From Oscillospiraceae bacterium (GTDB lineage Bacteria > Bacillota > Clostridia > Oscillospirales > CAG-272): a stretch of DNA of 64,000 nucleotides. The DNA is taken from assembly GCA_015064805.1 (NCBI GenBank), contig SVRN01000001.1, positions 58,302 to 122,301 of the forward strand. Direction: 5' to 3'. The translations under genes and the position numbers were made by a program. The notes under the pieces were generated by a model. That model saw nothing but the letters and a program-made list of their open reading frames with translations. It ran no database searches and was not told the DNA's origin. Positions 1 through 64,000 of this stretch are shown here, in pieces; within the stretch, counting starts at the first letter, position 1, and every line of letters begins with the position of its first letter.

Positions 1-372
1 GATAGCGCAAAGTCCTGAGAACATGTCGAAGTAGAAGGGAAATGCTTTGCACAAGGTAGGGTTGATATTATGAATGCTGCATTTGCCGTTTACAAGGGCC
101 TTGCAGGTTCCGTCAGGCTCCAGCGCCATTTTGTAGTAGGGCTTTTGCATTTCCTCCGAGTAGCCCTCTTCAATCAGATAAGCATAGCCGTTTTCGTAGA
201 GCTTTTGAAAGTCCTCTGGGGTCAACACGATCTCGTCAAATGGACGATTGTCAATATTGTCCAGCTCATTTGTTATGCCGGAAAAACGACCGCAGCAGCT
301 GTGCGTGCAGTGGTGCATCTTGCAGCAAAAATTAATTTTACCGTCTTTGATTTTCATGCTGTGATTACTCAT
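1..372 (-). CDS. Cys-cluster protein, YkgJ/CxxCxxCC-like; only the 5' part is present because the gene runs off the left edge of the window
   Basis: I translated the minus strand from the ATG at 370-372: MSNHSMKIKDGKINFCCKMHHCTHSCCGRFSG...EPDGTCKALVNGKCSIHNINPTLCKAFPFYFDMF. The N-terminal Cys cluster plus a C-x(n)-C-x-I-x-x-x-NP-x-x-C-x-x-FPF second half resemble the YkgJ-type zinc/iron-chelating domain. A GGTGA RBS lies between the upstream TAA (381-383) and the ATG. The ORF is absent from the track because it is open at the window edge. Confidence 0.55.
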   Translation of the reverse strand, partial: MSNHSMKIKDGKINFCCKMHHCTHSCCGRFSGITNELDNIDNRPFDEIVLTPEDFQKLYENGYAYLIEEGYSEEMQKPYYKMALEPDGTCKALVNGKCSIHNINPTLCKAFPFYFDMFSGLCAI

Positions 373-380
373 AATTCACC

Positions 381-3134
381 TTATCTTTCCGTCATTTTTT
401 TGAAGCTGATGAGCAGTGGGTCTATCATCCAAGTGCAATCGTCACTGACTCTGCCGTAATGGGGAATACAGTAATAATCGTCGGGATTTGTCAGAGGCTT
501 GGAGGTCAGAATATAGTTTGCCTCTCTCTTGGTGGCGTCATTCTTTGGAGAAGCGGTTTCGTAGGCGACCATGGTAATATTATCGCGTCGGATTTTCGTT
601 TCTCTCATGGATGCGACGATGGGATAAATGCAGCGCGCCATAGATACGAGTGTATCGTCGTTGCCGCAGATATAGTCGCCCGTGGCGTCCTTATTCTTTC
701 CGCGCTCGTTCTCGCCTCTGATATAATCGTCGATTGTCTCTTTTCTCTTCCATTTTGCATCGTCGCCAAATTTCAGGAAAGCGTAGAAATTGACAATCTG
801 CAGCTCAAGGTCGTTGTACTCATTCTTGCAGACCTGACTCTGAACCTCTTCGGTGTGAAGAAGAAGCCTGTCAATATCTTCGGTCAATTTCTCGAATTCG
901 GAATACTTGCGATACAGTTTGCTTTTCTGTATCACCTCGCGAATGTCTGAGGCATTTTTACTTTGCTCGCTATTGCCCACTTCGAGCTTTTCCAAGTACT
1001 CATCAATGGGAGAAGACTCGTCAAGATTCACGGGAACAATAAATTCCATGACCTTATCGTATTCATTTTGACCATATCTGCGTTTTGCCTCTTCCTCGGC
1101 CCATTTCAGCTCTTTAGCAACCGGTTTGCTGATCGCGGCATTGCGGCTCATAAAGACCACGACGCCTGCACATTGGCGGTTCTTTATTGCATTTTTTGCG
1201 CGCTGAGCCCAATCATTACCGCCGTGGAAATCCTTTTTGTCAAAGAAGACCTGATAACCCATTTCAGTCCACTTTTCGACGAACTGAGAAATGCGGTGAA
1301 GATCTTTTTCCTTGGAGGCAAGGGTGTCTTTATCATCATGCTCGTCATCCTTGTGGGCGTAACTGATGAATATGTACCTGTCGGTGAGGTAGCTGGAGGG
1401 CTTGGTTTTATGATCTTTCTTAAGTAAATCAAGAATGTCTTCGGCATAATCTTTGTAGGTGACTTTATTGCATATTGCCTTTCGTCCGAGCAGAGTCAGG
1501 ATAGCGGGACAGTTTTCCGAGCGCTCTATGACCTTACCGAAGCGTTCAAACAATACACTAAGATCAAGATTTTTGATTTCGTCCTTGACTTTCCAAAGCT
1601 GGTCATAATAGAATGGCTCGTTGAACGCGTCGTTTTTATCAAGACAGCGTGCATCGGTAAGCGGCTCGTACAACTCAATCAAAAGACGCATTACCCGCTT
1701 CAGATCATCCTCAAGGGGCGTTTCGGTGCTCTTGACCATCAGGTAATAATCGTCTATCGAGTACATGACCTCTTTGTCTATGAACAAATTGTCAGATTGT
1801 ATGCCGGCTGCTTTCAGAATGGTGAAGGCACGCCACTCGGCGATGATCTCTCTGCGGCGATTTTTGTATAGGTTGGAGGACTCGTAGGGGATCTTCTTTT
1901 TGAGCACCTTGATGTGAGCGCCTATTTCTTTTTCGCATTCGCTGATGCAAGGACTTGCTGCCTCCGCACTTCCCAGAAGATTGACGAGAACGCCTTTGAA
2001 AAGCGCACTTCTCCGGTTGCTTTCACTTTCATCGTCATCACGTGTGTAAAACACACTACGCACAGTTCTGAAGAAACCATGATTGATAAAAAGACCAAAG
2101 AAAATTTTGTCAATGTTTTCGAGAAGTATGATTTTATTGTTGTGCCAATGCTGGTTGCTTATGCTGCTACGGATATCTTCATCCGCGAACAGCTCGTTCA
2201 GTTCACCGCGGATGTCGGAATTTCGCTGGTTCCCGCGAAGTCCCCAAAACGGGGCAAGTGCCGCCTCAAAGGCGTTCGCCAATTTCTGCATGAAGGCGAA
2301 ATCACACCAGTACTCATCGATCGACAGCCAGTCTCCCGGTATTTCGAGAGATTGGAAAATCATGCGTACGGTCTCATTTTTAGAGGCCTGCCATCTGATC
2401 TGGCACGGTTCCGGTGTCGCGTTCAGCTCGTTAAGGCGTCTGAGACTGATGAGCAGCTCACCACTGCGCTCGCCTCGGGACACCGAGGTCATAACGTAGC
2501 AATTCGGCGTATATTCCTTGACCCAATTATCCTTTTCGTTGTTTCGGAAAAACAAGAAAGGGCGACAGTCGATTTCCGCGGTTGCGTTGCTCCCGCTTTC
2601 GTCGGTGTAATTGAAGATAAACCGCATATGCTCAAAATCAACGTCTGTGTTTTTAAGCAAGGGAAGTGATTCTACATAAGAGATAAAGATTGATTCGCTT
2701 AGCCGAAGCCCTCCAAATCTCGTTTCCGTTGCTTTTTTGAGATAATTTGAGACTTTTTGAATAATAGTATCGGGACCGTCAAAGACATTTTTGCCAAGTT
2801 CCTTGGAAAGTTCAAGGAAGGAAAATACCTGCTGCTTGCTCATCGGCTGCTTGTTGGCAGGGGTTTTGCTTTCGCCATTCGGCCAAACACTTTTGATATT
2901 ATTGCGTAGAATCATGGAGTATTGGGTTTGACTAAGCGTGGTGCCGTTTTTCAAGAGACACGCAAACGTAAAGGCCTGTATTAACGAGACATAAAGCAAA
3001 CCGATGTTAAAAGCAAGAGCAGGGTAACTAGACTCATACTCCAGATCCCTCATACGCGCCCTATTTTGACCAAAAAAGATTTTCGCAACAGCCTCGGACA
3101 TCAGGCCTTGGCTCATAAACTGATTATAGTTCAT
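381..3134 (-). CDS. 917-aa TIR-domain protein: ~585-aa unrecognised N-terminal region, central TIR domain, ~170-aa unrecognised C-terminal region
   Basis: This is a long uninterrupted ORF. Its ATG overlaps the upstream stop as ATGA (3131-3134). Its low-GC codon usage matches its neighbours. The TIR motif block is annotated separately. Confidence 0.8.
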   Translation of the reverse strand: MNYNQFMSQGLMSEAVAKIFFGQNRARMRDLEYESSYPALAFNIGLLYVSLIQAFTFACLLKNGTTLSQTQYSMILRNNIKSVWPNGESKTPANKQPMSKQQVFSFLELSKELGKNVFDGPDTIIQKVSNYLKKATETRFGGLRLSESIFISYVESLPLLKNTDVDFEHMRFIFNYTDESGSNATAEIDCRPFLFFRNNEKDNWVKEYTPNCYVMTSVSRGERSGELLISLRRLNELNATPEPCQIRWQASKNETVRMIFQSLEIPGDWLSIDEYWCDFAFMQKLANAFEAALAPFWGLRGNQRNSDIRGELNELFADEDIRSSISNQHWHNNKIILLENIDKIFFGLFINHGFFRTVRSVFYTRDDDESESNRRSALFKGVLVNLLGSAEAASPCISECEKEIGAHIKVLKKKIPYESSNLYKNRRREIIAEWRAFTILKAAGIQSDNLFIDKEVMYSIDDYYLMVKSTETPLEDDLKRVMRLLIELYEPLTDARCLDKNDAFNEPFYYDQLWKVKDEIKNLDLSVLFERFGKVIERSENCPAILTLLGRKAICNKVTYKDYAEDILDLLKKDHKTKPSSYLTDRYIFISYAHKDDEHDDKDTLASKEKDLHRISQFVEKWTEMGYQVFFDKKDFHGGNDWAQRAKNAIKNRQCAGVVVFMSRNAAISKPVAKELKWAEEEAKRRYGQNEYDKVMEFIVPVNLDESSPIDEYLEKLEVGNSEQSKNASDIREVIQKSKLYRKYSEFEKLTEDIDRLLLHTEEVQSQVCKNEYNDLELQIVNFYAFLKFGDDAKWKRKETIDDYIRGENERGKNKDATGDYICGNDDTLVSMARCIYPIVASMRETKIRRDNITMVAYETASPKNDATKREANYILTSKPLTNPDDYYCIPHYGRVSDDCTWMIDPLLISFKKMTER
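900..1379 (-). other. TIR domain (approx. aa 586-745 of the 917-aa protein)
   Basis: The block RYIFISYAHKDDE...LHRISQFVEKWTEMGYQVFFDKKDFHGGNDWAQRAKNAIKNRQCAGVVVFMSRNAAISKPVAKELKWAEEEA follows the bacterial TIR_2 pattern: an FISY-x-x-x-D start, G-x-x-W, the hydrophobic strand VVVFMS, then S-x5-EL. The candidate catalytic Glu675 codon is at 1110-1112; I verified the local reading AKELKW. Confidence 0.7.
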
Positions 3135-4504
3135 GCTTGATTCTCCTCAGCTTGATTCTCCTTGGCCGGAAGGGAAAGTTCACAGATCTTCTCTGCAAGC
3201 TTACCGTACACACGGAAGGCGCGAAGCTGATCGGCGACGCCGCCGATTTGCTCCTCGGAGAGCAGAATACGTTCTTCCCACTTGAAAAGCTCGACCTCGT
3301 TGAGCACGCTATCCTTACTGCAGAAGGTATCGTTAACAATGTTACCAAAACGGCGCGCAAGACCAGCGATCGCTTCAATTGCGGCATTGCGCTTGACGCA
3401 AAGATAATCTGAGTTGTCGTCGGGCTCGGCATACATAGGAACGGCGGTCGGGAGGAGCACGATCGGCTTGTACTTATCTCCCGCTGCTTTTCTTGTCTCT
3501 CCATTGATTTTCTTCTTTTCAAGAAAATCGCTGTGGACAGAGAGCTGGGCTTCGGTTCCGCTACGGAACTGCTTTGTAGGACGCATACAATAGACGAGCA
3601 CGTCGGAGACCTCGTGAAGTGCTTCAGCACTGCTTTGTACACCGGCGCCGCTGTCAAAAACAATTGCACAGTAACCATAATCTTCACACGTGTCTATCAG
3701 GCGTCTGAAGTTCGATGTTGTGTTTTCATCTCGAACAATCTGTGCCCCCTCGTACGCTATGTCGACGCCGAGAAAACGGATGGTCCCTTTGTCCTTGCCA
3801 AAATGGCTGGAAATGTCCAGAAAGCTGGTTGCGGGGAGCCTTTTTCTGATTGCGATTTCCGTTGCTTCTGCTTTTTGATCATCGGTGAGTTCCATATTGT
3901 GATGTATGTCTAAAAGGTCGCCACCGATACGCTTCAGTGGAAGCCGGTACAGCTGCACTCGCTTTTGATCTTTTTCGGCATCGATATCGTCTTGGAAGCC
4001 GGCCGTTGTTCTTTTATAGGCTTCGCAGTATTCGGACAGAACGCTTTTTTCGGCCCGGGTAAGCCTAACACCGTTAAGCATAGCCCGTATGGTCTCGGAC
4101 GTGCATGGGCTGTTGGGAAAGAAATCGCTAAACACGAATGCAAGTTCTTCGGCGAGGGTGCTGTCTATATCCGAGGTCCAATCCATAGTAAAAGCGGCAC
4201 TCTTATTTTGGAATATTCTGAGTTCGGATTGATAGTTTTCCAGGTAGGTAGCCTCGGGATTGAGAATCATCCTGGTTGTATGAATGGTATCGCTAAAAAG
4301 ATCCGTGAAAGGGTTTTGGTTACCGGTGTTGAAGAAATAAGTTAGACCTGCGCTCTCTAAATCAGTGTCAACAAGAAGGATGGGATGCTCGGGGCTGGCC
4401 TTAAGGACGTCGGCAAGATGACGTACGGTGTTGATCGCAGTCGTGCTTCGACCGGAGCCACCCTTGTACGAATAAAACGTAAAGCTGTTGATGTGCTCTG
4501 CCAT
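3131..4504 (-). CDS. ParA/MinD-like (SIMIBI) P-loop ATPase, 457 aa, with variant Walker A KGGSGRST and a ~200-aa insertion
   Basis: The N-terminus FTFYSYKGGSGRSTTAINTVRHLA...PILLVDTDLESAG matches the deviant Walker A plus the hvLlvDxDxq strand of ParA/MinD. A Walker B-like strand YCAIVFDSGAG does not appear until about aa 278-288. The Arg19 codon at 4448-4450 replaces the canonical GK[ST] lysine. Confidence 0.75.
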   Translation of the reverse strand: MAEHINSFTFYSYKGGSGRSTTAINTVRHLADVLKASPEHPILLVDTDLESAGLTYFFNTGNQNPFTDLFSDTIHTTRMILNPEATYLENYQSELRIFQNKSAAFTMDWTSDIDSTLAEELAFVFSDFFPNSPCTSETIRAMLNGVRLTRAEKSVLSEYCEAYKRTTAGFQDDIDAEKDQKRVQLYRLPLKRIGGDLLDIHHNMELTDDQKAEATEIAIRKRLPATSFLDISSHFGKDKGTIRFLGVDIAYEGAQIVRDENTTSNFRRLIDTCEDYGYCAIVFDSGAGVQSSAEALHEVSDVLVYCMRPTKQFRSGTEAQLSVHSDFLEKKKINGETRKAAGDKYKPIVLLPTAVPMYAEPDDNSDYLCVKRNAAIEAIAGLARRFGNIVNDTFCSKDSVLNEVELFKWEERILLSEEQIGGVADQLRAFRVYGKLAEKICELSLPAKENQAEENQA

Positions 4505-4536
4505 AATTAATATTACCTCTTAATTCATTAACTAAA

Positions 4537-6618
4537 TTACTTATTTGCTGATTCCAGAAGGATTTGATACAGCATAGCCAGCGTTTTTCCTTGGCTATTC
4601 CAGTTCCCACCTGCAACGATTTCAGAAAGAAGCTGTTTTATTTGCATGGAGACTGCCTCCATGGCCTTCTTCTCCTCGTCCGCTTTCATGCCGAGAGAAG
4701 ACTTTTTATTTGCTTCGTGTACGAATTGAAGAATTTGAAGGTTTTGAAGCTGATTAAACAATTTGCCAAGAGAAATCATCAACTGAATAGCAGGGTTGGA
4801 AGCATTTGTATTGAGCAGTTGCCCATCAACATCAATGGTATTCAGCTCCGTGACATAGTCGATTACTGCCTGGATATTGATAGTGCTGTCAGCGGGAGGC
4901 GTTGCGCCCACGGTCCGAGTGATTACCTCTTTGCCTTCTTCGCTTGCGAGATACTCAGCAATTTTTTTCTCCAAGAGAACGTCGAACTCGCTCTTGGCAG
5001 GGGGAGGGTCGACGGGTGGGTCTCCGGTATATTTTGTGTGATCAAGCTCTGTCGCTTCGAATTTGTTGAGGTAATCGTAGTAGTCAACGATAGATTCGAC
5101 AGAACGCTCGGTGATAAGCAGACTATATTTTTCACCATCCCACAGACCGGCTATGGTGTTCTTAAGTTCGGAATTCTGATTTGCCCGCTCATTGAGAATG
5201 TCGTTGAACAAGCGGTCAACCGACATGTCCGGCTGCTCGGAAATATAGTAGCAGAACATGGTGTTTGCGCGAAGTGCCATAGGAACGATGGAAGGGTCCT
5301 TAAACTTTTTGGAGTCGTGTACGTTACGAATCTGTTCTATTACCTCATCCTCCTCGTGCACCCATTGAATGGGGAGCTCGGCTCTGTTCCAGAACTTTGC
5401 TCCGGTTCTGGAGGCTTGCATAAATTGTGCTCTTGCCGTGTGAATGGTTTGCTCCATTGCGTTTTTCCAAAGCTCATTGATTTTCTTGCCGCTACCATCC
5501 TTGCCAAGGTAATAGTTTGCTTCATTTTTGCTGAGATGGGAACGGCACAGATCAATAAGACGTGCGCGCTCGGAGCCGTTGCACATTACGGCGAAACGCT
5601 TATCTACAGACATGGAAACCATCATATCCACGAGGAAATAGGTATAGTTAAGATTGTAGTAACGTACAAACTCTCTCAAATCCTTATCCTTGCCTTCTGG
5701 GGTGTGATCCCACATGCCCAGACGGGCTCTGAACTCCTCGTTTTCCGCGCCGTTCATATCTTCGCAGGTGGCTAGCGTGGGCATATCGAACATACAGGTC
5801 TCGATGAGCCACGTCTGGACCTTTTCTCTTGCGTTTTCTACTGCCTTGGTTACGTCGAAGCCGAGCGTGGTATCCAAATGCTTTATAAGCGTTTTATCGG
5901 TAAGCCTGATTTTCTCCTTTTCCATATCTTCGTCTGAAAGCTCCGAATACGTGTAGGCGATTTCACCGAGCACGTAGTCGAAAAAGTCAGCGAGAGACGC
6001 GCAGGCAGAGTAGGTAAAGTACAGCGAAGCGGAGGATTCGGTATCTGCGTTGAAGCCCCACATGCCGTCTTCTCTCTGCGCTTTGAGCAGACGCTCTAAC
6101 GAGTCCACCATAAGCTCCAGATACTGCTTGCGGGTTTTATCGTCAAAACGGATAATGCCGCCCAAGTCGTTGTTGTCATTGGGAAGATCAACTCTGCGCG
6201 AGAGGATCGAAACCGAAAGCACCCACGTGAGGGTATCAACGTATCCGGCGTTGTTTCCACAGAAGAGAGCTACGGCGTCTGTACTGTCACAATCCACTAA
6301 CGGATCTGCGGTGTAGCCGTAGTTGGTGACGCGTTCATAAATCTTGTTCAGGGACTCCTTGTGAAGATTGGCGATCTCACGGCGGTCCTCTTCGCTGATT
6401 ACGTTCTCGTCTTCGTTGAAGGCAAGAAGAAGCAGAAGAAGAGAAGTAAGGCCAACGGCTTCGGATACGAGGCCTGGAGAGTCCATGCTGTCCATATCGA
6501 CAAAAGCCTTGCTTTCATTCCACTTTCCAATAAGCGTTTGCTTGGTTAGCGCCGCAGCTTCACGGACTTTTTGGATTTTTGACAAAATCTTGTTGCTTTT
6601 TTCTTTGACGCTTGGCAT
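4537..6618 (-). CDS. 693-aa orphan, mostly helical protein, possibly an alpha/alpha-toroid; first gene of the TIR operon
   Basis: This is a long ORF with an AAGGAGG RBS 7 nt upstream of the ATG at 6616-6618. A single QREDGMWG motif (6055-6078) resembles the QxxDGxW repeat of terpene cyclase/prenyltransferase-like toroids. A Pro-rich linker (GDPPVDPPPAK) precedes a ~150-aa helical tail. I recognise no other domain. Confidence 0.7.
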   Translation of the reverse strand: MPSVKEKSNKILSKIQKVREAAALTKQTLIGKWNESKAFVDMDSMDSPGLVSEAVGLTSLLLLLLAFNEDENVISEEDRREIANLHKESLNKIYERVTNYGYTADPLVDCDSTDAVALFCGNNAGYVDTLTWVLSVSILSRRVDLPNDNNDLGGIIRFDDKTRKQYLELMVDSLERLLKAQREDGMWGFNADTESSASLYFTYSACASLADFFDYVLGEIAYTYSELSDEDMEKEKIRLTDKTLIKHLDTTLGFDVTKAVENAREKVQTWLIETCMFDMPTLATCEDMNGAENEEFRARLGMWDHTPEGKDKDLREFVRYYNLNYTYFLVDMMVSMSVDKRFAVMCNGSERARLIDLCRSHLSKNEANYYLGKDGSGKKINELWKNAMEQTIHTARAQFMQASRTGAKFWNRAELPIQWVHEEDEVIEQIRNVHDSKKFKDPSIVPMALRANTMFCYYISEQPDMSVDRLFNDILNERANQNSELKNTIAGLWDGEKYSLLITERSVESIVDYYDYLNKFEATELDHTKYTGDPPVDPPPAKSEFDVLLEKKIAEYLASEEGKEVITRTVGATPPADSTINIQAVIDYVTELNTIDVDGQLLNTNASNPAIQLMISLGKLFNQLQNLQILQFVHEANKKSSLGMKADEEKKAMEAVSMQIKQLLSEIVAGGNWNSQGKTLAMLYQILLESANK

Positions 6619-6669
6619 AATCAGCCCTCCTTGAATTGAAAGATATGGTGGGAATTAAAATTATAAATT

Positions 6670-6698
6670 ATTATAGCACATAATTTGATCATTTGCAA
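6670..6698 (-). promoter_or_regulatory. Sigma-A-type promoter of the TIR operon
   Basis: The minus strand reads TTGCAA (6693-6698), a 17-nt spacer, then TGc-TATAAT (the -10 hexamer at 6670-6675). It lies about 50 nt upstream of the 6618 start in an AT-rich spacer. Confidence 0.55.
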
Positions 6699-6848
6699 CA
6701 AAATATTTGAAATTTATACGGTTTTATGTATAAATTTGATATATTAGCGTATAAGTGGATATTATCATAATTGCGCACCGACCGTGCCGGGTTCTCGCAG
6801 GCGCGAAAACGGTAATTCCACGGGAACTGTCAGGAGAAAGATTTATTA

Positions 6849-6877
6849 TTGACAATTTTTGTCAATTCATGTATAAT
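6849..6877 (+). promoter_or_regulatory. Consensus sigma-A promoter for the downstream transporter; the -35 is embedded in a palindrome
   Basis: TTGACA (6849-6854), 17 nt, TATAAT (6872-6877). The palindrome TTGACAAtttTTGTCAA (6849-6865) overlaps the -35. Confidence 0.5.
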
Positions 6878-6938
6878 TGAAAACGCAAAGCACATCGGCC
6901 GAGTTCAATGCCGATATGAATGTGACAGAGGAGAGATT

Positions 6939-8549
6939 ATGAAACTATTTTTGGATTATCTTTCGCAAAATCCCCTTTTGGCGATTTGTATTTGCCTGGC
7001 ACTGGGCTATTGTATCGGATTTCTGAAGATCCGCACCTTTACGCTCGGCGCAACGATCGGCACTTTGCTGGTCGGTTTTGTCTTGAGCCGCTTTACTTCC
7101 TTCACCATACCCGGTATTTTAGTGACGCTGTTCTCGTTGTTCTTCTGCTTTACCCTGGGATATGAGGCCGGGCCGGCGTTCTTTAAAAGCCTGAAATCAA
7201 ACGGTATAAAATTCATTATACAATCAGCCTTTTTCTGCGTTGCGGCCTTTGCTTTTCTGTACGTGCTGGATCTGACCGGCGTTCTGGATCGAGACACCAT
7301 TATCGGTATGGCGGCCGGCGCCCTGACGCAGACCTCAATACTGACCGTGGCAGAGGGCTTAGGGGATATGGCCTCCATTACCTATGCGGTTACCTACATC
7401 ACGGGTACGCTGTTTGCCATTCTTTTTGCCTCGGTCATCGGGCCGAAGCTGCTTCGCACCTCGCCCATTCTGGCGGCAAAGCATAAGATCGATAAGACCA
7501 AGGCTGTGAACGTTGCCACGGATGAGCTTGACGACGTAAGAATCGCCCCCGTTTTCCCCAGAGCCTTTGTGATGGAAGAGGGATCGAAATATCTTGGCAA
7601 AAGCATAGAGGAGCTCGAAGATGATTTTGAGCACTCGTTGGAGGTAGTCAAGGTGTTCCGCAAGGACAAGGAGATTGCTCCGGCGCAGGATCTTGTCGTA
7701 CAGCAGGGCGACGTTCTGACGATCATCAGCCCCATTCAGCAAATGATCGCGTTTGACGATGAATTTGCTCGTGAGGTGAGTGATAAAAAATACGTATCTC
7801 TTGAACTGTCGACGAAAGAAATTATCGTGACGGAAACGATGGATCGCTCTGCGGTGGATTTCCTGAGTGCGAGCGGCGTGGTGCTTCACACCATCACATC
7901 GGCCAAGGGAAAGAAGCTGGCTGTCACCGACGAGGTTACCTTGTCCAAGGGAATGATATTTAAGGTTTCCGGTGTTGAGGCCTCAATCAAAAAGGTTGCA
8001 CAGCAGATCGGTTATATCAAGGAAGTGGGAAGCGTCACGGACGTTCCGCTCGTGTTTGCTGCGCTGGCTCTTTCCGTTGTGTTCGGTGCGCTGAAGATTG
8101 CCGGCTTTGGTCTTGGCGACAGCACGTGCGCGCTGATCCTTGGTTTGGTTTGCGGATGGTTCCACAACAAGAACCCCAAATATGGAAAATTCCCGGAAAG
8201 TGCCAGATGGTTTTTGAAGAGCATTGGTCTGAATCTGTTTATTGCCGTCAAAGCGTTGACAACGGGGCTTTTCAAACTGGATCTTCAAATGCTCATGATC
8301 CTCGGCATCGGCATTGCCGCAACCCTGGTCCCGCACATTATCACACTGCTGTTCAGTAAGCACGTTTTGAAAATGGACGACGCGGACGTTCTGGGCGGTC
8401 AGTGTGGCAGCGGCACGTGTACCGCGGCCTTGAACTCCCTGATCGATTCTGCCGGAAGCTCGGTCTTTACGGCCAGCTACGCAACGACAAACGCCGTGGC
8501 CAATATTCTTTTGACCGCTCTTGGCATTGTTCTGTCGGCGGTATTGTAA
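6939..8549 (+). CDS. AAE-family (AspT/YidE/YbjL-like) transporter with two central TrkA-C/RCK_C-like domains
   Basis: The protein starts MKLFLDYLSQNPLLAICICLALGYCIGFLKI. It has duplicated membrane halves around a soluble middle region (EGSKYLGKSIEELE...VKVFR...GDVLTI). The start was moved to the ATG at 6939, which follows a GAGGAGAG RBS; the track start at 6849 lies inside the promoter. Confidence 0.75.
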   Translation: MKLFLDYLSQNPLLAICICLALGYCIGFLKIRTFTLGATIGTLLVGFVLSRFTSFTIPGILVTLFSLFFCFTLGYEAGPAFFKSLKSNGIKFIIQSAFFCVAAFAFLYVLDLTGVLDRDTIIGMAAGALTQTSILTVAEGLGDMASITYAVTYITGTLFAILFASVIGPKLLRTSPILAAKHKIDKTKAVNVATDELDDVRIAPVFPRAFVMEEGSKYLGKSIEELEDDFEHSLEVVKVFRKDKEIAPAQDLVVQQGDVLTIISPIQQMIAFDDEFAREVSDKKYVSLELSTKEIIVTETMDRSAVDFLSASGVVLHTITSAKGKKLAVTDEVTLSKGMIFKVSGVEASIKKVAQQIGYIKEVGSVTDVPLVFAALALSVVFGALKIAGFGLGDSTCALILGLVCGWFHNKNPKYGKFPESARWFLKSIGLNLFIAVKALTTGLFKLDLQMLMILGIGIAATLVPHIITLLFSKHVLKMDDADVLGGQCGSGTCTAALNSLIDSAGSSVFTASYATTNAVANILLTALGIVLSAVL

Positions 8550-8562
8550 CCGATCTACATTC

Positions 8563-8597
8563 AAAGAGATCCCCCCGTGTGACGGGGGGATCTCTTT
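8563..8597. terminator. Strong hairpin after the transporter gene
   Basis: AAAGAGATCCCCCC gtgtgac GGGGGGATCTCTTT forms a 14-bp perfect stem. No clear U-tract follows on either strand. Confidence 0.5.
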
Positions 8598-8631
8598 GCT
8601 TGAAAAAGAGCGGATTTTTCTTTGCCCAAAC

Positions 8632-8660
8632 TTGACACTCTACTTCCTGCGTGATATAAT
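8632..8660 (+). promoter_or_regulatory. Consensus sigma-A promoter
   Basis: TTGACA (8632-8637), 17 nt, TGa-TATAAT (8655-8660). Confidence 0.55.
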
Positions 8661-8697
8661 AACCATATCACATTACTGTAAATAAGGGGAACTGCAA

Positions 8698-9489
8698 ATG
8701 AACGAACTGACCGTACTGGAACGCATTCGCGAAGAAATGGAAACGTTGCCGGGTCATCTTGGCTTTTACTATAAAAATCTCGTGACGGGAGTTGAATTCG
8801 GCATCCGCGAGAATGAGATCTACGGGGCGGCAAGTATCATCAAGTTCCCGCTGTTTCTTCATATTCTGGCCGAGTGCGACAAGGGGAATATGTCGCTTGA
8901 CGACCGCCTTGTGACCGAGGAATCGGACAAGGTTCCCAGTTGCGGTGCTTTAAATATGTTCACGGGCGCGGTTGAGACCGACATCCGTACGCTGTGCCGC
9001 TTGATGATCTGCATCAGCGACAACACCGCCACCAACCGCCTGATCCGTCATTGCGGCTTTGAGGCCATCGAACAGGGCTTTGCCGAGATGGGATTGGATC
9101 AGACGAGGATCCGCCGTTTGCTGTTTGACGCAAGCGCCAACGCCAAGGGCATCCGCAACTCCATCAGCCCGGGTGAGCTGGGGCGGCTGCTTGAGAAGCT
9201 GTATCGCGGTGAATTTGTCAGCAGGGAAGTCAGCGACTACGCCATCGAGGTGCTCACCGAGCAGCAGATCGGCCACAAACTGGGCGGCAAGTTGGGGGAG
9301 GACGTGCTCATTGCCCATAAGACGGGCGAGGACACCAATCTCAGCAACGACATCGGCATCGTTTACGCCGACAAGCCCTTCGTCGTCTGCTTCACGGGTC
9401 ATCAGACGGACGTTTATCGTTGGGAGGATCTGATGCGCCGCGGCGCTTACGATCTCTATCAGGCGAACGCCCTGCCATCAGAAGAGTAA
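8698..9489 (+). CDS. Class A beta-lactamase-related serine hydrolase
   Basis: The motifs are S-x-x-K (AASIIKF), SDN (ISDNTATN) and KTG (HKTGED), with the order and spacing typical of class A enzymes. An AAGGGGA RBS precedes the start. Confidence 0.8.
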   Translation: MNELTVLERIREEMETLPGHLGFYYKNLVTGVEFGIRENEIYGAASIIKFPLFLHILAECDKGNMSLDDRLVTEESDKVPSCGALNMFTGAVETDIRTLCRLMICISDNTATNRLIRHCGFEAIEQGFAEMGLDQTRIRRLLFDASANAKGIRNSISPGELGRLLEKLYRGEFVSREVSDYAIEVLTEQQIGHKLGGKLGEDVLIAHKTGEDTNLSNDIGIVYADKPFVVCFTGHQTDVYRWEDLMRRGAYDLYQANALPSEE

Positions 9490-9502
9490 TGAGGTGAACA
9501 AT

Positions 9503-10726
9503 ATGATCATAGAACCGCGTATCAAGGCCTTTGAGGCTATGGGGCTGGGGCTGTTCGTGCATTTTGGATTGTATAGCGTTCTCGGCCGAGGCGAGTGGGT
9601 CAAGCACCACGAGCGCATGCCAAACGAGCAATACGAGGCGCTGACGAAGACGTTCGATCCTGCCAAGGATTGGGCGACGCGCCTGGTCGGCACGGCCAAA
9701 AGAGCAGGGTGCCGCTATATTACCCTGACGGCGCGCCATCACGACGGCTTTTCGCTGTACGACACCTGCGGATTGAACGATTACGACGCGGTGCACGCCG
9801 CTTGCGGCCGCGACCTGGTCGCGGAGTTCGTGCAGGCGTGCCGTGCCGAGGGGATTTTGCCCTTTTTCTACCATACGCTGCTGGATTGGCGCGAGAAAAG
9901 CTATCGGGAAAATTTCCCCGAATATCTGGACTATCTGCGAAAGAGCATTGAGATTTTATGCACGCGCTACGGTAAGATCGGCGGCATCTGGTTTGACGGC
10001 AAATGGGACAAGCCGGACGAGGATTGGCAGGAGGACGCGCTGTACTCTCTGATCCGCAAGCATCAGCCCGATGCCATCATTATCAACAACACGGGGCTTG
10101 GCGCACGTGGACAGCTGGGGCATATCGAGCTTGACAGCGTGACCTTTGAGCGCGGTCGCCCGGGACCGATCAATTTGTCCGACTCGCCCAAATATATCGC
10201 CAGCGAGATGTGCCAGACCATGGGGGATACCTGGGGCTACGGCGCGAACGACCTCAACTATAAATCTCCCGCGGAGCTGATAGGCGACCTTTGCGTCTGC
10301 CGTCGATGCGGCTCGAATTTACTGCTCAACGTCGGCCCGCGCGGCGACGGCACGCTCCGCCCGCTGGACGGCGAGCTGCTTGGTTGTATCGGCCGCTGGG
10401 TCGAATCGTACGGTGAGGCGATCCACGCCCCTCGCCCGACTGATATCGTGGTGGAGGACAAGCCGCAGGACTTCGTTTTGCGCGACGGAGCGGACTATTA
10501 TCTTTTCTGTCACGGACTTGGCATGTCGGGTGACGGCAACGTCGCCGTTGCCAAGGAGCAATGCAATAGCCGCTTTGCGCTGAATGTGCCCGTCAAGCGC
10601 GTCGTCTGGATGGACAACGGGCAGAACGCGGCCTTTGAACAGGCAGACGGCAAGGTCAGCGTGCGGACGACGCTGTTTCCATACGGCACCAATCTGGTCG
10701 TCCGCGTGGCAAAAATCGAAACGTAA
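9503..10726 (+). CDS. Alpha-L-fucosidase, GH29
   Basis: GLGLFVHFGLYSVLGRGEW...YITLTARHHDGFSLYDT is the GH29 signature region. The ATG at 9503 was chosen because it lies 6 nt after a GAGGTG RBS; the track GTG at 9494 overlaps that RBS. Confidence 0.85.
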   Translation: MIIEPRIKAFEAMGLGLFVHFGLYSVLGRGEWVKHHERMPNEQYEALTKTFDPAKDWATRLVGTAKRAGCRYITLTARHHDGFSLYDTCGLNDYDAVHAACGRDLVAEFVQACRAEGILPFFYHTLLDWREKSYRENFPEYLDYLRKSIEILCTRYGKIGGIWFDGKWDKPDEDWQEDALYSLIRKHQPDAIIINNTGLGARGQLGHIELDSVTFERGRPGPINLSDSPKYIASEMCQTMGDTWGYGANDLNYKSPAELIGDLCVCRRCGSNLLLNVGPRGDGTLRPLDGELLGCIGRWVESYGEAIHAPRPTDIVVEDKPQDFVLRDGADYYLFCHGLGMSGDGNVAVAKEQCNSRFALNVPVKRVVWMDNGQNAAFEQADGKVSVRTTLFPYGTNLVVRVAKIET

Positions 10727-10777
10727 CGGGCGGTCGTGCGACGATCGCAACATAAATATCGAAAGGAACGATGAAAA

Positions 10778-12007
10778 ATGAAAGCAGAATTGATTGAAAG
10801 AATCTTTGCGGATACCGCGTACGTACGCATGGGAGGCAGTGAGGAGGAGCTTCGCACGGCCGAGTATTTGCAGGGTGTGTGCCGCGAGCTGGGGCTGGAT
10901 GCGCGTCTTGAGGCCTTTGAGGTCGATATGGCAACGGTCAACGAGGCAAAGCTGACGATCGACGGCCGCGAGATCCCCTGCAAGGGCTATCTTTGCGCAG
11001 GCTCGGGCGAGGTCGAGGCCCCCTTATACTATCTGACCGAGGGCGATAACAGATACACCCTCTCTCTTTGCCGCGGCAAGATCGTGATCATGGACGGTTA
11101 TCTCGGCTATTGGAGATACCGCGATCTGATCGACAACGGCGCGCTCGGCTTTATCACCTACGACGGCAACGTCAACTACGCCGACCGTGATATCGACCAC
11201 CGCGAGCTTCGCTCCTACGTATCGAACGGCGACAAGATCCCCGGCGTCAATATCAACGCCAAGGATGCGGTTGAGATCATCAACAGCGGTGCCAAGACGG
11301 CCAGAATTACGCTTGCACAGAATGAGTATAAGGGCAACTCGCATAACGTCATCGTTGATCTCGCGGGTGAGACGGACGAGATGATCGTCTTCACCGCCCA
11401 TTACGATACCACCTCGCTCTCGCAGGGTGCGTACGACAATATGTCGGGCTGTATTGGTCTTGTCGGCATGGCAGAGTATTTTGCACAGCATCCCCATCGC
11501 TACAGCCTGCGCTTCATTTTCTGTGGCAGTGAGGAGCGCGGTCTGCTCGGCTCCAAGGCCTATTGCGCCGCCCACGAGGAGGAGCTTTCCCGCATCGCGT
11601 TGGTCATCAATCTGGATATGATCGGCTGTATCATGGGCAAGTTCATCGCCTGCGCGACGAGTGAGATGGCGCTGGTGAATTATATTACCTACATGGGCTA
11701 CGAGATGGGCTTCCAGATCAAGCCTTATCAGGACGTATATTCCAGCGATTCGACGCCCTTTGCCGACAAGGGCGTGCCTGCCGTTTCCTTCGCTCGCATC
11801 GCAGGACGCGATCTGGCCCCCATTCACAACAGCTACGATACCGCCGTCGTCATGAAGACGGAGCATATGCAAAAGGATATCGATTTTATCACGGCGTTTG
11901 CCGATCGCATGGCCAACGCGGCTTGCTGCCCCGTGGCGCGTGAGATCCCCGACAACGTCAAGGAAAAGCTGGACGAATATCTTTGCAGAAAGCGCAAGAA
12001 GCAGTAA
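10778..12007 (+). CDS. M28-family metallopeptidase (aminopeptidase)
   Basis: FTAHYDT...AYDNMSGCIGL...FIFCGSEERGLLGSKAY...NLDMIG are the M28 zinc-ligand blocks. Confidence 0.8.
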   Translation: MKAELIERIFADTAYVRMGGSEEELRTAEYLQGVCRELGLDARLEAFEVDMATVNEAKLTIDGREIPCKGYLCAGSGEVEAPLYYLTEGDNRYTLSLCRGKIVIMDGYLGYWRYRDLIDNGALGFITYDGNVNYADRDIDHRELRSYVSNGDKIPGVNINAKDAVEIINSGAKTARITLAQNEYKGNSHNVIVDLAGETDEMIVFTAHYDTTSLSQGAYDNMSGCIGLVGMAEYFAQHPHRYSLRFIFCGSEERGLLGSKAYCAAHEEELSRIALVINLDMIGCIMGKFIACATSEMALVNYITYMGYEMGFQIKPYQDVYSSDSTPFADKGVPAVSFARIAGRDLAPIHNSYDTAVVMKTEHMQKDIDFITAFADRMANAACCPVAREIPDNVKEKLDEYLCRKRKKQ

Positions 12008-12042
12008 GAAGCATTGTTTGTTACAAAGGAGGGAAGAGCTTG

Positions 12043-13014
12043 ATGCGTGCGCTACGCTTGATTGCGCTGATACTGGCGGCCTTGTGCTGTATCATTCCGC
12101 TGTCTGCCTGCCGAAAGGGTCCGGCAGAGGAGGACGCCCCCGTCTATCTTGAGATGAATACCGACTACCCCACGCCCGATTCGCTTCCGGACGGTCAGGG
12201 AAAGAGAGTCAAGGTCATTCTTTTGCTCGGGCAGAGCAACGCGACGGGATGCTCGATCAACGAATATCTCAAAAAGGGATTGGACGAGCGGCAATACGAA
12301 CGATACGCGGCGGGATTTGAGTCGGTGCTGATCAACTACTGTCTGGACGATCATAACGCGACCTCCGATGGTGCGTTTGTCAAGGTAGACTTGACCTGCG
12401 GCGCGACGGACGGCTTTTTCGGGCCCGAGGTAGGCATGGCAGAGGTGCTGTCGGCCGCCTATCCCGATGAGACGGTCATGATCATCAAATACACCATGTC
12501 GGGCTATTCGCTTCACCATCATTGGCTCCGCCAAGGGGAACGGGGGTCGATATACGACGCGTTTTTGTCCTTTGCCAAGCTGCATATGGACTATCTTTTG
12601 AGTAAGAATTACGACGCGAGAATCGGTGCGATCTGCTGGATGCAGGGTGAATCGGATACGACCGACTTCAAGGCGTCGCACTATTACGACAATCAGACGG
12701 CCTTCGTATCCTATCTCCGCGAGGACTTGGCGCCTTATGCAGAGGAGGGAGGCATCTACTTTATCGATGCCGGTATCTCCAACAGCCCCTACTGTGAGCC
12801 TGCTTATCCTGCCATCAATGAGGCCAAAGTGCGATTTTCTGCCGATTCGCCGCAAAATCTGTATTTTTCGACCATCGACGCCGGATTTACGGTGCATCTG
12901 GAGCCCATCGGAGACCCTGATTGGGGACATTACGATGCGCTCAGCGAGTTGCGTCTCGGACAGATGTTTGGACACTATATCGTGCAGTCGTATCAGATGA
13001 GGACCAACGAATAA
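12043..13014 (+). CDS. SASA/DUF303-type carbohydrate (sialate) O-acetylesterase, lipoprotein
   Basis: The protein has an LLLGQSNATG catalytic-Ser block. Its signal peptide carries the lipobox LSAC (MRALRLIALILAALCCIIPLSAC). The start was set at the ATG at 12043, which follows an AAAGGAGGG RBS. Confidence 0.75.
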   Translation: MRALRLIALILAALCCIIPLSACRKGPAEEDAPVYLEMNTDYPTPDSLPDGQGKRVKVILLLGQSNATGCSINEYLKKGLDERQYERYAAGFESVLINYCLDDHNATSDGAFVKVDLTCGATDGFFGPEVGMAEVLSAAYPDETVMIIKYTMSGYSLHHHWLRQGERGSIYDAFLSFAKLHMDYLLSKNYDARIGAICWMQGESDTTDFKASHYYDNQTAFVSYLREDLAPYAEEGGIYFIDAGISNSPYCEPAYPAINEAKVRFSADSPQNLYFSTIDAGFTVHLEPIGDPDWGHYDALSELRLGQMFGHYIVQSYQMRTNE

Positions 13015-13069
13015 AGCGGCGCAGACGGTCGACTGTGGCTTGGTCTTCATCTTGAAATAATGACAGAAT

Positions 13070-13092
13070 CAAACGTTCAAAAGGGCGCCAAT
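13070..13092 (+). terminator. Rho-independent terminator
   Basis: AAAGGGCGC caat GCGCCCTTTT. Confidence 0.6.
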
Positions 13093-13206
13093 GCGCCCTT
13101 TTGGGCGTTTGGGGGCAAAAAACAGAATTTGTTACAAATTTCACAAATTCGGGCAAAATTTTCTTCTCTTGCCGTACAAAAAGACGAATAATCGTGCGGC
13201 AAAGCA

Positions 13207-13235
13207 TTGACAAAGCAACGGAAATGTTATATAAT
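13207..13235 (+). promoter_or_regulatory. Consensus sigma-A promoter of the rnf operon
   Basis: TTGACA (13207-13212), 17 nt, TATAAT (13230-13235). Confidence 0.55.
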
Positions 13236-13343
13236 TAGTGTGTTATATTAGGTGTGTACCAAGGAAGACTTGCGATTTTTTCGTTAAGTCTTGCTTTTGT
13301 TGCTGGGCAACTTTACACATAAATGCAGAAAGGTAGTTGAACT

Positions 13344-14660
13344 ATGGCTTTTTCTCTTCACGGGGTTCACGTACCCCATAGAAAGCATACGCAAGACCTG
13401 CCCGCCGCCCGTATGGCCCCTCCAAGCACGGTGACCATTCCCATGTCTATGCACATCGGCGCTCCTGCTCGCCCCGTCGTCAAGGCGGGCGACCTTGTCA
13501 AGGTTGGTACGCTGATTGCCGAGGCAGGTGGCGTGGTATCCTCGCCCATTTACGCCAGCGTATCGGGTAAGGTGACCAAGCTTCCCAATATTTTACTGTC
13601 CAACGGAACGACGGTGCCAGCGGTGGTCATTGAGTCCGACGGCGAAATGACACCCGACGAAACGCTGACGCCCCCCGTCGTGGATTCGCGCGATAGCTTC
13701 ATCGAGGCCGTCCGCGCAAGCGGTGTCGTCGGCCTTGGCGGCGCGGGATTCCCGACGCACGTTAAGCTCAACGTCGATCCTGCCCGTATCGAATATCTGA
13801 TCGTCAACGGCACCGAGTGCGAGCCTTACATCACGAGCGATACCTATACCATGAACGAGCGCCGCGAGGATATGGCCTATGCGATCGAGGCACTCAAGGC
13901 GCATCTCGGCATCAAGAATATCATCATCGGCGTTGAATCCAATAAAAAGAAAGCGATCGCAAGCATGATGCAGCTCATGAACGAAACGTGCAAGGGCTGT
14001 ACCGTCAGCGTCAAGGTGCTTCCTTCCATCTACCCGCAGGGCGGTGAGAAGGTGCTGATCTACCACGCGACGGGACGCGTCGTGCCCGTGGGTAAATTGC
14101 CCATCGACGTCGGCTGTATCGTGATCAACTGCACGACGCTTGCCGCCATCGGCACCTATCTCAAGACGGGCATGCCGCTGGTCGAAAAATGCGTGACGGT
14201 AGACGGCGGCGCGATCAAGAACGCCCAGAACGTCATCGTTCCCATCGGCACGTCGATTTCTGATCTGTTTGAATTTTGCGGCGGCCTGACCGTCGAGCCC
14301 GCCAAGGTGCTTTACGGCGGCCCCATGATGGGTATTTCGATCCCCGACGTGAGCCTGCCCGTCATGAAGAACACCAACGCGGTGCTGGCACTGACAAAAA
14401 AGGAAGCGGCGCTTCCCAAGACGACTGCCTGCATCCGTTGCGGCTCCTGCACCAACACCTGTCCCTTCGGTCTGGCCCCCGCGATGTTCGCTAAGGCCTA
14501 CGAAAAGAAGGACGCGGTCATGCTCGAGGAGTTGGGCATCAACGCTTGTATGGAATGTGGCTGCTGCAGCTACGTTTGCCCCGCAAACCGTCCCTTGGTA
14601 CAGACCAATAAGCTCGCCAAGATTTTGGTGAGAGAAGAAAAAGCAAAGGAGGACAAGTGA
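13344..14660 (+). CDS. rnfC: Rnf complex subunit C
   Basis: GLGGAGFPTHVKL and two C-terminal CxxCxxCxxxCP ferredoxin motifs. It is the first gene of the rnfCDGEAB order. Confidence 0.9.
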   Translation: MAFSLHGVHVPHRKHTQDLPAARMAPPSTVTIPMSMHIGAPARPVVKAGDLVKVGTLIAEAGGVVSSPIYASVSGKVTKLPNILLSNGTTVPAVVIESDGEMTPDETLTPPVVDSRDSFIEAVRASGVVGLGGAGFPTHVKLNVDPARIEYLIVNGTECEPYITSDTYTMNERREDMAYAIEALKAHLGIKNIIIGVESNKKKAIASMMQLMNETCKGCTVSVKVLPSIYPQGGEKVLIYHATGRVVPVGKLPIDVGCIVINCTTLAAIGTYLKTGMPLVEKCVTVDGGAIKNAQNVIVPIGTSISDLFEFCGGLTVEPAKVLYGGPMMGISIPDVSLPVMKNTNAVLALTKKEAALPKTTACIRCGSCTNTCPFGLAPAMFAKAYEKKDAVMLEELGINACMECGCCSYVCPANRPLVQTNKLAKILVREEKAKEDK

Positions 14661-14662
14661 GT

Positions 14663-15598
14663 ATGAATCATCAATTGAAGCTCTCGGTTTCTCCTCATAT
14701 CCATAGCGGACGCTCGACGGCGGGCATCATGCGCGACGTGCTGATCGCGCTGGCACCTGCAACGATCGCGGGTGTGGTCATTTTCGGCTGGCGCGCGCTG
14801 TTGGTCGTGGCCATCTGTGTTGCTTCCAGCGTCGGCTTTGAAGCACTTTACAATCTGATCGTCAAGCGCGAGCAGACGGTCGGCGATCTCAGCGCCGCCG
14901 TGACGGGGCTATTGCTGGCACTCAACCTGCCTGCCAACGTTCCGCTCTGGCAATGCGTCGTCGGCTCGCTGTTTGCCATTATCGTTGTCAAGGCACTCTT
15001 CGGCGGCATTGGCTGTAACCTCGTTAACCCCGCCATTACGGCTCGCGTCTTTATGCTGATCGCCTTCGGCTCGATGGCAACGCAGGCTTATCCCACGATT
15101 GTGGATACCGTATCGGGTGCAACGCCTCTGGCGCAGATCATGCAGGGCTCGACGCCCTCTCTGACCGATCTTTTGCTGGGTCTGCACGGTGGCTCCATCG
15201 GTGAGACCTGCTCGGTAGCTCTGCTGCTTGGCGGTGCGTATCTGCTCATCCGCCGCGTCATCAGCTGGCATCTGCCCGTTGCCTTTGTCGGAACGACCTT
15301 CCTGTTCTCCTTCTTTATGGGCGGCATGGACGCGATGTACGCGCTGTCGATGGTACTGTCGGGCGGTCTTCTGATCGCGGCCTTCTTCATGGCGACCGAC
15401 TACGTCACCTCGCCCGCAACGGCCTGGGGCAAGATCATCTTTGGCGTTGGCGCGGGTCTGATCACCTGCATGATCCGCTATTTCGGTATATATCCCGAGG
15501 GTGTTTCGTTTGCCATTCTGCTGATGAACATTCTGACGCCCTACATCGACTCCTGGACGAAGCATAAAGTGTTTGGCAGAGGAGGGAAGAGAGCATGA
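14663..15598 (+). CDS. rnfD: Rnf complex subunit D
   Basis: This is a polytopic membrane protein with a GATPL motif and the FMATDYVTSP flavinylation-site region. The ATG at 14663 lies 10 nt after GGAGG; the track GTG at 14657 lies only 4 nt after it. Confidence 0.85.
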   Translation: MNHQLKLSVSPHIHSGRSTAGIMRDVLIALAPATIAGVVIFGWRALLVVAICVASSVGFEALYNLIVKREQTVGDLSAAVTGLLLALNLPANVPLWQCVVGSLFAIIVVKALFGGIGCNLVNPAITARVFMLIAFGSMATQAYPTIVDTVSGATPLAQIMQGSTPSLTDLLLGLHGGSIGETCSVALLLGGAYLLIRRVISWHLPVAFVGTTFLFSFFMGGMDAMYALSMVLSGGLLIAAFFMATDYVTSPATAWGKIIFGVGAGLITCMIRYFGIYPEGVSFAILLMNILTPYIDSWTKHKVFGRGGKRA

Positions 15599-16752
15599 AG
15601 CAATCGATAAAAAGCACGCTGGTGCTGTTCCTTATCTGTGCCGTTATGGCCGTTCTTCTGGCGCTGACCAACGCATTCACCGCACCGAAGATTCAAGCGA
15701 ATCTTGAGGCGGCCGCCAACGAGGCGCTCCTGGTCGTCATGCCTGAGGGCAAGGATTTCAAAAAGATGGATCTGTCCTCCTACACGCTTCCTGCCACGGT
15801 TACCGAGGCGTATAGCGAAGCAGGCGGCGGCTACGTTATTACGATCACCACGTCGGGCTACGGCTCGAACTTCATTATCATGTGCGGCGTTTCCGCTGAC
15901 GGTAAGGTGACGGGCACTACCTGCCTGTCCTCCTCCGAAACGCTGGGACATGAAAAGACCTATGGTGCGAACTTCATCGGCAAGGACGCGGCAGGTGTGG
16001 ACGGTGTGGATACCATCTCGGGTGCCACCAAGACCACGGCCGCGTATAAGAGCGCGATGAAGGACGCTATCAACGCCGCTATCATCCTCGGCGGTGGCTC
16101 AGTCGATATCCGTACCGAGGAGGAGATCCTCGCGGAAAATCTGGCAACCGCACTGCCCGAGGGCAACGGCGAGTTCACCAAGCTGTTCATCGTTGAGGTC
16201 ATCGAGGGCATCGATGCGGTCTATAACGCCAACAACGCCGCAGGCTACGTTTACGTGATCGGCGAGCAGTTTATCGGCGTTCCTGCAGGCACGACGCCCG
16301 AAAACGCGACCGTCGCGACGGCTCACGCTATCCTGACGGCCACGACGACCACCGAGGTCGATCTGAGTGCGTACGAGGGTCTGCCGTCGGCGCTCATTTC
16401 CGCAAGCAAGACGCAAACGGGCAACTATATTCTCAACCTGAAGGGTGCCGGCTACGGCATCAACGGCGGTAACGAATATCATCCTGCCTCGGGCGAGTAC
16501 ATCTACATTCGCGTATCCATGACGCCGGACGGTAAGATCATTGACTGCCTGACCTACGCGCAGAGCGAGACGCCCAACATCGGCTCGGCTTGTGCCGATG
16601 AAAAATTCTATTCGCAGTTCGTCGGTAAAACCGAGGAAACATATGATAATATCGACGCCATCGCAGGCGCGACCCTGACGACCGACGGCTACAAGAAAGC
16701 AATTTTGCGTGCGTTTGAATCGGTCAAAATTCTGGAAGGAGGTGCAAAGTAA
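15595..16752 (+). CDS. rnfG: Rnf complex subunit G, unusually long (385 aa) with two FMN-binding modules
   Basis: It has an N-terminal membrane anchor and two motifs, DTISGATKTT and DAIAGATLTT. An ATGA overlap joins it to rnfD. Confidence 0.85.
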   Translation: MKQSIKSTLVLFLICAVMAVLLALTNAFTAPKIQANLEAAANEALLVVMPEGKDFKKMDLSSYTLPATVTEAYSEAGGGYVITITTSGYGSNFIIMCGVSADGKVTGTTCLSSSETLGHEKTYGANFIGKDAAGVDGVDTISGATKTTAAYKSAMKDAINAAIILGGGSVDIRTEEEILAENLATALPEGNGEFTKLFIVEVIEGIDAVYNANNAAGYVYVIGEQFIGVPAGTTPENATVATAHAILTATTTTEVDLSAYEGLPSALISASKTQTGNYILNLKGAGYGINGGNEYHPASGEYIYIRVSMTPDGKIIDCLTYAQSETPNIGSACADEKFYSQFVGKTEETYDNIDAIAGATLTTDGYKKAILRAFESVKILEGGAK

Positions 16753-17456
16753 TGAAGAATAACGGCAATCTGGCTATTTTGCTCAAGGGTATTCTCAAGG
16801 AAAACCCCGTATTCGTTCTCATTCTCGGTACCTGCCCCACGCTTGCTATGACCAAAAACGTGGGCGACGCCTTCGGTATGGGCCTTGCGGCGCTGGCCGT
16901 TCTGCTTTGCTCCAACGTTCTGGTCTCCTTGCTTCGCAAGGTCATTCCCGATACGGTGCGCATCCCCTGCTATATCGTTATCATCGCAAGCTTCGTTACC
17001 ATCGTTCAGATGATCGTCAAGGCGGAGTTGCCCGAGCTGGATAAAAACCTGGGCGTGTTCTTGCCGCTGATCACGGTCAACTGTATCATTCTCGGCCGCG
17101 CTGAGATGTTTGCAGGTAAGAATTCCGTGGGTAAATCTGCGCTGGATGGTATCGGCATGGGCCTTGGCTTTACGCTGGCACTGGTGCTGATGTCCACCGT
17201 CCGCGAGGTGCTGGGCAACGCTTCCTTTGCAGGCCACGCTATCGCCTTTCTTGAGCCCTACAAGATCAAATTTCTGGTCGAGGCTCCCGGCGGTATGTTG
17301 GTTTACGGTTGCCTGATCGCGCTGGTTTACGTGATCACCAAGGGCAAAGCACCGCTGAAGAAGAGCTTCTCCTGCGCGGGCTGCCCCAATGCGGCCAACT
17401 GTCACACGGCTTGCACCGAGCTTCCTGCCGACTCCGGTGAGAAAGGAGATGCGTGA
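16752..17456 (+). CDS. rnfE: Rnf complex subunit E
   Basis: NPVFVLILGTCPTLA and LPLITVNCIILGRAE are conserved RnfE/NqrD blocks. Confidence 0.9.
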   Translation: MKNNGNLAILLKGILKENPVFVLILGTCPTLAMTKNVGDAFGMGLAALAVLLCSNVLVSLLRKVIPDTVRIPCYIVIIASFVTIVQMIVKAELPELDKNLGVFLPLITVNCIILGRAEMFAGKNSVGKSALDGIGMGLGFTLALVLMSTVREVLGNASFAGHAIAFLEPYKIKFLVEAPGGMLVYGCLIALVYVITKGKAPLKKSFSCAGCPNAANCHTACTELPADSGEKGDA

Positions 17457-17458
17457 AA

Positions 17459-18058
17459 ATGGAACTGTTTGAATCCTTGATCGTCATTCTCTTAGGCTCC
17501 GTACTGGTCAACAACTACGTATTGGCGCAGTTTATGGGCATCTGCCCCTTCCTGGGCGTATCCAAAAAGCTGGACCAGGCTACGGGCATGGGCATTGCCG
17601 TTACGGCCGTGATGCTTCTGGCAACTGCCGTTACCTGGCCCATTCAGTATTTCCTTTTGGACAAGGTCGGCCTTGGCTATATGCAGACCATCGTCTTCAT
17701 TTTGGTCATCGCTTCTCTTGTACAGATGCTTGAGCTTCTGCTCAAAAAATTCTCTCCCGCCCTGCATAAGGGTCTGGGCGTGTATCTCCCCTTGATCACC
17801 ACCAACTGCGCCGTTCTCGGCGTTGCCATCAACAACATCGACGAGGGTTATACCTTCCTTGAATCCATGGTCAACTCGCTGGGCGTCGGTCTCGGCTTCC
17901 TGCTTGCTATGGTGCTGTTCTCGGGTCTTCGCTCCCGCATTGACGAGACCAACGTCCCCAAGCCCTTCCGTGGGCTGGCCGTCACCTTGATCGCCGCGTC
18001 CTTTATCTCGCTGGCCTTTATGGGCTTTGCGGGTATCGTGGATGCGCTGTTCGCGTAA
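17459..18058 (+). CDS. rnfA: Rnf complex subunit A
   Basis: VNNYVLAQFMGICPFLGVS and LPLITTNCAVLG are conserved RnfA/NqrE blocks. The start could be the ATG at 17459 or the GTG at 17453. Confidence 0.88.
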   Translation: MELFESLIVILLGSVLVNNYVLAQFMGICPFLGVSKKLDQATGMGIAVTAVMLLATAVTWPIQYFLLDKVGLGYMQTIVFILVIASLVQMLELLLKKFSPALHKGLGVYLPLITTNCAVLGVAINNIDEGYTFLESMVNSLGVGLGFLLAMVLFSGLRSRIDETNVPKPFRGLAVTLIAASFISLAFMGFAGIVDALFA

Positions 18059-18070
18059 GGAGGTGCCGAT

Positions 18071-18901
18071 ATGATGGATATTTTAATTGCGCTTCTCGTC
18101 GTTGGTGCGGTTGCGCTGGTTGCAGGCGTCCTGCTTGCTCTCATTTCTCACTTTTTCAGCGTTCCTGCGGACGAAAAGGTCAAGGCCGTCCGTGCCTGCC
18201 TGCCCGGTGTTAACTGCGGTGCCTGCGGCTATAAGGGCTGTGACGACTACGCCGTTGCCGTAGCAGAGGGAACGGCGAAGCCCAATCTCTGCGTTCCCGG
18301 TGCGGAATTTACCGCCAAGGAGCTGGGCGAGGTGCTCGGTATCGAGGTTGAAGCTCCTGCCGACGTCGTCGCTTACGTGCATTGCAACGGAAACTGCGAG
18401 GCAACCACCAAAAAGGCGGTCTACGACGGTATTTCTACTTGTAAAGCGGCCGCCATGCTGTACGGCGGTCCCGACGCTTGCCGCTTTGGTTGCGTTGGAC
18501 TTGGCGATTGCGCCGCCGCATGCCCTTCGAATGCGATTTGCATGAAGGACGGCATCGCGCACGTGGACACCAGCCGTTGCATTGGCTGTGGTCTTTGCCA
18601 GACGATCTGCCCCAAGCATATCATCTCGATGGTGCCCCAGGAGACCGAGGCCGTCGTTGCCTGCAGCAACGAGGACAAGGGCGCGGACGCCCGCAAGGTC
18701 TGCAAGAACGCCTGCATTGCCTGCAGAAAGTGCGAAAAGGCTTGTCCGCAGGGTGCGATCAGCATCGTGAATAATCTGGCGAGAATTGATTATGATAAAT
18801 GCGAAGGCTGCGGTATTTGTGACGACGTTTGTCCCACGGGCAGCATGAAGCAGGTCGTTTTCCCCGATCTGACCGAGCAATTTAAGGAATCTGATATATG
18901 A
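18071..18901 (+). CDS. rnfB: Rnf complex subunit B (polyferredoxin)
   Basis: It has an N-terminal anchor, a CxxCGxxGC cluster, and several CxxCxxCxxxCP motifs. An AGGAGG RBS precedes the start. Confidence 0.9.
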   Translation: MMDILIALLVVGAVALVAGVLLALISHFFSVPADEKVKAVRACLPGVNCGACGYKGCDDYAVAVAEGTAKPNLCVPGAEFTAKELGEVLGIEVEAPADVVAYVHCNGNCEATTKKAVYDGISTCKAAAMLYGGPDACRFGCVGLGDCAAACPSNAICMKDGIAHVDTSRCIGCGLCQTICPKHIISMVPQETEAVVACSNEDKGADARKVCKNACIACRKCEKACPQGAISIVNNLARIDYDKCEGCGICDDVCPTGSMKQVVFPDLTEQFKESDI

Positions 18902-19317
18902 ATCAAAACAATCAAGCTATGCCCACCGCCAAAAGCGGTGGGCGTAGATTCCGAAACGACGTAATATTGATTGCCGCCTTGCTTGCCATCGTCGCGCTTG
19001 CAGGGCTGTTCGTTTTTCTTTTCCGACAGCCGGGCGACACGGTCGTCGTGACGATCGACGGTGAGCATTTCGCGACCTATTCGCTGAATGAAAACGTGAC
19101 CGTCCCCATCCACACGGGAGAGGACGGCGAGCAGCTCAACCTCCTGATCATTCAGGACGGTCAGGCCTACGTGCAAAAGGCCAGCTGTCCCGACGGAATT
19201 TGTGCCGCGCACCGACCGATCAAGCGTGAGGGCGAATCTATCGTCTGCCTGCCGCACCGCGTGGTTATCACGGTGCATAGCACGTCCGCGCAGGACGAGC
19301 CTGACATCGTCACCTAA
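18898..19317 (+). CDS. NusG domain II (DUF1312)-containing membrane-anchored protein
   Basis: It has a TM anchor followed by ...SCPDGICAAHRPIKREGESIVCLPHRVVITV, the characteristic CPdxiC...ivClP block. An ATGA overlap joins it to rnfB. Confidence 0.7.
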   Translation: MNQNNQAMPTAKSGGRRFRNDVILIAALLAIVALAGLFVFLFRQPGDTVVVTIDGEHFATYSLNENVTVPIHTGEDGEQLNLLIIQDGQAYVQKASCPDGICAAHRPIKREGESIVCLPHRVVITVHSTSAQDEPDIVT

Positions 19318-19329
19318 GGAGGGCAGGGC

Positions 19330-19833
19330 ATGAAGCATCAAAGCAAAAAGATCGCTTTTTTAGGGCTGTGCGCCGGCGTGGCACTTGTCCTGGCCTACGT
19401 GGAGGCGCTGTTGCCGCCATTGTACGCCGCCGTTCCCGGCATCAAGCTGGGGCTTCCCAATATTGCCATCATTTTTATTCTTTATCGTTTTGGTTTGCGT
19501 GAGGCGGCGGCGGTGTCCTTGATCCGTATCGTGGCTGTGACGCTGCTGTTCGGCAATCCCATGACCTTTGCTTACAGCGTGGCGGGGGCCTTTCTCAGCC
19601 TGCTCGTCATGACGGTCTTGCGCAAGCTGGACTTGTTTTCCATCGTCGGCGTCAGCGTGGCGGGGGCGGTGTTCCATAACGTCGGGCAGATCCTGACGGC
19701 TATGGTTTTGCTGGGCACGGCCGAGCTTGGCTACTACCTGATCGTACTGGCCGTCACGGGCACGATCTCAGGTATTTTGGTCGGCCTTTGCGGCGCGATG
19801 GCAGTCAAGCGTGTTTTTATCAAGAATATATGA
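19330..19833 (+). CDS. Gx transporter family protein (heptaprenyl diphosphate synthase component I-like membrane protein)
   Basis: This is a small five-TM protein with LPNIAIIFILYRFGLREAAAVSLIRI...LLFGN and NVGQIL motifs. An AAGGAGGG RBS precedes the start. Confidence 0.7.
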   Translation: MKHQSKKIAFLGLCAGVALVLAYVEALLPPLYAAVPGIKLGLPNIAIIFILYRFGLREAAAVSLIRIVAVTLLFGNPMTFAYSVAGAFLSLLVMTVLRKLDLFSIVGVSVAGAVFHNVGQILTAMVLLGTAELGYYLIVLAVTGTISGILVGLCGAMAVKRVFIKNI

Positions 19834-19911
19834 AAAAAGTTGGTTAATCTATTGACAAAGTGTCATCTATAGGGTAAAATGAATTACCTAATTACAACAA
19901 AGGAGTAATTT

Positions 19912-20895
19912 ATGAAAAGAATTCTCAGCGTGATTCTCAGTATCATCATGGTGCTTGGCCTTATGGCCTTTGTCAGCTGCGAAAAGAAGCCCGAGACCTT
20001 GAAGTTCGGTCTGGGCGTTTATACCGACGTTTCCAAGGCAAGCAATGCCGATGGCGAGGCCAACGGTCAGGGCAAGGCTGCGATCACCGCAGCGGCTATT
20101 ACCGTTGATGCCGATGGCAAGATCGTTGCCTGCGAGCTGGATACCGCGGACAATACCGTGGCTTACACCGGCGAGGGTAAGGCGATTGCCAACGATTCCT
20201 TCAAGACCAAGTATGAGTTGGGCAAGGGTTACAACATGGTCACCTACGGCGGTGCTACCAAGGAATGGTTCGAGCAGGCGGATGCGTTTGAGGCGCTGGT
20301 CGTCGGCAAGACGCTGGCCGAAATCAAGGCGCTGGTTGCCGAGGGTAACAAGGGCAACAGCGACGTTGTCAGCGCAGGCTGCACGATCATGATCCACGAG
20401 TTCGTGTTTGCCATTGAAAAGGCGTTCAACAATGCCGCCGCATCTAACGTTACTTCTGCGCATACTTTGAAGCTGGGCCTGCACACCGAGCAGACCTGCC
20501 AGGATGCCGACGGTGACAAGAACGGCTCCAACCAGATTGAGACCACCATCGTTGCCGCTGCCGTTGACGCTGACGGTAAGGTCGTTGCCGCTGCCAGCGA
20601 TTGCGTACAGGTGAAGTTCACCTTCGATGCAACGGGCGCTTCCAAGTATGACCTGACCAAGAAGGTTTCCTCCAAGCGTGAGGCAGGTGCCAATTACGGT
20701 ATGGTCAACTACGGTGGCGCTGCCAAGGAGTGGTTTGAGCAGGCGGATGCTTTCAATGCCGCATGCGTTGGCAAGACCGCAAGCGAGATTGCCGCTATGA
20801 TGGGCGCGGACAACTACGGTAACACCGAGCTGCAGAGCGCAGGCTGCACCATTCTGGTCAACGGCTTCGTCAAGGCAGTTTCCAAGCTGAAATAA
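19912..20895 (+). CDS. Lipoprotein made of two tandem ~150-aa repeats, each resembling a divergent FMN-binding domain
   Basis: The signal peptide carries a lipobox (LMAFVSC). Repeat 1 reads ...YNMVTYGGATKEWFEQADAFEALVVGKTLAEI...DVVSAGCTIMIHEFVFAIEKA. Repeat 2 reads ...YGMVNYGGAAKEWFEQADAFNAACVGKTASEI...ELQSAGCTILVNGFVKAVSK. Confidence 0.7.
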   Translation: MKRILSVILSIIMVLGLMAFVSCEKKPETLKFGLGVYTDVSKASNADGEANGQGKAAITAAAITVDADGKIVACELDTADNTVAYTGEGKAIANDSFKTKYELGKGYNMVTYGGATKEWFEQADAFEALVVGKTLAEIKALVAEGNKGNSDVVSAGCTIMIHEFVFAIEKAFNNAAASNVTSAHTLKLGLHTEQTCQDADGDKNGSNQIETTIVAAAVDADGKVVAAASDCVQVKFTFDATGASKYDLTKKVSSKREAGANYGMVNYGGAAKEWFEQADAFNAACVGKTASEIAAMMGADNYGNTELQSAGCTILVNGFVKAVSKLK

Positions 20896-20904
20896 TTGAA
20901 ATGA

Positions 20905-20931
20905 AAAATGGGAGGCTCGCCTCCCATTTTT
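20905..20931 (+). terminator. Rho-independent terminator
   Basis: AAAATGGGAGG ctcg CCTCCCATTTTT. Confidence 0.7.
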
Positions 20932-20938
20932 CAAATGG

Positions 20939-22006
20939 ATGAAACGTATGAAAAAACGATTGTTGGCAGGGCTGTTGGCGCTGGGAATGCTATGGACTCT
21001 CGTGTCGCTGACCGCTTGCGAAAAAAAGCCAAGTAAATATACAGCCTATTCCTTCGACTATTTTGACACCGTGACGACCATCGTCGGGTATGCGAAAAGC
21101 CAAGAGGAATTCGACCGCGTGTCGAGCCAGGTGTTGCGTCAGCTGGAGGAATACCACAAGCTGTTTACCATTTACCATCGCTTTGACGGTATGGAAAACC
21201 TTTGCACCATCAACGAGCTCAAGGATGGCGCGCATCGCACCGTGACGGTGGATCGCCGTATTATCGATATGTTGTTGTACGCCAAGCAGATGTACGTCAA
21301 AACGAACGGCTTGGTGAATATCGCGATGGGAAGCGTGCTGTCCATCTGGCACGACTATCGCGAGGAGGGGATGGACGAGCCGTGGAACGCGAAGCTGCCT
21401 CCTATGGACAAGCTGACCGAGGCGGCCAAGCACACCGACATTGATCTGCTGGTCATTGACGAGCAGATCAACACGGTAACGCTGACCGATCCCGCCATGA
21501 CGTTGGACGTCGGCGCGATCGCCAAAGGGTACGCTGTGGAAATGGTCGCAAGATCGCTGGAGGAGCAGGGCATCACGGGCTACGTCATCAACGTGGGCGG
21601 TAACGTCCGTACCGTTGGAACCAAGGGCGATGGCGACGCGTGGATGGCGGGTATCGAAAACCCATCGGAGGAGGATGAAGAACCGTATCTGGCCTATCTT
21701 TCCCTTGCGGGGGAGTCGCTGGTGACCAGCGGCTCGTATCAGCGCTATTACGTGGTGGACGGCAAGCGGTATCATCATATCATTGACCCTGCGACGCTGA
21801 TGCCCTCGGAAGGTTTTTTGTCCGTTTCGATCGTTTGTCAAAGCTCGGCCGATGGCGACGCTCTCTCGACGGCGCTGTTTTGCATGACGCTTGAGCAGGG
21901 GCGCTCGCTTATTGAGTCGCTCCCCGATACCGAGGCTATGTGGGTGCTGCAGAACGGCACCAGAATCACCTCGAGCGGGTTTGACCAGTATACGACTCAA
22001 CCATAA
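20939..22006 (+). CDS. apbE: FAD:protein FMN transferase (ApbE family) lipoprotein
   Basis: It has a lipobox (LVSLTAC) and the ApbE blocks DVGAIAKGYA and TSGSYQRY...HHIIDP. Confidence 0.85.
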   Translation: MKRMKKRLLAGLLALGMLWTLVSLTACEKKPSKYTAYSFDYFDTVTTIVGYAKSQEEFDRVSSQVLRQLEEYHKLFTIYHRFDGMENLCTINELKDGAHRTVTVDRRIIDMLLYAKQMYVKTNGLVNIAMGSVLSIWHDYREEGMDEPWNAKLPPMDKLTEAAKHTDIDLLVIDEQINTVTLTDPAMTLDVGAIAKGYAVEMVARSLEEQGITGYVINVGGNVRTVGTKGDGDAWMAGIENPSEEDEEPYLAYLSLAGESLVTSGSYQRYYVVDGKRYHHIIDPATLMPSEGFLSVSIVCQSSADGDALSTALFCMTLEQGRSLIESLPDTEAMWVLQNGTRITSSGFDQYTTQP

Positions 22007-22010
22007 GGCA

Positions 22011-22037
22011 AAAAGGACGTCGGCTGACGTCCTTTTT
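22011..22037 (+). terminator. Rho-independent terminator
   Basis: AAAAGGACGTC ggct GACGTCCTTTTT. Confidence 0.7.
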
Positions 22038-22137
22038 GTTATTTCTTGCTGTGGATAAATACAAGCTTGCTCTTGCATATCGGGCGGGAGTGTGGTATAA
22101 TGAAGCCGTAGAATTAACCGAAAGCGAGGACAAGGAT

Positions 22138-23079
22138 ATGTACGCCATCGGCTTTGATATCGGCGGCACCAAATGCGCCGTTTCCGTAGGAGAATTGAAT
22201 CAGGGAAGCATTTGCGTTCTCGGACGCCTGGAGGTTCCGACCACCACACCGCACGAAACGCTGGATGCACTTCTGCCTCAGGCCATTGAATGGAAGAAGC
22301 AATACGGCGCGCTTGCGGCGGGTATCAGCTGTGGCGGACCGCTGGACAGCGCGACGGGCGTGATCGTGTCGCCCCCCAATCTGCCCTTGTGGCACGGCTT
22401 TGCCATCGTGGATTATATCAAAGAAAAGAGCGGCCTTGTTTCGGTGCTGGAAAACGACGCCAACGCCTGTGCGGTGGCCGAGTGGAAATTTGGCGCGGGG
22501 CAGGGTACGCGCAACATGGTCTTCTTTACCTTTGGTACGGGACTTGGCGCGGGATTGATCCTTGACGGCAAGCTGTATAGCGGTACGGGCGGCAACGCGG
22601 GTGAGTTTGGACATATCCGCCTTGCCAAGACGGGCCCCGTGGGCTACGGCAAGGAGGGCTCGTTCGAGGGCTTTTGCAGCGGCGGCGGTATTGCCCGCCT
22701 GGCCGTTATGATGGCCAAGCGCCGCAAGAGCATGCCGAAGTGCATCGCCGATATGGGTGGCTACGAGAGCGTGACCACCAAAAAGCTGGCAGAGGCCGCC
22801 TTCGCGGGCGATCGCTTTGCCAAGCAGGTGTTCCAAAAGAGCGGTGAGATGCTCGGTCGGGGCTTGTCTCTCGTCATCGACATCGTCAATCCCGAGCGGA
22901 TCGTCATCGGCGGCGTGTTTATGCGCTCGGGTGAGCTTCTGATCCCCGCCATGCAGAAGGTCATCGACCGCGAGGCGCTGAGCGACAGCGCGCGCGTGTG
23001 CGAGATCGTACCCGCAAAACTCAGTGAAAACGTTGGCGATATTGCCGCTTTGGCGATCGCAGAAGGAGCTATCGTATGA
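22138..23079 (+). CDS. ROK-family sugar kinase
   Basis: The protein starts MYAIGFDIGGTKCAVSVGE, and has ENDANACAVAEWKFGAG and GEFGHI blocks. The start was moved from the track position (22036) to the ATG at 22138. Confidence 0.8.
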   Translation: MYAIGFDIGGTKCAVSVGELNQGSICVLGRLEVPTTTPHETLDALLPQAIEWKKQYGALAAGISCGGPLDSATGVIVSPPNLPLWHGFAIVDYIKEKSGLVSVLENDANACAVAEWKFGAGQGTRNMVFFTFGTGLGAGLILDGKLYSGTGGNAGEFGHIRLAKTGPVGYGKEGSFEGFCSGGGIARLAVMMAKRRKSMPKCIADMGGYESVTTKKLAEAAFAGDRFAKQVFQKSGEMLGRGLSLVIDIVNPERIVIGGVFMRSGELLIPAMQKVIDREALSDSARVCEIVPAKLSENVGDIAALAIAEGAIV

Positions 23080-23720
23080 AACCATCCACGAACATGATTC
23101 TGAACCAGCTGATCGAGCGCTATCCTTGCCTTGCCAACATCAAAGGCGAGATTGAAGCCGCATATGAGTTGTTGATCACCTGCTTTGAGGCAGGACACCG
23201 CGTCTATCTTTGCGGCAACGGTGGCAGTGCCGCTGACAGCGAGCATATGGCAGGCGAGCTGCTCAAGTGCTTCAAGATCCCCCGCCCGATGCCCGATGAT
23301 TTCAAGGCGAAATTGAGCGCGTACGGTGAGGACGGCGAGATGCTGGCCAATAACCTCGAGGGCGGCTTGCCCGTCGTGTCGCTGACGGGGCACGTGGCTT
23401 TTTCCACGGCCTTCCAGAACGACAATACCCCCGCGCTGGTGTTTGCCCAACAGGTCAACGCCTACGGTCAGGAGGGCGACGTTCTCGTTGCCTTTTCCAC
23501 CTCGGGCAACTCCAAAAACTGCATTTACGCGGCCATTTGCGCCAAGGCGCGCGGCATGAAGGTCATCACGCTGACGGGCGGCGCGGGCGGCAAGCTCGCC
23601 CCCATGTCCGACGTGGCCGTGATCGTTCCCGCCAAGGAGACCTATGCGGTTCAGGAACTGCATCTGCCCGTGTATCATTGCCTGTGCGCCATGCTTGAGG
23701 AGCAGGTGTTTGGAAAATAA
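23076..23720 (+). CDS. SIS-domain protein, phosphoheptose isomerase (GmhA)-like
   Basis: CGNGGSAADSEHMAGEL and FSTSGNSKN blocks are present. An ATGA overlap joins it to the ROK gene. Confidence 0.75.
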   Translation: MKPSTNMILNQLIERYPCLANIKGEIEAAYELLITCFEAGHRVYLCGNGGSAADSEHMAGELLKCFKIPRPMPDDFKAKLSAYGEDGEMLANNLEGGLPVVSLTGHVAFSTAFQNDNTPALVFAQQVNAYGQEGDVLVAFSTSGNSKNCIYAAICAKARGMKVITLTGGAGGKLAPMSDVAVIVPAKETYAVQELHLPVYHCLCAMLEEQVFGK

Positions 23721-23734
23721 GTAAAACGTAAAAG

Positions 23735-23780
23735 AAAGTCCACCGAAGCGTGTGAAAGCGCAAGCGGTGGACTTTTTTTT
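23735..23780 (+). terminator. Terminator hairpin with a T8 tract
   Basis: AAAGTCCACCG ...19 nt... CGGTGGACTTTTTTTT. Confidence 0.6.
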
Positions 23781-24789
23781 ATTTGGATGCGGGGATTTGG
23801 TTCTCCAGTGCCAAAACAAACTCGGTCAGCGCGGCGTCGTATTGCTCGGTGTAGACGACGCGGAGCTTGGAGTGCTCACCGCCCTCGAACCAGACGAGCT
23901 TTTTGTGCTCGGAGGGACAACGGTCGAAAAGCACGGTCGTGCGCGTGGGCAGGGAATATTTGTCTGCCGTGCCGTGGAGCATCAGAAGGGGCCCGCGGTA
24001 GGTGTGGATCACGTCACCGGGGCCGCTTTTGAAATCGTAGCTCGTGCTACGCTTCATGCAGGCGTTGATCATGCCGGCGATAAAGGTCGGTTTTTTCAGC
24101 TCCTTCATGTGCAGATAATAGCTCTCGTAAAAATCGCGGTACATGCCGTCTGCTACGAGGCCGATCAGATAATCGGGACACTCGGGAGAGGTCATGGCGT
24201 ACAGACCGCAGGCAGAGCCGATGCAGACACCGTGCAAAAGGATCGAGCGGACGCCCCGTTCGTCGTGCAGGTGGCGCGCCCAGGCGAGCACGTCGCGATG
24301 CTCTGCGTGACCGAGGGTGACGTACTTGCCCTCGCTCTCGCCGTGTCCGCGCTGGTCGATGCAAAGCACGTTGTAGCCCAGCGATCTGTAGGGCATGGCG
24401 TAGTAATAGGAGTAGGTCAGGCTGTCCGTGCGCCCGGGGATGAAGATCACGGCGCGGTCAAAGCCAAAATCATAGTATTCACCGCACAAGCGGAGGCCGT
24501 CGTTGACGATATGTACGTCGTGCTTACAATCGATATTCTCTTCCATCCAGACGCGACCGTCCGCTACCATTTGAAGAGACAGCGGATCGTCGTGCATGGA
24601 AGTACGCGACCACATGGCCTTGGTGTTGCGCACCAGCGTGCTGCGGTATATGATATAAGCGGTCAGCCAAAGAAGGGGGTAGAGCAGAACCAGATGGACT
24701 GCGACGAAGATCAGCAGGACACGGCCTGCCGTTTCCCAACCCGACAGCGCGGCGGCCGCAAGGCAAGTAAAAGGTGTAGTAAATTGCAT
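23779..24789 (-). CDS. Membrane-anchored alpha/beta hydrolase (lysophospholipase/S33-like)
   Basis: It has an N-terminal TM segment, a QRGHGESEG block and a nucleophile-elbow-like HGVCIGSACG. It is the last gene of the degV-to-hydrolase operon. Confidence 0.7.
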   Translation of the reverse strand: MQFTTPFTCLAAAALSGWETAGRVLLIFVAVHLVLLYPLLWLTAYIIYRSTLVRNTKAMWSRTSMHDDPLSLQMVADGRVWMEENIDCKHDVHIVNDGLRLCGEYYDFGFDRAVIFIPGRTDSLTYSYYYAMPYRSLGYNVLCIDQRGHGESEGKYVTLGHAEHRDVLAWARHLHDERGVRSILLHGVCIGSACGLYAMTSPECPDYLIGLVADGMYRDFYESYYLHMKELKKPTFIAGMINACMKRSTSYDFKSGPGDVIHTYRGPLLMLHGTADKYSLPTRTTVLFDRCPSEHKKLVWFEGGEHSKLRVVYTEQYDAALTEFVLALENQIPASK

Positions 24790-24795
24790 CGTTTG

Positions 24796-25434
24796 TTACT
24801 TTCCTGACTTTTTTTGTTGGAGCTGTTCTTGCAGCTCAAGGCACTTTTGATAGACCTGCGCGTTGAGCGTCATGATCTCCTCTCGGGAGGGATTCTCGCT
24901 CGTGATAGCGTCGCCAAGGTAGATAGGCTCGCCGATGATCAGATGAACGCGCTTGAAGAGGCCGTAGTTGCCGTCGGTAATGACGGGAATGATGGGAACG
25001 TCCGCCCGCAGAGCGATGAGAACGTAGCTTGGCTTGAAGTCGTGCATTCGCCCGTCGGTCGTGATACTTGCCTCGGGATAGATCTGCACCAAGCCGCCCT
25101 TTTCGAGCACCTTGACGCTGTCGTCCATGAAGCGCAGGTCGGTGGCCAGCTTGTCGGACTCGATCCCGCCGAAGAATTTCATGCCCCAAAGAAAGAAGCG
25201 TCCTTGCTTGGTGCCGCGCTGAGGCCAGTAGACCACGTGCAGCTTGCGGAAGGGGAAGAGAAAGAGATTGACCATATAGTCAAACACGCTGAAGTGGTTG
25301 GACACGATCAGCGCGCCGCCGCGGATACGGCGTCCTTGCTTTTTTCGGTTTTCGTAATACGTTTTTCGCTTGAAGAGCATGAGCTGAAAGGGCCAGCCCG
25401 TGATCAGAGCCACCCAACGAAAAAATTCATGCAT
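24796..25434 (-). CDS. Lysophospholipid acyltransferase (PlsC/LPLAT family)
   Basis: It has the HxxxxD motif (SNHFSVFD) and an IYPEAS (FPEG-like) block. Confidence 0.8.
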   Translation of the reverse strand: MHEFFRWVALITGWPFQLMLFKRKTYYENRKKQGRRIRGGALIVSNHFSVFDYMVNLFLFPFRKLHVVYWPQRGTKQGRFFLWGMKFFGGIESDKLATDLRFMDDSVKVLEKGGLVQIYPEASITTDGRMHDFKPSYVLIALRADVPIIPVITDGNYGLFKRVHLIIGEPIYLGDAITSENPSREEIMTLNAQVYQKCLELQEQLQQKKSGK

Positions 25435-27364
25435 GGTGTGATGTCAGTTCCTTTATCTGTTTTTCAAGATCGTTGATCGAGTAGGTCAACGTTTCGCTGT
25501 CAAAGGGAAGGCGAATACCAAAGCGCTCGTCGATATGCCCGACGAGAGTGTAGTAATCCAAGCTGTCTCCGCCCAGATCGGAAAAGAAATTGGCGGTGTC
25601 CGAGATGGTAGAGGCGTCGATCTCCAGCGTCCGCGCGATCAGCTCACGCAAAATCTCCTTGATTGGGCTGTCTTGCTCCGTTTGCGACGCATCACGGTCT
25701 TCCGGGCGATCAAACAGAGTGATCGCCCCCGAACGGATGGCGTGCGCGAGATAGGTGCGGCTGATCTTGATGTCGCTCTCGCGCAGCAGCGGATCATAGG
25801 TGAACTGAACGCGGCGGACGCGCAGGGCGTGGGGAAGATCGGCGTTATCCTCATTCATGTGATTTTGCAGCTCTTGCCACTCACCGTCCGTAATGGCCTT
25901 ATCAACGCAAACCAGCAGCATCAGCAGACCGCTGTCGGGATCGGCCAGCACCTCAAAGGCCTTGGCGTTTGGCAAATGGAAGGCGGCGCGGATCATGTCG
26001 GGGTTGATATTCTCACCGTCCTCGCCGATGATCACGTCGCTGACGCGGCCTTCAAACACATAGCGGCCGTCCTCCTCGGCGCGAACGATGTCGCCCGTGT
26101 CGAACCATTCGCTTTGTGGTTTGACAATACCGTCGACGATCATGTGGTGGCATCCCGCACAGCCCTTGACCAGCAGATGTCCCTGCTCGTCCGTACGGTA
26201 CTCGACAAAGGGGAAGGGACGGCCGATGGTACCGCGCAGACGGGTAATGAAGTCGTGCGACAGCTCGACCGACGTAATGCCGATCTCGCTCATGCCGTAG
26301 CCGTTGCACAGGGGATAACCCAGCGCGTTGATCAGCTGCAGGGCACTCGGCTCAATTCCACTGCCGCCCGTGATGCAAAAGCGCACGCTTTCGCCAAACA
26401 GCTTGGCGCGTACGTCGTACAGCATCCGCGCGGCCAGTTTTCGGCCTGTCTTGGGGAAGGCGCGTTGCAGCCTGATGGACAGATTCAACGCGCGACGGAA
26501 TTTTTGTTGCGTTTTCTCGTCCTGCTTGGCGATCGTCTTTATCACGCTTTTTTCGATGCCGTGCCAGAGAAGGGGAACGGCAAAGACGTGCGTGACCTCG
26601 TGCCGACGGACGGCGCGAAGCAGTGCGTCGGGGGCAGGCGAGGGCGGAAAAACAAGCGCGGCACCCAGAAAGGCGTACCACAAATACATGGCGGAAAAGC
26701 CGAAGACATGGTACAGCGGCAAAAAGGCAAGCTGCTTGAATTGTCCGTCGTAGCGCTCGATCAGTGCAGGATTTTCCTTGATCAGCGCGGGCGTGCCGCA
26801 CAGCTGCTCAACAAAATTTTCACCGCGATAGACGCAGATCTTTTGTTGCATGGTCGTGCCGCCCGTCGTCAGCGCCAGCTCGTTGCCAAACGGTGCGTCT
26901 GTAGGCAGAGGCGTTGCATCTGCCGCAAGCGCGTCGAGCGTGGCAAAGGTCAAAACGCTTGCGTCAAGCGAGATCACCTCGTCACAGCACAGCACCGTGT
27001 CTGCGCTCAGCGTGCGCAGGACCGACGCGGTAAAATCGAGCGGCTGACGGGTGTTGATCAGATAGGGGCGGTTTCCGCTGCGCAGAATGGCCCAGAAAAG
27101 CAGGATCCAACGCTCGGAATTGCCGCCGTACAGACCGATATATTCGTCCGTCTTGCCGCATTTAGAGGCAAGGGCGGCGGCCAGACGCTCGATTTTTTCT
27201 TGAGCCTCGGCGTTTGTCATTTTGTGGATTCTGAGCATGGTGGACGTTTCGCAGAACACCCGATCGCCGTGGTCAAAAATGATGCGATAAACGTCCTTAA
27301 ATTGTCGATTGGACGTGCGCAATGCGCGCACGTCCTCTGACAGCTGTTGATGGTATTGTTTCAT
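25427..27364 (-). CDS. Acyl-AMP ligase (ANL adenylating enzyme) fused to a C-terminal acyl carrier domain
   Basis: The adenylation cores are TTGGTTMQQK, GYGMSE, WFDTGD and GRVSDVII-x-x-GENI. The C-terminal phosphopantetheine site is FSDLGGDSLDYY. Confidence 0.8.
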   Translation of the reverse strand: MKQYHQQLSEDVRALRTSNRQFKDVYRIIFDHGDRVFCETSTMLRIHKMTNAEAQEKIERLAAALASKCGKTDEYIGLYGGNSERWILLFWAILRSGNRPYLINTRQPLDFTASVLRTLSADTVLCCDEVISLDASVLTFATLDALAADATPLPTDAPFGNELALTTGGTTMQQKICVYRGENFVEQLCGTPALIKENPALIERYDGQFKQLAFLPLYHVFGFSAMYLWYAFLGAALVFPPSPAPDALLRAVRRHEVTHVFAVPLLWHGIEKSVIKTIAKQDEKTQQKFRRALNLSIRLQRAFPKTGRKLAARMLYDVRAKLFGESVRFCITGGSGIEPSALQLINALGYPLCNGYGMSEIGITSVELSHDFITRLRGTIGRPFPFVEYRTDEQGHLLVKGCAGCHHMIVDGIVKPQSEWFDTGDIVRAEEDGRYVFEGRVSDVIIGEDGENINPDMIRAAFHLPNAKAFEVLADPDSGLLMLLVCVDKAITDGEWQELQNHMNEDNADLPHALRVRRVQFTYDPLLRESDIKISRTYLAHAIRSGAITLFDRPEDRDASQTEQDSPIKEILRELIARTLEIDASTISDTANFFSDLGGDSLDYYTLVGHIDERFGIRLPFDSETLTYSINDLEKQIKELTSHHA

Positions 27365-27373
27365 AGCAGATTT

Positions 27374-28702
27374 TTACTTGTCTGCTTTTTTGCCCAGCAC
27401 GGACAGTGAGCGGGGCATGAAGAAGGCGAGAGTGAAGGCGGCCATGCACATGACGGCGACGATGATGGTCAAGAGATACACGTTGCCGCTTTGCTTGAGG
27501 TAGACCAGAATGATATGCGACGCCAGCGCGGCGGATACTGCCTCAAACAAGCCCTGAATGGCAAAGTACATGGACGAGGCGCAGGTTTCGCCCTTGAGAT
27601 TTTCCTCCTCGGCAAGCTGGGAGGGGATCATGTAGGTGATCGAGAAGAAGGCACCGATGCCGCACGAGGTCAGAAGACTGCAGAAGATGGCAAAGGGCAA
27701 CAGCGCATCCTGCGGAACGATATTGTGGCAAAGGAACATCAGCGCCATGCCCGAAGAAAACATGGCAAGTGCGTACTGATAAGCCACGCGCAGACCCTTT
27801 TTCTTCATGATCCTGTTATAGATCATCAGCGTGAAGGGAACGGGGGCGAAGGCCGATGCCATAACGAAGGTCATGTTGATGCCCGTCGTTGAGAAAAACT
27901 CGTTGATGCCGCTGAGGAACAGCTGCAGACCGACGTTCATAACGCAAAGGATGGTCAGCCAGTAAATGTATTTTTTGTTTTTGAAGGAAAAGACCAGCGA
28001 TTTCTTCAGGGGAATACGCTCTTGCGTGGGAATGTTGACGTTATCACCGTCGGTGCGATCCTCCTTGAGCAAAAACAGCGGGATGAGCATGGTCAGGCAC
28101 AGCGGGAGGAACAAAATCGCAACGATGCGGATGTTCATGCCCATGTTGACGAACACGGGAACCAGCGCAAAGCTGAGCGAGAAGTAGACCACGTCGCAAA
28201 TGGACTTGGTGTTGGACAAAAAGACACGGTCAGCGTCGTTTGCGATGATCTCGCTGAAGGTGGCGTAGTAGGTCAGCATGGTCAGCGTATAAGCCGAGTA
28301 GAACAGCATCAGAACGAAGGCGAACCATATCGTGTTAAGTACCGTCGCTCCGCTGTCGATCGGGATAAGGAAAAGCAGATAAGCGATCACAGTCGCGACA
28401 AGACCGATCACGATGGAGGGACGGCGGCGACCCCAGCGGGTGCGCAGGTTGTCCGTCCAGGAGGCGAGGGGAATGTCGATAACACCGTCCAGCGCCTTGG
28501 CGATAAAGGCAAGGGTTGCCCAAAGGCCTGCGACGACCAGATCTTGATTCAGATACGTCCAGTTCTCTACGTTGTCAACGAAGCCCCCGACCAGCAAAGC
28601 ACTGCAGAGATAGGAGCCGACGATGATGCCCAGCATATTGACGCCGAGTCCGGCACAGCCGTAAAGGATCAGTTTTTTTCTGCTTGTAATTGCGTATTTC
28701 AT
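27374..28702 (-). CDS. MFS_2 (GPH-type) transporter
   Basis: It has about 12 TM segments and a WTDNLRTRWGRRRP loop typical of the glycoside-pentoside-hexuronide/MFS_2 family. Confidence 0.75.
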   Translation of the reverse strand: MKYAITSRKKLILYGCAGLGVNMLGIIVGSYLCSALLVGGFVDNVENWTYLNQDLVVAGLWATLAFIAKALDGVIDIPLASWTDNLRTRWGRRRPSIVIGLVATVIAYLLFLIPIDSGATVLNTIWFAFVLMLFYSAYTLTMLTYYATFSEIIANDADRVFLSNTKSICDVVYFSLSFALVPVFVNMGMNIRIVAILFLPLCLTMLIPLFLLKEDRTDGDNVNIPTQERIPLKKSLVFSFKNKKYIYWLTILCVMNVGLQLFLSGINEFFSTTGINMTFVMASAFAPVPFTLMIYNRIMKKKGLRVAYQYALAMFSSGMALMFLCHNIVPQDALLPFAIFCSLLTSCGIGAFFSITYMIPSQLAEEENLKGETCASSMYFAIQGLFEAVSAALASHIILVYLKQSGNVYLLTIIVAVMCMAAFTLAFFMPRSLSVLGKKADK

Positions 28703-28726
28703 AATGTCTCCTTTTTTGAAAAACCG

Positions 28727-30373
28727 TTATTCAAAGGACAGGATCAGATCCGTTCCGGCATCTCCCGTCAAGACGAGATTGCTCTCGGTATAGATATAAT
28801 CGCGGCTGATGAAATCGAGAATGGAATCGATGGAATGCTGGGGAATACCGTCGCCGCCAAAAAGAGTGATGGTATCCTTCTCCTCCTTGGCCATCACGTC
28901 GGTGATAACGCGGTAGGCCAACTGCTCCAAGGAGGTATCGATGGCGAGCAGCTGCGAGCCGCGCAAGGCAATAAAATCGCCCTTTTGAATGGTGATTCCG
29001 CCATAAACGGCATCGCGTGCGGCGGTGGTCAGGCGAACGGTGTCGATATGCTCGATGACCTTGTGGATGCCGCTGACGATGCGGTCAAAATCGCTGCAAT
29101 CAAAGTCGATCAAGGCCAGCGCGGCGTAGCAGTCGGCAATCGAGCGGGAATCGACGATAACGACGTTGCCTTGGCCATAGAGGGCGCAGGCTTGTCGGGC
29201 GGTCAGCACGTCGTTGGGATTGTTGGGGAATACGACGATATGATCGCAGCCTGCCGCGTCGAATGCATCCACAAAGTGCTGTGCGCTGGGTGTCTGCGTA
29301 TCGGTCAGCGAGATGATCACGTCCGCGCCCATGCTCTCAAACAGCTCGGCCATGCTTTGGCTGTGGGATACGACCACGACGGCAAAAGGACCGTCCGCCT
29401 TGCTTGGACTGTTGACCACGGCGCCGGCTTGCTTGGTCTGCGCCGTGTGCTGAACGCTCATGTTCTCCAGCTTAAGCGAGAGAAATTCTCCGTATGCGTG
29501 AGCAAATGCAAGCACTTGTTCGGGGGTGCGGGTGTGAACGTGCACCTTGACCTTGTCGCCCTCGAGCGAGCAGACGATTGAGTCGCCCAGTGCTTCGAGC
29601 GAAGACAAGAATGCCGCGTGGTCGAAGGGAGCGGAGCCGTTTAACAGCTGCAACAGAAATTCGGTGCAGTAGCCAAACGCAAAACGGCTGTTTTTATCAA
29701 AACGGCTGTAGTCGATGAAGCTGTCGGCAGAAGCGTCGGCCGCTTTTTCAATCGTTTCGCCCAAAAGGTAACGGAGCATGCCTTCAAACACGCAGATGAT
29801 GCCGACGGCGCCGCTGTCTACCACGCCCGCCTGCTTCAGAATGGGGAGCAGATTGGGGGTGTTTTCCAGCGAGATCTTGGCCTGATACAAGAACTGACGG
29901 ATCAGCTCGGTCAGGTCGGTCGGCTCGATGCGGGAGACGTACTCGGTCGCCTCGCGGATGACGGTGAGAATGGTTCCCTCCGTCGGTCGGGAAACGGCGT
30001 CGTAGGCGTAGCGGATGCCCTGCTTGAGTGCTTGGACGTACTCGGCGCATCCGATCGATTGCTTGGCAACGGGGGTGTAAAAGATCTCGGAAAAGCCCTT
30101 GAAGAACTGGGAGACGATCACGCCCGAGTTGCCGCGCGCGCCGTAAACGACGGCCTCGGCAAACTGCCGTGCGACCTTTGACAGATCGGCGTCGTGGGCG
30201 GTAATCGCCCGATAGCCGCCTGAGAGCGTCGTGACCATATTGGTGCCGGTATCGCCGTCCGGGACGGGGAAGACGTTCATGGCGTTGACCTCGTCGCAAT
30301 GCAAGGCGAGATTACGGATGCCGTAATCCAAAAGATTGCAGAACAGCGCCCCGTCCAGTTGTGTGTATATCAT
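28727..30373 (-). CDS. fakA: DAK2-domain fatty acid kinase subunit (FakA/YloV-like)
   Basis: It has the PVPDGDTGTNM DhaL/DAK2 motif, is 548 aa long, and sits next to a DegV gene. Confidence 0.8.
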   Translation of the reverse strand: MIYTQLDGALFCNLLDYGIRNLALHCDEVNAMNVFPVPDGDTGTNMVTTLSGGYRAITAHDADLSKVARQFAEAVVYGARGNSGVIVSQFFKGFSEIFYTPVAKQSIGCAEYVQALKQGIRYAYDAVSRPTEGTILTVIREATEYVSRIEPTDLTELIRQFLYQAKISLENTPNLLPILKQAGVVDSGAVGIICVFEGMLRYLLGETIEKAADASADSFIDYSRFDKNSRFAFGYCTEFLLQLLNGSAPFDHAAFLSSLEALGDSIVCSLEGDKVKVHVHTRTPEQVLAFAHAYGEFLSLKLENMSVQHTAQTKQAGAVVNSPSKADGPFAVVVVSHSQSMAELFESMGADVIISLTDTQTPSAQHFVDAFDAAGCDHIVVFPNNPNDVLTARQACALYGQGNVVIVDSRSIADCYAALALIDFDCSDFDRIVSGIHKVIEHIDTVRLTTAARDAVYGGITIQKGDFIALRGSQLLAIDTSLEQLAYRVITDVMAKEEKDTITLFGGDGIPQHSIDSILDFISRDYIYTESNLVLTGDAGTDLILSFE

Positions 30374-30413
30374 AAATTATCTCCTGTCAGCGTAAATTGT
30401 CGGAATCGGACGG

Positions 30414-31355
30414 TTAATTGCCGCTCAGCTCGAGCAAAACGGCCTTCTCCTTTTCCATGTCCTCGGAAACCTCGTCACCAAAGTAGTAGACGCCCGTCAT
30501 GCCCGTGCCGATGTTGGTGGCGTTGCCCGCAAAGCACTCAACGATGAACACCTTTTTGAAGGGAACGAGTGCGTCCAGCTTTTCTTTCAGCATTTCAGCC
30601 AGCTGGGCGCGGTCGGTGTGTGCGATGATGGCGTAAGAATTTTGTGCATCCACTGCCGTCTTTTGGACGTAAGCCGCCGTCAGATCGAGAGCCTTGCGGA
30701 TGCCCTTGGCGCGGGTCAGCACGGTGACGTAGCCCTCGCGGTTACAGTCGCCCATGGGCTTGACACCCGCGAAGCTGCCGAGAATGGCCTTGCCCATGGT
30801 AATTCTGCCGCGGCGGGCGATGACGATCAGATCGTCAATGGGACCCATCTGGTGTACGCGGTTTTTGTTGGCCTCCAGCCACTCGATGACCTCCTCAAAG
30901 CTCTTGCCCTCGTTCCGAAGCAGATGAGCGTAGACGACCAGAAGACCGAACGCGCCTGCCATGCGCATGGAGTCAAAGCAATAGATCTTTGCGCTTGGAT
31001 ATTGCTCCTGAACCTTCTTGGCGGCGACGCAGGAGAAATCGTACGTACCGCTGATCTTGGAGGAAATGGACATACTCAGCACGGCGTAGCCCTGCTCGAC
31101 GTATTTGGTAAAAGCGTCCATATACTCGTCAAGATTCGGAGGGGCGGACACGACCTTGACGTTCTTTTTATCCAGCACTCCGTAAAAGGTTTCGCGCGTG
31201 AGGGCCTGCCAATCCAGGTCGGTTTGATAATCCTTGGTCTCTCCGTCCTCGGTGATGCTGACGTGTCCCTTAATATAATCCTGCATGCCGACGAACTCGC
31301 GTATTTCCTTCGTGAGATCGCAGGTAATATCGGCTAAAATAACGAACTTATCCAT
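30414..31355 (-). CDS. DegV-family fatty-acid-binding protein (FakB-like)
   Basis: The protein starts MDKFVILADITCDLTKE and has an overall DegV pattern. The start was set at the ATG at 31355, which follows an AAAGGAG RBS; the track start at 31577 extends into the promoter region. Confidence 0.8.
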   Translation of the reverse strand: MDKFVILADITCDLTKEIREFVGMQDYIKGHVSITEDGETKDYQTDLDWQALTRETFYGVLDKKNVKVVSAPPNLDEYMDAFTKYVEQGYAVLSMSISSKISGTYDFSCVAAKKVQEQYPSAKIYCFDSMRMAGAFGLLVVYAHLLRNEGKSFEEVIEWLEANKNRVHQMGPIDDLIVIARRGRITMGKAILGSFAGVKPMGDCNREGYVTVLTRAKGIRKALDLTAAYVQKTAVDAQNSYAIIAHTDRAQLAEMLKEKLDALVPFKKVFIVECFAGNATNIGTGMTGVYYFGDEVSEDMEKEKAVLLELSGN

Positions 31356-31418
31356 GATAAATACTCCTTTTGTCATTGCTGTCTGCCGCTTTGCGCGGCG
31401 TAAAAAATACCAGTTTCT

Positions 31419-31447
31419 TTTATAACATATTTCGACACAAAAGTCAA
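31419..31447 (-). promoter_or_regulatory. Sigma-A-type promoter of the degV-fakA lipid operon
   Basis: The minus strand reads TTGACT (31442-31447), 17 nt, TATAAA (31419-31424). Confidence 0.5.
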
Positions 31448-31536
31448 TACTTTTACAAGTTATTATAATAAGTATATAATACTTGAACTGTATGATATTG
31501 GCACACGGGATTTTTTTCGAAAATGCAAAGTGGCGA

Positions 31537-31565
31537 TTGACGGAAAGGGGAGAGAGTGTTATAAT
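31537..31565 (+). promoter_or_regulatory. Sigma-A-type promoter with extended -10
   Basis: TTGACG (31537-31542), 17 nt, TGt-TATAAT (31560-31565). Confidence 0.5.
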
Positions 31566-31597
31566 AGTATCATCCAAGTGAAGTACGGAGGCATCGT

Positions 31598-32545
31598 ATG
31601 CACCCTTTGATTATCGTTTCGATCGTTCTCGCCGCGCTGATCGTTCTGGTTTTGCTGGCGGCGCTCGTCTGCTTTATTATGGTTTTCTATTCGGGCAAGA
31701 GAAAGGTCCTCGGCCCGGATGAATACGAGATCCCGCCCGGAAAGATCTACGAGGCGTTTCGCGAGGACATGATCGGCTGGACCAAGCAGATCCGCGAGAT
31801 GCCGCACGAGGACATTGAGATCAAATCCTACGACGGATTGACGTTGCGCGGTACATACTACGAATGCGCGCCCGATGCAACGGTGGAGCTGTTGTTCCAC
31901 GGCTACCGCGGCAACGCCGAGCGCGACCTTTGCGGCGGCATTGAGCGTTGCTTTGCCCTTGGCCGTAGTGCCATCATCATCGACCAGCGGGCGGGCGGTA
32001 AGAGCGACGGTCACGTCATCACCTTCGGCATCCGCGAGAGATACGACTGCTTGTCCTGGATCGACTACGCCACGAAGCGCTTCGGCAAGGATCGCAAGAT
32101 CGTCATCGGCGGCGTGTCCATGGGCGCGGCGACTGTCATGCTGGCGGCAGGCGAGGAATTGCCCGAAAACGTTGTCTGCGTCATGGCCGATTGTGGCTAT
32201 ACCTCCGCCAAGGACATCATCAAAAAGGTCGTCAAGGATTTGAAACTGCCTCTTTTCCCGATCTACCCTCTTATCCGCCTGGGCGGACGCCTGTACGGCG
32301 GCTTTGACGTTGAGGAAACCTCGCCCATGGAGGCGGTGCAAAAGGCGCGCGTGCCCATCGTCTTCATCCACGGCGATACGGACGCCTTTGTGCCTTACGA
32401 CATGAGCGTCAAGCTGCACGAGGCTTGCGTATCGCAAAAGAAGATGGTCACCATCAAGGGCGCGGGTCACGGTCTGGCCTTTCCCGTCGATAGAGCGGGC
32501 TACGTGCAGGGCCTGCGTGAATTTGAAGAGCAATGCGGGTTCTGA
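31598..32545 (+). CDS. Membrane-anchored alpha/beta hydrolase
   Basis: It has an N-terminal TM segment, a GxSxG elbow (GGVSMGAAT), and an HGDTD block near the C-terminus. A GGAGG RBS precedes the start. Confidence 0.75.
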   Translation: MHPLIIVSIVLAALIVLVLLAALVCFIMVFYSGKRKVLGPDEYEIPPGKIYEAFREDMIGWTKQIREMPHEDIEIKSYDGLTLRGTYYECAPDATVELLFHGYRGNAERDLCGGIERCFALGRSAIIIDQRAGGKSDGHVITFGIRERYDCLSWIDYATKRFGKDRKIVIGGVSMGAATVMLAAGEELPENVVCVMADCGYTSAKDIIKKVVKDLKLPLFPIYPLIRLGGRLYGGFDVEETSPMEAVQKARVPIVFIHGDTDAFVPYDMSVKLHEACVSQKKMVTIKGAGHGLAFPVDRAGYVQGLREFEEQCGF

Positions 32546-32549
32546 AACA

Positions 32550-32580
32550 AAAAGATCACGGCAATTTGCCGTGATCTTTT
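32550..32580. terminator. Bidirectional terminator between convergent genes
   Basis: AAAAGATCACGGCA att TGCCGTGATCTTTT. Confidence 0.7.
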
Positions 32581-32582
32581 TG

Positions 32583-33857
32583 TTATCCCCTCGCCGCTCT
32601 TTTCTGCTTTGCTTCATTTTCCTTGCGCTGATAAATGATCTCGGTGGAAAAAGCCAGCTTAGTGACCACGTTTTGTTTGGTCGGGAAGCAGTAGAAGGAG
32701 TCGTTTTCGGTGGAGATATCCACGCAATCCAAGGGCTTGATATGGGGGAAGTCGTATTCGACGTGAAGGGAATTGATTTGCAACGGCTCGCGCTGGATGC
32801 GGTAGTCCTGCCCACGGTAGTGGCCTTCAAGGACAAATCCGTTCTCGGGGTCGTGTGTCAAGGTCGCCTTGCCCAGCGGCTCGAATTTCCAACAACGGGG
32901 CAGGGAGTGTACGTCGACTTCATCCTCAAAGCGATAGTCGCCGCGCTCGATTTCCTCCCGCACCTGCTCGCGCTCCCACGCGAACCAGTCGGGGACGTGT
33001 GAAAATTCGGTCTTTCCCTCGTTGGCCTTCAGCGTACCGTCCTCGTTTAAGGTCCAGCGCTTGCCACAGTCGCGGCAGAAAATTTCAACACCCTCGGAGG
33101 CCATGCCCGTCTCGCTCATGCAATGGGGGCATTGATACAGGATCTTGTGCATACCCTCGGCGCGGAAACTTTCGGTGATGCGGATGCCGTTTTCCTTTTG
33201 GTAGCGGTAATCGTCATATTCAAAGGCCTTTCGCAAAACGGCGTTGACCTCGTCGGTGGACATGGTCTTGAGCTGCTCGGGCGTCAGGACGAGCTTCATG
33301 GTCGTGTGCATCGGCACCTTGCGCTTTTTGCGGAAGTTCCAGAAGGGTGCGTGCAGATAGTTGCCGCGGTGGATGGTTACGACGACAGGGACGCGGCACA
33401 TGCGCACGAGCGCGCCCAGTGAGTCGGGCAGATAGGAGGTCGTGCCGCAAGGGGAATAGCGCGCCTCGGGGTACATACAAAGAATATCGCCGCGCTGGAG
33501 CACCTTGCGGATGGACTTGACCAGGTGCAGGTCGGTCGTGAACTTGCGGGTGCAGATAGCGCCGATCCATTCAAGTAGCCAGGGGCGCTGATAAAAGCCG
33601 TCGATGTTGACGACGTTGTTGACCTTATGGGGATGCGTTCCCAGCGCGACCAGCTCGAAATCGACGAAGGACATATGATTCGATAGGATCATATAGGGGG
33701 GCTTGAGTCCCTCCATGCCGATCTTCTCGACCTTGTGCGGCTTGAGCGCGAGCACGATTTTGGATAAGATCCAGATCAGCCATGTCAGATACCAGGGCTG
33801 ACGAATGGGATATTTGGCGGTTTTGTACCGCTTTGGATCTTTATAATTTACGTCCAT
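32583..33857 (-). CDS. LPLAT-family acyltransferase with a C-terminal extension containing a zinc-ribbon
   Basis: It has the HxxxxD motif (SNHMSFVD), a YPEARYS block, and CPHC...(14)...CRDC. The start was set at the ATG at 33857, which follows an AAGGA RBS; the track start at 33881 has no RBS. Confidence 0.7.
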   Translation of the reverse strand: MDVNYKDPKRYKTAKYPIRQPWYLTWLIWILSKIVLALKPHKVEKIGMEGLKPPYMILSNHMSFVDFELVALGTHPHKVNNVVNIDGFYQRPWLLEWIGAICTRKFTTDLHLVKSIRKVLQRGDILCMYPEARYSPCGTTSYLPDSLGALVRMCRVPVVVTIHRGNYLHAPFWNFRKKRKVPMHTTMKLVLTPEQLKTMSTDEVNAVLRKAFEYDDYRYQKENGIRITESFRAEGMHKILYQCPHCMSETGMASEGVEIFCRDCGKRWTLNEDGTLKANEGKTEFSHVPDWFAWEREQVREEIERGDYRFEDEVDVHSLPRCWKFEPLGKATLTHDPENGFVLEGHYRGQDYRIQREPLQINSLHVEYDFPHIKPLDCVDISTENDSFYCFPTKQNVVTKLAFSTEIIYQRKENEAKQKRAARG

Positions 33858-34010
33858 ATGTGTATCCTTTTTCATTAACATTCTGCAATATTATACATGA
33901 AATTTCGACGAAAATCAAGGCTTTGTCGAAAATACAAGAATTTTTCTGAAATGGATGCCACAGCGGCCAAAGAAACGAAGAAAAAAGGCGGTTTTCTTCT
34001 CTTTTTTGGC

Positions 34011-34039
34011 TTTACAAACCATAAAAGCTATGATATAAT
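34011..34039 (+). promoter_or_regulatory. Sigma-A-type promoter
   Basis: TTTACA (34011-34016), 17 nt, TGa-TATAAT (34034-34039). Confidence 0.5.
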
Positions 34040-34073
34040 GAAGTTATCAATATTCTCAAAGGAGAACGTAAGT

Positions 34074-37000
34074 ATGAAAACTAAGTTTTACTATCTTCGT
34101 CGGGCGATGTGCCTGATGCTGGCGCTTTTGATGGTGCTGGCGGTCGGCTGTCGCAAGGACCCCACAAACGATCCAACCCAAGATCCCCCCGTGGACGATC
34201 CCAAGCCTCCCGTAGATGGTGAGACGGCAAGTGTGGATAAGCCGAGCGATCTGCGCATCAATCTGCTGTCCGAGCCCTTCGGCGTGGACAAGAGCGACCT
34301 GCGCTTTTCCTGGGTCATGAACGACCCCGATCCGAACGAAAAGCAGACCGCTTATCGCGTTGTGATCGCTGCCAGCGCGGCTGATCTGCAGGCTGAAAAA
34401 TACGTATTTGACAGCGGCCTTGTGCAATCGGCACAGAGCACCGCGGTCAGCTTCCCCAGACTGGCAAGCAAGCTGTCGGACAATACGCTGTACTATTGGA
34501 GCGTAACGACCTGTGATGCCGCCGGTGATAGCGCTACTTCCGATCCCCAGCCCTTCACGACGGCTGTCGGCAACGCATGGGCAGGCAGCGAGGGCATCTG
34601 GGCCGGTAATGCGCAGGGTGCAGGCAACGGGGAGGAAGATCTGGCTGACGAGTGGACGGATTACACCGTGGATCTGGAATTCGTGATCGACGAGGTCGCC
34701 GTGGGCTTTATTATCCGTGCCAAGGATGCCAAAAACTTCTATATGTGGCAGTTCAAGGCTGAGAATGGTAAGGCGTATCTGTATCCTCACGTATACAAGG
34801 ATGGCAAATTCGTCAACAATTCTTCTATTGCCCAGGTTCAGATTCCTGCCAATGCAGCCTTTGGTATCGGAGATACTGTGAATGCGCAGATTGAGTGTGA
34901 CGGTGATACCGTAACGACCTATATCAAGGTTGGTGAGGATTACGTGGTCGTCGACGAACGCGATATGTCGGAATACGGCTTTGACGAAGGTACCGTCGGC
35001 GTGCGTACCGGCGGCAAGGAAACGGGTCGACTCTACTCGATGGAGATCCACCACATGGACGGTGGTCTTCTGTATCGTTCCGATTTTGCTGCTGGACAGA
35101 ATCCCTTCGGCAAGTGCACCATCAAAGAGGGCGCTCTTGTCGTTTCCAAGGCACTGAGTGCGGGTGACTTCCTCGACCGCGATGCGGCAAAGGATTTTGC
35201 CTCTAACAAGAGCAGCGACAGCTTCGTCTTCCTGCGTACCGAGCTGGGACTGACGGCCGATCAGCTGGCGAAGCTCGATAAAGCAGTGCTGAGTGTGACG
35301 GCAACCTCTCCCGAGTCTACCCGTCAGTTCGTTTATAACATGTACGTCAACGGCGCGCTTATCGGTGTCGGTCCTTCCCGCTATGGCAAGACCCCTGAAG
35401 GTGATACCGTACTGTACTACAACACGTATGACGTTACCGAGCTTTTGAAGGCGGGAGACAACTGCCTGTCTGCCATCAACTATACGACAGCCGGCCGTGC
35501 CTTTCTGTCCCAGCTGACCCTGTATTACACCGATGGTACGAGCGAGATCGTTTCCAACTCTGCTCGTGATGCCGAGAAGTGGACCTCCTTGCCTGCCGAC
35601 AAAGTATTCGGTAAGGACAATTCCATTGGCACGAATTATTATCTGGCACACGCCAACAATATCGACAGCGCGCTGTATCCTCACGGCTTTGCCGTGGCAG
35701 GCTTTGACGATGCCGCTTGGAACGGTGCGTTCGTTGGTGAAATTATTCACGCAGATATGGTACTTGCTCCCAGCCAGACCGACAACATGAGCCGCTATGA
35801 GAGCACCGAAAAGGTCACGGTGGAAAAGCTGGCGAACGGTGACTACGTGATCGACCTGGGTGGTGAGATCGTCGGTGGTGTCCGCTTTACGGCAGACCTT
35901 CCCGCGGCGGCTACGCTCAACGTTTACTACGGCGAGCAGCTTAATTCGGACGGCTCGGTCAAGTATCAGATGCTGACCGCCAACGTCTATAAGGAAACCT
36001 GGAAGCTGACCGCAGGTAAGCAGACCATCGAGACGATCGACATGCTGACCTACCGCTACATCCAGATCTCGGGCTGTCCCATTGAGATCACGTCCGATAT
36101 GGTCAAGGGCCTGGAGATCCGTGCCGCCTTTGACGACGATGCCTCCGATTTCACCTCTGACAATTCGCTTCTCAACGATATTTACGATTTGATGAAGCGC
36201 ACCATCAAGATGACCACGCAGGATCTGTTCGTTGACTCGCAATCCCGCGAGAGACTGCCCTATGAGGGTGACCTGATCATCAATCTGCTGGCCTCCTACG
36301 CCTTTGGCAACGATTACAGCATCGGTCGTTTCAGCTCCGAGTATCTGTATACTCACCGCACCTGGCCCGCAGAGTATTATCTGTTTGCTGCACATTCTGC
36401 GATGGATGATTACATGACGACGGGGGACGTCAGTTCGCTCCAGGCTTACTACGACGTGCTCAAGGACAGAGTCTATACCAAGCATTACGACGAAGAGTTC
36501 AGTCTTTTGACCTCGGGCACTTCGCAAGGACCGAGTGCTACCGACGCCGTACTGATCGACTGGCCGACGGCGGAACGTGACGGCTTTGATACGAGCGTTA
36601 AGTTCAACACGGTGCTCAACGCCGTGGCCGTCCGCACCTACGAGGCACTCGCCGAGATCGCAGAGCTGATGGGTCATAAGGACGATGCCGACACCTTTGC
36701 CGAGCTGGCCGAGGACATCAAGGATGCCATGATCGACACGCTGTACGATGCGGACAAGGGCGCGTTTGCCGACGGTCTGAACGCCGACGGCACCCCCTCG
36801 ACTCACTTCTCGCAGCATGCAACGGCATACGCGCTGGCATTCGGTATTTATGACAGCCAGGCAATGGCTGATGCGATGGCGGCAACCATTGAAGAGCAGG
36901 GCGAGATTCGCATGAGCGTATACGGCTCCTTCTTCCTGCTCAAGGGTCTGTACGACTCGGGCAATGGTGACGTAGCAAATAAGCTGATGCTCAACGAGGA

Positions 37001-37457
37001 CGACTCCGAGGGCGTGCGCACCTGGGCGTATATGCTGTACACGCTGGGTGCTACCATCACGGCCGAGGGCTGGAACTCGAAGATCAAGACCAATATGACG
37101 ATGTCCCATCCTTGGGGCGCGGCTCCTGCGTACGCGATCATGAGCGGTATCTTTGGCATCAAGCCCACCAAGGCGGGCTACGAGGCGTTTGACGTTCGCT
37201 TCCAGACCGAGGGCCTGACCAAGGCTGAACTGACCGTTCCGACCATCAAGGGCAGCATTACCGCTTCCTTTGAAGATAGTGACGGCGCATACAAGGCAAG
37301 CGTGATCGTTCCTGCCAACACCAAGGCAACGGTTTATCTGCCTGCGGCCGAGGGCGCAACGCTGACGGTCAACGGTGAGGCTGCTCAGGGTAGCTACAAG
37401 AATGGATTTATTTCCGTGACCGTTGGCTCGGGCGAATGGGATTTTGAAGTGAAATAA
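34074..37457 (+). CDS. Alpha-L-rhamnosidase, GH78, lipoprotein (~1127 aa) with an inserted lectin-like domain
   Basis: It has a lipobox (LAVGC). The N-domain pattern is QTAYRVVIA...DSGLVQS...YYWSVTT...PFTTA, and the six-hairpin catalytic region ends in MSHPWGAAPAYAI. The start was set at the ATG at 34074, which follows an AAAGGAGAA RBS. Confidence 0.8.
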   Translation: MKTKFYYLRRAMCLMLALLMVLAVGCRKDPTNDPTQDPPVDDPKPPVDGETASVDKPSDLRINLLSEPFGVDKSDLRFSWVMNDPDPNEKQTAYRVVIAASAADLQAEKYVFDSGLVQSAQSTAVSFPRLASKLSDNTLYYWSVTTCDAAGDSATSDPQPFTTAVGNAWAGSEGIWAGNAQGAGNGEEDLADEWTDYTVDLEFVIDEVAVGFIIRAKDAKNFYMWQFKAENGKAYLYPHVYKDGKFVNNSSIAQVQIPANAAFGIGDTVNAQIECDGDTVTTYIKVGEDYVVVDERDMSEYGFDEGTVGVRTGGKETGRLYSMEIHHMDGGLLYRSDFAAGQNPFGKCTIKEGALVVSKALSAGDFLDRDAAKDFASNKSSDSFVFLRTELGLTADQLAKLDKAVLSVTATSPESTRQFVYNMYVNGALIGVGPSRYGKTPEGDTVLYYNTYDVTELLKAGDNCLSAINYTTAGRAFLSQLTLYYTDGTSEIVSNSARDAEKWTSLPADKVFGKDNSIGTNYYLAHANNIDSALYPHGFAVAGFDDAAWNGAFVGEIIHADMVLAPSQTDNMSRYESTEKVTVEKLANGDYVIDLGGEIVGGVRFTADLPAAATLNVYYGEQLNSDGSVKYQMLTANVYKETWKLTAGKQTIETIDMLTYRYIQISGCPIEITSDMVKGLEIRAAFDDDASDFTSDNSLLNDIYDLMKRTIKMTTQDLFVDSQSRERLPYEGDLIINLLASYAFGNDYSIGRFSSEYLYTHRTWPAEYYLFAAHSAMDDYMTTGDVSSLQAYYDVLKDRVYTKHYDEEFSLLTSGTSQGPSATDAVLIDWPTAERDGFDTSVKFNTVLNAVAVRTYEALAEIAELMGHKDDADTFAELAEDIKDAMIDTLYDADKGAFADGLNADGTPSTHFSQHATAYALAFGIYDSQAMADAMAATIEEQGEIRMSVYGSFFLLKGLYDSGNGDVANKLMLNEDDSEGVRTWAYMLYTLGATITAEGWNSKIKTNMTMSHPWGAAPAYAIMSGIFGIKPTKAGYEAFDVRFQTEGLTKAELTVPTIKGSITASFEDSDGAYKASVIVPANTKATVYLPAAEGATLTVNGEAAQGSYKNGFISVTVGSGEWDFEVK

Positions 37458-37470
37458 TCAAGCAAATAAA

Positions 37471-37514
37471 CAAGGGAACCCTTCCGGAATGATCGGAAGG
37501 GTTCCTTGCTTTTG
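37471..37514 (+). terminator. Rho-independent terminator
   Basis: CAAGGGAACCCTTCCG gaatgat CGGAAGGGTTCCTTG followed by CTTTTG. Confidence 0.7.
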
Positions 37515-37693
37515 TTAATGTTGAATTTTTAATGTCTTCTTCGACGGACGCGCGAACGCAAGGCTCCCGCCCTACGGAAAGCATCGCTCGCCGTTTTGCT
37601 ACCACGAGTGGCAGATATGGAGAGCAAGAGGTCTTGCGGGTTTCTTAAGGGCACTATCAGGCTCTTAAGGTGACTGTAGCATGGTAGGAGATA

Positions 37694-38884
37694 TTACTTG
37701 CGAAGCAAGAACATACCTCTGGTGAAATCGGGAATGGCCACGGGAGCGCCGCCCTTGGCGATCGACTCCTCGCTCAAAGGCGTAATGCACATCATGGCCG
37801 CCGCGTCGTAGACGTCGGTTCTGAAGGACTCACCCTTCATCAGGCGCGTCATGAAGTCGCGCATCATAAAGTAGTCCATGCCGCCGTGTCCGCCGACGAT
37901 CAGGCCGTCGTCCGCCTCGCACCAATCGGCGTTGCGGTAGTCCTTACTGTATTCCTTGAAGTTGCCCCAAAGCTCGTGCGCCTTGAAATCGTAGGCCTCG
38001 TGCTCACCGCCAATGAAAAGGGTATTGTTGTCTTCGGTGTACAGCGCCTTGGTGCCGTGAACGGCCAGGCCGCGGGAATAGTAGCGGGGAAGCGTCGTGT
38101 CCAGACGCAAGGTGATGGTCTCACCGCGCAGGCAGGTGATGGTCGTGGTGACAATGTCGCCCTGAGCGATGCGCTGGTGCGACAGAGGATTTTCCTTGTC
38201 ATGCTCGTCCATGTAGGTCTGCAGACCAAACGCCCCCGAGGCGACTGACGTCAAGGAGACCATGCGGTTGCCGCGGTTGATGTCCAACATCTGCATGATG
38301 GGGCCGAGCTCGTGGGTGGGATAGTTCTCGGCGCAGCGAGCCACGTAGTTGCGCTGACGGTAGTGGCGGTTGCGCTCACCGTTTGCGACCTCGTAGCGAA
38401 GGTCGTGCATGTATCCGCCGTCGCAGGCGACGACCTTGCCGAAAACACCCGCCTTGATCATAGCGAACAGGCAAGTCTCGCGGCGATTGTAGTTGCAGTT
38501 TTCGAGCATCATATAGGGCGTCTTGGTGCGCTCCCAGGTGTCGATCAGACGGTAGCAATCGTCGACGGAATACGCGCCGCCGACTTCACATCCTACGGCG
38601 ATACCTGCTTCCATTGCGGCGCAGGAAATGGGGAGATGCGACTCCCATGCGGTAGCGATGATAACGGCATCGACCAATCCCGACTCCAGCAGCTCGTTGT
38701 AATCGGTGTAGCCGCGCACGTCTTCGGCTTTATCGGACAAAAAGTCCAGCACCTTTTGCACGCGATCCTCGTAGAGGTCGCATACGGCGGTGATCTTTAC
38801 GTAGGGAAGGGTAAGAAGGGAGGTGCGAAGCAGATCGTTTCCTCGACAACCCAGACCAATCAGGCCAACTCTGACAGTTTCCAT
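37694..38884 (-). CDS. Gfo/Idh/MocA-family NAD-dependent oxidoreductase (possibly GH109-like)
   Basis: The N-terminal Rossmann motif is VRVGLIGLGCRG. Length and C-terminal alpha/beta domain are typical of the family. An AAGGAGA RBS precedes the start. Confidence 0.75.
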   Translation of the reverse strand: METVRVGLIGLGCRGNDLLRTSLLTLPYVKITAVCDLYEDRVQKVLDFLSDKAEDVRGYTDYNELLESGLVDAVIIATAWESHLPISCAAMEAGIAVGCEVGGAYSVDDCYRLIDTWERTKTPYMMLENCNYNRRETCLFAMIKAGVFGKVVACDGGYMHDLRYEVANGERNRHYRQRNYVARCAENYPTHELGPIMQMLDINRGNRMVSLTSVASGAFGLQTYMDEHDKENPLSHQRIAQGDIVTTTITCLRGETITLRLDTTLPRYYSRGLAVHGTKALYTEDNNTLFIGGEHEAYDFKAHELWGNFKEYSKDYRNADWCEADDGLIVGGHGGMDYFMMRDFMTRLMKGESFRTDVYDAAAMMCITPLSEESIAKGGAPVAIPDFTRGMFLLRK

Positions 38885-39075
38885 AAAAACGTTCTCCTTT
38901 TGATGATGGGAAAAGATAAATGATATTTTATTTTACCACATTTGCCCTCGTTTTTCAATACCTTTTGGCGAAAAACGGTAAAATACCCAAAGAAAATGCG
39001 GCAGGTGTTTGGTGTAAGTTGACAGTTGGCACTTTCACCAAACACCACAAGATAAGCAAGTGACTTATAAAAAAT

Positions 39076-39128
39076 ATTCAATATATTGTGTTTTACCTAT
39101 TGCAAAATTTCACAAGATATGGTATGAT
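39076..39128 (+). promoter_or_regulatory. nrdD promoter with two candidate NrdR boxes
   Basis: Box 1 is atTCAATATATTGTGT (39076-39091), 14/16 to the consensus I remember, acaCwAtATaTwGtgt. Box 2 is tCACAAgATATgGTat (39110-39125), 12/16. The promoter is TTGCAA (39100-39105), 17 nt, TATGAT (39123-39128), and it overlaps box 2. Confidence 0.45.
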
Positions 39129-39227
39129 ATAGGATACAAGCCTGTTTTTTAGCGGCGAGGGCCGCTATTATGGTGAACGCAATTTTTATCGCTGCCCCGA
39201 ATCAAAGAAAAAAGGAGCAAATACAAT

Positions 39228-41411
39228 ATGAAGATTATCAAAAGAGACGGATCGGAAGAAAATTTCGATCGGAACAAAATCAAAGAGGCCATCCGCAAGG
39301 CCAACGAGGACACGGAAGGAAAGCCGGAGCTGTCAGAGCGTCAGATCGACTACATTTCGCTGGTCATTGAGGACCATTGCAACGAGGTCGGCCGCGCCTT
39401 CTCGGTTGAGGAGATCCAGGAGCTGGTCGAAACCCACATCATTTTGCAGGGCGCGCCCGAAACGGCCAAGCGTTACATTCGCTACCGCTTCACTCGTAAC
39501 CTCGCCCGTGTTGCCAACACGACGGATAATCAGATCCTGTCGCTGATCGAGTGCAACAACGAGGAGGTCAAGCAGGAGAACGCCAACAAGAACCCCACCG
39601 TCAACTCGGTTCAGCGTGACTATATGGCAGGCGAGGTGTCAAAGGACCTGACCCGCCGCATTCTGCTTCCCGAGGAAATCGTCAAGGCGCACGAGGAGGG
39701 TATCATCCACTTCCACGACGCCGACTATTTTGCCCAGCATATGCACAACTGCGACCTGGTCAACCTGGAGGATATGCTGCAAAACGGCACCGTCATCTCG
39801 GGCACCATGATCGAAAAGCCTCACTCTTTCTCGACGGCCTGCAACATCGCCACCCAGATCATCGCCCAGGTTGCTTCCAACCAATACGGCGGCCAGTCCA
39901 TCTCGCTGACGCATCTGGCGCCCTTCGTGCAGGTCTCGCGTGAAAAGATCACCCGCCAGATCACGGCGGAGATGGCCGAGCTGGGCATTCCCGTGACCGA
40001 GGAGCAGATCAGCGCGATGGTGGAAAAAAGAGTGCGCGAGGAGGTCCAGCGCGGCGTTCAGACCATCCAGTATCAGGTGGTCACGCTGCTGACGACCAAC
40101 GGTCAGGCCCCCTTCGTTACCGTCTTTATGTATCTGAACGAGGCCAAGGATGAGCGCGAGAAGGCTGACCTTGCCATCATCATCGAGGAGGTGCTCAAGC
40201 AGCGCATCACGGGCACCAAGAACGAGGTTGGCGTATGGGTTACCCCTGCCTTTCCCAAGCTCATCTACGTCCTGGAGGAGGACAACATCCACGAGGATTC
40301 CAAGTATTTCTATCTGACCGAGCTGGCCGCCAAGTGCACCGCCAAGAGAATGGTGCCTGACTACATCTCGGAGAAGGTCATGCTTCAGCTTAAGATCGAC
40401 CAGAACGGAAACGGCAACTGCTACACCTGCATGGGCTGCCGTAGCTTCTTGACCCCTTACGTTGACGAGAACGGCAAGCCCAAGTACTACGGCCGCTTCA
40501 ACCAGGGCGTCGTGACCATCAACTTGGTCGACGTCGCGTGCTCGGCCTGCCGCGACGGCAAGAGCGAAAAGAGGTTCTGGGAGATTTTAGAGGAGCGTCT
40601 GGAACTGTGCCACCGCGCCCTCAAGTGCCGTCATGAGAGACTGGAAGGCACACTGTCCGACGCCGCGCCTATTTTGTGGCAGCACGGTGCGCTTTCCCGT
40701 CTGCGCAAGGGTGAGACCATCGACGAGCTGCTCCACGGCGGTTATTCGACCATCTCGCTGGGCTTTGCCGGCCTTTGGGAGTGCGTATATGAGGTCACGG
40801 GCAAGAAGCTGACCGAGCCCGAGGGTGAGGCGTTCGGTCTTGCCATTATGCAAAAGCTCAACGACGCCTGCTACAAGTGGAGAAACGCCGAGAATATTCA
40901 CTACTCGCTCTACGGCACGCCGTTGGAGTCGACCACCTATAAGTTTGCCAAATGCCTGCAGCGCCGCTTTGGACTCATCGAGGGCGTGACGGACAAAAAC
41001 TATATCACCAACTCCTATCACGTTCACGTGACCGAGCCCATCGACGCCTTCAAAAAGCTGGAGCTTGAGGCCAAGTTCCAGGCGCTCTCGCCCGGTGGTG
41101 CGATCTCGTACGTCGAGGTGCCCAATATGCAGCAGAACATCCCTGCCGTTCTTGAGGTCATGAAGTTCATTTACGATAACATCATGTACGCCGAGCTGAA
41201 CACCAAGAGCGACTACTGCCACGTGTGCGGCTATGAGGGCGAGATTGAGATCGTCAAGGAGGACGGCAAGCTGGTCTGGCGCTGCCCTAACTGTGGGAAC
41301 GAAGATCAGACCAAAATGAACGTCGCCCGCCGCACCTGCGGCTACATCGGCTCGCAGTATTGGAACCAGGGACGCACCCAGGAGATCAAGGAAAGGGTAC
41401 TGCATCTCTGA
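39228..41411 (+). CDS. nrdD: Anaerobic ribonucleoside-triphosphate reductase (class III)
   Basis: It has an N-terminal ATP-cone (MKIIKRDGSEENFDRNKI), a C-terminal Cys4 zinc site, and the glycyl-radical motif RRTCGYIG. Confidence 0.92.
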   Translation: MKIIKRDGSEENFDRNKIKEAIRKANEDTEGKPELSERQIDYISLVIEDHCNEVGRAFSVEEIQELVETHIILQGAPETAKRYIRYRFTRNLARVANTTDNQILSLIECNNEEVKQENANKNPTVNSVQRDYMAGEVSKDLTRRILLPEEIVKAHEEGIIHFHDADYFAQHMHNCDLVNLEDMLQNGTVISGTMIEKPHSFSTACNIATQIIAQVASNQYGGQSISLTHLAPFVQVSREKITRQITAEMAELGIPVTEEQISAMVEKRVREEVQRGVQTIQYQVVTLLTTNGQAPFVTVFMYLNEAKDEREKADLAIIIEEVLKQRITGTKNEVGVWVTPAFPKLIYVLEEDNIHEDSKYFYLTELAAKCTAKRMVPDYISEKVMLQLKIDQNGNGNCYTCMGCRSFLTPYVDENGKPKYYGRFNQGVVTINLVDVACSACRDGKSEKRFWEILEERLELCHRALKCRHERLEGTLSDAAPILWQHGALSRLRKGETIDELLHGGYSTISLGFAGLWECVYEVTGKKLTEPEGEAFGLAIMQKLNDACYKWRNAENIHYSLYGTPLESTTYKFAKCLQRRFGLIEGVTDKNYITNSYHVHVTEPIDAFKKLELEAKFQALSPGGAISYVEVPNMQQNIPAVLEVMKFIYDNIMYAELNTKSDYCHVCGYEGEIEIVKEDGKLVWRCPNCGNEDQTKMNVARRTCGYIGSQYWNQGRTQEIKERVLHL

Positions 41412-41929
41412 TGAATTACGGAACCATTAAATTCTGCGACATCGCCAACGGCATCGGCATTCGCACCGTGCTGTTCGTGTCGGGCTGTACCCACCATTGT
41501 AAGGGCTGCTTTCAGCCCGAAACGTGGGATTTTTCCTACGGTCAGCCCTATACCGAGGCGACTGAGCAGCAGATCTTTGACTCTCTTTCACCGTCCTATA
41601 TCCACGGTCTGACGCTACTTGGCGGCGAGCCCATGGAGCCCGATAATCAGCGCGTGCTGTTGCCGCTGCTGCGCCGCCTCAAAGCGGAATATCCGCGCAA
41701 GACGGTGTGGTGCTACTCGGGATATACCTACGACGAGCTGACAGGGATCAGCCGCGCACGGTGTGAGGTCACCGACGAGATGCTCTCATTGATCGACGTG
41801 CTGGTCGACGGCGAGTTCGTGCTAGAGAAGAAAAACATCTCGCTCCGCTTCCGCGGTAGTGAGAACCAACGGCTCATTGACCTTGCCAAGACACGCGAGC
41901 AGGGAAAGGTCGTGCTGTGGGAAGGGTAA
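41411..41929 (+). CDS. nrdG: Anaerobic RNR activating radical-SAM protein
   Basis: The N-terminal region MNYGTIKFCDIANGIGIRTVLFVSGCTHHCKGCF contains the CxxxCxxC cluster. The ATG overlaps the nrdD stop (TGATG). The track start at 41360 lies inside nrdD. Confidence 0.88.
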   Translation: MNYGTIKFCDIANGIGIRTVLFVSGCTHHCKGCFQPETWDFSYGQPYTEATEQQIFDSLSPSYIHGLTLLGGEPMEPDNQRVLLPLLRRLKAEYPRKTVWCYSGYTYDELTGISRARCEVTDEMLSLIDVLVDGEFVLEKKNISLRFRGSENQRLIDLAKTREQGKVVLWEG

Positions 41930-42114
41930 CTCCCTCATGTAACGTTTTTGGTCAAGCTTTTTTCAAAAAGCTTGCAGATTCCAAAGGCGGCGCCTTTGGT
42001 CGCTCTCCGCAGAGAGCGAAATTTTGATGCTAACAAAGCGCCCGAAAGGGTGAATTGCCGAAAGGCAAGAGGGGAAACCACAAGTGGGGTTTCCCCCTTT
42101 GTCATTTGTTTCTC

Positions 42115-42143
42115 TTGACAAATCTCCCGTCGCAGAGTATAAT
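42115..42143 (+). promoter_or_regulatory. Consensus sigma-A promoter
   Basis: TTGACA (42115-42120), 17 nt, TATAAT (42138-42143). Confidence 0.55.
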
Positions 42144-42180
42144 ATCACATATTGAAACCCAAACGGCACGGAGGTGCGCT

Positions 42181-43032
42181 ATGATGAAGGATAGTTACAA
42201 AAGAATACTGGTCGTGCAGGATATATCCTGCGTCGGACAATGCTCGCTGACGGTGGCACTGCCCATTTTGTCCGCCTGCGGTATGGAAACGGCGATCCTT
42301 CCATCGGCGGTCCTGTCCACCCACACGGCGGCAGGCTTTCACGGCTTCACCTTCCGTGACCTGACGGACGATATTCCTGCCATCCTTGCCCATTGGCAAA
42401 AGGAGGGCATCACCTTTGACGCGCTGTATACCGGCTATCTCGGCTCAACGAGACAGGTGGAGATGGTCGAGACCATCATGGATACCCTCATCGTCCCCGG
42501 CGGCGTCAAAATCGTCGATCCCGCCATGGCGGATAACGGCAAATTGTACGTCGGCTTTGACGACGAATACGTCGCGGCCATGCGCCGTCTTTGTGCGCGC
42601 GCCGATATCATCCTGCCCAACATCACCGAGGCGGCGATGCTGACGGGGCTGCCGTATTCGGAGGAGCAGAGCGAGGATTATATCGCCGCGCTTTTGACCG
42701 GTCTTGCCGGTATCAGTTCGGCCGCTGTCGTGCTGACGGGTGTCAGCTACGAGCCCGGCGATATCGGTGCCATGTCGGTCAAGGACGGAGAGGCGCACTA
42801 TTACGGCCGCCACCGCATTCCCCAGATGTTCCACGGCACGGGCGACGTATACGCCTCGGCCTTCACGGGGGCGTATCTGCGTGGGCATTCGCTTCACAGT
42901 GCGGCTGCCGTTGCGGTTGATTTCACCCTTGCCGCCATAGAAAATACCGTCACCGACCCTGAGCATTGGTACGGCGTCCGCTTTGAGCCGGTACTGTCCA
43001 AGCTGATCGAGCGACTGAACAAAAGGGGATAA
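42181..43032 (+). CDS. pdxK: Pyridoxal/pyridoxamine kinase (ribokinase superfamily)
   Basis: The N-terminus is KRILVVQDISCVGQCSLTVALPILSACG, and a C-terminal GTGDVYASAF anion-hole block is present. The start was set at the ATG at 42181, which follows a GGAGGTG RBS. Confidence 0.75.
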   Translation: MMKDSYKRILVVQDISCVGQCSLTVALPILSACGMETAILPSAVLSTHTAAGFHGFTFRDLTDDIPAILAHWQKEGITFDALYTGYLGSTRQVEMVETIMDTLIVPGGVKIVDPAMADNGKLYVGFDDEYVAAMRRLCARADIILPNITEAAMLTGLPYSEEQSEDYIAALLTGLAGISSAAVVLTGVSYEPGDIGAMSVKDGEAHYYGRHRIPQMFHGTGDVYASAFTGAYLRGHSLHSAAAVAVDFTLAAIENTVTDPEHWYGVRFEPVLSKLIERLNKRG

Positions 43033-43042
43033 AGAAAATTTG

Positions 43043-43074
43043 CGGGCAGATGCACATGTGCATCTGCCCGTTTT
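43043..43074. terminator. Bidirectional palindromic terminator
   Basis: CGGGCAGATGCACATGTGCATCTGCCCG is a perfect 28-nt palindrome, followed by TTTT on the plus strand. Confidence 0.7.
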
Positions 43075-43078
43075 CGTA

Positions 43079-43816
43079 TTACACGAATATTTGACACTTT
43101 GCCTTCAACTCGGGGAATGGCTTGTCGAATACGCAGGCATCAATCTCATCAATAGATGTTAACTGATATAGTGACTCGGTGCCGAATTTTTCACTGTCAC
43201 AGAGGAAAACACTGTATTTTGCGTTTTTGAGCATCAGCGTGCGGATATAGTTTTCCTCGGAGATTGGGTCGGAAATGATACCTGCTTTGGAGAGGCTTTT
43301 GGAGGAAAAAAAGAAAATGTCAGGATGAATCTCGGCTACGGCGCGGTAGGCCTGTGCTCCCGATAGTACGGCCGAGCGGTCGACCGAAAAGCCACCTGTG
43401 CAGTGGGTGGCGATGCCGTAATTAATAGCGTTGATGGCGGTCAGCATATTGTTGGTAAAAACAATCATATCCTCGTGCTTGGCAATATAAGGAATAAGGA
43501 AGCCGGCGGTTGATGAGCCGTCAAGCATCACGGACTGTCCGTCGTGAAGCAGGGCTGCTGCCTGCTTGGCGATCTTTCGCTTTTCGCTGATGTTCTGTGA
43601 CATACGGCTATTGAGTGGCACGGATTGATGAATCGCGTTGAAGATCGACGCGCCGCCGTGCGTGCGCTTGATAAGAGAGAGGGTTTGCAGATGGGTCAGG
43701 TCGCGTCGAACGCTGGAGGGTGAGGTATAGGTTAGAGTCGAAAGGCGATCAACCGTTAAAAAGCCATGCTCGTTCAAAAGCTCCAATATTTCTTCTTGTC
43801 TTTTAGAAATGCTCAT
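43079..43816 (-). CDS. DeoR-family transcriptional regulator (245 aa)
   Basis: The N-terminal HTH is MSISKRQEEILELLNEHGFLTVDRLSTLTYTSPSSVRRDL, followed by a DeoR C-terminal sensor domain. The ATG at 43816 follows an AAGAGGA RBS. The upstream part of the 510-aa track ORF is antisense to the aldolase gene. Confidence 0.8.
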   Translation of the reverse strand: MSISKRQEEILELLNEHGFLTVDRLSTLTYTSPSSVRRDLTHLQTLSLIKRTHGGASIFNAIHQSVPLNSRMSQNISEKRKIAKQAAALLHDGQSVMLDGSSTAGFLIPYIAKHEDMIVFTNNMLTAINAINYGIATHCTGGFSVDRSAVLSGAQAYRAVAEIHPDIFFFSSKSLSKAGIISDPISEENYIRTLMLKNAKYSVFLCDSEKFGTESLYQLTSIDEIDACVFDKPFPELKAKCQIFV

Positions 43817-43963
43817 ATCGTCCTCTTTTGTGCGTGAATTTTGATTTTTTGTGCTTATTTGTCTAAAATATCGCCACGTATTGCGCGAAAACGCGCTTTC
43901 TGTTATCATTATAACAGAAAAAGTTGCTAAGTCAACCGCTGAACAAAAGAAAGGACAAAAGAC

Positions 43964-44614
43964 ATGAAATTTTTTATTGATACCGCTAACGTAGAGGAAA
44001 TTCGCAAGGCCGTTGCCATGGGCGTCGTGGCAGGAGTTACCACGAATCCCACCCTGATTGCCAAGGAGGGGCGCGATTTCGTTGAAACGATCAAAGAGAT
44101 CAGCGCCATCGTAGACGGCCCTATCAGCGCCGAGGTTATTTCTCTTGAGGCCGAGGGTATGGTCGCAGAGGCGCGCGAGCTGTACGAAAAAATCGGTAAT
44201 CCCAACCTTGTTATTAAAATTCCGATGTGCGCCGAGGGGCTTAAGGCTGTTCGTGAACTGACAGCTCTTGGAATGAAGACCAACGTCACGTTGATCTTCA
44301 CGCCCGGTCAGGCAATTTTGGCGGCCGCGGCAGGCGCTACCTACGTCAGCCCCTTCGTCGGGCGTCTTGACGATATTGGTTTTTGTGGCATCGACCTTTT
44401 GGATAAGATCTCTGCGATCTTCCGCAAGCAGAATATCAGCACCCAGATCATCGCGGCCTCGACGCGCAACCCCTTTCACGTCATCGAGGCGGCCGAGGCG
44501 GGCTGCGACATTGCCACCGTCCCCTACAAGGTGCTGCTTGACATGACCAAGCATCCTCTGACCGACAAGGGCATCGAAAGATTTCTTGCTGACTGGGAGA
44601 GCGCTAATCACTGA
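43964..44614 (+). CDS. Fructose-6-phosphate aldolase / type 3B transaldolase
   Basis: [36 protein letters not shown] is the hallmark N-terminus. The protein is 216 aa long. Confidence 0.88.
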
Positions 44615-44626
44615 TACCGCAAAGAG

Positions 44627-44659
44627 AAATGGGCTGATGCATGTGCATCAGCCCATTTT
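44627..44659. terminator. Bidirectional palindromic terminator
   Basis: AAATGGGCTGATGCA tg TGCATCAGCCCATTT. The core is nearly identical to the palindrome at 43043-43070. Confidence 0.7.
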
Positions 44660-44664
44660 GACGT

Positions 44665-46011
44665 CTATTTGCTTGATTTGAGTTTCATGCGCTTTTTGAC
44701 GTACACGGCGACCAGTATCGCACCGAAAATGCCGTAGGCGAGGGGGATTGCCGTGCAGATCGCGTCGTTAATGGCAGAGCCTTGGCGAATCAATGCTTGC
44801 GTATAGACCCGAATGGGAAAACGGTCGGGTGTGTCGGACAGCTCGATCCTGGCGCTCTGTCGACGATTGATATAGCTGAACAGCGCGTTACCGTCCTTGT
44901 CGTAGATATACTCACGCAGGGATTCGTCGTAGGTGAAATCCTCGTCGATGGGTTCGTCCTTTCCGCTGCCGAGAATGGTGTCGCTTGGCTCAACGGGAAC
45001 GGAATCGACGTTGACGAAGATGTTGCCGTCCTCATTCCATGTGTAGTATTCATCGCGCGAGTCGCGGATGGCCATGAATTCGATGAATTCTTCTTTGGTT
45101 TCAAACACATAGGGCCGCACGAACGCGGTGGAATACAGGGATTGCACGATGCCAACGCCAATGAGGGAGACGATACCGACGGCCACCAGCAGACACAGCG
45201 AGCGGCCAAGCAAACGGCGCTGGGCGGGAAATGCGTCGGAGTCAGGCAGTAGGCCCTTGCGGATGAGCAGGCGGCGCAGGCCAAGCTCGTAGACGCTGTG
45301 AAGCAGAATGAACGCGATAGCGGCGCAGGCAAGTCCAAAGAGCAGCCACGAGCCAAAGGTCAGACCAAAGTAAGCGTCCCCTACCGTTGTCAGCGGCAGG
45401 CAAAAGGCGAGTAGCTCCAAGAGCAGCCAGAACACGTTTTTGGCAGTGAGCAGCGTTTTTTCGTTGAAAGCGGCAACGATCGCGCGGCGATCGTCTGTCT
45501 CATCCTCTTCATTCTGTCGCATACGGAAGGTCATCAAAAAACAGATCTGGCATACCGTGGCGGCAAGCAGAAAAACAAGGGATAAGCAAAAGGCTATATA
45601 GGCACGAAGCGCACCAAGATTGATGATGGCGGCAACGATAACGCCAAGGATGCCGATGCCCGTAGAGATCAGCGAGAGATTTTTGTATTTGGTCATGCGA
45701 CGGTCGAGCAAGAGCTTGAACTGGCGCTCGCTTCGGGCGTCTTTTTTAGGTGCGTCTGCATCAGACGGCGTATCATTTCCTTGCAGGGCGGGGGAGGACG
45801 TCTTTCGTTCGCCGCGCAACAGCTCGTCGGCCGTTACACTGAAAATATCAGCGATTTCGGGGATGAGCGACAAGTCAGGCGTGCATTCGTCCCGCTCCCA
45901 ACGGCTGACCGTCTTATCCGATACGAATAGACGCTCGCCCAGCTCGCGCTGTGTCATGCCGTTGGCACGGCGCAAGGCCGAGATGAATGCGCCGATGGTT
46001 TTCTTTTCCAT
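44665..46011 (-). CDS. XRE-family HTH protein fused to a multi-TM region and a C-terminal extracytoplasmic domain
   Basis: The N-terminal HTH_3 is IGAFISALRRANGMTQRELGERLFVSDKTVSRWERDE. At least five hydrophobic segments follow. The ATG at 46011 follows an AAAGGAG RBS. Confidence 0.7.
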   Translation of the reverse strand: MEKKTIGAFISALRRANGMTQRELGERLFVSDKTVSRWERDECTPDLSLIPEIADIFSVTADELLRGERKTSSPALQGNDTPSDADAPKKDARSERQFKLLLDRRMTKYKNLSLISTGIGILGVIVAAIINLGALRAYIAFCLSLVFLLAATVCQICFLMTFRMRQNEEDETDDRRAIVAAFNEKTLLTAKNVFWLLLELLAFCLPLTTVGDAYFGLTFGSWLLFGLACAAIAFILLHSVYELGLRRLLIRKGLLPDSDAFPAQRRLLGRSLCLLVAVGIVSLIGVGIVQSLYSTAFVRPYVFETKEEFIEFMAIRDSRDEYYTWNEDGNIFVNVDSVPVEPSDTILGSGKDEPIDEDFTYDESLREYIYDKDGNALFSYINRRQSARIELSDTPDRFPIRVYTQALIRQGSAINDAICTAIPLAYGIFGAILVAVYVKKRMKLKSSK

Positions 46012-46140
46012 AGATGATTGCTCCTTTCGCGATGCCGTGCGGGGCATCTGTTACGCACTCATTCTACCATTGCGACGGACGATTTGCCACCCCGTAGAGT
46101 GCGAATCACTCTCGGAATGCGAGAATCGGATGCTTTTGCC

Positions 46141-47649
46141 TCAAACAGGCGTTGAAATTGCCGCGGCGTACGCCTCCACCACCGCGCGGTCGCTGTGCGG
46201 TAGGCTCTTGCCGCCGATCTTTTGGACTTGCTCGTCGCCCTTGCCTGCGAGCAGGAGAATATCGCCCGCGCACAGCTCGTCCAGCGCCGCGCAGATGGCC
46301 TCGGCGCGATCGGGAATGATGCGGTAGCGGCTGTCGTCCGCGAAGGCGGCGGCCATCTCGCGGCAGATATCAACGGCGTTTTCAAGACCGGGATCGTCGG
46401 CCGTCAGATAAGTAAAATCGGCCAGATCGCTTGCGGCGGAGCCTAACTCGGCGCGACGGCATTGCGTCCGCTCACCGACCGAGCCGACCAGACACAACAA
46501 TCGGCGGGGGGCGTAGGTCCGCAGGGTATTCAGCGCGGCACGCAGAGCGGCACCGTTGTGGGCGTAGTCAATGACGACCAGCGCATCTTTGGCGCGGATC
46601 ATTTCAAAGCGCCCCGGGATGCTGGCGTCAGCCAGCGCGGCGACGGCAGCCTCGGTTTTGATACCAAGCGTGCCCGTAATGGCCAGCGCGAACAGGGCGT
46701 TGAATACGTTATGCTCACCGGGTAAGGGGAGAAAAACGGGGGTGTTGCCGTCGGCGTTTTGGTAAATAAAAGCGATGCCCGGCAGACCGTTTTGGGTGTG
46801 ATGGCAAAGATCGGCCGCGCGCAGATCTGCCGCATGGCGGATGCCGCAACGCAGCACGGTGGCTGTCAGCGCATCTCCCATACGATCGACCAGCGAATCG
46901 TCGGCGTTGAGCAGGACGACGGGCGCGCCGAAATCGGTCAGAAGGCGGCGCTTGCAGGCCATATAATGGTCGAAATCAGGATGCTCGTGCGTGCCGATAT
47001 GGTCCGGCGTCAGATTGGTCATGGCAACGGCGGTGAAGGGAATTCCCTCGACGCGATACTGCCAGACGGCTTGGGAGGATACCTCCAAAAAGACGGCCTG
47101 TACGCCAGCTTGCTTCATTTCAAACAGATATTGCTGCAGCTCCAGCGGCCCCGGGGTGGTGTTGTTCGTTTTTTTATTGACCTCGCCGTAGCGCACGCCG
47201 CAGGTGCCGATATAGCCCGACGGAATACCTGCCTTGGTCGCGATATGATGACACAGCATGGCGGTGGTGGTCTTGCCCTTGGTGCCCGTGATGCCCACGA
47301 TCGTCATCTCACGGGCGGGATACCCGTAAAAGGCGGCGGCAAGATGGGCCAGATCGCGGCGGGTGTTGTCGGATAAAAATACGTAAGCATCGGGCGGCAG
47401 GGGGGCATCGGGCAGCTGCTCGACGAGAAAACAGCGGCAGCCCGTCTCGTAAGCCGAGAGAATATAGCGATGTCCGTCGCTCAAAGCACCGCGAATGCAG
47501 ACGAACAGAGAGCCCTCGCCCGCCCGACGGGAGTCACAGCAAAGGGCGCGCAGGGCAACGTCGGCGGCAGCACCATTGCCTGTCACGGTGCGCGGACGGC
47601 AGGGAAGCGCGGCGAGCAGCTGACGAGCGCTGAGGTGTGTGTGGCTCAT
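46141..47649 (-). CDS. murE: UDP-N-acetylmuramoyl-L-alanyl-D-glutamate--2,6-diaminopimelate ligase
   Basis: It has the Mur ligase P-loop GITGTKGKTT and the overall MurE layout, and is 502 aa long. A GGAGGA RBS precedes the start. Confidence 0.85.
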   Translation of the reverse strand: MSHTHLSARQLLAALPCRPRTVTGNGAAADVALRALCCDSRRAGEGSLFVCIRGALSDGHRYILSAYETGCRCFLVEQLPDAPLPPDAYVFLSDNTRRDLAHLAAAFYGYPAREMTIVGITGTKGKTTTAMLCHHIATKAGIPSGYIGTCGVRYGEVNKKTNNTTPGPLELQQYLFEMKQAGVQAVFLEVSSQAVWQYRVEGIPFTAVAMTNLTPDHIGTHEHPDFDHYMACKRRLLTDFGAPVVLLNADDSLVDRMGDALTATVLRCGIRHAADLRAADLCHHTQNGLPGIAFIYQNADGNTPVFLPLPGEHNVFNALFALAITGTLGIKTEAAVAALADASIPGRFEMIRAKDALVVIDYAHNGAALRAALNTLRTYAPRRLLCLVGSVGERTQCRRAELGSAASDLADFTYLTADDPGLENAVDICREMAAAFADDSRYRIIPDRAEAICAALDELCAGDILLLAGKGDEQVQKIGGKSLPHSDRAVVEAYAAAISTPV

Positions 47650-48050
47650 ATCGGTTTTCCTCCTTCGGGCAAGTGTTGGTCGGGCGTGAGGCGCGCGGCA
47701 AGCTCGTCCTCGCGGCAGATCAGATAGCAGGACTCAAGCAACGCAAGCTCCTCCTTGGAAAAGGGCAGATCGTTGCATATGATCAAGAGTGGTTGACGGT
47801 CGCATTCCTGGGCTTCCACGGCAAAGTCGTACAGCGCCATGGCGAAAAACTCGCTTGACAGTTCCTGCGGCAATGCATGGCAAACGATCCAGGGTGTCAG
47901 GCGGCAATACAGCGGCAGGCGGTCGCCGAACAGATGGGTGGCCATGCCGTAGCGCCAGAACAGGCGCTTGGCCGCGCGTATGGCTTCGCGGTCGCCGCCG
48001 AGGATCACGGGGACGAACAGCGAGGGGATCAGCTCCGTCATCACTAACAC
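47646..48050 (-). CDS. Hypothetical 134-aa protein translationally coupled to murE
   Basis: An AAAGGAG RBS lies 8 nt before the ATG at 48050. An ATGA overlap joins it to murE (47646-47649). I recognise no motif. Confidence 0.5.
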   Translation of the reverse strand: MLVMTELIPSLFVPVILGGDREAIRAAKRLFWRYGMATHLFGDRLPLYCRLTPWIVCHALPQELSSEFFAMALYDFAVEAQECDRQPLLIICNDLPFSKEELALLESCYLICREDELAARLTPDQHLPEGGKPI

Positions 48051-48247
48051 TCCTTTCGGTTACATTCATACCATTATATCACGGATCATCAAAAAAAGAA
48101 AGTGGTTGTCGTATTTTTCCGAGAATTTACAGAAAAAAGTGGGAGAGGGGAAAGTTGAAAACGCCCTTGCAATTTCGATTGGTCTATGGTACAATAAATA
48201 CAATGGGCGTACTGTGCGGTGCGCCAAATGAAGGAGAATCAGTGATA

Positions 48248-48949
48248 ATGAAAAAATATACCTATCTTTTGTTTGACGTGGACAATACGCTCTTGGATTT
48301 TGACCGCTCCGAGCACGACGCCATGGCGGACGCGCTGGTCGAGCACGGCTTTGCCGCAGACGATGAAATAATCGCCAAATACGCCTTGATCAACGACGCA
48401 CATTGGGAAATGCTGGAGAAGGGTGAGATGGACCGAGAAACGCTGGTCTGGCACCGCTTCAAGGTGCTGGGCGAGACCTGCGGGCTCTCTCCCATGGACC
48501 CCGTGGCGTTTGCCGAAAGTTACGTCAAGCATCTGACGCACAAGAGCTTTCTGATGGACGGTGCGCTGGAGGTGTGCCGCGAGTTGGCCAAGCATTATAC
48601 GCTGATTGCCATCACCAACGGCAACGCAAGCGTGCAGCACGGTCGCTTTGACCCCTCGCCGTTGTTCCCGTTGTTCAAGGACGCCTTCATTTCAGAGGAT
48701 ATTGGCCATAACAAGCCCGCGCAGGCGTATTTTGACGCAGTCGTGGCGGCCCTTCCCGACCTTGATCCCGCGCACGCCCTTGTCATCGGCGACTCGCTCA
48801 GCTCGGATATGGCGGGCGGTGTTCGCTGGGGCTGTGACACCTGCTGGCTGTGTCCCGACGAGCAAAATCGCGGTGCCGCGCAGGCAAGAGGGCTGAATCT
48901 GACCTATACCATCTCACATTTGCGTGAGCTTTTGGATATACTGCTGTAA
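48248..48949 (+). CDS. HAD-superfamily hydrolase (YjjG-like nucleotidase type)
   Basis: LLFDVDNTLLDF (the DxDxT motif), ITNG, and GDSLSSDMAGG are present. The start is the ATG at 48248, or the GTG at 48242. The track start at 47789 is an antisense extension. Confidence 0.75.
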   Translation: MKKYTYLLFDVDNTLLDFDRSEHDAMADALVEHGFAADDEIIAKYALINDAHWEMLEKGEMDRETLVWHRFKVLGETCGLSPMDPVAFAESYVKHLTHKSFLMDGALEVCRELAKHYTLIAITNGNASVQHGRFDPSPLFPLFKDAFISEDIGHNKPAQAYFDAVVAALPDLDPAHALVIGDSLSSDMAGGVRWGCDTCWLCPDEQNRGAAQARGLNLTYTISHLRELLDILL

Positions 48950-48974
48950 GAAGAACTGTGAACGGGAGGCCGAT

Positions 48975-49898
48975 ATGCTGGCATTACAACAACTGGAAAA
49001 CCAACTGAATACCCTTGGCATTCCCGTGCACCGCGACGTGGCGCTGGCGCCGTATACGACCTTTCATATCGGTGGGCCGATCACGCTTATGATCGAACCG
49101 CCCGATGAGGAGGCTTTGGTGGCTGCATTGCGCGCCGTCAAGAAAAGCGGTGTGTTCTCGCTCGTCTTGGGGCGGGGAAGCAACGTGCTGTTTCCCGACG
49201 AGGGCGTCGAGGGCGTTGCCATTCGCACCTGCGCTGCTCGCGATATCAAAATCGAAGACTCTCTTGTGACCGCCGCGTGCGGCGCAACGCTTGCCGAACT
49301 TGCCCGCGCGGCAAGGCAGGCGGCGCTCTCGGGACTTGAATTTGCTCACGGTATTCCGGGAACGCTGGGCGGTGCGATTTATATGAATGCAGGCGCATAC
49401 GGCGGTGAGATGTCGCAGGTCGTTCGTTCGGTTCGTCTGTATGACACCGATCGCGACGAGATCGTCACGATGAGCGGCGAGCAGATGGAATTTTCCTATC
49501 GCCACAGCATTCTGCAACCCCATCCCGAATGGACGGTTCTGAGCGCGACGATGGCCTTGACGCAGGACGACCCCGAGGCGATCGAGGCGCGTATGCAGGA
49601 CTATATGCAACGCCGCCGCGATAAGCAACCGCTGGAATACCCCAGCGCGGGCAGTACCTTCAAGCGCCCTGAGGGCGCGTTTGCGGGACAGCTGATCGAG
49701 CAAAGCGGCCTGAAGGGATACCGCATCGGCGGAGCGATAGTCTCGCCCAAGCACGCAGGATTTATTATCAATGCAGGCGGCGCGACGGCACTTGACGTGC
49801 GTCGGCTGATCGAGCACGTGCGCGCGACGGTTCTGCGTGATCACGGGATTGAGCTTGAGAGCGAGGTGCAGATCCTGACGGCACATCTGGCAAAATAA
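48975..49898 (+). CDS. murB: UDP-N-acetylenolpyruvoylglucosamine reductase
   Basis: LAPYTTFHIGGP, LGRGSNVLF, GSTFKRP and the C-terminal MurB domain are present. The ATG at 48975 follows a GGGAGG RBS. Confidence 0.88.
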   Translation: MLALQQLENQLNTLGIPVHRDVALAPYTTFHIGGPITLMIEPPDEEALVAALRAVKKSGVFSLVLGRGSNVLFPDEGVEGVAIRTCAARDIKIEDSLVTAACGATLAELARAARQAALSGLEFAHGIPGTLGGAIYMNAGAYGGEMSQVVRSVRLYDTDRDEIVTMSGEQMEFSYRHSILQPHPEWTVLSATMALTQDDPEAIEARMQDYMQRRRDKQPLEYPSAGSTFKRPEGAFAGQLIEQSGLKGYRIGGAIVSPKHAGFIINAGGATALDVRRLIEHVRATVLRDHGIELESEVQILTAHLAK

Positions 49899-49915
49899 AA
49901 AAACGGAGAACGATC

Positions 49916-50815
49916 ATGTCTTTTTCGCAAGAGTGTAAAATAGAATTCTGGGAAGAGGATCCACCCAAAAAGCCCTGCTGCCGACGGGCGCTGGCTCAGG
50001 GGCTGCTGTTTTGCGCCGAGGCGCAGGACGGTGTGTTCCGTCTGAATATCCCCGGCGAAGAATTGGGGAAGCAGATTGCGGCTTTTCTCGAAAAGCAATT
50101 GCATACGTCGGTGCAAGCAACGCCGTTTTGCCACGTGGGCAAAGAGTATCTGGCGCTGGAGCTGGTCAGCCGTGCGACAAACGCCCAATTTCAGCGGGCG
50201 GATATGTCCGACCTGCCTCTTTCGCGCTTGCTTGGCTTCGACTGTGAGGCGTGTACCCGCTATTTTCTGCGCGGTGCCTTCATCACGGCGGGAAGCATAA
50301 CCGCCCCTGCCAAGGCGTGGCATATGGAGTTTTCCTGCCGTGACGGCGCGACGGCGCGACGGCTGTCTGAGGTGCTCGCGGAGATTGGTGCATTGCCACG
50401 TACCATCAGACGAAAGAACGGAATCCATCTGTACTATAAAAACAGTACGGTAATGGAGGATCTTCTTTCTTATCTCCACGCCAATCGTACGCTGTTTGCC
50501 ATCATCAACGCCAAAATTGAACGAGACATCCGCAACAACGAAAACCGCGCGACCAATTGCGTGGCGCAAAATATCCAAAAGGCTGTCTGTGCCGCGAGCG
50601 AGCATATTGCCGCGATCGAGGTGCTGCGCGCAAGCAGGGAATGGGACAAGCTTCCCGAGGCCTTGCGCGAAACGGCCGAGCTTCGCCTGCAAAATCCCGA
50701 TTCCACCCTCTCTGAGCTGGCACTTCTTCACAATCCCCCCATTACCAAATCGGGATTGAACCATCGACTGAAAAAGATGATCCAGCTGGCACAGGAGCTG
50801 CAAAACGAAAGTTAA
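49916..50815 (+). CDS. whiA: DNA-binding protein WhiA
   Basis: It has the degenerate LAGLIDADG-like block FLRGAFITAGSITAPAKAWHMEF and the C-terminal HTH LLHNPPITKSGLNHRLKKM. Confidence 0.85.
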   Translation: MSFSQECKIEFWEEDPPKKPCCRRALAQGLLFCAEAQDGVFRLNIPGEELGKQIAAFLEKQLHTSVQATPFCHVGKEYLALELVSRATNAQFQRADMSDLPLSRLLGFDCEACTRYFLRGAFITAGSITAPAKAWHMEFSCRDGATARRLSEVLAEIGALPRTIRRKNGIHLYYKNSTVMEDLLSYLHANRTLFAIINAKIERDIRNNENRATNCVAQNIQKAVCAASEHIAAIEVLRASREWDKLPEALRETAELRLQNPDSTLSELALLHNPPITKSGLNHRLKKMIQLAQELQNES

Positions 50816-50828
50816 AACGGAGGACATC

Positions 50829-53800
50829 ATGCAAGAGTTCGTACATCTTCACGTGCATAGCGAATACAGCCTTCTCGACGGTGCTTGCCGCATCGCCGAC
50901 CTTGCTTCGCGCGCGAAATCGTGCGGACATCGCGCCGTTGCCCTGACCGACCACGGTGTGATGTACGGTGCCATTGCCTTTTACAAGGCCTGCTTGAAGG
51001 AGGGAGTCAAGCCCATCATCGGCTGTGAGGTATACGTCGCCCCCGGCTCTCGCTTCAACAAAAGCGCGACGCGCGGTGTGCGCACGGGCTACCATCTGGT
51101 TTTGCTTTGTAAGAATGCGACGGGTTATCGTAATTTGATGTATCTGGTATCCCGCGGCTTTACCGAGGGATTTTACAGCAAGCCCCGCATTGATATGGAG
51201 CTGCTTGCCTCGCATAGCGAGGGGCTGATCGCGCTGTCGGGTTGCCTTGCCGGACGCATTCCCCAGCTGTTGCTTGCAGGCAACTACGAGGAGGCCAAGC
51301 GAGTCGCACGTGAGCAGGCGGCGCTGTTTGCCCCCGGAGACTATTATATCGAAATTCAAAATCACGGTCTTGTCGATCAGCGGCAGATTCTGCCACAGCT
51401 GGTGCAGTTAGCTAAGGAGTGCGATCTGCCTCTCGTTGCCACCAACGACTGCCACTATCTGCGCCGCGAGGATGCGGCAACGCAGGCAATTCTCACCTGC
51501 ATTCAGACCAACACGACCATCGAGGAGGGCCGTCCGCTCGGCTTTGAGACGGACGAGTTCTATTATAAATCGACCGAGGAAATGGCACGGCTGTTTTCCG
51601 CCTATCCCGAGGCGCTGGAAAACACGGTGCGCATCGCTGAAAAATGCGATCTGACGTTGGATTTTGACGCAGTACACCTGCCGCATTTTCCTTGTCCTGA
51701 CGGTCTTTCCTCGCCCGAATATCTGCGCCGCCTGACCGAAGAGGGTCTCGCCCACCGCCGTGCGAGGGGCATGCTGGGCTACGGCAGCAGCGGCAAGGTG
51801 CATCCCGAGGAGGAATACCGTGCCCGAATGGAATACGAGCTGTCCGTCATTGAGTCGATGGGCTACGCCGACTATTTTTTGATCGTGGCCGATTACGTTA
51901 ATTTTGCCAAGAGCCGCGGCATTCCCGTCGGTCCCGGGCGTGGCTCGGGCGCGGGCAGTCTGGTCGCCTTTTTGCTGGGCATTACCGACGTTGACTCGAT
52001 CGCCTTTGATCTGCTGTTCGAGCGCTTCCTCAATCCCGAGCGAGTCAGTATGCCGGATATCGATATGGACTTTTGCTACAACCGCCGTGGAGAGGTCATT
52101 GACTACGTTATCGACAAATACGGTGCCGATCACGTCAGCCAGATCATCACCTTCGGTACGCTTGCCGCACGCGCGGCCATCCGTGACGTAGGCCGTGCAC
52201 TGGGGCTACCGTACAGCACGGTCGATCCCGTGGCACGTGCCGTGCCGCAGGAGCTGGGCATCACCATTGAAAAGGCGCTTCGCTTGCCCGACCTGAAGGC
52301 AATGTACGCCGAATCGGCTGAGGTGCGTCGTCTTGTCGATACGGCCATGGCGCTTGAGGGAATGCCCCGTAATATGTCGGTGCACGCCGCAGGCATTCTT
52401 ATCACCGAGCAGCCGCTCTACGATTTCGTGCCGTTGGCCGTCAGCAACGATGCGGTCATCAGCCAGTACGATATGGATACCATCGCAGGGCTGGGACTGC
52501 TCAAGTTCGATTTCCTCGGCCTGCGTTACCTGACCATCTGCCACGACGCTGAGGAGCAGATCCGCGAGAGCGATCCCTCGTTCGTGCTGGAAAATATTCC
52601 GCTGGACGATGCCGCGACCTACGCGCTGATCTCGCGCGGGGACACGGGCGGTGTCTTTCAGCTGGAATCGGGCGGCATGCGCCAGATGCTGACGGAGCTG
52701 CGCCCCCGCACGCTTGACGACGTGCAGGCGGCCATCGCGCTGTACCGTCCCGGGCCGATGGATTCCATCCCCACCTATATTGAAAACAGCAAGCACCCCG
52801 AAAAGATTACCTACGCTACGCCCGAGCTGCAGCCCATTCTGGCATCTACCTACGGATGCGTGGTTTACCAGGAGCAGGTCATGAATATCTTCCGCACCGT
52901 AGCGGGGTATTCGTTTGGACACGCCGATATCGTTCGTCGGGCCATGTCCAAGAAAAAGGCGGACGTGCTGGAGGCCGAGCGCGAGGATTTCCTTGCAGGT
53001 GCTGAGAAAAACGGCATTGCGAGACAGATCGCAAACGAGCTGTTCGACGACATGTCCGACTTTGCCAATTACGCCTTCAATAAGTCGCACGCCGCGTCCT
53101 ACGCGCTGATCTCCTACCGTACCGCTTATCTCAAGGCGCATCATCCCCGTGAGTACATGGCGGCGCTGCTCACCAGCGTGCTGGGCAACATTCCCAAAAC
53201 GGGCGAGTATATTGCCGAATGTCACCATCGCGGCATTGCCGTTTTTCCGCCCGATATCAACGGAAGCTTTGCTCGCTTCCACGCTGACAGCAAGCGTGAG
53301 GGTATCCGTTTTGGTCTGCAGGCGCTCAAAAACATCGGCGGATCGTTCATCGACGCCGTCGTGCGCGAACGCGAAAGCGGTGGTTTATTTACCTCGCTGG
53401 ATGATTTTATCTCCCGCATGGCGGGCAGAGAGCTTAATAAACGACAGCTGGAAGCCCTGATCAAGGCAGGCGCGTTTGACGGCCTTGGCGGTATCAACCG
53501 TCGACAGATGCTGACCTCGTACGAAAAGATCATGGATCTATCGCAGGATCGCTCGCGTCGCAATCTGGACGGTCAGATGGATATGTTCTCCATGGCCGTG
53601 CAGACCGAGCAGAGCGCGAGCGTTTCGGGCTACGACTATCCCGACCTGCCCGACTTTTCCATGAAGGAAAAGCTGATGCAGGAGAAGGAAGCGTCAGGCA
53701 TGTACTTCTCGGGTCATATGCTCGACAGCTACCAAAATCACGTGCGCGCGCTGGCCGTTCAGGAGATCTCGGGTCTGCTTGAGCAGGATGAAAACGGTGA

Positions 53801-54410
53801 GTTTACCGTGGCCGAGCGGACGCGTGTGAGCATCGCTGGCATCATCAATCACGTCACCCTCAAAACGACGCGGAGCGAGGAGCGAATGGTCTTCTTTACC
53901 CTGGAGGATCGCTACGCCGAGATCGAATGTCTGGCATTCCCCAAGGTGTTTGCCAGCTACGGCGGCTGTGTCCGCCCCGATGCGGCCGTTTGCGTGCGAG
54001 GCACCGTTTCCTGCCGCGAAAACGAGGACCCGAAGATTCTCGTTGACAATATGCTGTTGCTCGTGGATAACGAAGCCTACGGCGACGCCCCCGCACAGCC
54101 GATACCCAAGCCCACCGCACCCGAGGGCAAGACCGAGCCCAAGGTTGCTGTAACCTCCGAGCCCCAAAAGCCGCGCGAGAGCGTGCAGGGCAGGGCGGGC
54201 AAGCTGTATCTGCGTCTGCCCGACAGCCGCGGACGCCTCTACAGCAAGGCGCTCAATCTGGTTGAGATTTTCCCCGGCAGCGTTCCCGTCGTCTTCTACG
54301 ACGGCGAGAGCAAGACCTATCGCGCTCTGCGCGGCGGCGTTGCGCTGACGGATTATCTGATGAGCGAGTTTATTCGCTTGTTGGGTGAGGAAAACGTCAT
54401 ATTCAAATAA
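50829..54410 (+). CDS. dnaE: DNA polymerase III alpha subunit
   Basis: It has the PHP N-terminus FVHLHVHSEYSLLDGA, the palm/fingers blocks (PDIDMDF, FNKSHAASYA) and an OB domain. It is 1193 aa long. Confidence 0.92.
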   Translation: MQEFVHLHVHSEYSLLDGACRIADLASRAKSCGHRAVALTDHGVMYGAIAFYKACLKEGVKPIIGCEVYVAPGSRFNKSATRGVRTGYHLVLLCKNATGYRNLMYLVSRGFTEGFYSKPRIDMELLASHSEGLIALSGCLAGRIPQLLLAGNYEEAKRVAREQAALFAPGDYYIEIQNHGLVDQRQILPQLVQLAKECDLPLVATNDCHYLRREDAATQAILTCIQTNTTIEEGRPLGFETDEFYYKSTEEMARLFSAYPEALENTVRIAEKCDLTLDFDAVHLPHFPCPDGLSSPEYLRRLTEEGLAHRRARGMLGYGSSGKVHPEEEYRARMEYELSVIESMGYADYFLIVADYVNFAKSRGIPVGPGRGSGAGSLVAFLLGITDVDSIAFDLLFERFLNPERVSMPDIDMDFCYNRRGEVIDYVIDKYGADHVSQIITFGTLAARAAIRDVGRALGLPYSTVDPVARAVPQELGITIEKALRLPDLKAMYAESAEVRRLVDTAMALEGMPRNMSVHAAGILITEQPLYDFVPLAVSNDAVISQYDMDTIAGLGLLKFDFLGLRYLTICHDAEEQIRESDPSFVLENIPLDDAATYALISRGDTGGVFQLESGGMRQMLTELRPRTLDDVQAAIALYRPGPMDSIPTYIENSKHPEKITYATPELQPILASTYGCVVYQEQVMNIFRTVAGYSFGHADIVRRAMSKKKADVLEAEREDFLAGAEKNGIARQIANELFDDMSDFANYAFNKSHAASYALISYRTAYLKAHHPREYMAALLTSVLGNIPKTGEYIAECHHRGIAVFPPDINGSFARFHADSKREGIRFGLQALKNIGGSFIDAVVRERESGGLFTSLDDFISRMAGRELNKRQLEALIKAGAFDGLGGINRRQMLTSYEKIMDLSQDRSRRNLDGQMDMFSMAVQTEQSASVSGYDYPDLPDFSMKEKLMQEKEASGMYFSGHMLDSYQNHVRALAVQEISGLLEQDENGEFTVAERTRVSIAGIINHVTLKTTRSEERMVFFTLEDRYAEIECLAFPKVFASYGGCVRPDAAVCVRGTVSCRENEDPKILVDNMLLLVDNEAYGDAPAQPIPKPTAPEGKTEPKVAVTSEPQKPRESVQGRAGKLYLRLPDSRGRLYSKALNLVEIFPGSVPVVFYDGESKTYRALRGGVALTDYLMSEFIRLLGEENVIFK

Positions 54411-54413
54411 AAC

Positions 54414-54441
54414 AAGGACACGCGCCGCGGCGCGTGTCCTT
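54414..54441. terminator. Bidirectional terminator between convergent genes
   Basis: AAGGACACGCGCC gc GGCGCGTGTCCTT. Confidence 0.65.
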
Positions 54442-54446
54442 TAATC

Positions 54447-55487
54447 TTATCCAACTGCTAAATATTCTTCCAGCGTAATGCCTTGCTCGGTGATGGCAAT
54501 GGCGGCATCCTTGCCGACGAAGCGGTAGTGCCAGGACTCGTAGGAGTAGCCCGTGACGTTGACCTTGTCCTCGGGATAGCGCAGAATAAAGCCAAACTGG
54601 CAGGCGTTTTTCTGCAGCCACTTAAAGGCGGCCGTCGGCTCAAATTGCTCGTTGGTCAGCGCGCTCATGCCCGTCGTCATAAAGTCGACGCAAAGGCCGC
54701 TTTGATGCTCACTCTTGCCGGGGGCGGCAGAGTAGGACAGCACGACGGATTGCGCGTCCTCAAGCGACAGCTTGGTGATGCCCTTGGAAGTATAGAATCT
54801 CGTGATATAATCCTTGCCGAAGAAGGCGTAGGCTTCGGGCGAGATACCCGAGCGTTCCTTTTGAATATAGTGATTGTGCGTCATGACCTGATAATCGTAG
54901 GAGCGGTAGGCGCTGGTGACGTAGGTGTCGGTGATGCCGTCGGCTCTCATACACATGAGCATGGCGTGAAGCGCCAGCGCGGCAGTGTTATCCAGCTGAT
55001 AGCTATGCCCCCAGAGCGAATCCTCTTTATTCAGGTTGACCAGATTGGTCGGAACGTAATACTCTCCGAGCGGACGGTATTTGTTGACCAGCAGAATGTC
55101 CGTTTTTTTGCTGTAGACCGTCGAGATGGCGGGCAGATACAGCGACACGTCGCAGGAATAATCGTAGTCGCGATCGATCACGGGAGGATCGGGCTTGACG
55201 ACGGGCGGATCAACTACGGGTGGGTTATCCACAGGAGGATTGTCCACGGGCGGGTTGTCCACGGGGGGATTATCAACCGGGGGATTATCCTCGGGTGGGT
55301 TATCTACGGGCGGATTGTCTACCGGCGGGTTGTCCTCGGGCGGCGTTGTCGGATCGTCCGCGGGACCCTCTTGCACGGGGGGGTGGTCGGGCTGATAGAG
55401 CGGACCGTTGATGCTGACCAGATACAGCGCGCAGGAAAGCAGGCAGATGATCAGCAGCATGGGGATGATTTGTTTGGCTTGTCGCAT
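54447..55487 (-). CDS. M15B (VanY-type) D-alanyl-D-alanine carboxypeptidase with an N-terminal anchor and a Pro-rich repeat stalk
   Basis: The zinc-site blocks are SAYRSYDYQ, SEHQSGLCVDF and ESWHYRF. It has an N-terminal TM segment and (DNPPV)n repeats. Confidence 0.8.
   Translation of the reverse strand: MRQAKQIIPMLLIICLLSCALYLVSINGPLYQPDHPPVQEGPADDPTTPPEDNPPVDNPPVDNPPEDNPPVDNPPVDNPPVDNPPVDNPPVVDPPVVKPDPPVIDRDYDYSCDVSLYLPAISTVYSKKTDILLVNKYRPLGEYYVPTNLVNLNKEDSLWGHSYQLDNTAALALHAMLMCMRADGITDTYVTSAYRSYDYQVMTHNHYIQKERSGISPEAYAFFGKDYITRFYTSKGITKLSLEDAQSVVLSYSAAPGKSEHQSGLCVDFMTTGMSALTNEQFEPTAAFKWLQKNACQFGFILRYPEDKVNVTGYSYESWHYRFVGKDAAIAITEQGITLEEYLAVG
55179..55334 (-). repeat. Imperfect 15-bp tandem repeat encoding about ten DNPPV/DNPPE/VDPPV pentapeptides
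   Basis: The protein reads EDNPPVDNPPVDNPPEDNPPVDNPPVDNPPVDNPPVDNPPVVDPPVVKPDPPV. The DNA units differ at synonymous positions. Confidence 0.85.
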
Positions 55488-55529
55488 GATAAAGGAAGTA
55501 ACCTTTCTTTATTTCAAAAATGGGACGCG

Positions 55530-56093
55530 TCAGGCTTTTTTTGGCTTGGTTTCCACCATGATGAAAAAGGGAGAGGTGGGCGAGTTGATGATCTTGACCA
55601 GCGTCGCGCACACCTTGTGACGGGAGATGCCCGAAAGATAATCGCAGATCATCTTGCCCTCGGCTTCGCCTTCCTCGTGACCGGGATAGACGGCAATGTT
55701 GAGAATACCGTCAGGGCCGAGCAGGTCAATGGCCGCCTCAATGGCAGGCATGGTGGTCTCTCGCATGGTCGTGATGCGCTTGTCGCCGCCCGGCAGATAG
55801 CCGAGGTTGAACATGCCCGCGCGGATGGGCTCCTTGACGTAGTCCTTGACCAGATGGTGCGAGGCGTGAATGAGGGTGTAGTTTTCGGGGCAGCCCCATT
55901 CCTTCAAGTTTTTTGCGGTGGATTCGACGGCCTGTGCCTGAATGTCAAAGGCGTAGACGTGGCCGCTCTCGCCGACGGTGCGGGAGAGAAAGGCGGTGTC
56001 GTGTCCGTTGCCCATGGTGAAGTCGACGGCTACGTCGCCCTCTCGCAGATGGGTCAGAATAAAATGCTTATGCAATTCGAGCAAGTCGATCAT
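55530..56093 (-). CDS. Class I SAM-dependent methyltransferase (YtqB/MnmM-like, putative RNA methylase)
   Basis: The SAM-binding start is DVAVDFTMGNGHDTAFL. The protein is 187 aa with the family-typical C-terminal FIMVE tail. Confidence 0.65.
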   Translation of the reverse strand: MIDLLELHKHFILTHLREGDVAVDFTMGNGHDTAFLSRTVGESGHVYAFDIQAQAVESTAKNLKEWGCPENYTLIHASHHLVKDYVKEPIRAGMFNLGYLPGGDKRITTMRETTMPAIEAAIDLLGPDGILNIAVYPGHEEGEAEGKMICDYLSGISRHKVCATLVKIINSPTSPFFIMVETKPKKA

Positions 56094-56110
56094 AATAAAC
56101 CTCTGAATGA

Positions 56111-56833
56111 TTATCTTTTTTTCTGAACGTTTTTATGCAGATCGGAGCGCAGAAAACGGATCGCGCGCTCGATGGCATCCTTGGAGTCGTACCACGGCTC
56201 CTCGTCGTAGCGGTAATCAAATTTTTTGCAGAACCAACTGACGTCGTTTTGCAGTTTGTCAAAGTAGGGAAGCACCACGCCCGCGCAGACTGAGGCAAAC
56301 TCGGCTTGCTTTTTCTTGTTCAGGCGGTGCTGGGCGCATTCGAGCAGACGGCGGTAGTGAGGCAGACAGAAATAGGGCTGTGCCTTGAGCTTGGCGGGAA
56401 AATCCTCGTCGGTGTCCCAAAGCAGCACGACCGTTTCCACCATGCGCGCGTAGTTGTATTCGATGCGGCGGCAGATATAGCAGCTGTTCTCCAAAGCATT
56501 GATGCGCTTGGCAGGCTTGTCGCCGCGTGCGGGAATGAGGGGCAGATTGCCCTCGGTGATGTCCTTGCGCAGCTCGGCCAGATGGCTCTCCAGCGTCAGC
56601 GCCATGCCAAGACGGTTCTGGCGGGCAAGCATCATATCGTAGTGTGTCCGACAAAAGCCGCTTTCATTTGTTTTGATGCGAATATCGGGTTCCATCATGG
56701 ATGCTCCGAGGATCAGCTCCAGCTCGTCGTTTTCCAGTTTGTTGTAAAGCGCGCACATGGGGCAGCCGCAGCTTGCGTCGTCGCGCGAGGCTTCAAACGC
56801 TTCATTGACGGGTATGGTATAGATCTGTTCCAT
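56111..56833 (-). CDS. Hypothetical Cys-rich protein (240 aa)
   Basis: The protein starts MEQIYTIPVNEAFE and contains CGCPMC, FCRTH, CYIC and CLPH motifs. The ATG at 56833 follows a GGAGGA RBS. The rest of the 758-aa track ORF is antisense to dxs. Confidence 0.65.
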   Translation of the reverse strand: MEQIYTIPVNEAFEASRDDASCGCPMCALYNKLENDELELILGASMMEPDIRIKTNESGFCRTHYDMMLARQNRLGMALTLESHLAELRKDITEGNLPLIPARGDKPAKRINALENSCYICRRIEYNYARMVETVVLLWDTDEDFPAKLKAQPYFCLPHYRRLLECAQHRLNKKKQAEFASVCAGVVLPYFDKLQNDVSWFCKKFDYRYDEEPWYDSKDAIERAIRFLRSDLHKNVQKKR

Positions 56834-57034
56834 GACATCCTCCGTATGACAATAAAAATACATTTTATTATACACCAAAATTTTCTCATGCGCAAGGGTA
56901 AGTCGCAAAAATTCACAATGCGTCAACAAAAAAACACAAAATTTTGCTATCATAAAACTTTCCCGTACCGCATACTTGATTTTTGACGCGAAATATGATA
57001 CACTAATAAGAGCAAAAAAAGGGAGGTGACCGAA

Positions 57035-58939
57035 TTGAGCGAGCAACAAACGAATATGCCGATGCCGACGGATATCGGGGCTTACCTTAACGTTCGGTCG
57101 CCCGAGGACGTCAGATCTATGGCCGCCAAGGATATCCCGACGCTGTGCAAAAAGCTGCGTCGCGTGCTGATCGACCAGACCGTGCGCGGCGGCGGACATC
57201 TGGCCTCCAATCTTGGCGTGGTCGAGCTGACGGTCGCCATCCACCGTGTGTTCCACGCCCCGGTTGATCATATCATTTTTGACGTGGGACATCAATGCTA
57301 CGTTCATAAGCTGCTGACGGGACGCGCCGACGCGTTTTCGACGCTTCGTGCGCCGGGCGGTCTTTCGGGCTTTCCCAAACGGGATGAGAGCAAATACGAC
57401 GCCTTTGGCACGGGACACGCCTCGACCTCGCTGTCGGCGGCACTGGGACTGGCGCGCGCGGCCAAGCTGAGCGGCTCGGACGCCTATACCGTCGTCGTGC
57501 TGGGCGACGGGGCTTTGACGGGCGGCATGATCCACGAAGCGCTGAACAACTGCGAAAGCGATCTGCGGCTGATCGTCATTCTCAACGAGAACGAAATGTC
57601 CATCTCCAAAAACGAGGGACGCTTTGCCCGCCTGCTCACCAGATTGCGCACCTCGCGCGGTTATCATAGCACCAAATCGGCACTGGATAAGACGCTGTCG
57701 CACATTCCCCTGGTCGGCGAGCCCGTCAAGAGCGGGCTGAGCAAGATCAAAAAGGGCGTCAAAAAGGTGCTCTACAGCAACAACTATTTTGAGTCTATGG
57801 ACTTCAACTATTTCGGCCCTGCCGACGGTCACGACGAGCAGACGGTCGAGCAACTGTTGCGCGCGGCCAAGGCCAAAAAGGGCTGTAGCATCGTTCACGT
57901 GAAAACGGTCAAGGGCAAGGGCTACGCCCCTGCCGAGCAAAACCCGGGCGCGTATCACGGCCTTGCGGGGGCAGGGAAGACGCAGAGCGAGCCTACCTTC
58001 TCGCAGACCTTTGGCCAAACATTGAGCACGCTTGCCGATCGCAACGGTAAGATCTGCGCCATCACGGCCGCCATGCGAGAGGGAACGGGGCTTGCCCCCT
58101 TTGCCACCTCGCATCCCGATCGATTTTTCGACGTTGGTATCGCCGAGGAACACGCCGTCACCTTTGCCGCAGGACTTGCGGCAGGCGGATATACCCCCGT
58201 CGTGGCCATCTATTCGACCTTCTTGCAGCGCTCTTACGATCAGATCCTGCACGACGTGGCGCTGCAAAAATTGCCCGTTCTGTTTGCCATCGACCGCGCG
58301 GGGCTCAACGCCGCCGACGGCCTGACCCACCACGGCATCTACGACGTGGCCTTTCTCTCGGACATTCCCGAGATGGATATCTGGCATCCGCTCTCGACCG
58401 CTTCGCTTGAAGCGCGTCTGCAGCAGCTGTTGACGGACGGTCTGACCCGCCCGACCGCCATTCGCTATCCCTCGGGCGGCGACGACAAACGACTGATCGC
58501 CTACGCCGAGCGCCTCAAGCCCGTAGCGGCAGGCGTGTTCGTCGATTTCGACATGACACAGCCTCCGAAAACGGTGATCGTCACCTACGGCCGTATCACG
58601 GCCGAGGCGCTGAGTGCTGCACAGAAAAGCGGACAGAGCGTCGGTATGATGGTGTTGGAACGCCTGCGCCCCTGCGCCGACGTGGCGGACACGCTTGCGG
58701 CGATGGTCGTAAGCGGCACGGAAAAGATCGTCTTTTGCGAGGAGGGCATCCGTGCAGGCGGTCTTGGCATGAGCCTTGCGACGGCCTTAACGGAGCGTCT
58801 GAACGGCAAAACGCACCCCATAGTGCGTATCGTTGCCATCGACAACGAGCGCGTCACCCCCGACGCCGGGGTCGGACAAAGCACGTTCGACGCGACGGGC
58901 ATTGGTGAGGCTGATATTTTACGGGCTATATGTGAATAA
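57035..58939 (+). CDS. dxs: 1-deoxy-D-xylulose-5-phosphate synthase
   Basis: GGHLASNLGVVELTVAIHRVF, the GDG thiamine-diphosphate block (VVLGDGALTGG) and NENEMSIS are present. The start is probably the TTG at 57035, 8 nt after GGAGG; the track GTG at 57026 overlaps the RBS and the ATG at 57056 is an alternative. Confidence 0.88.
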   Translation: MSEQQTNMPMPTDIGAYLNVRSPEDVRSMAAKDIPTLCKKLRRVLIDQTVRGGGHLASNLGVVELTVAIHRVFHAPVDHIIFDVGHQCYVHKLLTGRADAFSTLRAPGGLSGFPKRDESKYDAFGTGHASTSLSAALGLARAAKLSGSDAYTVVVLGDGALTGGMIHEALNNCESDLRLIVILNENEMSISKNEGRFARLLTRLRTSRGYHSTKSALDKTLSHIPLVGEPVKSGLSKIKKGVKKVLYSNNYFESMDFNYFGPADGHDEQTVEQLLRAAKAKKGCSIVHVKTVKGKGYAPAEQNPGAYHGLAGAGKTQSEPTFSQTFGQTLSTLADRNGKICAITAAMREGTGLAPFATSHPDRFFDVGIAEEHAVTFAAGLAAGGYTPVVAIYSTFLQRSYDQILHDVALQKLPVLFAIDRAGLNAADGLTHHGIYDVAFLSDIPEMDIWHPLSTASLEARLQQLLTDGLTRPTAIRYPSGGDDKRLIAYAERLKPVAAGVFVDFDMTQPPKTVIVTYGRITAEALSAAQKSGQSVGMMVLERLRPCADVADTLAAMVVSGTEKIVFCEEGIRAGGLGMSLATALTERLNGKTHPIVRIVAIDNERVTPDAGVGQSTFDATGIGEADILRAICE

Positions 58940-58943
58940 AAGG

Positions 58944-58973
58944 AGCGGCAGACCGTGCGGTCTGCCGCTTTTG
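58944..58973 (+). terminator. Rho-independent terminator
   Basis: AGCGGCAGACC gtgc GGTCTGCCGCTTTT. Confidence 0.7.
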
Positions 58974-58992
58974 TAATGCGAATATCAGAGCA

Positions 58993-59928
58993 TCAATATC
59001 CGGGGCATGGAATGAATTCCGTAAAATCTTTCTGTAACATGATCTCCTCGCCTCCAATACTGGAATATATCAAGTCAAAATGATAGGTAGTTTTGCCATC
59101 TACGTAGGCAGGACTATATTTTTCAAACATTTGCTTGTAGTGATTGTCGTAGGCTCGACGAGCCAAAGAGAGCTGTGTTTCATAGTTATATTGGATGGAT
59201 GTGGCAAATTGCATGTCTATGAGTCTATAGTAATCGTACCACCCCGCTGCTCCGGAAAGTGCGGATTTTTCCTGAAAATATTGTGTTACGGTCGCTTTAT
59301 AGCAGGTCGCCTCCTCTGCCATAGTAATATATCGGCAAAATACCAAAACGGTAGGTTGATCATTTCGGACAGCCGGACCCTCCGGATAGTAAGAAAGGAT
59401 TATGATGTTAAAATTGGAGATATTGTCAGGTAAAAGCTGAATTTCATTTTGTCGGTATCCTTTTTTGCCGGTGCCTTGATGCAAATAGATGCCGGTCAGG
59501 GTCTGGCGACTGCTGTCCGAGTAGGTCAGACGAATGTAGCTTCTCTGATCACTTGGAGAGGTCAATGCCACCTGATAGATGATTTCGTTTTCCTTTGGTT
59601 CGATCCCCTCGGGAAGCGTCAGATGGTCCGGCAGGGGCTTGGCAATGGGGGGTTCGGGTGGATTTTTGTCTGGATCCTCCGACGAGGGCGGCGTATCGGG
59701 GGGAATGGACGGCTCGGGAGGTTCAGGAGAGGAGAATAAGCCGAGAAATAAGCATACGCTCAGCACAATATAAACCGCAGCGGCTGCGGCGGCGATCAGG
59801 CGTAGCTTGCCACGGCCGCGCTTTCTGCGTTCTTCTTCCAAAGAAAAGGCTTCTACGGCATCGGATGCCAGGGAGACGTATTGATCCCCGATTTTACCGA
59901 TGAGACGCTGTGCACGATCTGTTTTCAT
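58993..59928 (-). CDS. Single-pass membrane protein coupled to an ECF-type sigma factor (putative anti-sigma/sensor, 311 aa)
   Basis: An ATGA overlap joins it to the sigma gene. Its cytoplasmic N-terminus is MKTDRAQRLIGKIGDQYVSLASDAVEAF, followed by a basic patch, a TM segment (LIAAAAAAVYIVLSVCLFL), a Pro-rich linker and an extracytoplasmic domain. Confidence 0.6.
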   Translation of the reverse strand: MKTDRAQRLIGKIGDQYVSLASDAVEAFSLEEERRKRGRGKLRLIAAAAAAVYIVLSVCLFLGLFSSPEPPEPSIPPDTPPSSEDPDKNPPEPPIAKPLPDHLTLPEGIEPKENEIIYQVALTSPSDQRSYIRLTYSDSSRQTLTGIYLHQGTGKKGYRQNEIQLLPDNISNFNIIILSYYPEGPAVRNDQPTVLVFCRYITMAEEATCYKATVTQYFQEKSALSGAAGWYDYYRLIDMQFATSIQYNYETQLSLARRAYDNHYKQMFEKYSPAYVDGKTTYHFDLIYSSIGGEEIMLQKDFTEFIPCPGY

Positions 59929-60479
59929 AGAGAAATACCTCCTTTCGCCAAATATCGCCGTAATTTGTTTCGGATTTTATGGAGTCGCTGATGAATGGCG
60001 TTTTCCTTCATACCCGAAGCCGCGGCCAGGGCAGAGATGCTGTCGGAATACCAATAGCGGCGAACGAACAACAGCATATCCCGTCGTTCCAAGGTTGACA
60101 AAAAATGATTGAGCATACGGCGAAGTACTTCATCATCCTCGGGAAGTGGAACGTCGGAAAGTAAATGCTCCATCTCGTGTAGTGGCACGTCCTCGCCCTC
60201 GCCGCCCCGCCGCGCGGTGGTGTTTTGTCGGATGCGGTTGAGACAAGCGTTTCGCACGGCTTTATAGAGATAGGATTCCAACGATTGCGGCAGGTGATTG
60301 GCCGAGACTGTCCATACACGCAAATAGGCGTCGTTGACACATTCCTCGGCATCCTGCTCGTTGTGCAAAATATCTTTGGCTAATTGTAAACATCGTTTAC
60401 CGTATGCCCGATCGATCTCCTCTAACGCGCGCTCGGAGCGATCCTTGAGCAATCCAAGTATGAACGTTTCTTTTTTCAT
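59925..60479 (-). CDS. Sigma-70 family (ECF-type) RNA polymerase sigma factor, 184 aa
   Basis: The region 2 block is DAEECVNDAYLRVW and the region 4 HTH is ISALAAASGMKENAIHQRLHKIRNKL. The ATG at 60479 follows a GAGGTG RBS. This start gives the same length as the paralogue at 63067-63621. Confidence 0.8.
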   Translation of the reverse strand: MKKETFILGLLKDRSERALEEIDRAYGKRCLQLAKDILHNEQDAEECVNDAYLRVWTVSANHLPQSLESYLYKAVRNACLNRIRQNTTARRGGEGEDVPLHEMEHLLSDVPLPEDDEVLRRMLNHFLSTLERRDMLLFVRRYWYSDSISALAAASGMKENAIHQRLHKIRNKLRRYLAKGGISL

Positions 60480-60507
60480 GGTGTACACCTCGTAAAGCTT
60501 GATGGGA

Positions 60508-60550
60508 GGGCCTTCACTTATATAGACACGGAAATTTCCGTTTTCTTACG
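60508..60550 (-). promoter_or_regulatory. Conserved upstream motif shared by both sigma genes (copy 1)
   Basis: The plus strand reads GGGCCTTCACTTATATAGACACGGAAATTTCCGTTTTCTTACG. By my hand alignment 35/43 positions are identical to 63655-63697. Confidence 0.45.
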
Positions 60551-60616
60551 GCTTTTTTGGAAAAAAACAAGAATATTTTTCAAATATATTATATCATGCT
60601 TGCCGCCGGTATGCAA

Positions 60617-60651
60617 TAAAAATTGCGTCCCCACCGTAGTGAGGACGCAAT
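60617..60651 (-). terminator. Rho-independent terminator after the 801-aa sensor gene
   Basis: The minus strand reads ATTGCGTCCTCACTACGGTGGGGACGCAAT followed by TTTTTATT. Confidence 0.6.
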
Positions 60652-60664
60652 AGCTTAATGCTTT

Positions 60665-63070
60665 TTATTTTTGTTCAACAGACAAACAAATATTGTCGAT
60701 CTTGATAGTATGGCTGTCGGTTGCGGTAAGCAGGTAGAAGCGGACGAAGTTGACGTTTGAAATATCAAACGGAACCTTATCCTTGCCATTTGTGGCGGTT
60801 GCATCCGCTAAGCGAAGCACGACGTGGTTCCAACCAACCTGCCACTCTTGTCCATACCGACCGAATTCTACGATCTGCTCGCCCGAGAAGGCGATTTCCT
60901 GAACGTCACTTTTTCCGCTCGAGCTCAGCTCCAGCGCGCACATACGCTTCATGCTTTTCAGAGCCTCAAGATCGGAGATATACAGATCAAATTCAATCAC
61001 GTCACGGCCGCTGGCGTCGATTCCGGTTTCCCACGCGTGGAAGGCAAGCGCACCTGCCGCGGGCGTGGTGATGGACCAACAGCCCTCACCCTCGGCGGGA
61101 GAGGTCGTATCCAGTTCAAAGGCACCTTGCGGCTGGGTGTTGCAGCTCTCGATCAAAACGCTGTCCTCCGTTGCTTCGGGCGGACTGTAGGATTCTTCCT
61201 CGTCACCCAAGCACTTCAGTGCGACAAAATAGTGCATGAATTGCTTGTTGCAGTAAGCATTATATCCGCCGGTTTCATAGCGGATATCCAGATAGTAGCA
61301 TACGTCAGGCTCTTCCCAATACGACTCGGGCAGGTCAGGGAGCACGAGCTTAGCGCCCTGATCAAGCAGCATATCCTCAGAGATGATCTCCAAGGAGTCA
61401 TCGCCGTCTTCCTTGACGTAAAGGGTGTAGGTGACGCTTTGACCTACCAAAGGAATATAGAAGGATGGAGCCTCGGTAATGGAAATGTGCGGCATCGTCT
61501 GGATCTTATCAAGGAAAAACGAGGTATCAAACTCGAATCTGTGATCGGCATCCCAGATAAAGGCCTCGGGGAGCATATACGGAATGAAGTAAGAGCTCGT
61601 TTTTGTGCGTACGTGCAACAGCTCGCTCGAGGGATAGGTGCTTCCCAGCGTATACGTGCCAAGCGTGGAGTTATCCTCCAGACTGTGCATGGTAATGACG
61701 CCCCTATTCTCTCCGCTACTGATTCCATAGCATGGCATCTGACGGATTGGGTTGCCCTGCTCGTCAGCTTCGAACATCAGAATGGTTCCGTCGGCGTAAT
61801 AGTAATATACCCCCATCACGCTCTCCCACGTTTTTGTGTTCATCTGATAGAAATAACCGCCGGGAGTGAAGTGATAGAAGATTTCCTTGGCCTCTCCCGC
61901 CATCCAGTCGCCGTCGGTCCACGTACCGTAGACCTCGTTTGCGCATTGAATTTCGTCAAGATAAGGCTCATCGGGCAAATTGATCTCCGGCGCGGGCGGA
62001 GTGGGTGGTGTGACAGGTTCGTCAACTTTTTCCTCACCGATCTGAATGGCGGCGTAGAAATGGGTAATCAGCTGTTGGAAAATATCGCTTGCCTCGTGCG
62101 AGGACGTGGCGACATCAATATAGTACAGTCCGGGCTCATCGGGGAATTTGAGTGCGCAGCTGGACAAAGAATTGGCATCCATGCGCGAGCTTCCCTCTGC
62201 CACAAGCTCAAGAGCTTCGTTGTAAATCTTGTATGAAACCGAATTGATGTGGGCGGTCTGCAGAGCAGGGGGGGCGCTGAAGTGAAATACGTTCAGTTGC
62301 TTGAAATACTCAAGACCGGGCACCTCAAAAGATATGGGCGAAGACATACCGGACAACATGATACTTTCAATATAATAGTTATCCGTGCTCTCTACCGGAC
62401 GCTCATCATCGACGTTCCAGAATTCCACGTGCTCGTCAGTGCATTCGGGACGGATATACACCGTGGATTTCTCCCCCTCGGTTACGGTCATGGTGGTATT
62501 ATAGTACGTCTCGTTGATCTGTAACGTGATTGTGAGATCCGATTTTTTCCAACCGTCCTGTCCCTTTGTCCAGATCTCAATGGTGTTATCGGAAAAAGAA
62601 TATTTTCCTATCTTTCCCGTGCTTGACGTACCGTTGACGTCTATGATATGCACGCGGCCATCGGGCTGGAAATTGTAAACCGTATAAGGAGACGTACTTT
62701 GGGCAAGGCTGTCGGGATCATCGACTGTAGTCCAAGTCGGAAGCCAGTAATTTTTAAGATATCGTACAAAGGTTCCACTCTCCGGCAATTGGACCTCGGG
62801 ATCATCCTGGAAATAATCATCCGGATCCTGCGTGCCGGGACCGTCATCGGGCGGGGCGACCGGGTCGTCGGGCGGCGTGAGGGCGCCGATGATCAGGGAA
62901 ACGGTAATGATGATATACATCGCGGCGGCTGCGGCGGCGATGGCAAATATTTTGGCGCGGTTTTTCTTCTTTTTTTGTGCGGCGGCGGCAAAGGCCTGTG
63001 CAGGGTCTGCCGCGAGCAATACGTACTGGTCGCTGATATGCTCGACCAGCTGACGTGCTTGATTGCTCAT
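60665..63070 (-). CDS. Large single-pass membrane protein coupled to an ECF-type sigma factor (putative anti-sigma/sensor, 801 aa)
   Basis: An ATGA overlap joins it to the sigma gene at 63067-63070. Its N-terminus MSNQARQLVEHISDQYVLLAADPAQAF, basic patch and TM segment (IFAIAAAAAAMYIIITVSLII) are paralogous to those of the protein at 58993-59928. A long beta-rich extracytoplasmic region follows. The upstream 106 codons of the track ORF are antisense to the sigma gene. Confidence 0.65.
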   Translation of the reverse strand: MSNQARQLVEHISDQYVLLAADPAQAFAAAAQKKKKNRAKIFAIAAAAAAMYIIITVSLIIGALTPPDDPVAPPDDGPGTQDPDDYFQDDPEVQLPESGTFVRYLKNYWLPTWTTVDDPDSLAQSTSPYTVYNFQPDGRVHIIDVNGTSSTGKIGKYSFSDNTIEIWTKGQDGWKKSDLTITLQINETYYNTTMTVTEGEKSTVYIRPECTDEHVEFWNVDDERPVESTDNYYIESIMLSGMSSPISFEVPGLEYFKQLNVFHFSAPPALQTAHINSVSYKIYNEALELVAEGSSRMDANSLSSCALKFPDEPGLYYIDVATSSHEASDIFQQLITHFYAAIQIGEEKVDEPVTPPTPPAPEINLPDEPYLDEIQCANEVYGTWTDGDWMAGEAKEIFYHFTPGGYFYQMNTKTWESVMGVYYYYADGTILMFEADEQGNPIRQMPCYGISSGENRGVITMHSLEDNSTLGTYTLGSTYPSSELLHVRTKTSSYFIPYMLPEAFIWDADHRFEFDTSFFLDKIQTMPHISITEAPSFYIPLVGQSVTYTLYVKEDGDDSLEIISEDMLLDQGAKLVLPDLPESYWEEPDVCYYLDIRYETGGYNAYCNKQFMHYFVALKCLGDEEESYSPPEATEDSVLIESCNTQPQGAFELDTTSPAEGEGCWSITTPAAGALAFHAWETGIDASGRDVIEFDLYISDLEALKSMKRMCALELSSSGKSDVQEIAFSGEQIVEFGRYGQEWQVGWNHVVLRLADATATNGKDKVPFDISNVNFVRFYLLTATDSHTIKIDNICLSVEQK

Positions 63071-63621
63071 ATGGATATGCCTCCTTTCTTCAAGTGGCGA
63101 TGGAGCTTTTTGCGCAACGTGTGCAAGCGTTGGTGGACGGCGTTTTCCTTCATGCCGGCGGCTTTGGCCAATTCCTGCACGCTGTCCGAATACCAGTAGC
63201 GGCGCACGAACAGCAGCATATCGCGCTTGTCGAGCATGGCGAGGAAAGTGTTGATCGCCCGTCGTAGCGCGGCAGCATCCTCCGGCAGCGCGACGTCGGC
63301 AAGCGTTTCCTCCAGCTCGTGCAGCGGAACGTCCGATGCGGCACCGCCACGTTTTTGGGCGGTGTTGTGCGCGATGCGATTCAGACACAGATTGCGCACC
63401 GTTTTGAGCAAATACGCTTCAATGGAATTTGGGGTTGTTGGGGGAATGGTCTGCCACAAGTGCAGATAGGCGTCGTTGACGCACTCCTCGGCATCCTGCT
63501 CGTTTTGCAAAATGCTGATTGCCAGCTGCAGGCAGCGTACTCCGTACGCTTGAGCGATCACCTCAAGCGCGCGGTCGGAGCGTTCCCATAGCAGTTGTAT
63601 GATTTTCTCGTCGTTTTTCAT
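63067..63621 (-). CDS. Sigma-70 family (ECF-type) RNA polymerase sigma factor, 184 aa
   Basis: DAEECVNDAYLHLW and VQELAKAAGMKENAVHQRLHTLRKKL are present. It is a close paralogue of the sigma gene at 59925-60479. Confidence 0.8.
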   Translation of the reverse strand: MKNDEKIIQLLWERSDRALEVIAQAYGVRCLQLAISILQNEQDAEECVNDAYLHLWQTIPPTTPNSIEAYLLKTVRNLCLNRIAHNTAQKRGGAASDVPLHELEETLADVALPEDAAALRRAINTFLAMLDKRDMLLFVRRYWYSDSVQELAKAAGMKENAVHQRLHTLRKKLHRHLKKGGISI

Positions 63622-63654
63622 ATGTTTTACCTCGTTGACTCCGGTGTCGTAGAA

Positions 63655-63697
63655 GGGCCTTCACCTATATAGACAGAAAAACTTTGGTTTTCTTATG
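63655..63697 (-). promoter_or_regulatory. Conserved upstream motif shared by both sigma genes (copy 2)
   Basis: The plus strand reads GGGCCTTCACCTATATAGACAGAAAAACTTTGGTTTTCTTATG. Confidence 0.45.
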
Positions 63698-63778
63698 ACA
63701 TTTTCAAATTTTTTTTGAAATTTTACAAAAAAGTTTTTTAGGCAATCCAATTATACCATATTGTCCGTGCCGTTGCAA

Positions 63779-63816
63779 GAAAAAAAAGCTCTCCTGCCAA
63801 AGACAAGAGAGCTTTT
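63779..63816 (-). terminator. Rho-independent terminator
   Basis: The minus strand reads AAAAGCTCTC ttgtctttggcag GAGAGCTTTT followed by a T-run. Confidence 0.65.
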
Positions 63817-63818
63817 GA

Positions 63819-64000
63819 TCAATATTGAGACGTGCGATACTTTTTGAGAATGAATCTCCAAAGGAAGAAGGCGGCGCAGATCACGACGATCACCAGCGCG
63901 ATGACGTGAATGGTATCGCCGACCGACGACTCGATCTTCAGCTGTTCCCACAGCTCGTTGGAAATGGCCTGGGTATCGGCGTCGAGCATGTGGTAGTATT
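63819..64000 (-). CDS. 3' end of a gene entering from the right edge; the protein has a C-terminal TM anchor
   Basis: My translation of the minus strand gives ...YYHMLDADTQAISNELWEQLKIESSVGDTIHVIALVIVVICAAFFLWRFILKKYRTSQY, with a TGA stop at 63819-63821. The 66-aa track ORF in another frame was rejected. Confidence 0.5.
   Translation of the reverse strand, partial: YYHMLDADTQAISNELWEQLKIESSVGDTIHVIALVIVVICAAFFLWRFILKKYRTSQY

Follow-up and report, generated by a model that had tools for sequence, protein, structure and literature searches.

An unnamed, predicted alpha/alpha-toroid protein leads a conserved ParA-like/TIR gene cassette, probably a new kind of module for bacterial conflict or defence

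What does an orphan helical protein with a single terpene-cyclase-like motif do at the head of an operon encoding a TIR protein? This question is raised by gene A, which lies in a 64-kb stretch of Oscillospiraceae DNA (the window). The initial annotation, made from the sequence alone, took A for a possible toroid scaffold. Gene A was found to lead a cassette of four or five genes (A-B-C-D, usually followed by E), which probably serves in bacterial conflict or defence and would be a new module of this kind. The role of A is most likely that of a constant binding subunit in an NTPase-gated TIR conflict system.

The 693-codon open reading frame of gene A is present as annotated, with the addition that it is read on the minus strand (Table 1). 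The plus-strand translation of the same interval is ridden with stops, while the segment LERLLKAQREDGMWGF, quoted in the initial annotation, was found in the minus-strand translation. The promoter-like site upstream, which is a consensus match only, has 10/12 consensus positions plus the TG extension. Comparison of the A sequence with Pfam, NCBIfam, PADLOC and PDB gave no meaningful match, and a Pfam scan of all 53 family members gave no relevant one. The homologue set comprised 54 clusters. The family is rare, with 225 clusters among 1.84 billion representative proteins. Literature searches found neither a named family for A nor a description of the cassette, in agreement with the original remark that no precedent was known. 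Gene A is a real protein and is here the founding member of an unnamed family.

Table 1. Positions of the cassette genes, domains and signals in the window.
Feature	Position	Strand	Basis
Gene D, CxxCxxCC / YkgJ-type cysteine-cluster protein	1..372	minus	first 124 of 165 codons; window edge cuts gene
Gene C, 917 aa: N-terminal helical/beta region, TIR, C-terminal conserved domain	381..3134	minus	TIR_2 5.6e-9
TIR domain, C residues 585-760	855..1382	minus	Foldseek; Glu675 codon 1110-1112
Gene B, 457 aa, ParA/MinD-like P-loop protein, KGGxGR variant	3131..4504	minus	NF047398 match
Deviant Walker A KGGSGRS of B, Arg for P-loop Lys	4445..4465	minus	sequence
Gene A, 693 aa, unnamed family	4537..6618	minus	ORF; ATG 6618, stop 4537-4539
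Variable helical tail, A residues 546-693	4540..4983	minus	AF2 helices 544-692
Pro-rich flexible linker DHTKYTGDPPVDPPPAKSEF, A residues 526-545	4984..5043	minus	low-confidence model segment
Alpha/alpha-toroid-like domain (predicted), A residues 1-530	5029..6618	minus	AF2 pLDDT mostly >90
Last toroid helix, A residues 500-520	5059..5121	minus	conserved charged face: T503 E504 R505 E508 D512 D515 Y516
QREDGMWG, QW-like turn after helix 160-180	6055..6078	minus	residues 181-188 of A
Ribosome binding site AAGGAGGG	6625..6632	minus	strong; ends 6 nt 5' of gene A ATG
Promoter-like site, extended -10, TTGCAA-17-TGcTATAAT	6670..6698	minus	consensus scan

The suggestion that A adopts a toroid fold was borne out by structure prediction. 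The AF2 model is confident (pLDDT 87.4, pTM 0.76) and is all-helical to about residue 530. When the PDB was searched with this model using Foldseek, ∼44 of the top 50 matches were (alpha/alpha)6-7 toroids (prob 0.75-1.0, TM 0.4-0.5 on target), and the non-toroid matches in the list reached prob 0.28 at most; every match was weak, with E ≥ 0.013. The toroids included cellobiose/glucose 2-epimerases, the thioester domains (TEDs) of C3d, A2M and TEP1, and glycoside hydrolases of families GH105, GH88, GH8, GH76, GH47 and GH154. The BFVD viral structure library returned helical noise only (prob ≤ 0.44, mostly ≤ 0.23). Internal repeats were sought by hhalign comparison of eight segments, and none was significant (prob ≤ 28%); the sole high score came from overlapping segment ends. 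The fold of A is predicted to be an alpha/alpha toroid, a closed ring of ∼6-7 helical hairpins, which denotes a structural class and not a homologous family. The hydrophobic stretches quoted in the initial annotation lie inside predicted helices, and the model also has the Pro-rich linker (pLDDT <50 at residues 532-540, identity 0.13) and, after it, the helical C-terminal tail (pLDDT 46-88 by 10-residue block). Identity to the window residue is 0.19 in the tail versus 0.38 in the toroid. Profile matches of the tail to ZorA and designed coiled coils were rejected as compositional.

The motif QREDGMWG was confirmed at its annotated position. The pattern QxxDGxW(G) occurs once in the six-frame translation of the window, where a rough estimate from typical residue frequencies gives ∼1e-7 per position or ∼0.02 per window by chance. 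The initial annotation had allowed that the motif might prove not to be conserved, but Q181, G185, W187 and G188 are invariant among 53 homologues sharing 28-62% identity. Of five much more remote relatives, at 20-27% identity, all retain G185 and W187, while G188 is present in 4/5 and Q181 in only 2/5. Since G185, W187 and G188 are invariant across the 53 homologues, the motif is not a chance occurrence. Elsewhere in A, 11 acidic and 17 aromatic positions are conserved at ≥90%, and 26/59 highly conserved positions survive in the relatives at 20-27% identity, including D41, D211, E219, R450, D494, R505, D512 and D515. The charged-face columns of the last toroid helix are invariant or nearly so, and T503, R505, D512 and D515 are kept in 5/5 distant relatives. 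The role of ligand or peptide sensor put forward for A in the initial annotation is still conjecture. Judged from the alignment, these acidic, aromatic and Arg residues argue for a constant ligand or partner of A rather than a sensor that diversifies with the invader.

The four genes A-B-C-D are colinear and in identical order in 26/26 fetched loci long enough to judge, and A is always the first gene. ATGA-type overlaps occur between cassette genes; in the window the start of C overlaps the stop of B in this way. Gene E follows D in 18 of the loci, its start often overlapping the D stop codon. In several loci the reading frames of D and E overlap, pointing to translational coupling. The idea that E is a mere housekeeping neighbor was rejected, as it follows D in 18 loci whose flanks differ, often with the stop and start overlap. 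E is missing from 7 loci, with or without a TIR, and from every distant subfamily. For A, B and C, the matrices of pairwise identity are correlated (r 0.73-0.86, Mantel p ≤ 5e-4), whereas the divergence of E is discordant with that of A-D (r 0.21-0.37). Because E is absent from some loci and diverges discordantly, the core is independent of E. Mean pairwise identity is 0.29-0.39 for A, B and C, which evolve fast, versus 0.61-0.63 for D and E. The co-occurrence of A with the ATPase and TIR genes, a check proposed in the initial annotation, turned out to be strict, and the genes diverge together. Two parts of the annotated picture need amending. A does lead a TIR operon in the Clostridial clade, but the distant relatives keep A-B-C-D without a TIR domain, without E and without a recognizable effector, so the ancestral core may do something other than defence. 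Likewise, the ATPase and TIR partners are both present, but the cassette is larger, with a CxxCxxCC gene as well and, as a rule, a gene for a PLP decarboxylase.

The best library match of B is NF047398 (E 3.8e-18), whose 66.5 bits fall below the cutoff of 90. The KGGSGRS sequence of B shows no variation among 24 orthologues and persists in the TIR-less relatives, and Lys is replaced by Arg throughout the B superfamily. In P-loop NTPases, Arg in place of this Lys usually cripples hydrolysis. Against PDB sequences only a non-significant match of B to P1 ParA was found. B also matches PADLOC PDC-M28B (E 1.1e-8), over residues 4-58, which span only the P-loop. The cassette does not qualify as PDC-M28, as A, D and E have no PADLOC match and C matches generic TIR models only. 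With PADLOC v2, A, D and E were unrecognized and B and C were matched only via generic P-loop and TIR regions.

The TIR domain of C has as its top Foldseek matches SPARTA TIR-APAZ proteins and the NADase TIRs of plant NLRs. E675 is invariant and aligns with the Glu of the AbTIR YEL motif, which we take to be the catalytic Glu. With a TIR fold and this conserved Glu, C falls into the TIR NADase class, and the sequence suggests that it may cleave NAD+. The AF2 model of C is less certain (pLDDT 71.9), and the last ∼120 residues, from about 800, are poorly predicted. It is only moderate because a second, alignment-based homology search returned the same 11 proteins.

D belongs to PF03692, with 25.6 bits against a cutoff of 23 for the partial copy in the window and 28.3 bits in a second locus (L032). 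Residues C17, C22, C26, C27 and C-terminal cysteines are invariant, consistent with D being a putative Zn/Fe-S cysteine-cluster protein. A full D followed by E is present in locus L009 of the same genome. E, just outside the window, is a 480-aa PLP-dependent decarboxylase of the basic-amino-acid type (OKR_DC_1) with an intact PLP-lysine motif, SMHKTGG. The strong conservation of the enzyme- or cofactor-like D and E is more typical of a metabolic pathway and counts against a defence reading.

The cassette was found in gut Clostridia, and in one methanogenic archaeon, one Acidobacteriota and one Bacteroidota genome. In the source genome it lies inside an ∼11-kb island of low GC (0.42-0.52 versus 0.55-0.59 in the flanks) that also carries YbjN and LRR_5 genes. 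The cassette is horizontally mobile. Searches of plasmids, phages and IMG/VR contigs found no gene A, and neither a tRNA nor an Rfam element is present in the window. Beyond the cassette genes themselves, no family turned up repeatedly in the flanks. Some neighbors are defence-like (TIR-NPHP3_N, Apyc1-like, SIR2, SMC/LmuB-like, WYL, Cas6 and integrases), and a PADLOC scan of ten neighboring proteins scored only one SMC/LmuB-like and one TIR protein. Because most flanking genes are housekeeping genes, the case for a defence island is weak.

The reading that we favor, while rating its chance of being right at somewhat below even, is a conflict module of the anti-phage, abortive-infection type in which A, as the constant binding subunit, and B, as a switch, together gate the TIR of C. 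A is cytoplasmic. The target of its deeply conserved acidic, aromatic and Arg residues would be either a small ligand, cationic or nucleotide-derived, or the partner proteins, and A would act as a binding subunit and not as a catalytically known toroid enzyme. B would be a ParA/MinD-type nucleotide switch that gates C together with A, and the TIR of C, once released, would deplete or convert NAD+. The fold class, the conserved motif, the make-up and order of the cassette, the co-divergence, the kept TIR catalytic residue and the horizontal mobility are shown here, while a physical complex, a binding partner or ligand for A, NADase activity and a defence role are inferred. In favor of the conflict reading are the likeness of the TIR to SPARTA and plant NLR NADase TIRs, its aligned Glu, the fast evolution of A, B and C, the low-GC island, the rare and scattered occurrence, the defence-like neighbors and the known inactive MinD/ParA-like domains of conflict systems. 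Against it stand the generic PADLOC matches, the mostly housekeeping flanks, the lack of plasmid, phage or IMG/VR copies and the TIR-less relatives.

The strongest rival, unlikely though with a real chance of being right, is that the cassette is a small-molecule pathway for a specialized metabolite or signal, with A as a toroid hydrolase, isomerase or cyclase-like enzyme. Through its invariant Asp/Glu residues A would act on the amine made by E, on an NAD-derived product of the TIR, or on both, and D would supply a metal or Fe-S center. The best fold matches of A are indeed enzymes (AGE-type epimerases and GH105, GH88 and GH8 hydrolases), and the persistence of many of its acidic and aromatic positions in distant relatives would fit an active site. 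A pathway would also suit the high conservation of D and E, the intact lysine motif of E, the D/E overlap and the mostly housekeeping neighbors. But A carries no catalytic signature of a known toroid enzyme family, lacking the invariant His of AGE enzymes, DxDD, a thioester motif and Zn ligands. E, which would make the amine, is dispensable across the loci and poorly correlated with A-D, and the pace at which A, B and C evolve is well above that of typical pathway enzymes.

A broader reading, which we consider rather improbable, is that A-B-C-D is an unrecognized nucleotide-switch machine that predates the TIR and works independently of it. A toroid receptor would sense a small cationic or NAD-derived ligand, and a ParA-like protein impaired in hydrolysis would pass the signal on to a modular effector protein. 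In the Clostridial clade the ligand could be an amine made by E or an ADPR-amine conjugate made by the TIR. If true, prokaryotic immunity would gain its first sensor built on a toroid, and a dedicated amino-acid decarboxylase would for the first time be part of an immune pathway.

There is only a slim chance that A-B-C-D is a system for metallocenter or cofactor assembly to which the TIR and E were added later, with B as an insertion NTPase of the SIMIBI class (Mrp/NBP35/CooC-like), D as the Cys-cluster donor or carrier, and A and C as client or scaffold. B relatives from TIR-less cassettes match CbiA above the cut-off (3.1e-8) and the ParA/NUBPL iron-transfer NTPase below it (2.2e-5), D is a putative Zn/Fe-chelating protein with invariant cysteines, and the core occurs without the TIR. 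On the other hand, the P-loop Lys is Arg throughout the B superfamily, A has one invariant Cys and no invariant His and so has no obvious metal site, and the family is rare, patchy and fast-evolving, unlike housekeeping maturation factors.

It is very improbable that A is a divergent member of the families named in the initial annotation, that is, a true terpene cyclase/prenyltransferase, LanC-like protein or TED with the corresponding chemistry. The QW-like motif invites this view. When all PDB sequences were searched with the A profile, the only toroid matches were two class II terpene cyclases, at their QW repeats, with non-significant E-values of 0.11 (6vpt) and 1.0 (8v0f). TED and C3d structures also recur among the Foldseek matches. 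The defining motifs are nonetheless absent, and the motif tests largely refute the proposal. The Pfam models SQHop_cyclase (N and C), Prenyltrans, LANC_like and A2M_TED matched neither the window protein nor a single one of the 53 members at E ≤ 1. A has one QxxDGxW plus three looser GxWD/FWN turns instead of multiple QW repeats, and no D.DD anywhere. It has no GG[FW].G of prenyltransferases, and neither their Asp/Cys/His Zn ligands nor the Cys/Cys/His Zn triad of LanC-like proteins was found, C285 being the one invariant Cys, no His being invariant, and C275 (0.89), His393 (0.83) and His421 (0.77) being less conserved. No CGEQ or C.EQ occurs in A, and the TED resemblance is structural only. 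Q181 of the motif is lost in 3/5 distant relatives, and in fold A comes closest to AGE-type epimerases and TEDs rather than to cyclases. Weaker still, and scarcely credible, is a chance motif in a generic helical or coiled-coil orphan without a toroid, which would fit the weak Foldseek E-values and the lack of internal repeats but is refuted, as far as prediction allows, by the invariant motif, the confident model and a PDB match list drawn mostly from one fold class while BFVD gave only low-probability helical matches.

TIR-based immunity is common to bacteria, plants and animals, and to our knowledge each bacterial TIR system newly resolved so far has had a new signal or activation logic. 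A competent-looking TIR combined with a toroid, an Arg-for-Lys ParA-like switch, a Cys-cluster protein and a PLP decarboxylase occurs in no described system. The TIR-less A-B-C-D relatives offer a natural dissection of core from effector. The cassette resides in uncultured Clostridia of the gut and has spread to a methanogen there, so it may influence how phages and their hosts interact in the gut microbiome. The minimal result is a new family of >200 clusters whose fold is predicted with confidence and whose operon context is strict, useful for annotation and as an experimental target.

Among known proteins, the best structural matches of A are the AGE epimerases and isomerases (cellobiose 2-epimerase, glucose 2-epimerase and mannose isomerase; for example 8h1l, 3wkf and 5x32), with prob 0.97-1.0 and TM ∼0.5 on target, and both have a closed ring of helical hairpins. 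In contrast to these enzymes, the toroid of A has ∼530 residues rather than ∼400, identity in the Foldseek alignments is 6-10% at E ≥ 0.013, and A has neither an AGE Pfam match nor a sugar-metabolism context. His residues serve catalysis in the AGE family and have no invariant counterpart in A. The LxxQxxDGxWGF turn that follows an outer helix can be aligned with the QW repeats of class II terpene cyclases (6vpt, named 'Cyclase', and 8v0f, copalyl diphosphate synthase), as in LNTQRPDGSWGF against the family consensus LdaQreDGtWGF. These cyclases have 5-8 such motifs and two toroids compared with one of each in A, which lacks their DxDD; cyclases and prenyltransferases are absent from its top 50 fold matches. 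The TEDs of C3/C4, alpha2-macroglobulin and insect TEP1 are toroid immune domains that recur among the Foldseek matches (9n1z, 7o7p, 4lnv and 8oq3; prob 0.82-0.99), though TM on C3d is only ∼0.4, and unlike them A is cytoplasmic, with no CGEQ and no surrounding MG domains.

B shares the deviant Walker A (KGGxGR[ST]) of the NF047398 KGGVGR-motif variant AAA ATPases, although it scores below their cutoff. Inactive MinD/ParA-like domains are already known from conflict systems that depend on NTP, where they have been reported beside TIR/AP-ATPase effectors (Kaur et al. 2020, PMC7159879). Compared with NF047398 proteins and these domains, B is a stand-alone protein of 335-457 aa with large insertions, and none of the described NTP-dependent systems with such domains has a toroid or CxxCxxCC partner. 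SPARTA (TIR-APAZ/short pAgo) and Thoeris (ThsB/ThsA) are, like the present cassette, multi-gene operons in which the TIR has a non-TIR partner. The cassette belongs to neither: ThsB_TIR scored E 0.22 with no PADLOC Thoeris match and no ThsA-like gene in the cassette, and only TIR residues 623-707 match the Aga_TIR models, with no Argonaute in any locus. In place of the Argonaute, APAZ, ThsA, SLOG, SIR2 or Macro partners of those systems, the TIR of this cassette is accompanied by a predicted toroid, a ParA-like protein, a Cys-cluster protein and a decarboxylase.

The 693-aa gene heading the cassette, here called A, is real as the initial annotation described it, with 693 codons. It is encoded on the minus strand, with its ATG at 6618-6616, and the plus-strand translation is riddled with stops. 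The reported sequence LERLLKAQREDGMWGF is present in A, and its QREDGMWG occupies residues 181-188 (nt 6055-6078). Six-frame translation of the whole window found QxxDGxW nowhere else.

Features of the A-E cassette and of the neighboring sequence
Feature	Position	Strand	Description
Gene A	4537..6618	minus	ORF, 693 codons
RBS of A	6625-6632	minus	canonical, AAGGAGGG
Extended -10 promoter-like site of A	6698-6670	minus	
Last toroid helix of A	residues 500-520		LLITERSVESIVDYYDYLNKF; conserved charged face
Gene B	3131-4504	minus, downstream of A	457 aa, ParA/MinD-like P-loop protein
Gene C	381-3134	minus	917 aa; TIR_2 at residues 588-709, E 5.6e-9
Gene D, cut by window edge	1-372	minus	CxxCxxCC/YkgJ, over Pfam threshold
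Rest of D and gene E	L009:10730-12753, just beyond window position 1		
Sigma-70 consensus promoters	6849-6877 and 8632-8660	plus	TTGACA-17-TATAAT, both perfect (12/12)
Transporter, mechanical ORF	6849..8549		Asp-Al_Ex/TrkA_C
Palindromic hairpin	8570-8590	both	TCCCCCCGTGTGACGGGGGG; GC-rich, terminator-like
Beta-lactamase-family gene	8698-9489		class-A-type

An AlphaFold2 model of A, built with a homologue alignment as input, was confident (mean pLDDT 87.4, pTM 0.76, 421 residues > 90). It contains an all-alpha domain to about residue 530 and, as had been proposed, a Pro-rich linker (532-540, low confidence) followed by a C-terminal helical tail (544-692). Foldseek produced no match in the PDB at E <= 1e-3. 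Of the 50 best PDB matches ∼44 are alpha/alpha toroids (E 0.013-0.28, prob mostly 0.75-1.0, TM ∼0.4-0.5 on the target), and the non-toroids are few, with prob <= 0.28. The toroids include sugar enzymes (cellobiose and glucose 2-epimerases, mannose isomerase), thioester domains (C3d, C3, C4, alpha2-macroglobulin, TEP1), GH105, GH88, GH8, GH76, GH47 and GH154 enzymes, and haptocorrin. In a viral structure library the matches were no more than tape-measure-like noise, most of them with prob <= 0.23. The N-terminal domain profile, run against all PDB sequences, gave three sub-threshold matches, of which two are class II terpene cyclases (6vpt and 8v0f) that align with A at their QW repeats (E 0.11 and 1.0). 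As modelled, the fold class of A is the alpha/alpha toroid.

Homologues form 54 clusters in a search of 5.8 billion proteins, and no cluster has a Pfam domain or a name that informs. Among 1.84 billion representatives, searched exhaustively with a profile, only 225 proteins reached E <= 1e-3; judging by lengths and profile coverage, these are the A family itself plus truncated or divergent members. Q181, G185, W187 and G188 are invariant in an alignment of 53 sequences, 28-62% identical to the window protein (consensus QREDGTWGF). Five very distant relatives (20-27% identity) retain G185 and W187 in 5/5 and G188 in 4/5 cases. Q181 is kept in only 2/5, so the conserved core is DGxWG, not Q. Identity reaches >= 90% at sixty positions, of which 11 are Asp/Glu, 17 aromatic and 3 Arg. 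With Met1 excluded, 26/59 persist in the five very distant relatives, including D41, Y126, W132, S135, D211, E219, R450, Y458, W493, D494, T503, R505, D512 and D515. The tail is variable (identity 0.19 vs 0.38 in the toroid). This pattern matches what a constant ligand or partner site would show, and not a diversifying sensor surface.

Thirty loci carrying A homologues were fetched, and all 26 that extend far enough have the order A-B-C-D. E follows D in 18 loci, often with overlapping stop and start codons, and the flanks of the fetched loci contain no further recurrent gene family. Pairwise-identity matrices are correlated for A-B (r 0.73), A-C (r 0.83) and B-C (r 0.86; Mantel p <= 5e-4 for each), and A therefore both co-occurs and co-diverges with the ATPase and TIR genes, a check that had been suggested. 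Across loci L001-L030, E is discordant with A-D (r 0.21-0.37 vs 0.62-0.86 within A-D); it may have moved from one cassette to another or may follow the host. Mean pairwise identities (A 0.32, B 0.39, C 0.29, D 0.63, E 0.61) reveal two evolutionary speeds, with D and E about twice as conserved as A-C. In an uncultured Christensenella (L027), A is split into ORFs of 236 and 454 aa (9932-11979) and E is short (353 aa, 16437-17498), which may reflect decay of this copy or faulty assembly.

The best match to B is the NCBIfam "KGGVGR-motif variant AAA ATPase" (3.8e-18, under cutoff), and its Walker A, KGGSGRS, is invariant in 24 orthologues. The start of C overlaps the stop of B (ATGA). For C, AF2 gave a model of moderate confidence (pLDDT 71.9), in which the TIR region resembles the TIR-APAZ of SPARTA and the TIR domains of plant NLRs. 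By profile alignment the invariant E675 aligns with the Glu of the AbTIR YEL motif, which we take to be the catalytic Glu of TIR NADases. Neither the first 580 residues of C nor its C-terminal domain (∼150 residues) has a match. The last ∼100 residues (823-916, nt 384-668) form a separately conserved module, IYPIVAS..RE...YYCIPH...W..DPLLI, shared with C counterparts (C') of TIR-less relatives (E 1e-10; L028:12916-15006); it has AF2 pLDDT < 50 and no family assignment. JGI contig L009, from the source genome, extends past the window and contains D (165 aa) followed by E, so the window truncates the cassette. E is a 480-aa OKR_DC_1 PLP-dependent decarboxylase with an invariant PLP-lysine motif; it resembles Arg/Lys/Orn decarboxylases and scores below every equivalog cut-off.

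Both TIR and E are missing from three more distant subfamilies, which come from one Pyrinomonadaceae MAG and three metagenome contigs; these retain A (625-700 aa), B (335-399 aa, with KGGSGR), C' (∼690 aa) and D. Similarity between the Pyrinomonadaceae C' and the window C is confined to the last ∼100 residues (E 1e-10), and another C' has no similarity to the window C detectable by BLASTP. TIR and E are thus Clostridial-clade elaborations of an older A-B-C-D core that may work independently of NAD. Conflict systems typically gain modules by such insertions. A further distant A lies on a Bacteroidota MAG contig (L029) that ends inside the gene.

The cassette is mobile. Most of its hosts belong to uncultured gut Clostridia (Faecousia, Acutalibacteraceae, Christensenellales), plus one Methanomethylophilaceae archaeon, one Acidobacteriota and one Bacteroidota genome, and in the source genome it lies within an ∼11-kb low-GC island (0.42-0.52 vs 0.55-0.59 in the flanks). 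YbjN and LRR_5 genes follow E in the same island (L009). Searches of plasmid, phage and IMG/VR collections turned up no copies of A. Some loci have defence-like neighbors (TIR-NPHP3_N plus an Apyc1-like protein, SIR2, SMC/LmuB-like, WYL, Cas6, MazE, integrases). Most neighbors are housekeeping genes, so a "defence island" context is only suggestive.

In L001 (16138-18130), E is directly followed by an MBL-fold gene resembling Apyc1 (anti-Pycsar family) and by an NLR-like TIR-NPHP3_N gene; a fold of anti-defence type is odd in such a defence-like neighborhood. One Clostridial contig and the Methanomethylophilaceae archaeon share a four-gene block, with matching gene sizes, directly upstream of the cassette (L002:1568-7832, L014:1115-7121). 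It encodes a RyR-domain protein (∼565 aa), a DUF4231/SLATT-like protein (656 aa) and two proteins of ∼430-455 and 338-435 aa, of which one has Sel1 repeats in L002. PADLOC recognised 0/4 of these genes, and the block could be a second conflict system accompanying the E-less subtype. A RyR gene also adjoins A in L027 (7559-9766). In the window, the first sigma-70 promoter coincides with the TTG "start" of the transporter ORF, which therefore probably begins further downstream, in agreement with the 536 aa (not 566) given by JGI. The hairpin separates the transporter from the beta-lactamase-family gene.

Our tentative reading gives A the role of constant binding subunit in a conflict module gated by an NTPase and possibly serving defence. 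A would bind a constant ligand or partner, and B, a hydrolysis-impaired ParA-like switch, would couple A to C in a presumed complex. In the Clostridial clade the effector would be the putative TIR NADase of C, and D and E would contribute a metal or redox function and an amine. An enzymatic small-molecule pathway, with the decarboxylase E and the sugar enzymes among the toroid matches to be set beside the subfamilies lacking E, seems unlikely to us. A metallocentre-assembly core is improbable. That A is a true member of a known toroid family is very improbable. The toroid likeness proposed initially stands for the fold class and the conserved motif. It does not extend to SQHop_cyclase, Prenyltrans, LANC_like or A2M_TED, which no A family member matches at E <= 1. 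A also lacks DxDD, CGEQ, GGF/WxG repeats and an invariant His, has one invariant Cys only, and contains no detectable internal repeats; membership was rejected on the missing Pfam matches and defining motifs. Least credible is a chance motif, or an A without a toroid, since a chance motif was expected to vary among homologues and G185, W187 and G188 do not in the 53-sequence alignment.

In structure, A comes closest to AGE-type epimerases and thioester domains (TEDs); in sequence, it most recalls the terpene-cyclase QW repeat. The systems closest to the cassette are TIR NADase defence operons, together with the conflict systems described by Kaur et al. 2020 (PMC7159879), which are NTP-dependent and include inactive MinD/ParA-like domains. 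The A family and the A-E combination are absent from all of these; PADLOC v2 (2023) does not model the cassette, and literature searches found no description of it or of the A family. We rate the cassette as TIR/NTPase conflict-type, with an unprecedented toroid partner.

Follow-up and report, generated by a model that had tools for sequence, protein, structure and literature searches.

The window, a 64,000-nucleotide stretch of contig SVRN01000001.1 from an Oscillospiraceae bacterium, contains a ten-gene block, rnfCDGEAB-eetA-eetB-lipoprotein-apbE, with all genes on the + strand (window ORFs and Pfam; Table 1). The last four genes form a cassette at 18898-22006. A preliminary description had placed a NusG-domain-II membrane protein in overlap with rnfB, followed by an Hpre_diP_synt_I-like protein, a lipoprotein of two domains and a lipoprotein ApbE, and this order is borne out by Pfam (PF07009, PF07456 and PF02424), the coordinates and the lipobox. 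The overlap of the eetA-like ATG with the rnfB stop, as ATGA, couples the two. The EetA-like protein is a single-pass membrane protein with one N-terminal hydrophobic helix and an extracytoplasmic NusG_II domain; the EetB-like protein is polytopic and ECF-S-like, with a further, weak Pfam match to ECF_trnsprt. The preliminary description had tentatively placed EetA and EetB in the families of these two genes, and Rivera-Lugo 2023 (PMC9973259, Data Set S1) does list them as PF07009 (NusG_II) and PF07456 (Hpre_diP_synt_I). The ApbE lipobox, LTAC, is readable in its sequence.

RnfG (385 aa) is unusually long and its translation contains two FMN_bind stretches, with the motifs VDTISGAT and IDAIAGAT, while RnfD carries VDTVSGAT. 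As had been stated earlier, ndh2, dmkA and dmkB are absent from the window, both by Pfam scans of the larger ORFs and by phmmer searches of all ORFs of at least 80 aa with Ndh2, DmkA and DmkB seeds. No FmnA/ECF-T was found among the window ORFs scanned.

Table 1. Features of the rnf operon and the adjoining cassette (positions in the window)
Feature	Position	Strand	Description	Basis
rnfC promoter	13207-13235	+	sigma-70-type, TTGACA-17-TATAAT, consensus 12/12, upstream of rnfC	sequence
rnfCDGEAB	13344-18901	+	complete	Pfam/NCBIfam
rnfC	13344-14660	+		Pfam/NCBIfam
rnfD	14657-15598	+		Pfam/NCBIfam
rnfG	15595-16752	+		Pfam/NCBIfam
rnfE	16752-17456	+		Pfam/NCBIfam
rnfA	17453-18058	+		Pfam/NCBIfam
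rnfB	18071-18901	+		Pfam/NCBIfam
eetA-like gene	18898-19317	+	139 aa; NusG_II PF07009, E 2.4e-26	Pfam
eetB-like gene	19330-19833	+	167 aa; Hpre_diP_synt_I PF07456, E 2.2e-37	Pfam
Promoter-like site	19852-19880	+	TTGACA-17-TAAAAT, 11/12, 31 nt 5' of lipoprotein ATG	sequence
Two-repeat surface lipoprotein	19912-20895	+	327 aa; unannotated family, FMN_bind-related (FMN-bind2-like)
Lipoprotein repeat 1	19993-20445	+	residues ~28-178	repeat alignment
Predicted flavinylation residue T158	20383-20385	+	in SAGCT	alignment to FMN_bind
Lipoprotein repeat 2	20455-20892	+	residues ~182-327	repeat alignment
Predicted flavinylation residue T313	20848-20850	+	in SAGCT	alignment to FMN_bind
Hairpin and T-run	20902-20933	+	GC-rich; intrinsic terminator or attenuator between lipoprotein gene and apbE	sequence
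apbE	20939-22006	+	355 aa; lipoprotein FAD:protein FMN transferase; PF02424, E 4.5e-68
Cluster terminator	22007-22040	+	strong intrinsic terminator, 15-pair stem then T-run	sequence

The promoter-like site before the lipoprotein gene is kept in 74/74 related loci, with a perfect TTGACA -35 element and an overall score of 10-12 of 12. Of 76 related loci, nearly all have a comparable hairpin 3' of the lipoprotein gene, the stem sequences varying with pairing retained. From these signals the lipoprotein gene appears to be a separate transcription unit, and because its promoter is near-consensus and its terminator conserved, the protein is probably abundant; apbE lies behind that terminator. The earlier view of a cassette attached directly to rnf has to be qualified in that the lipoprotein gene has its own promoter and terminator.

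The lipoprotein and the FMN_bind domain

The lipoprotein matches no Pfam or NCBIfam family. It has more than 1,774 close homologues, every one named hypothetical, in a family of 1,332 clusters at 50% identity, and the literature searched yielded no experimental work on any member. Its signal peptide, as read from the sequence, is an ordinary lipobox one that lacks a twin-arginine motif, and the lipobox Cys23, at which the protein would be lipid-anchored, is invariant in 14 aligned homologues. Two tandem repeats follow, 45% identical to each other (E 2e-36); family members contain 2, 4 or 6 such repeats.

These repeats had been proposed to resemble FMN-binding domains. The proposal is upheld by sequence homology and by a Thr at the flavinylation position, but not by Pfam FMN_bind (nor its NCBIfam counterpart) or Foldseek, which find no match. 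Only one solved structure resembles the lipoprotein in sequence, PDB 2kzx_A ('Uncharacterized protein', 131 residues). It matches the family at E 7.6e-8 when a single sequence is used and at 2.9e-8 with a profile, AGCT lining up with SGAT, and there is a common signature, Y-x-M...EW-x-EQA...[SA]G[AC]T-I, over ~80 residues. Unlike the lipoprotein, 2kzx_A is a single domain with a canonical DAISGAT motif, and the part of it that aligns scores above the Pfam FMN_bind cut-off on its own (25.6 bits against 22). When the lipoprotein is compared with both RnfG domains by hhalign, AGCT falls on SGAT/AGAT (P 0.002-0.02). Some family repeats have an exact canonical motif (DLISGAT in P0240, DLASGAT in P0187), and in three family members a canonical FMN_bind domain is fused to the protein (E 1e-13 to 1e-15). 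The flavinylation position is T or S in 304 of the 306 repeats ungapped there, from 321 repeat instances in all. Judged from these alignments, the repeats are remote homologues of FMN_bind.

The SAGCT of the window protein departs from D-x-x-[ST]-G-A-[ST] in having Cys at -1, one extra residue and no Asp at -6. ApbE tolerates some changes to its motif: A-to-V and G-to-A leave ~50% flavinylation, and D-to-A has a minor effect (review PMC12052999). Flavinylation of the lipoprotein can be proposed from sequence. An AlphaFold2 model of it is confident (pLDDT 96.5, pTM 0.90) and shows two packed domains. Foldseek searches of the PDB with the full and single-repeat models returned no FMN_bind structure and nothing below E 0.001; the best weak matches, which fall below significance, were to IscU, an Fe-S scaffold (E 0.02-0.3, TM 0.33-0.42).

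Conservation of the cassette and its partners

The ten-gene block recurs in essentially all of 80 species-level window-clade loci with enough flanking DNA, which argues that the arrangement is not due to chance; in 4/80, lipoprotein and apbE lie as a unit upstream of rnfC. Lipoprotein-rnf linkage is seen in four different gene orders. The docking of the cassette onto the rnfCDGEAB 3' end is a feature of this clade of uncultured gut Oscillospirales. The association with rnf noted in the preliminary description recurs in this clade; of the distant loci, the 23 flanked by 6 kb or more on each side all lack rnf. By contrast, apbE is directly downstream of the lipoprotein gene in 57/63 distant-subfamily loci, and the pairing survives rearrangements. 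The oldest and tightest partner of the lipoprotein family is apbE, not rnf.

Among 80 distant loci, 19 have an Ndh2-like gene, 22 a DmkB-like and 22 a DmkA-like gene, with all three present in 17; no ndh2 or dmk gene occurs in any window-clade locus. The distant gene order is ndh2-dmkB-dmkA-(eetA-eetB)-lipoprotein-apbE, such that in ~20 loci the lipoprotein occupies the position of PplA. Two of these neighbourhoods were inspected and neither contains a canonical FMN_bind gene. The extra FMN domain is on RnfG in the window, with none on the lipoprotein; Feifania hominis shows the reverse, a single-domain RnfG and an extra FMN_bind domain on the lipoprotein homologue. This argument from complementarity is based on three genomes.

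Electron transfer or Rnf maturation

The favoured interpretation, with a probability of roughly 0.55, is that 18898-22006 is a conserved cassette that builds and supplies covalently flavinylated proteins of the outer face, docked on rnfCDGEAB with Rnf as electron donor. EetB, accompanied by EetA, would work with ECF T and A subunits whose genes lie elsewhere to export FAD, a role assigned by homology, the experimental support coming from Listeria. The ApbE lipoprotein, by family membership, would attach FMN from this FAD to Thr residues; RnfD (SGAT) and both domains of RnfG (SGAT, AGAT) are its expected canonical targets. ApbE may also flavinylate T158 and T313 of the lipoprotein, in a derived SAGCT at the position of the FMN_bind SGAT Thr. 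The comparative context suggests that the lipoprotein could act as a PplA-like surface flavoprotein that hands electrons on to acceptors outside the cell or to soluble flavins, and that it would receive them from Rnf, plausibly via the additional FMN domain at the C-terminus of RnfG, with no Ndh2 or demethylmenaquinone step.

FAD export and ApbE flavinylation would by themselves be enough for Rnf maturation. It is possible, if rather unlikely, that eetA, eetB and apbE serve solely to flavinylate RnfG and RnfD, with the lipoprotein a separately transcribed ApbE-associated protein that takes no electrons from Rnf; it might be flavinylated or flavin-binding and hold, scavenge or hand over surface flavin, or be a carrier with another donor. 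This is the published interpretation of rnf, eetB and apbE clusters, and since such clusters exist without the lipoprotein, as in the apbE-eetA-eetB-rnfCD cluster of an Acutalibacteraceae member, EetAB and ApbE beside rnf need no other explanation. The lipoprotein gene's own promoter and terminator, and the absence of rnf around most distant lipoprotein-apbE pairs, are also in keeping with it. However, the lipoprotein is tied to rnf in four gene orders, and its family's position in the ~20 operons of Ndh2/Dmk type, the two inspected having no alternative substrate candidate close by, points to an electron-carrier role. Moreover, the extra FMN domain of the clade's RnfG is not needed for Rnf's own cycle, and such domains have been proposed to feed outside acceptors (PMC8238504).

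That the lipoprotein is instead a degenerate FMN_bind relative, which has lost flavinylation and uses the conserved Cys of AGCT for thiol redox or metal/cluster binding, is improbable. The non-canonical motif, the missing Pfam match, the Cys in 246/321 repeats and the IscU matches speak for it, although the latter are not significant. Against it, the large SSVT subfamily has Val in place of this Cys, with Thr/Ser retained in nearly all repeats, the motifs grade at one position from SGAT via SSVT to AGCT, and apbE remains the usual neighbour. An exported Fe-S protein is itself unlikely, as there is one conserved Cys per repeat and a plain lipobox signal without twin-arginine. Least probable is a neighbourhood without functional meaning, in which the lipoprotein gene lies beside apbE and rnf merely by descent. 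The 80 window-clade loci all come from related uncultured Oscillospirales, and their gene order could therefore be inherited, but the apbE pairing persists to ~35-40% identity, through rearrangements and in unrelated flanks, which disfavours this explanation.

Comparison with known systems

In the parts of Rivera-Lugo et al. 2023 (mBio, PMC9973259) drawn on here, eetB is colocalised with apbE (2,169 genomes) and, among Clostridia, with Rnf (572 genomes), the latter being attributed to FAD export for flavinylating RnfG and RnfD rather than to extracellular electron transfer. The same parts describe Listeria EetB as the substrate-binding subunit of an FAD exporter that is needed for PplA flavinylation, and eetA deletion as having no extracellular-electron-transfer phenotype. 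The window has exactly their combination of rnf, eetA, eetB and apbE; a lipoprotein between eetB and apbE is not mentioned in those parts, and at least one listed cluster (Acutalibacteraceae) lacks it. The lipoprotein is the new part of the arrangement.

The lipoprotein resembles the published description of FMN-bind2 (Huang et al. 2024, mSystems, PMC11334425; exemplar NTW96865.1, which has no InterPro entry): domains of ~150-160 aa, even repeat numbers and an AlphaFold-predicted, beta-sheet-packed pseudo-symmetric pair. The packed two-domain model and the 2, 4 or 6 repeats fit this class. Canonical double flavinylation is described there, in contrast to AGCT here and SSVT in the larger subfamily, and links to rnf and Ndh2/Dmk operons are not described. 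The two FMN_bind domains of the window RnfG recall the multi-flavinylated RnfG proteins that Meheust et al. 2021 (eLife, PMC8238504) proposed to open another route, to acceptors outside the cytosol; the acceptor is unnamed there, whereas here a candidate lies three genes downstream.

The Listeria monocytogenes flavin-based EET locus encodes Ndh2, DmkA, DmkB, EetA, EetB, FmnA, FmnB/ApbE and PplA (Light et al. 2018, as given in the parts of PMC9973259 drawn on here). In the window, too, EetA and EetB adjoin a lipoprotein of two repeats and a lipoprotein ApbE, but Ndh2, DmkA and DmkB are missing and the cassette lies 3' of rnfCDGEAB instead. By orthology the lipoprotein is no PplA counterpart: PplA/Cad consists of two compact, SGAT-bearing FMN-bind1 domains, the window protein of larger repeats that carry SAGCT and match no Pfam family. 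The proposal of an EET-like module wired to Rnf differs from the published reading, which is FAD supply; because the family takes the PplA slot of ndh2-dmkB-dmkA-(eetA-eetB)-X-apbE operons in other Firmicutes, the idea of the same module with a different electron input has comparative support. Since the same cassette follows Listeria-type EET genes in other bacteria, this gut Clostridium may be able to send electrons from Rnf to the cell surface without quinones.

Organization of the rnf-linked cassette

The region downstream of rnfB is a real, portable cassette, (eetA-eetB)-lipoprotein-apbE, whose tightest internal link is that between the lipoprotein gene and apbE. The preliminary description, made from sequence alone, had the rnfB stop codon overlapping the next start codon as ATGA, followed by genes for a NusG_II protein, an Hpre_diP_synt_I-like protein, a two-domain lipoprotein and an ApbE lipoprotein. 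Both the overlap and the gene order hold, and searches with the NusG_II, Hpre_diP_synt_I and ApbE models of Pfam all matched the expected genes. All six Rnf subunits (C, D, G, E, A and B) are encoded, RnfD and RnfG carrying flavinylation motifs. The flanking genes are unrelated and, according to Pfam, include those for a sialate esterase-like protein, an M28 peptidase, a ROK kinase and a SIS-domain protein. An Rfam scan of 12900-22200 (E up to 0.1) found neither a riboswitch nor any other RNA family.

Features of the window, with coordinates and the basis on which each was assigned
Feature	Coordinates	Strand	Basis or remark
917-aa TIR_2-domain protein	381-3134	-	
Large ORF	3131-4504	-	no Pfam match
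Large ORF	4537-6618	-	no Pfam match
rnf promoter	13207-13235		12/12 consensus match
rnfC	13344-14660	+	gene calling and Pfam
rnfD	14657-15598	+	gene calling and Pfam
rnfG	15595-16752	+	gene calling and Pfam
rnfE	16752-17456	+	gene calling and Pfam
rnfA	17453-18058	+	gene calling and Pfam
rnfB	18071-18901	+	gene calling and Pfam
eetA-like gene, 139 aa	18898-19317	+	Pfam NusG_II, E 2.4e-26
eetB-like gene, 167 aa, polytopic membrane protein	19330-19833	+	PF07456, E 2.2e-37; weak ECF_trnsprt match
Lipoprotein promoter	19852-19880		
Lipoprotein gene, 327 aa	19912-20895	+	signal peptide; two tandem repeats
Lipoprotein terminator hairpin	20902-20933		
apbE, lipoprotein	20939-22006	+	PF02424, E 4.5e-68; lipobox visible in sequence
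Strong terminator closing the cluster	22007-22040		
Alpha/beta hydrolase, acyltransferase, AMP-binding + PP-binding protein and MFS transporter genes	23779-28702	-	
Two overlapping ORFs, 425 and 432 aa	31559-33881	-	no Pfam match

Scanning a single genome from each species gave 80 loci, the window clade, in which the lipoproteins are 57-93% identical to the window protein, the closest being that of JAZLDE010000075.1 (93%). The hosts, most of which come from the animal gut, are without exception uncultured Oscillospirales (labels: Acutalibacteraceae, Oscillospiraceae or 'Eubacteriales'). A tblastn search with the ten window proteins recovered rnfCDGEAB-eetA-eetB-lipoprotein-apbE in essentially every well-flanked locus. 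Lipoprotein-apbE lies as a unit upstream of rnfC in L024, L033, L038 and L040; eetB is undetected and eetA kept, with ~175 nt between eetA and the lipoprotein gene, in L005, L014, L016, L017 and L019; and there is an insertion between the lipoprotein gene and apbE in L009, L018, L020, L066 and L078.

Judged by the signals around it, the lipoprotein gene is its own transcription unit within the cluster. A perfect TTGACA -35 hexamer precedes it in all 74 loci analysed, as part of a promoter scoring 10-12 of 12, with a spacer of 17 nt in 71 loci and 18 nt in three and a -10 element near consensus. This promoter lies 30-62 nt before the ATG, with a strong ribosome-binding site between the two, and it is present too where lipoprotein-apbE precedes rnfC. 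Directly after the lipoprotein stop codon, nearly all of the 76 analysed loci have a GC-rich hairpin and a T-run, the stems of which vary in sequence among loci while pairing is maintained. From these elements we infer that the lipoprotein is highly expressed and that apbE is expressed at a low level by read-through. As there is no terminator after eetB, transcription from the rnf promoter may also continue into the lipoprotein gene.

Elsewhere in the window, the first 8000 nt (1-8000) have a GC content of 0.46-0.48 against ~0.56 for the remainder, and this stretch, which includes the TIR_2-domain protein and two of the large ORFs lacking a Pfam match, may be a defence island. The genes at 23779-28702 resemble a small cluster for acyl or lipid modification.

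The lipoprotein family

The lipoprotein has a signal peptide in which Cys23 is invariant among homologues, and two repeats in tandem that share 45% identity (E 2e-36). It has no match in Pfam or NCBIfam, and with the cut-off relaxed to E 10 the Pfam FMN_bind model still misses both the whole protein and the individual repeats. Its close homologues number more than 1,774, every one named hypothetical and encoded in a Clostridia metagenome-assembled genome; by exhaustive search the family comprises 1,332 clusters at 50% identity. Its sole solved sequence relative is 2kzx_A (E 7.6e-8 with a single sequence, 2.9e-8 with a profile built from 77 sequences). The alignment spans the helical half of the repeat and places ...SAGCTI... 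on ...DAISGATI..., and the aligned 2kzx fragment itself passes Pfam FMN_bind (25.6 bits, cut-off 22). Aligned by hhalign with the two RnfG domains of the clade, the repeat gives weak matches (P 0.002 and 0.02), with AGCT falling on SGAT/AGAT in the same register. In addition, three family members have a canonical FMN_bind domain fused N-terminal to two repeats (E 1e-13 to 1e-15), one of them being WP_249298697.1 of Feifania hominis, named 'FMN-binding protein'. On these alignments, the lipoprotein is very probably a homologue of FMN_bind.

The two window motifs, DVVSAGCT and ELQSAGCT, depart from the canonical D-x-x-[S/T]-G-A-[S/T]: they retain the Gly (-2) and the Thr (0), Cys replaces Ala at -1, and there is one extra residue. 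Relatives have SGAT, SSAT or SSVT at the same position. The exact canonical motif is present in some members (DLISGAT in P0240, DLASGAT in P0187), and the intermediate DLASSAT also occurs. The common form in the family is [DE]-L-x-[SAT]-S-V-[TS], that of the window clade being x-A-G-C-T. Across 321 repeat instances, the flavinylation position is T or S in 304 of the 306 that are ungapped; C precedes it in 246 repeats, V in 47 and A in 9. Single A-to-V and G-to-A substitutions in the ApbE motif are reported in a review to leave ~50% flavinylation, and D-to-A to have little effect (PMC12052999). The window lipoprotein is probably flavinylated, the predicted residues being T158 and T313. If the SSVT and AGCT motifs are indeed flavinylated, the recognition motif accepted for ApbE would need widening, as would the count of flavinylated proteins.

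AlphaFold2 models the full lipoprotein with a pLDDT of 96.5 and a pTM of 0.90, and a single repeat with 95.5 and 0.89; the repeat is predicted to consist of three long strands and then helices, with the motif in the loop preceding the last helix. A Foldseek search with the single-repeat model (19993-20445) returned no FMN_bind structure among its 50 best matches, although the repeat is linked to 2kzx by sequence. Its weak matches were to the IscU Fe-S scaffold (8rmc_D, 5wlw_H and 3lvl_A; E 0.02-0.3, probability 0.75-0.97, TM 0.33-0.42). An IscU-like or Fe-S identity was rejected given these TM scores and the single conserved Cys per repeat, which is replaced by Val across most of the family, and it is also disfavoured by the plain lipobox-type signal peptide. 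A second class of FMN-binding domain, FMN-bind2, has been described briefly, with an exemplar, NTW96865.1, that has no InterPro entry (Huang 2024, PMC11334425). The family fits the published description of this class, with domains of ~160 aa that occur in even numbers and pack through their beta-sheets as a pseudo-symmetric pair: its repeats are ~150 aa, number 2, 4 or 6 per protein and are modelled as a packed pair.

Genomic settings of the cassette

Four more distant members (P0210, P0216, P0217 and P0129), 35-37% identical to the window protein, all have an adjacent apbE, and none has rnf. In Feifania hominis, lipoprotein-apbE is divergent from rnfCDGEAB-eetA-eetB, and the order at locus L090 is eetA-eetB-lipoprotein-apbE-rnfCDG. 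Scanning metagenomes with the aligned sequences of the distantly related SSVT subfamily gave a further 80 loci, in which neighbours were counted with HMMs built from window-clade proteins. Here apbE lies directly 3' of the lipoprotein gene in 57 of the 63 loci that extend 1 kb or more downstream. Where at least 1.2 kb is available upstream, eetB lies directly 5' in 13 of 59 loci and anywhere in the locus in 17 of 59. The preliminary description proposed a survey of the co-occurrence downstream of rnf across Clostridia; the cassette adjoins rnf in essentially every well-flanked locus of the window clade, and among the distant loci rnf is present in 0 of the 23 with at least 6 kb on both sides.

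Clustering followed by a Pfam scan revealed recurrent upstream neighbours in the distant loci. An Ndh2-like protein of 620-700 aa, with Pyr_redox_2 and a long C-terminal extension, is encoded in 19 of 80, a DmkB-like polyprenyl synthetase in 22 of 80 and a DmkA-like UbiA prenyltransferase likewise in 22 of 80; all three occur together in 17 of 80. The operon order is ndh2-dmkB-dmkA-(eetA-eetB)-lipoprotein-apbE, and in the two such loci inspected, L144 and that of the cultured Acetoanaerobium noterae DSL2 (L171), no canonical FMN_bind gene lies nearby. A tblastn search of plasmids returned one record, an unannotated Acetoanaerobium noterae replicon. The cassette is found in three settings: alone, behind ndh2-dmkB-dmkA and, in the window clade, behind rnfCDGEAB.

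Two distant loci have tandem apbE paralogues after the lipoprotein gene (L097:3621-5790 and L117:9113-11374), a hint that in some genomes one ApbE may be reserved for the non-canonical SSVT motif. At L086:9067-9819, a 210-aa single-repeat paralogue lies 3' of the two-repeat gene.

The window RnfD has the motif VDTVSGAT, read from its translation. RnfG is 385 aa long, compared with the usual 180-210, and has two FMN_bind stretches: a canonical N-terminal part (~residues 1-165) with VDTISGAT, and an extra C-terminal part of ~215 aa with IDAIAGAT. All 65 of 65 complete rnfG genes of the window clade are of this long, two-domain type. RnfG is a single domain of 182 aa in Feifania hominis and is 177 aa long at L090. 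In a Ca. Flemingiibacterium genome (L047:4367-7822), a gene for a 390-aa two-domain RnfG-like protein lies immediately 5' of lipoprotein-apbE, and the 4.3 kb before it contain no further rnf gene and neither eetA nor eetB. A rearrangement, duplication of rnfG and an artefact of assembly are all possible explanations.

A possible electron route and its relation to known systems

To our knowledge, many gut Clostridia do not make quinones and yet rely on Rnf. The route by which electrons reach surface or outside acceptors in these organisms is poorly understood. Proposed here, with a probability of roughly 0.3, is a path by which gut Clostridia could carry out extracellular electron transfer without quinones, the cassette being a portable output module that can sit behind either Ndh2/demethylmenaquinone or Rnf. 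Reduced ferredoxin or NADH would feed Rnf, and electrons would exit via the extra flavinylated RnfG domain to an abundant FMN-bind2-like surface lipoprotein, flavinylated by ApbE on its non-canonical A-G-C-T motif, and from there to extracellular acceptors or flavin shuttles.

The competing explanation is that the genes beside rnf serve its maturation. EetB is defined as PF07456 by Rivera-Lugo 2023 (PMC9973259), and proteins with NusG_II (PF07009) are labelled EetA in its Data Set S1, as the preliminary description had suggested for the two small genes. In the same study, 3,328 genomes have eetB colocalised with eetA, 2,169 have it with apbE and 572 Clostridia genomes have it with Rnf genes; it lies beside ECF-T genes in only 291 of 4,214 (PMC9973259). 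The rnf + eetA/eetB + apbE arrangement is thus already published, and its published meaning, a supply of flavin for Rnf flavinylation (PMC9973259), suffices to explain three of the four cassette genes in the window. A need for the lipoprotein in Rnf maturation was rejected, as there are rnf-eetAB-apbE clusters without the lipoprotein and lipoprotein-apbE pairs without rnf. If maturation alone holds, the region amounts to an ordinary, published rnf accessory set and one uncharacterised lipoprotein.

The preliminary description had regarded the region as a surface flavoprotein module wired to Rnf. The first half of that claim is supported by the presence of the family in the PplA position of Ndh2/Dmk operons, for which the best reading is a PplA-like surface electron carrier flavinylated by ApbE; by this analogy, the window lipoprotein may well be a PplA-type carrier. 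The second half, Rnf as the donor, is the weakest step of the synthesis, and that the lipoprotein is fed by Rnf is doubtful. It would fit the docking of the cassette beside rnf, the extra FMN domain of RnfG and, in Feifania, the FMN_bind domain on the lipoprotein homologue instead, an argument from domain complementarity that covers three genomes. It has been noted before that some RnfGs are multi-flavinylated, with speculation about a second path to outside acceptors (Meheust 2021, PMC8238504). However, ApbE and EetAB have an independent reason to adjoin rnf, clusters of rnf with these genes can lack the lipoprotein, and most distant family members are not close to rnf.

The association of EetA, EetB and ApbE with Rnf and the multi-flavinylated RnfG are already known, and one paper has outlined the FMN-bind2 class. 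In the literature searched, no Rnf-to-PplA-type pathway was found, nor any description of this family as an ApbE partner, of its non-canonical SSVT and AGCT motifs, of its occurrence where PplA would stand in Clostridial Ndh2/Dmk operons, or of its docking onto rnf, with its own strong promoter and terminator, in a large gut Oscillospirales clade. A PplA-like surface flavoprotein at the end of an rnf operon offers a concrete hypothesis for quinone-free surface electron transfer, and turns the question of how quinone-less Clostridia reach outside acceptors into an experiment on co-expression and flavin fluorescence.

In Listeria, EetB (ECF-S-like) and FmnA (ECF-T-like) export FAD for FmnB/ApbE, and deletion of eetA has no phenotype (PMC9973259). 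The window shares EetA (NusG_II), EetB (PF07456) and the FmnB/ApbE lipoprotein with the Listeria-type locus; no FmnA (ECF-T) gene was found with Pfam among the window ORFs up to ~55.5 kb. The specialised Ndh2 (Pyr_redox_2 with a C-terminal membrane extension) is missing from the window but lies beside distant members, and the demethylmenaquinone enzymes DmkA (UbiA) and DmkB (polyprenyl synthetase) are missing from the window and its clade. Pfam scans and homology searches found no ndh2, dmkA or dmkB in the window or in the 80 loci of its clade, as had been stated for this region from its sequence. PplA/Cad has two compact domains modelled on 3O6U (FMN-bind1), with SGAT motifs. The window lipoprotein also has two repeats and is very probably a remote FMN_bind homologue, but it carries SAGCT, has no Pfam match and belongs to a separate subfamily. 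Orthology with PplA was rejected given its 3O6U-type domains with SGAT motifs and the failure of the family profile to reach 3O6U at E up to 10. The two also differ in their surroundings: cad(pplA)-apbE pairs are reported to be restricted to genomes without rnf (PMC7074142), whereas the FMN-bind2-like family of the window lies right beside it. The ndh2-dmkB-dmkA operons of the distant members, in turn, are Listeria-type loci in which the lipoprotein family occupies the position of PplA.
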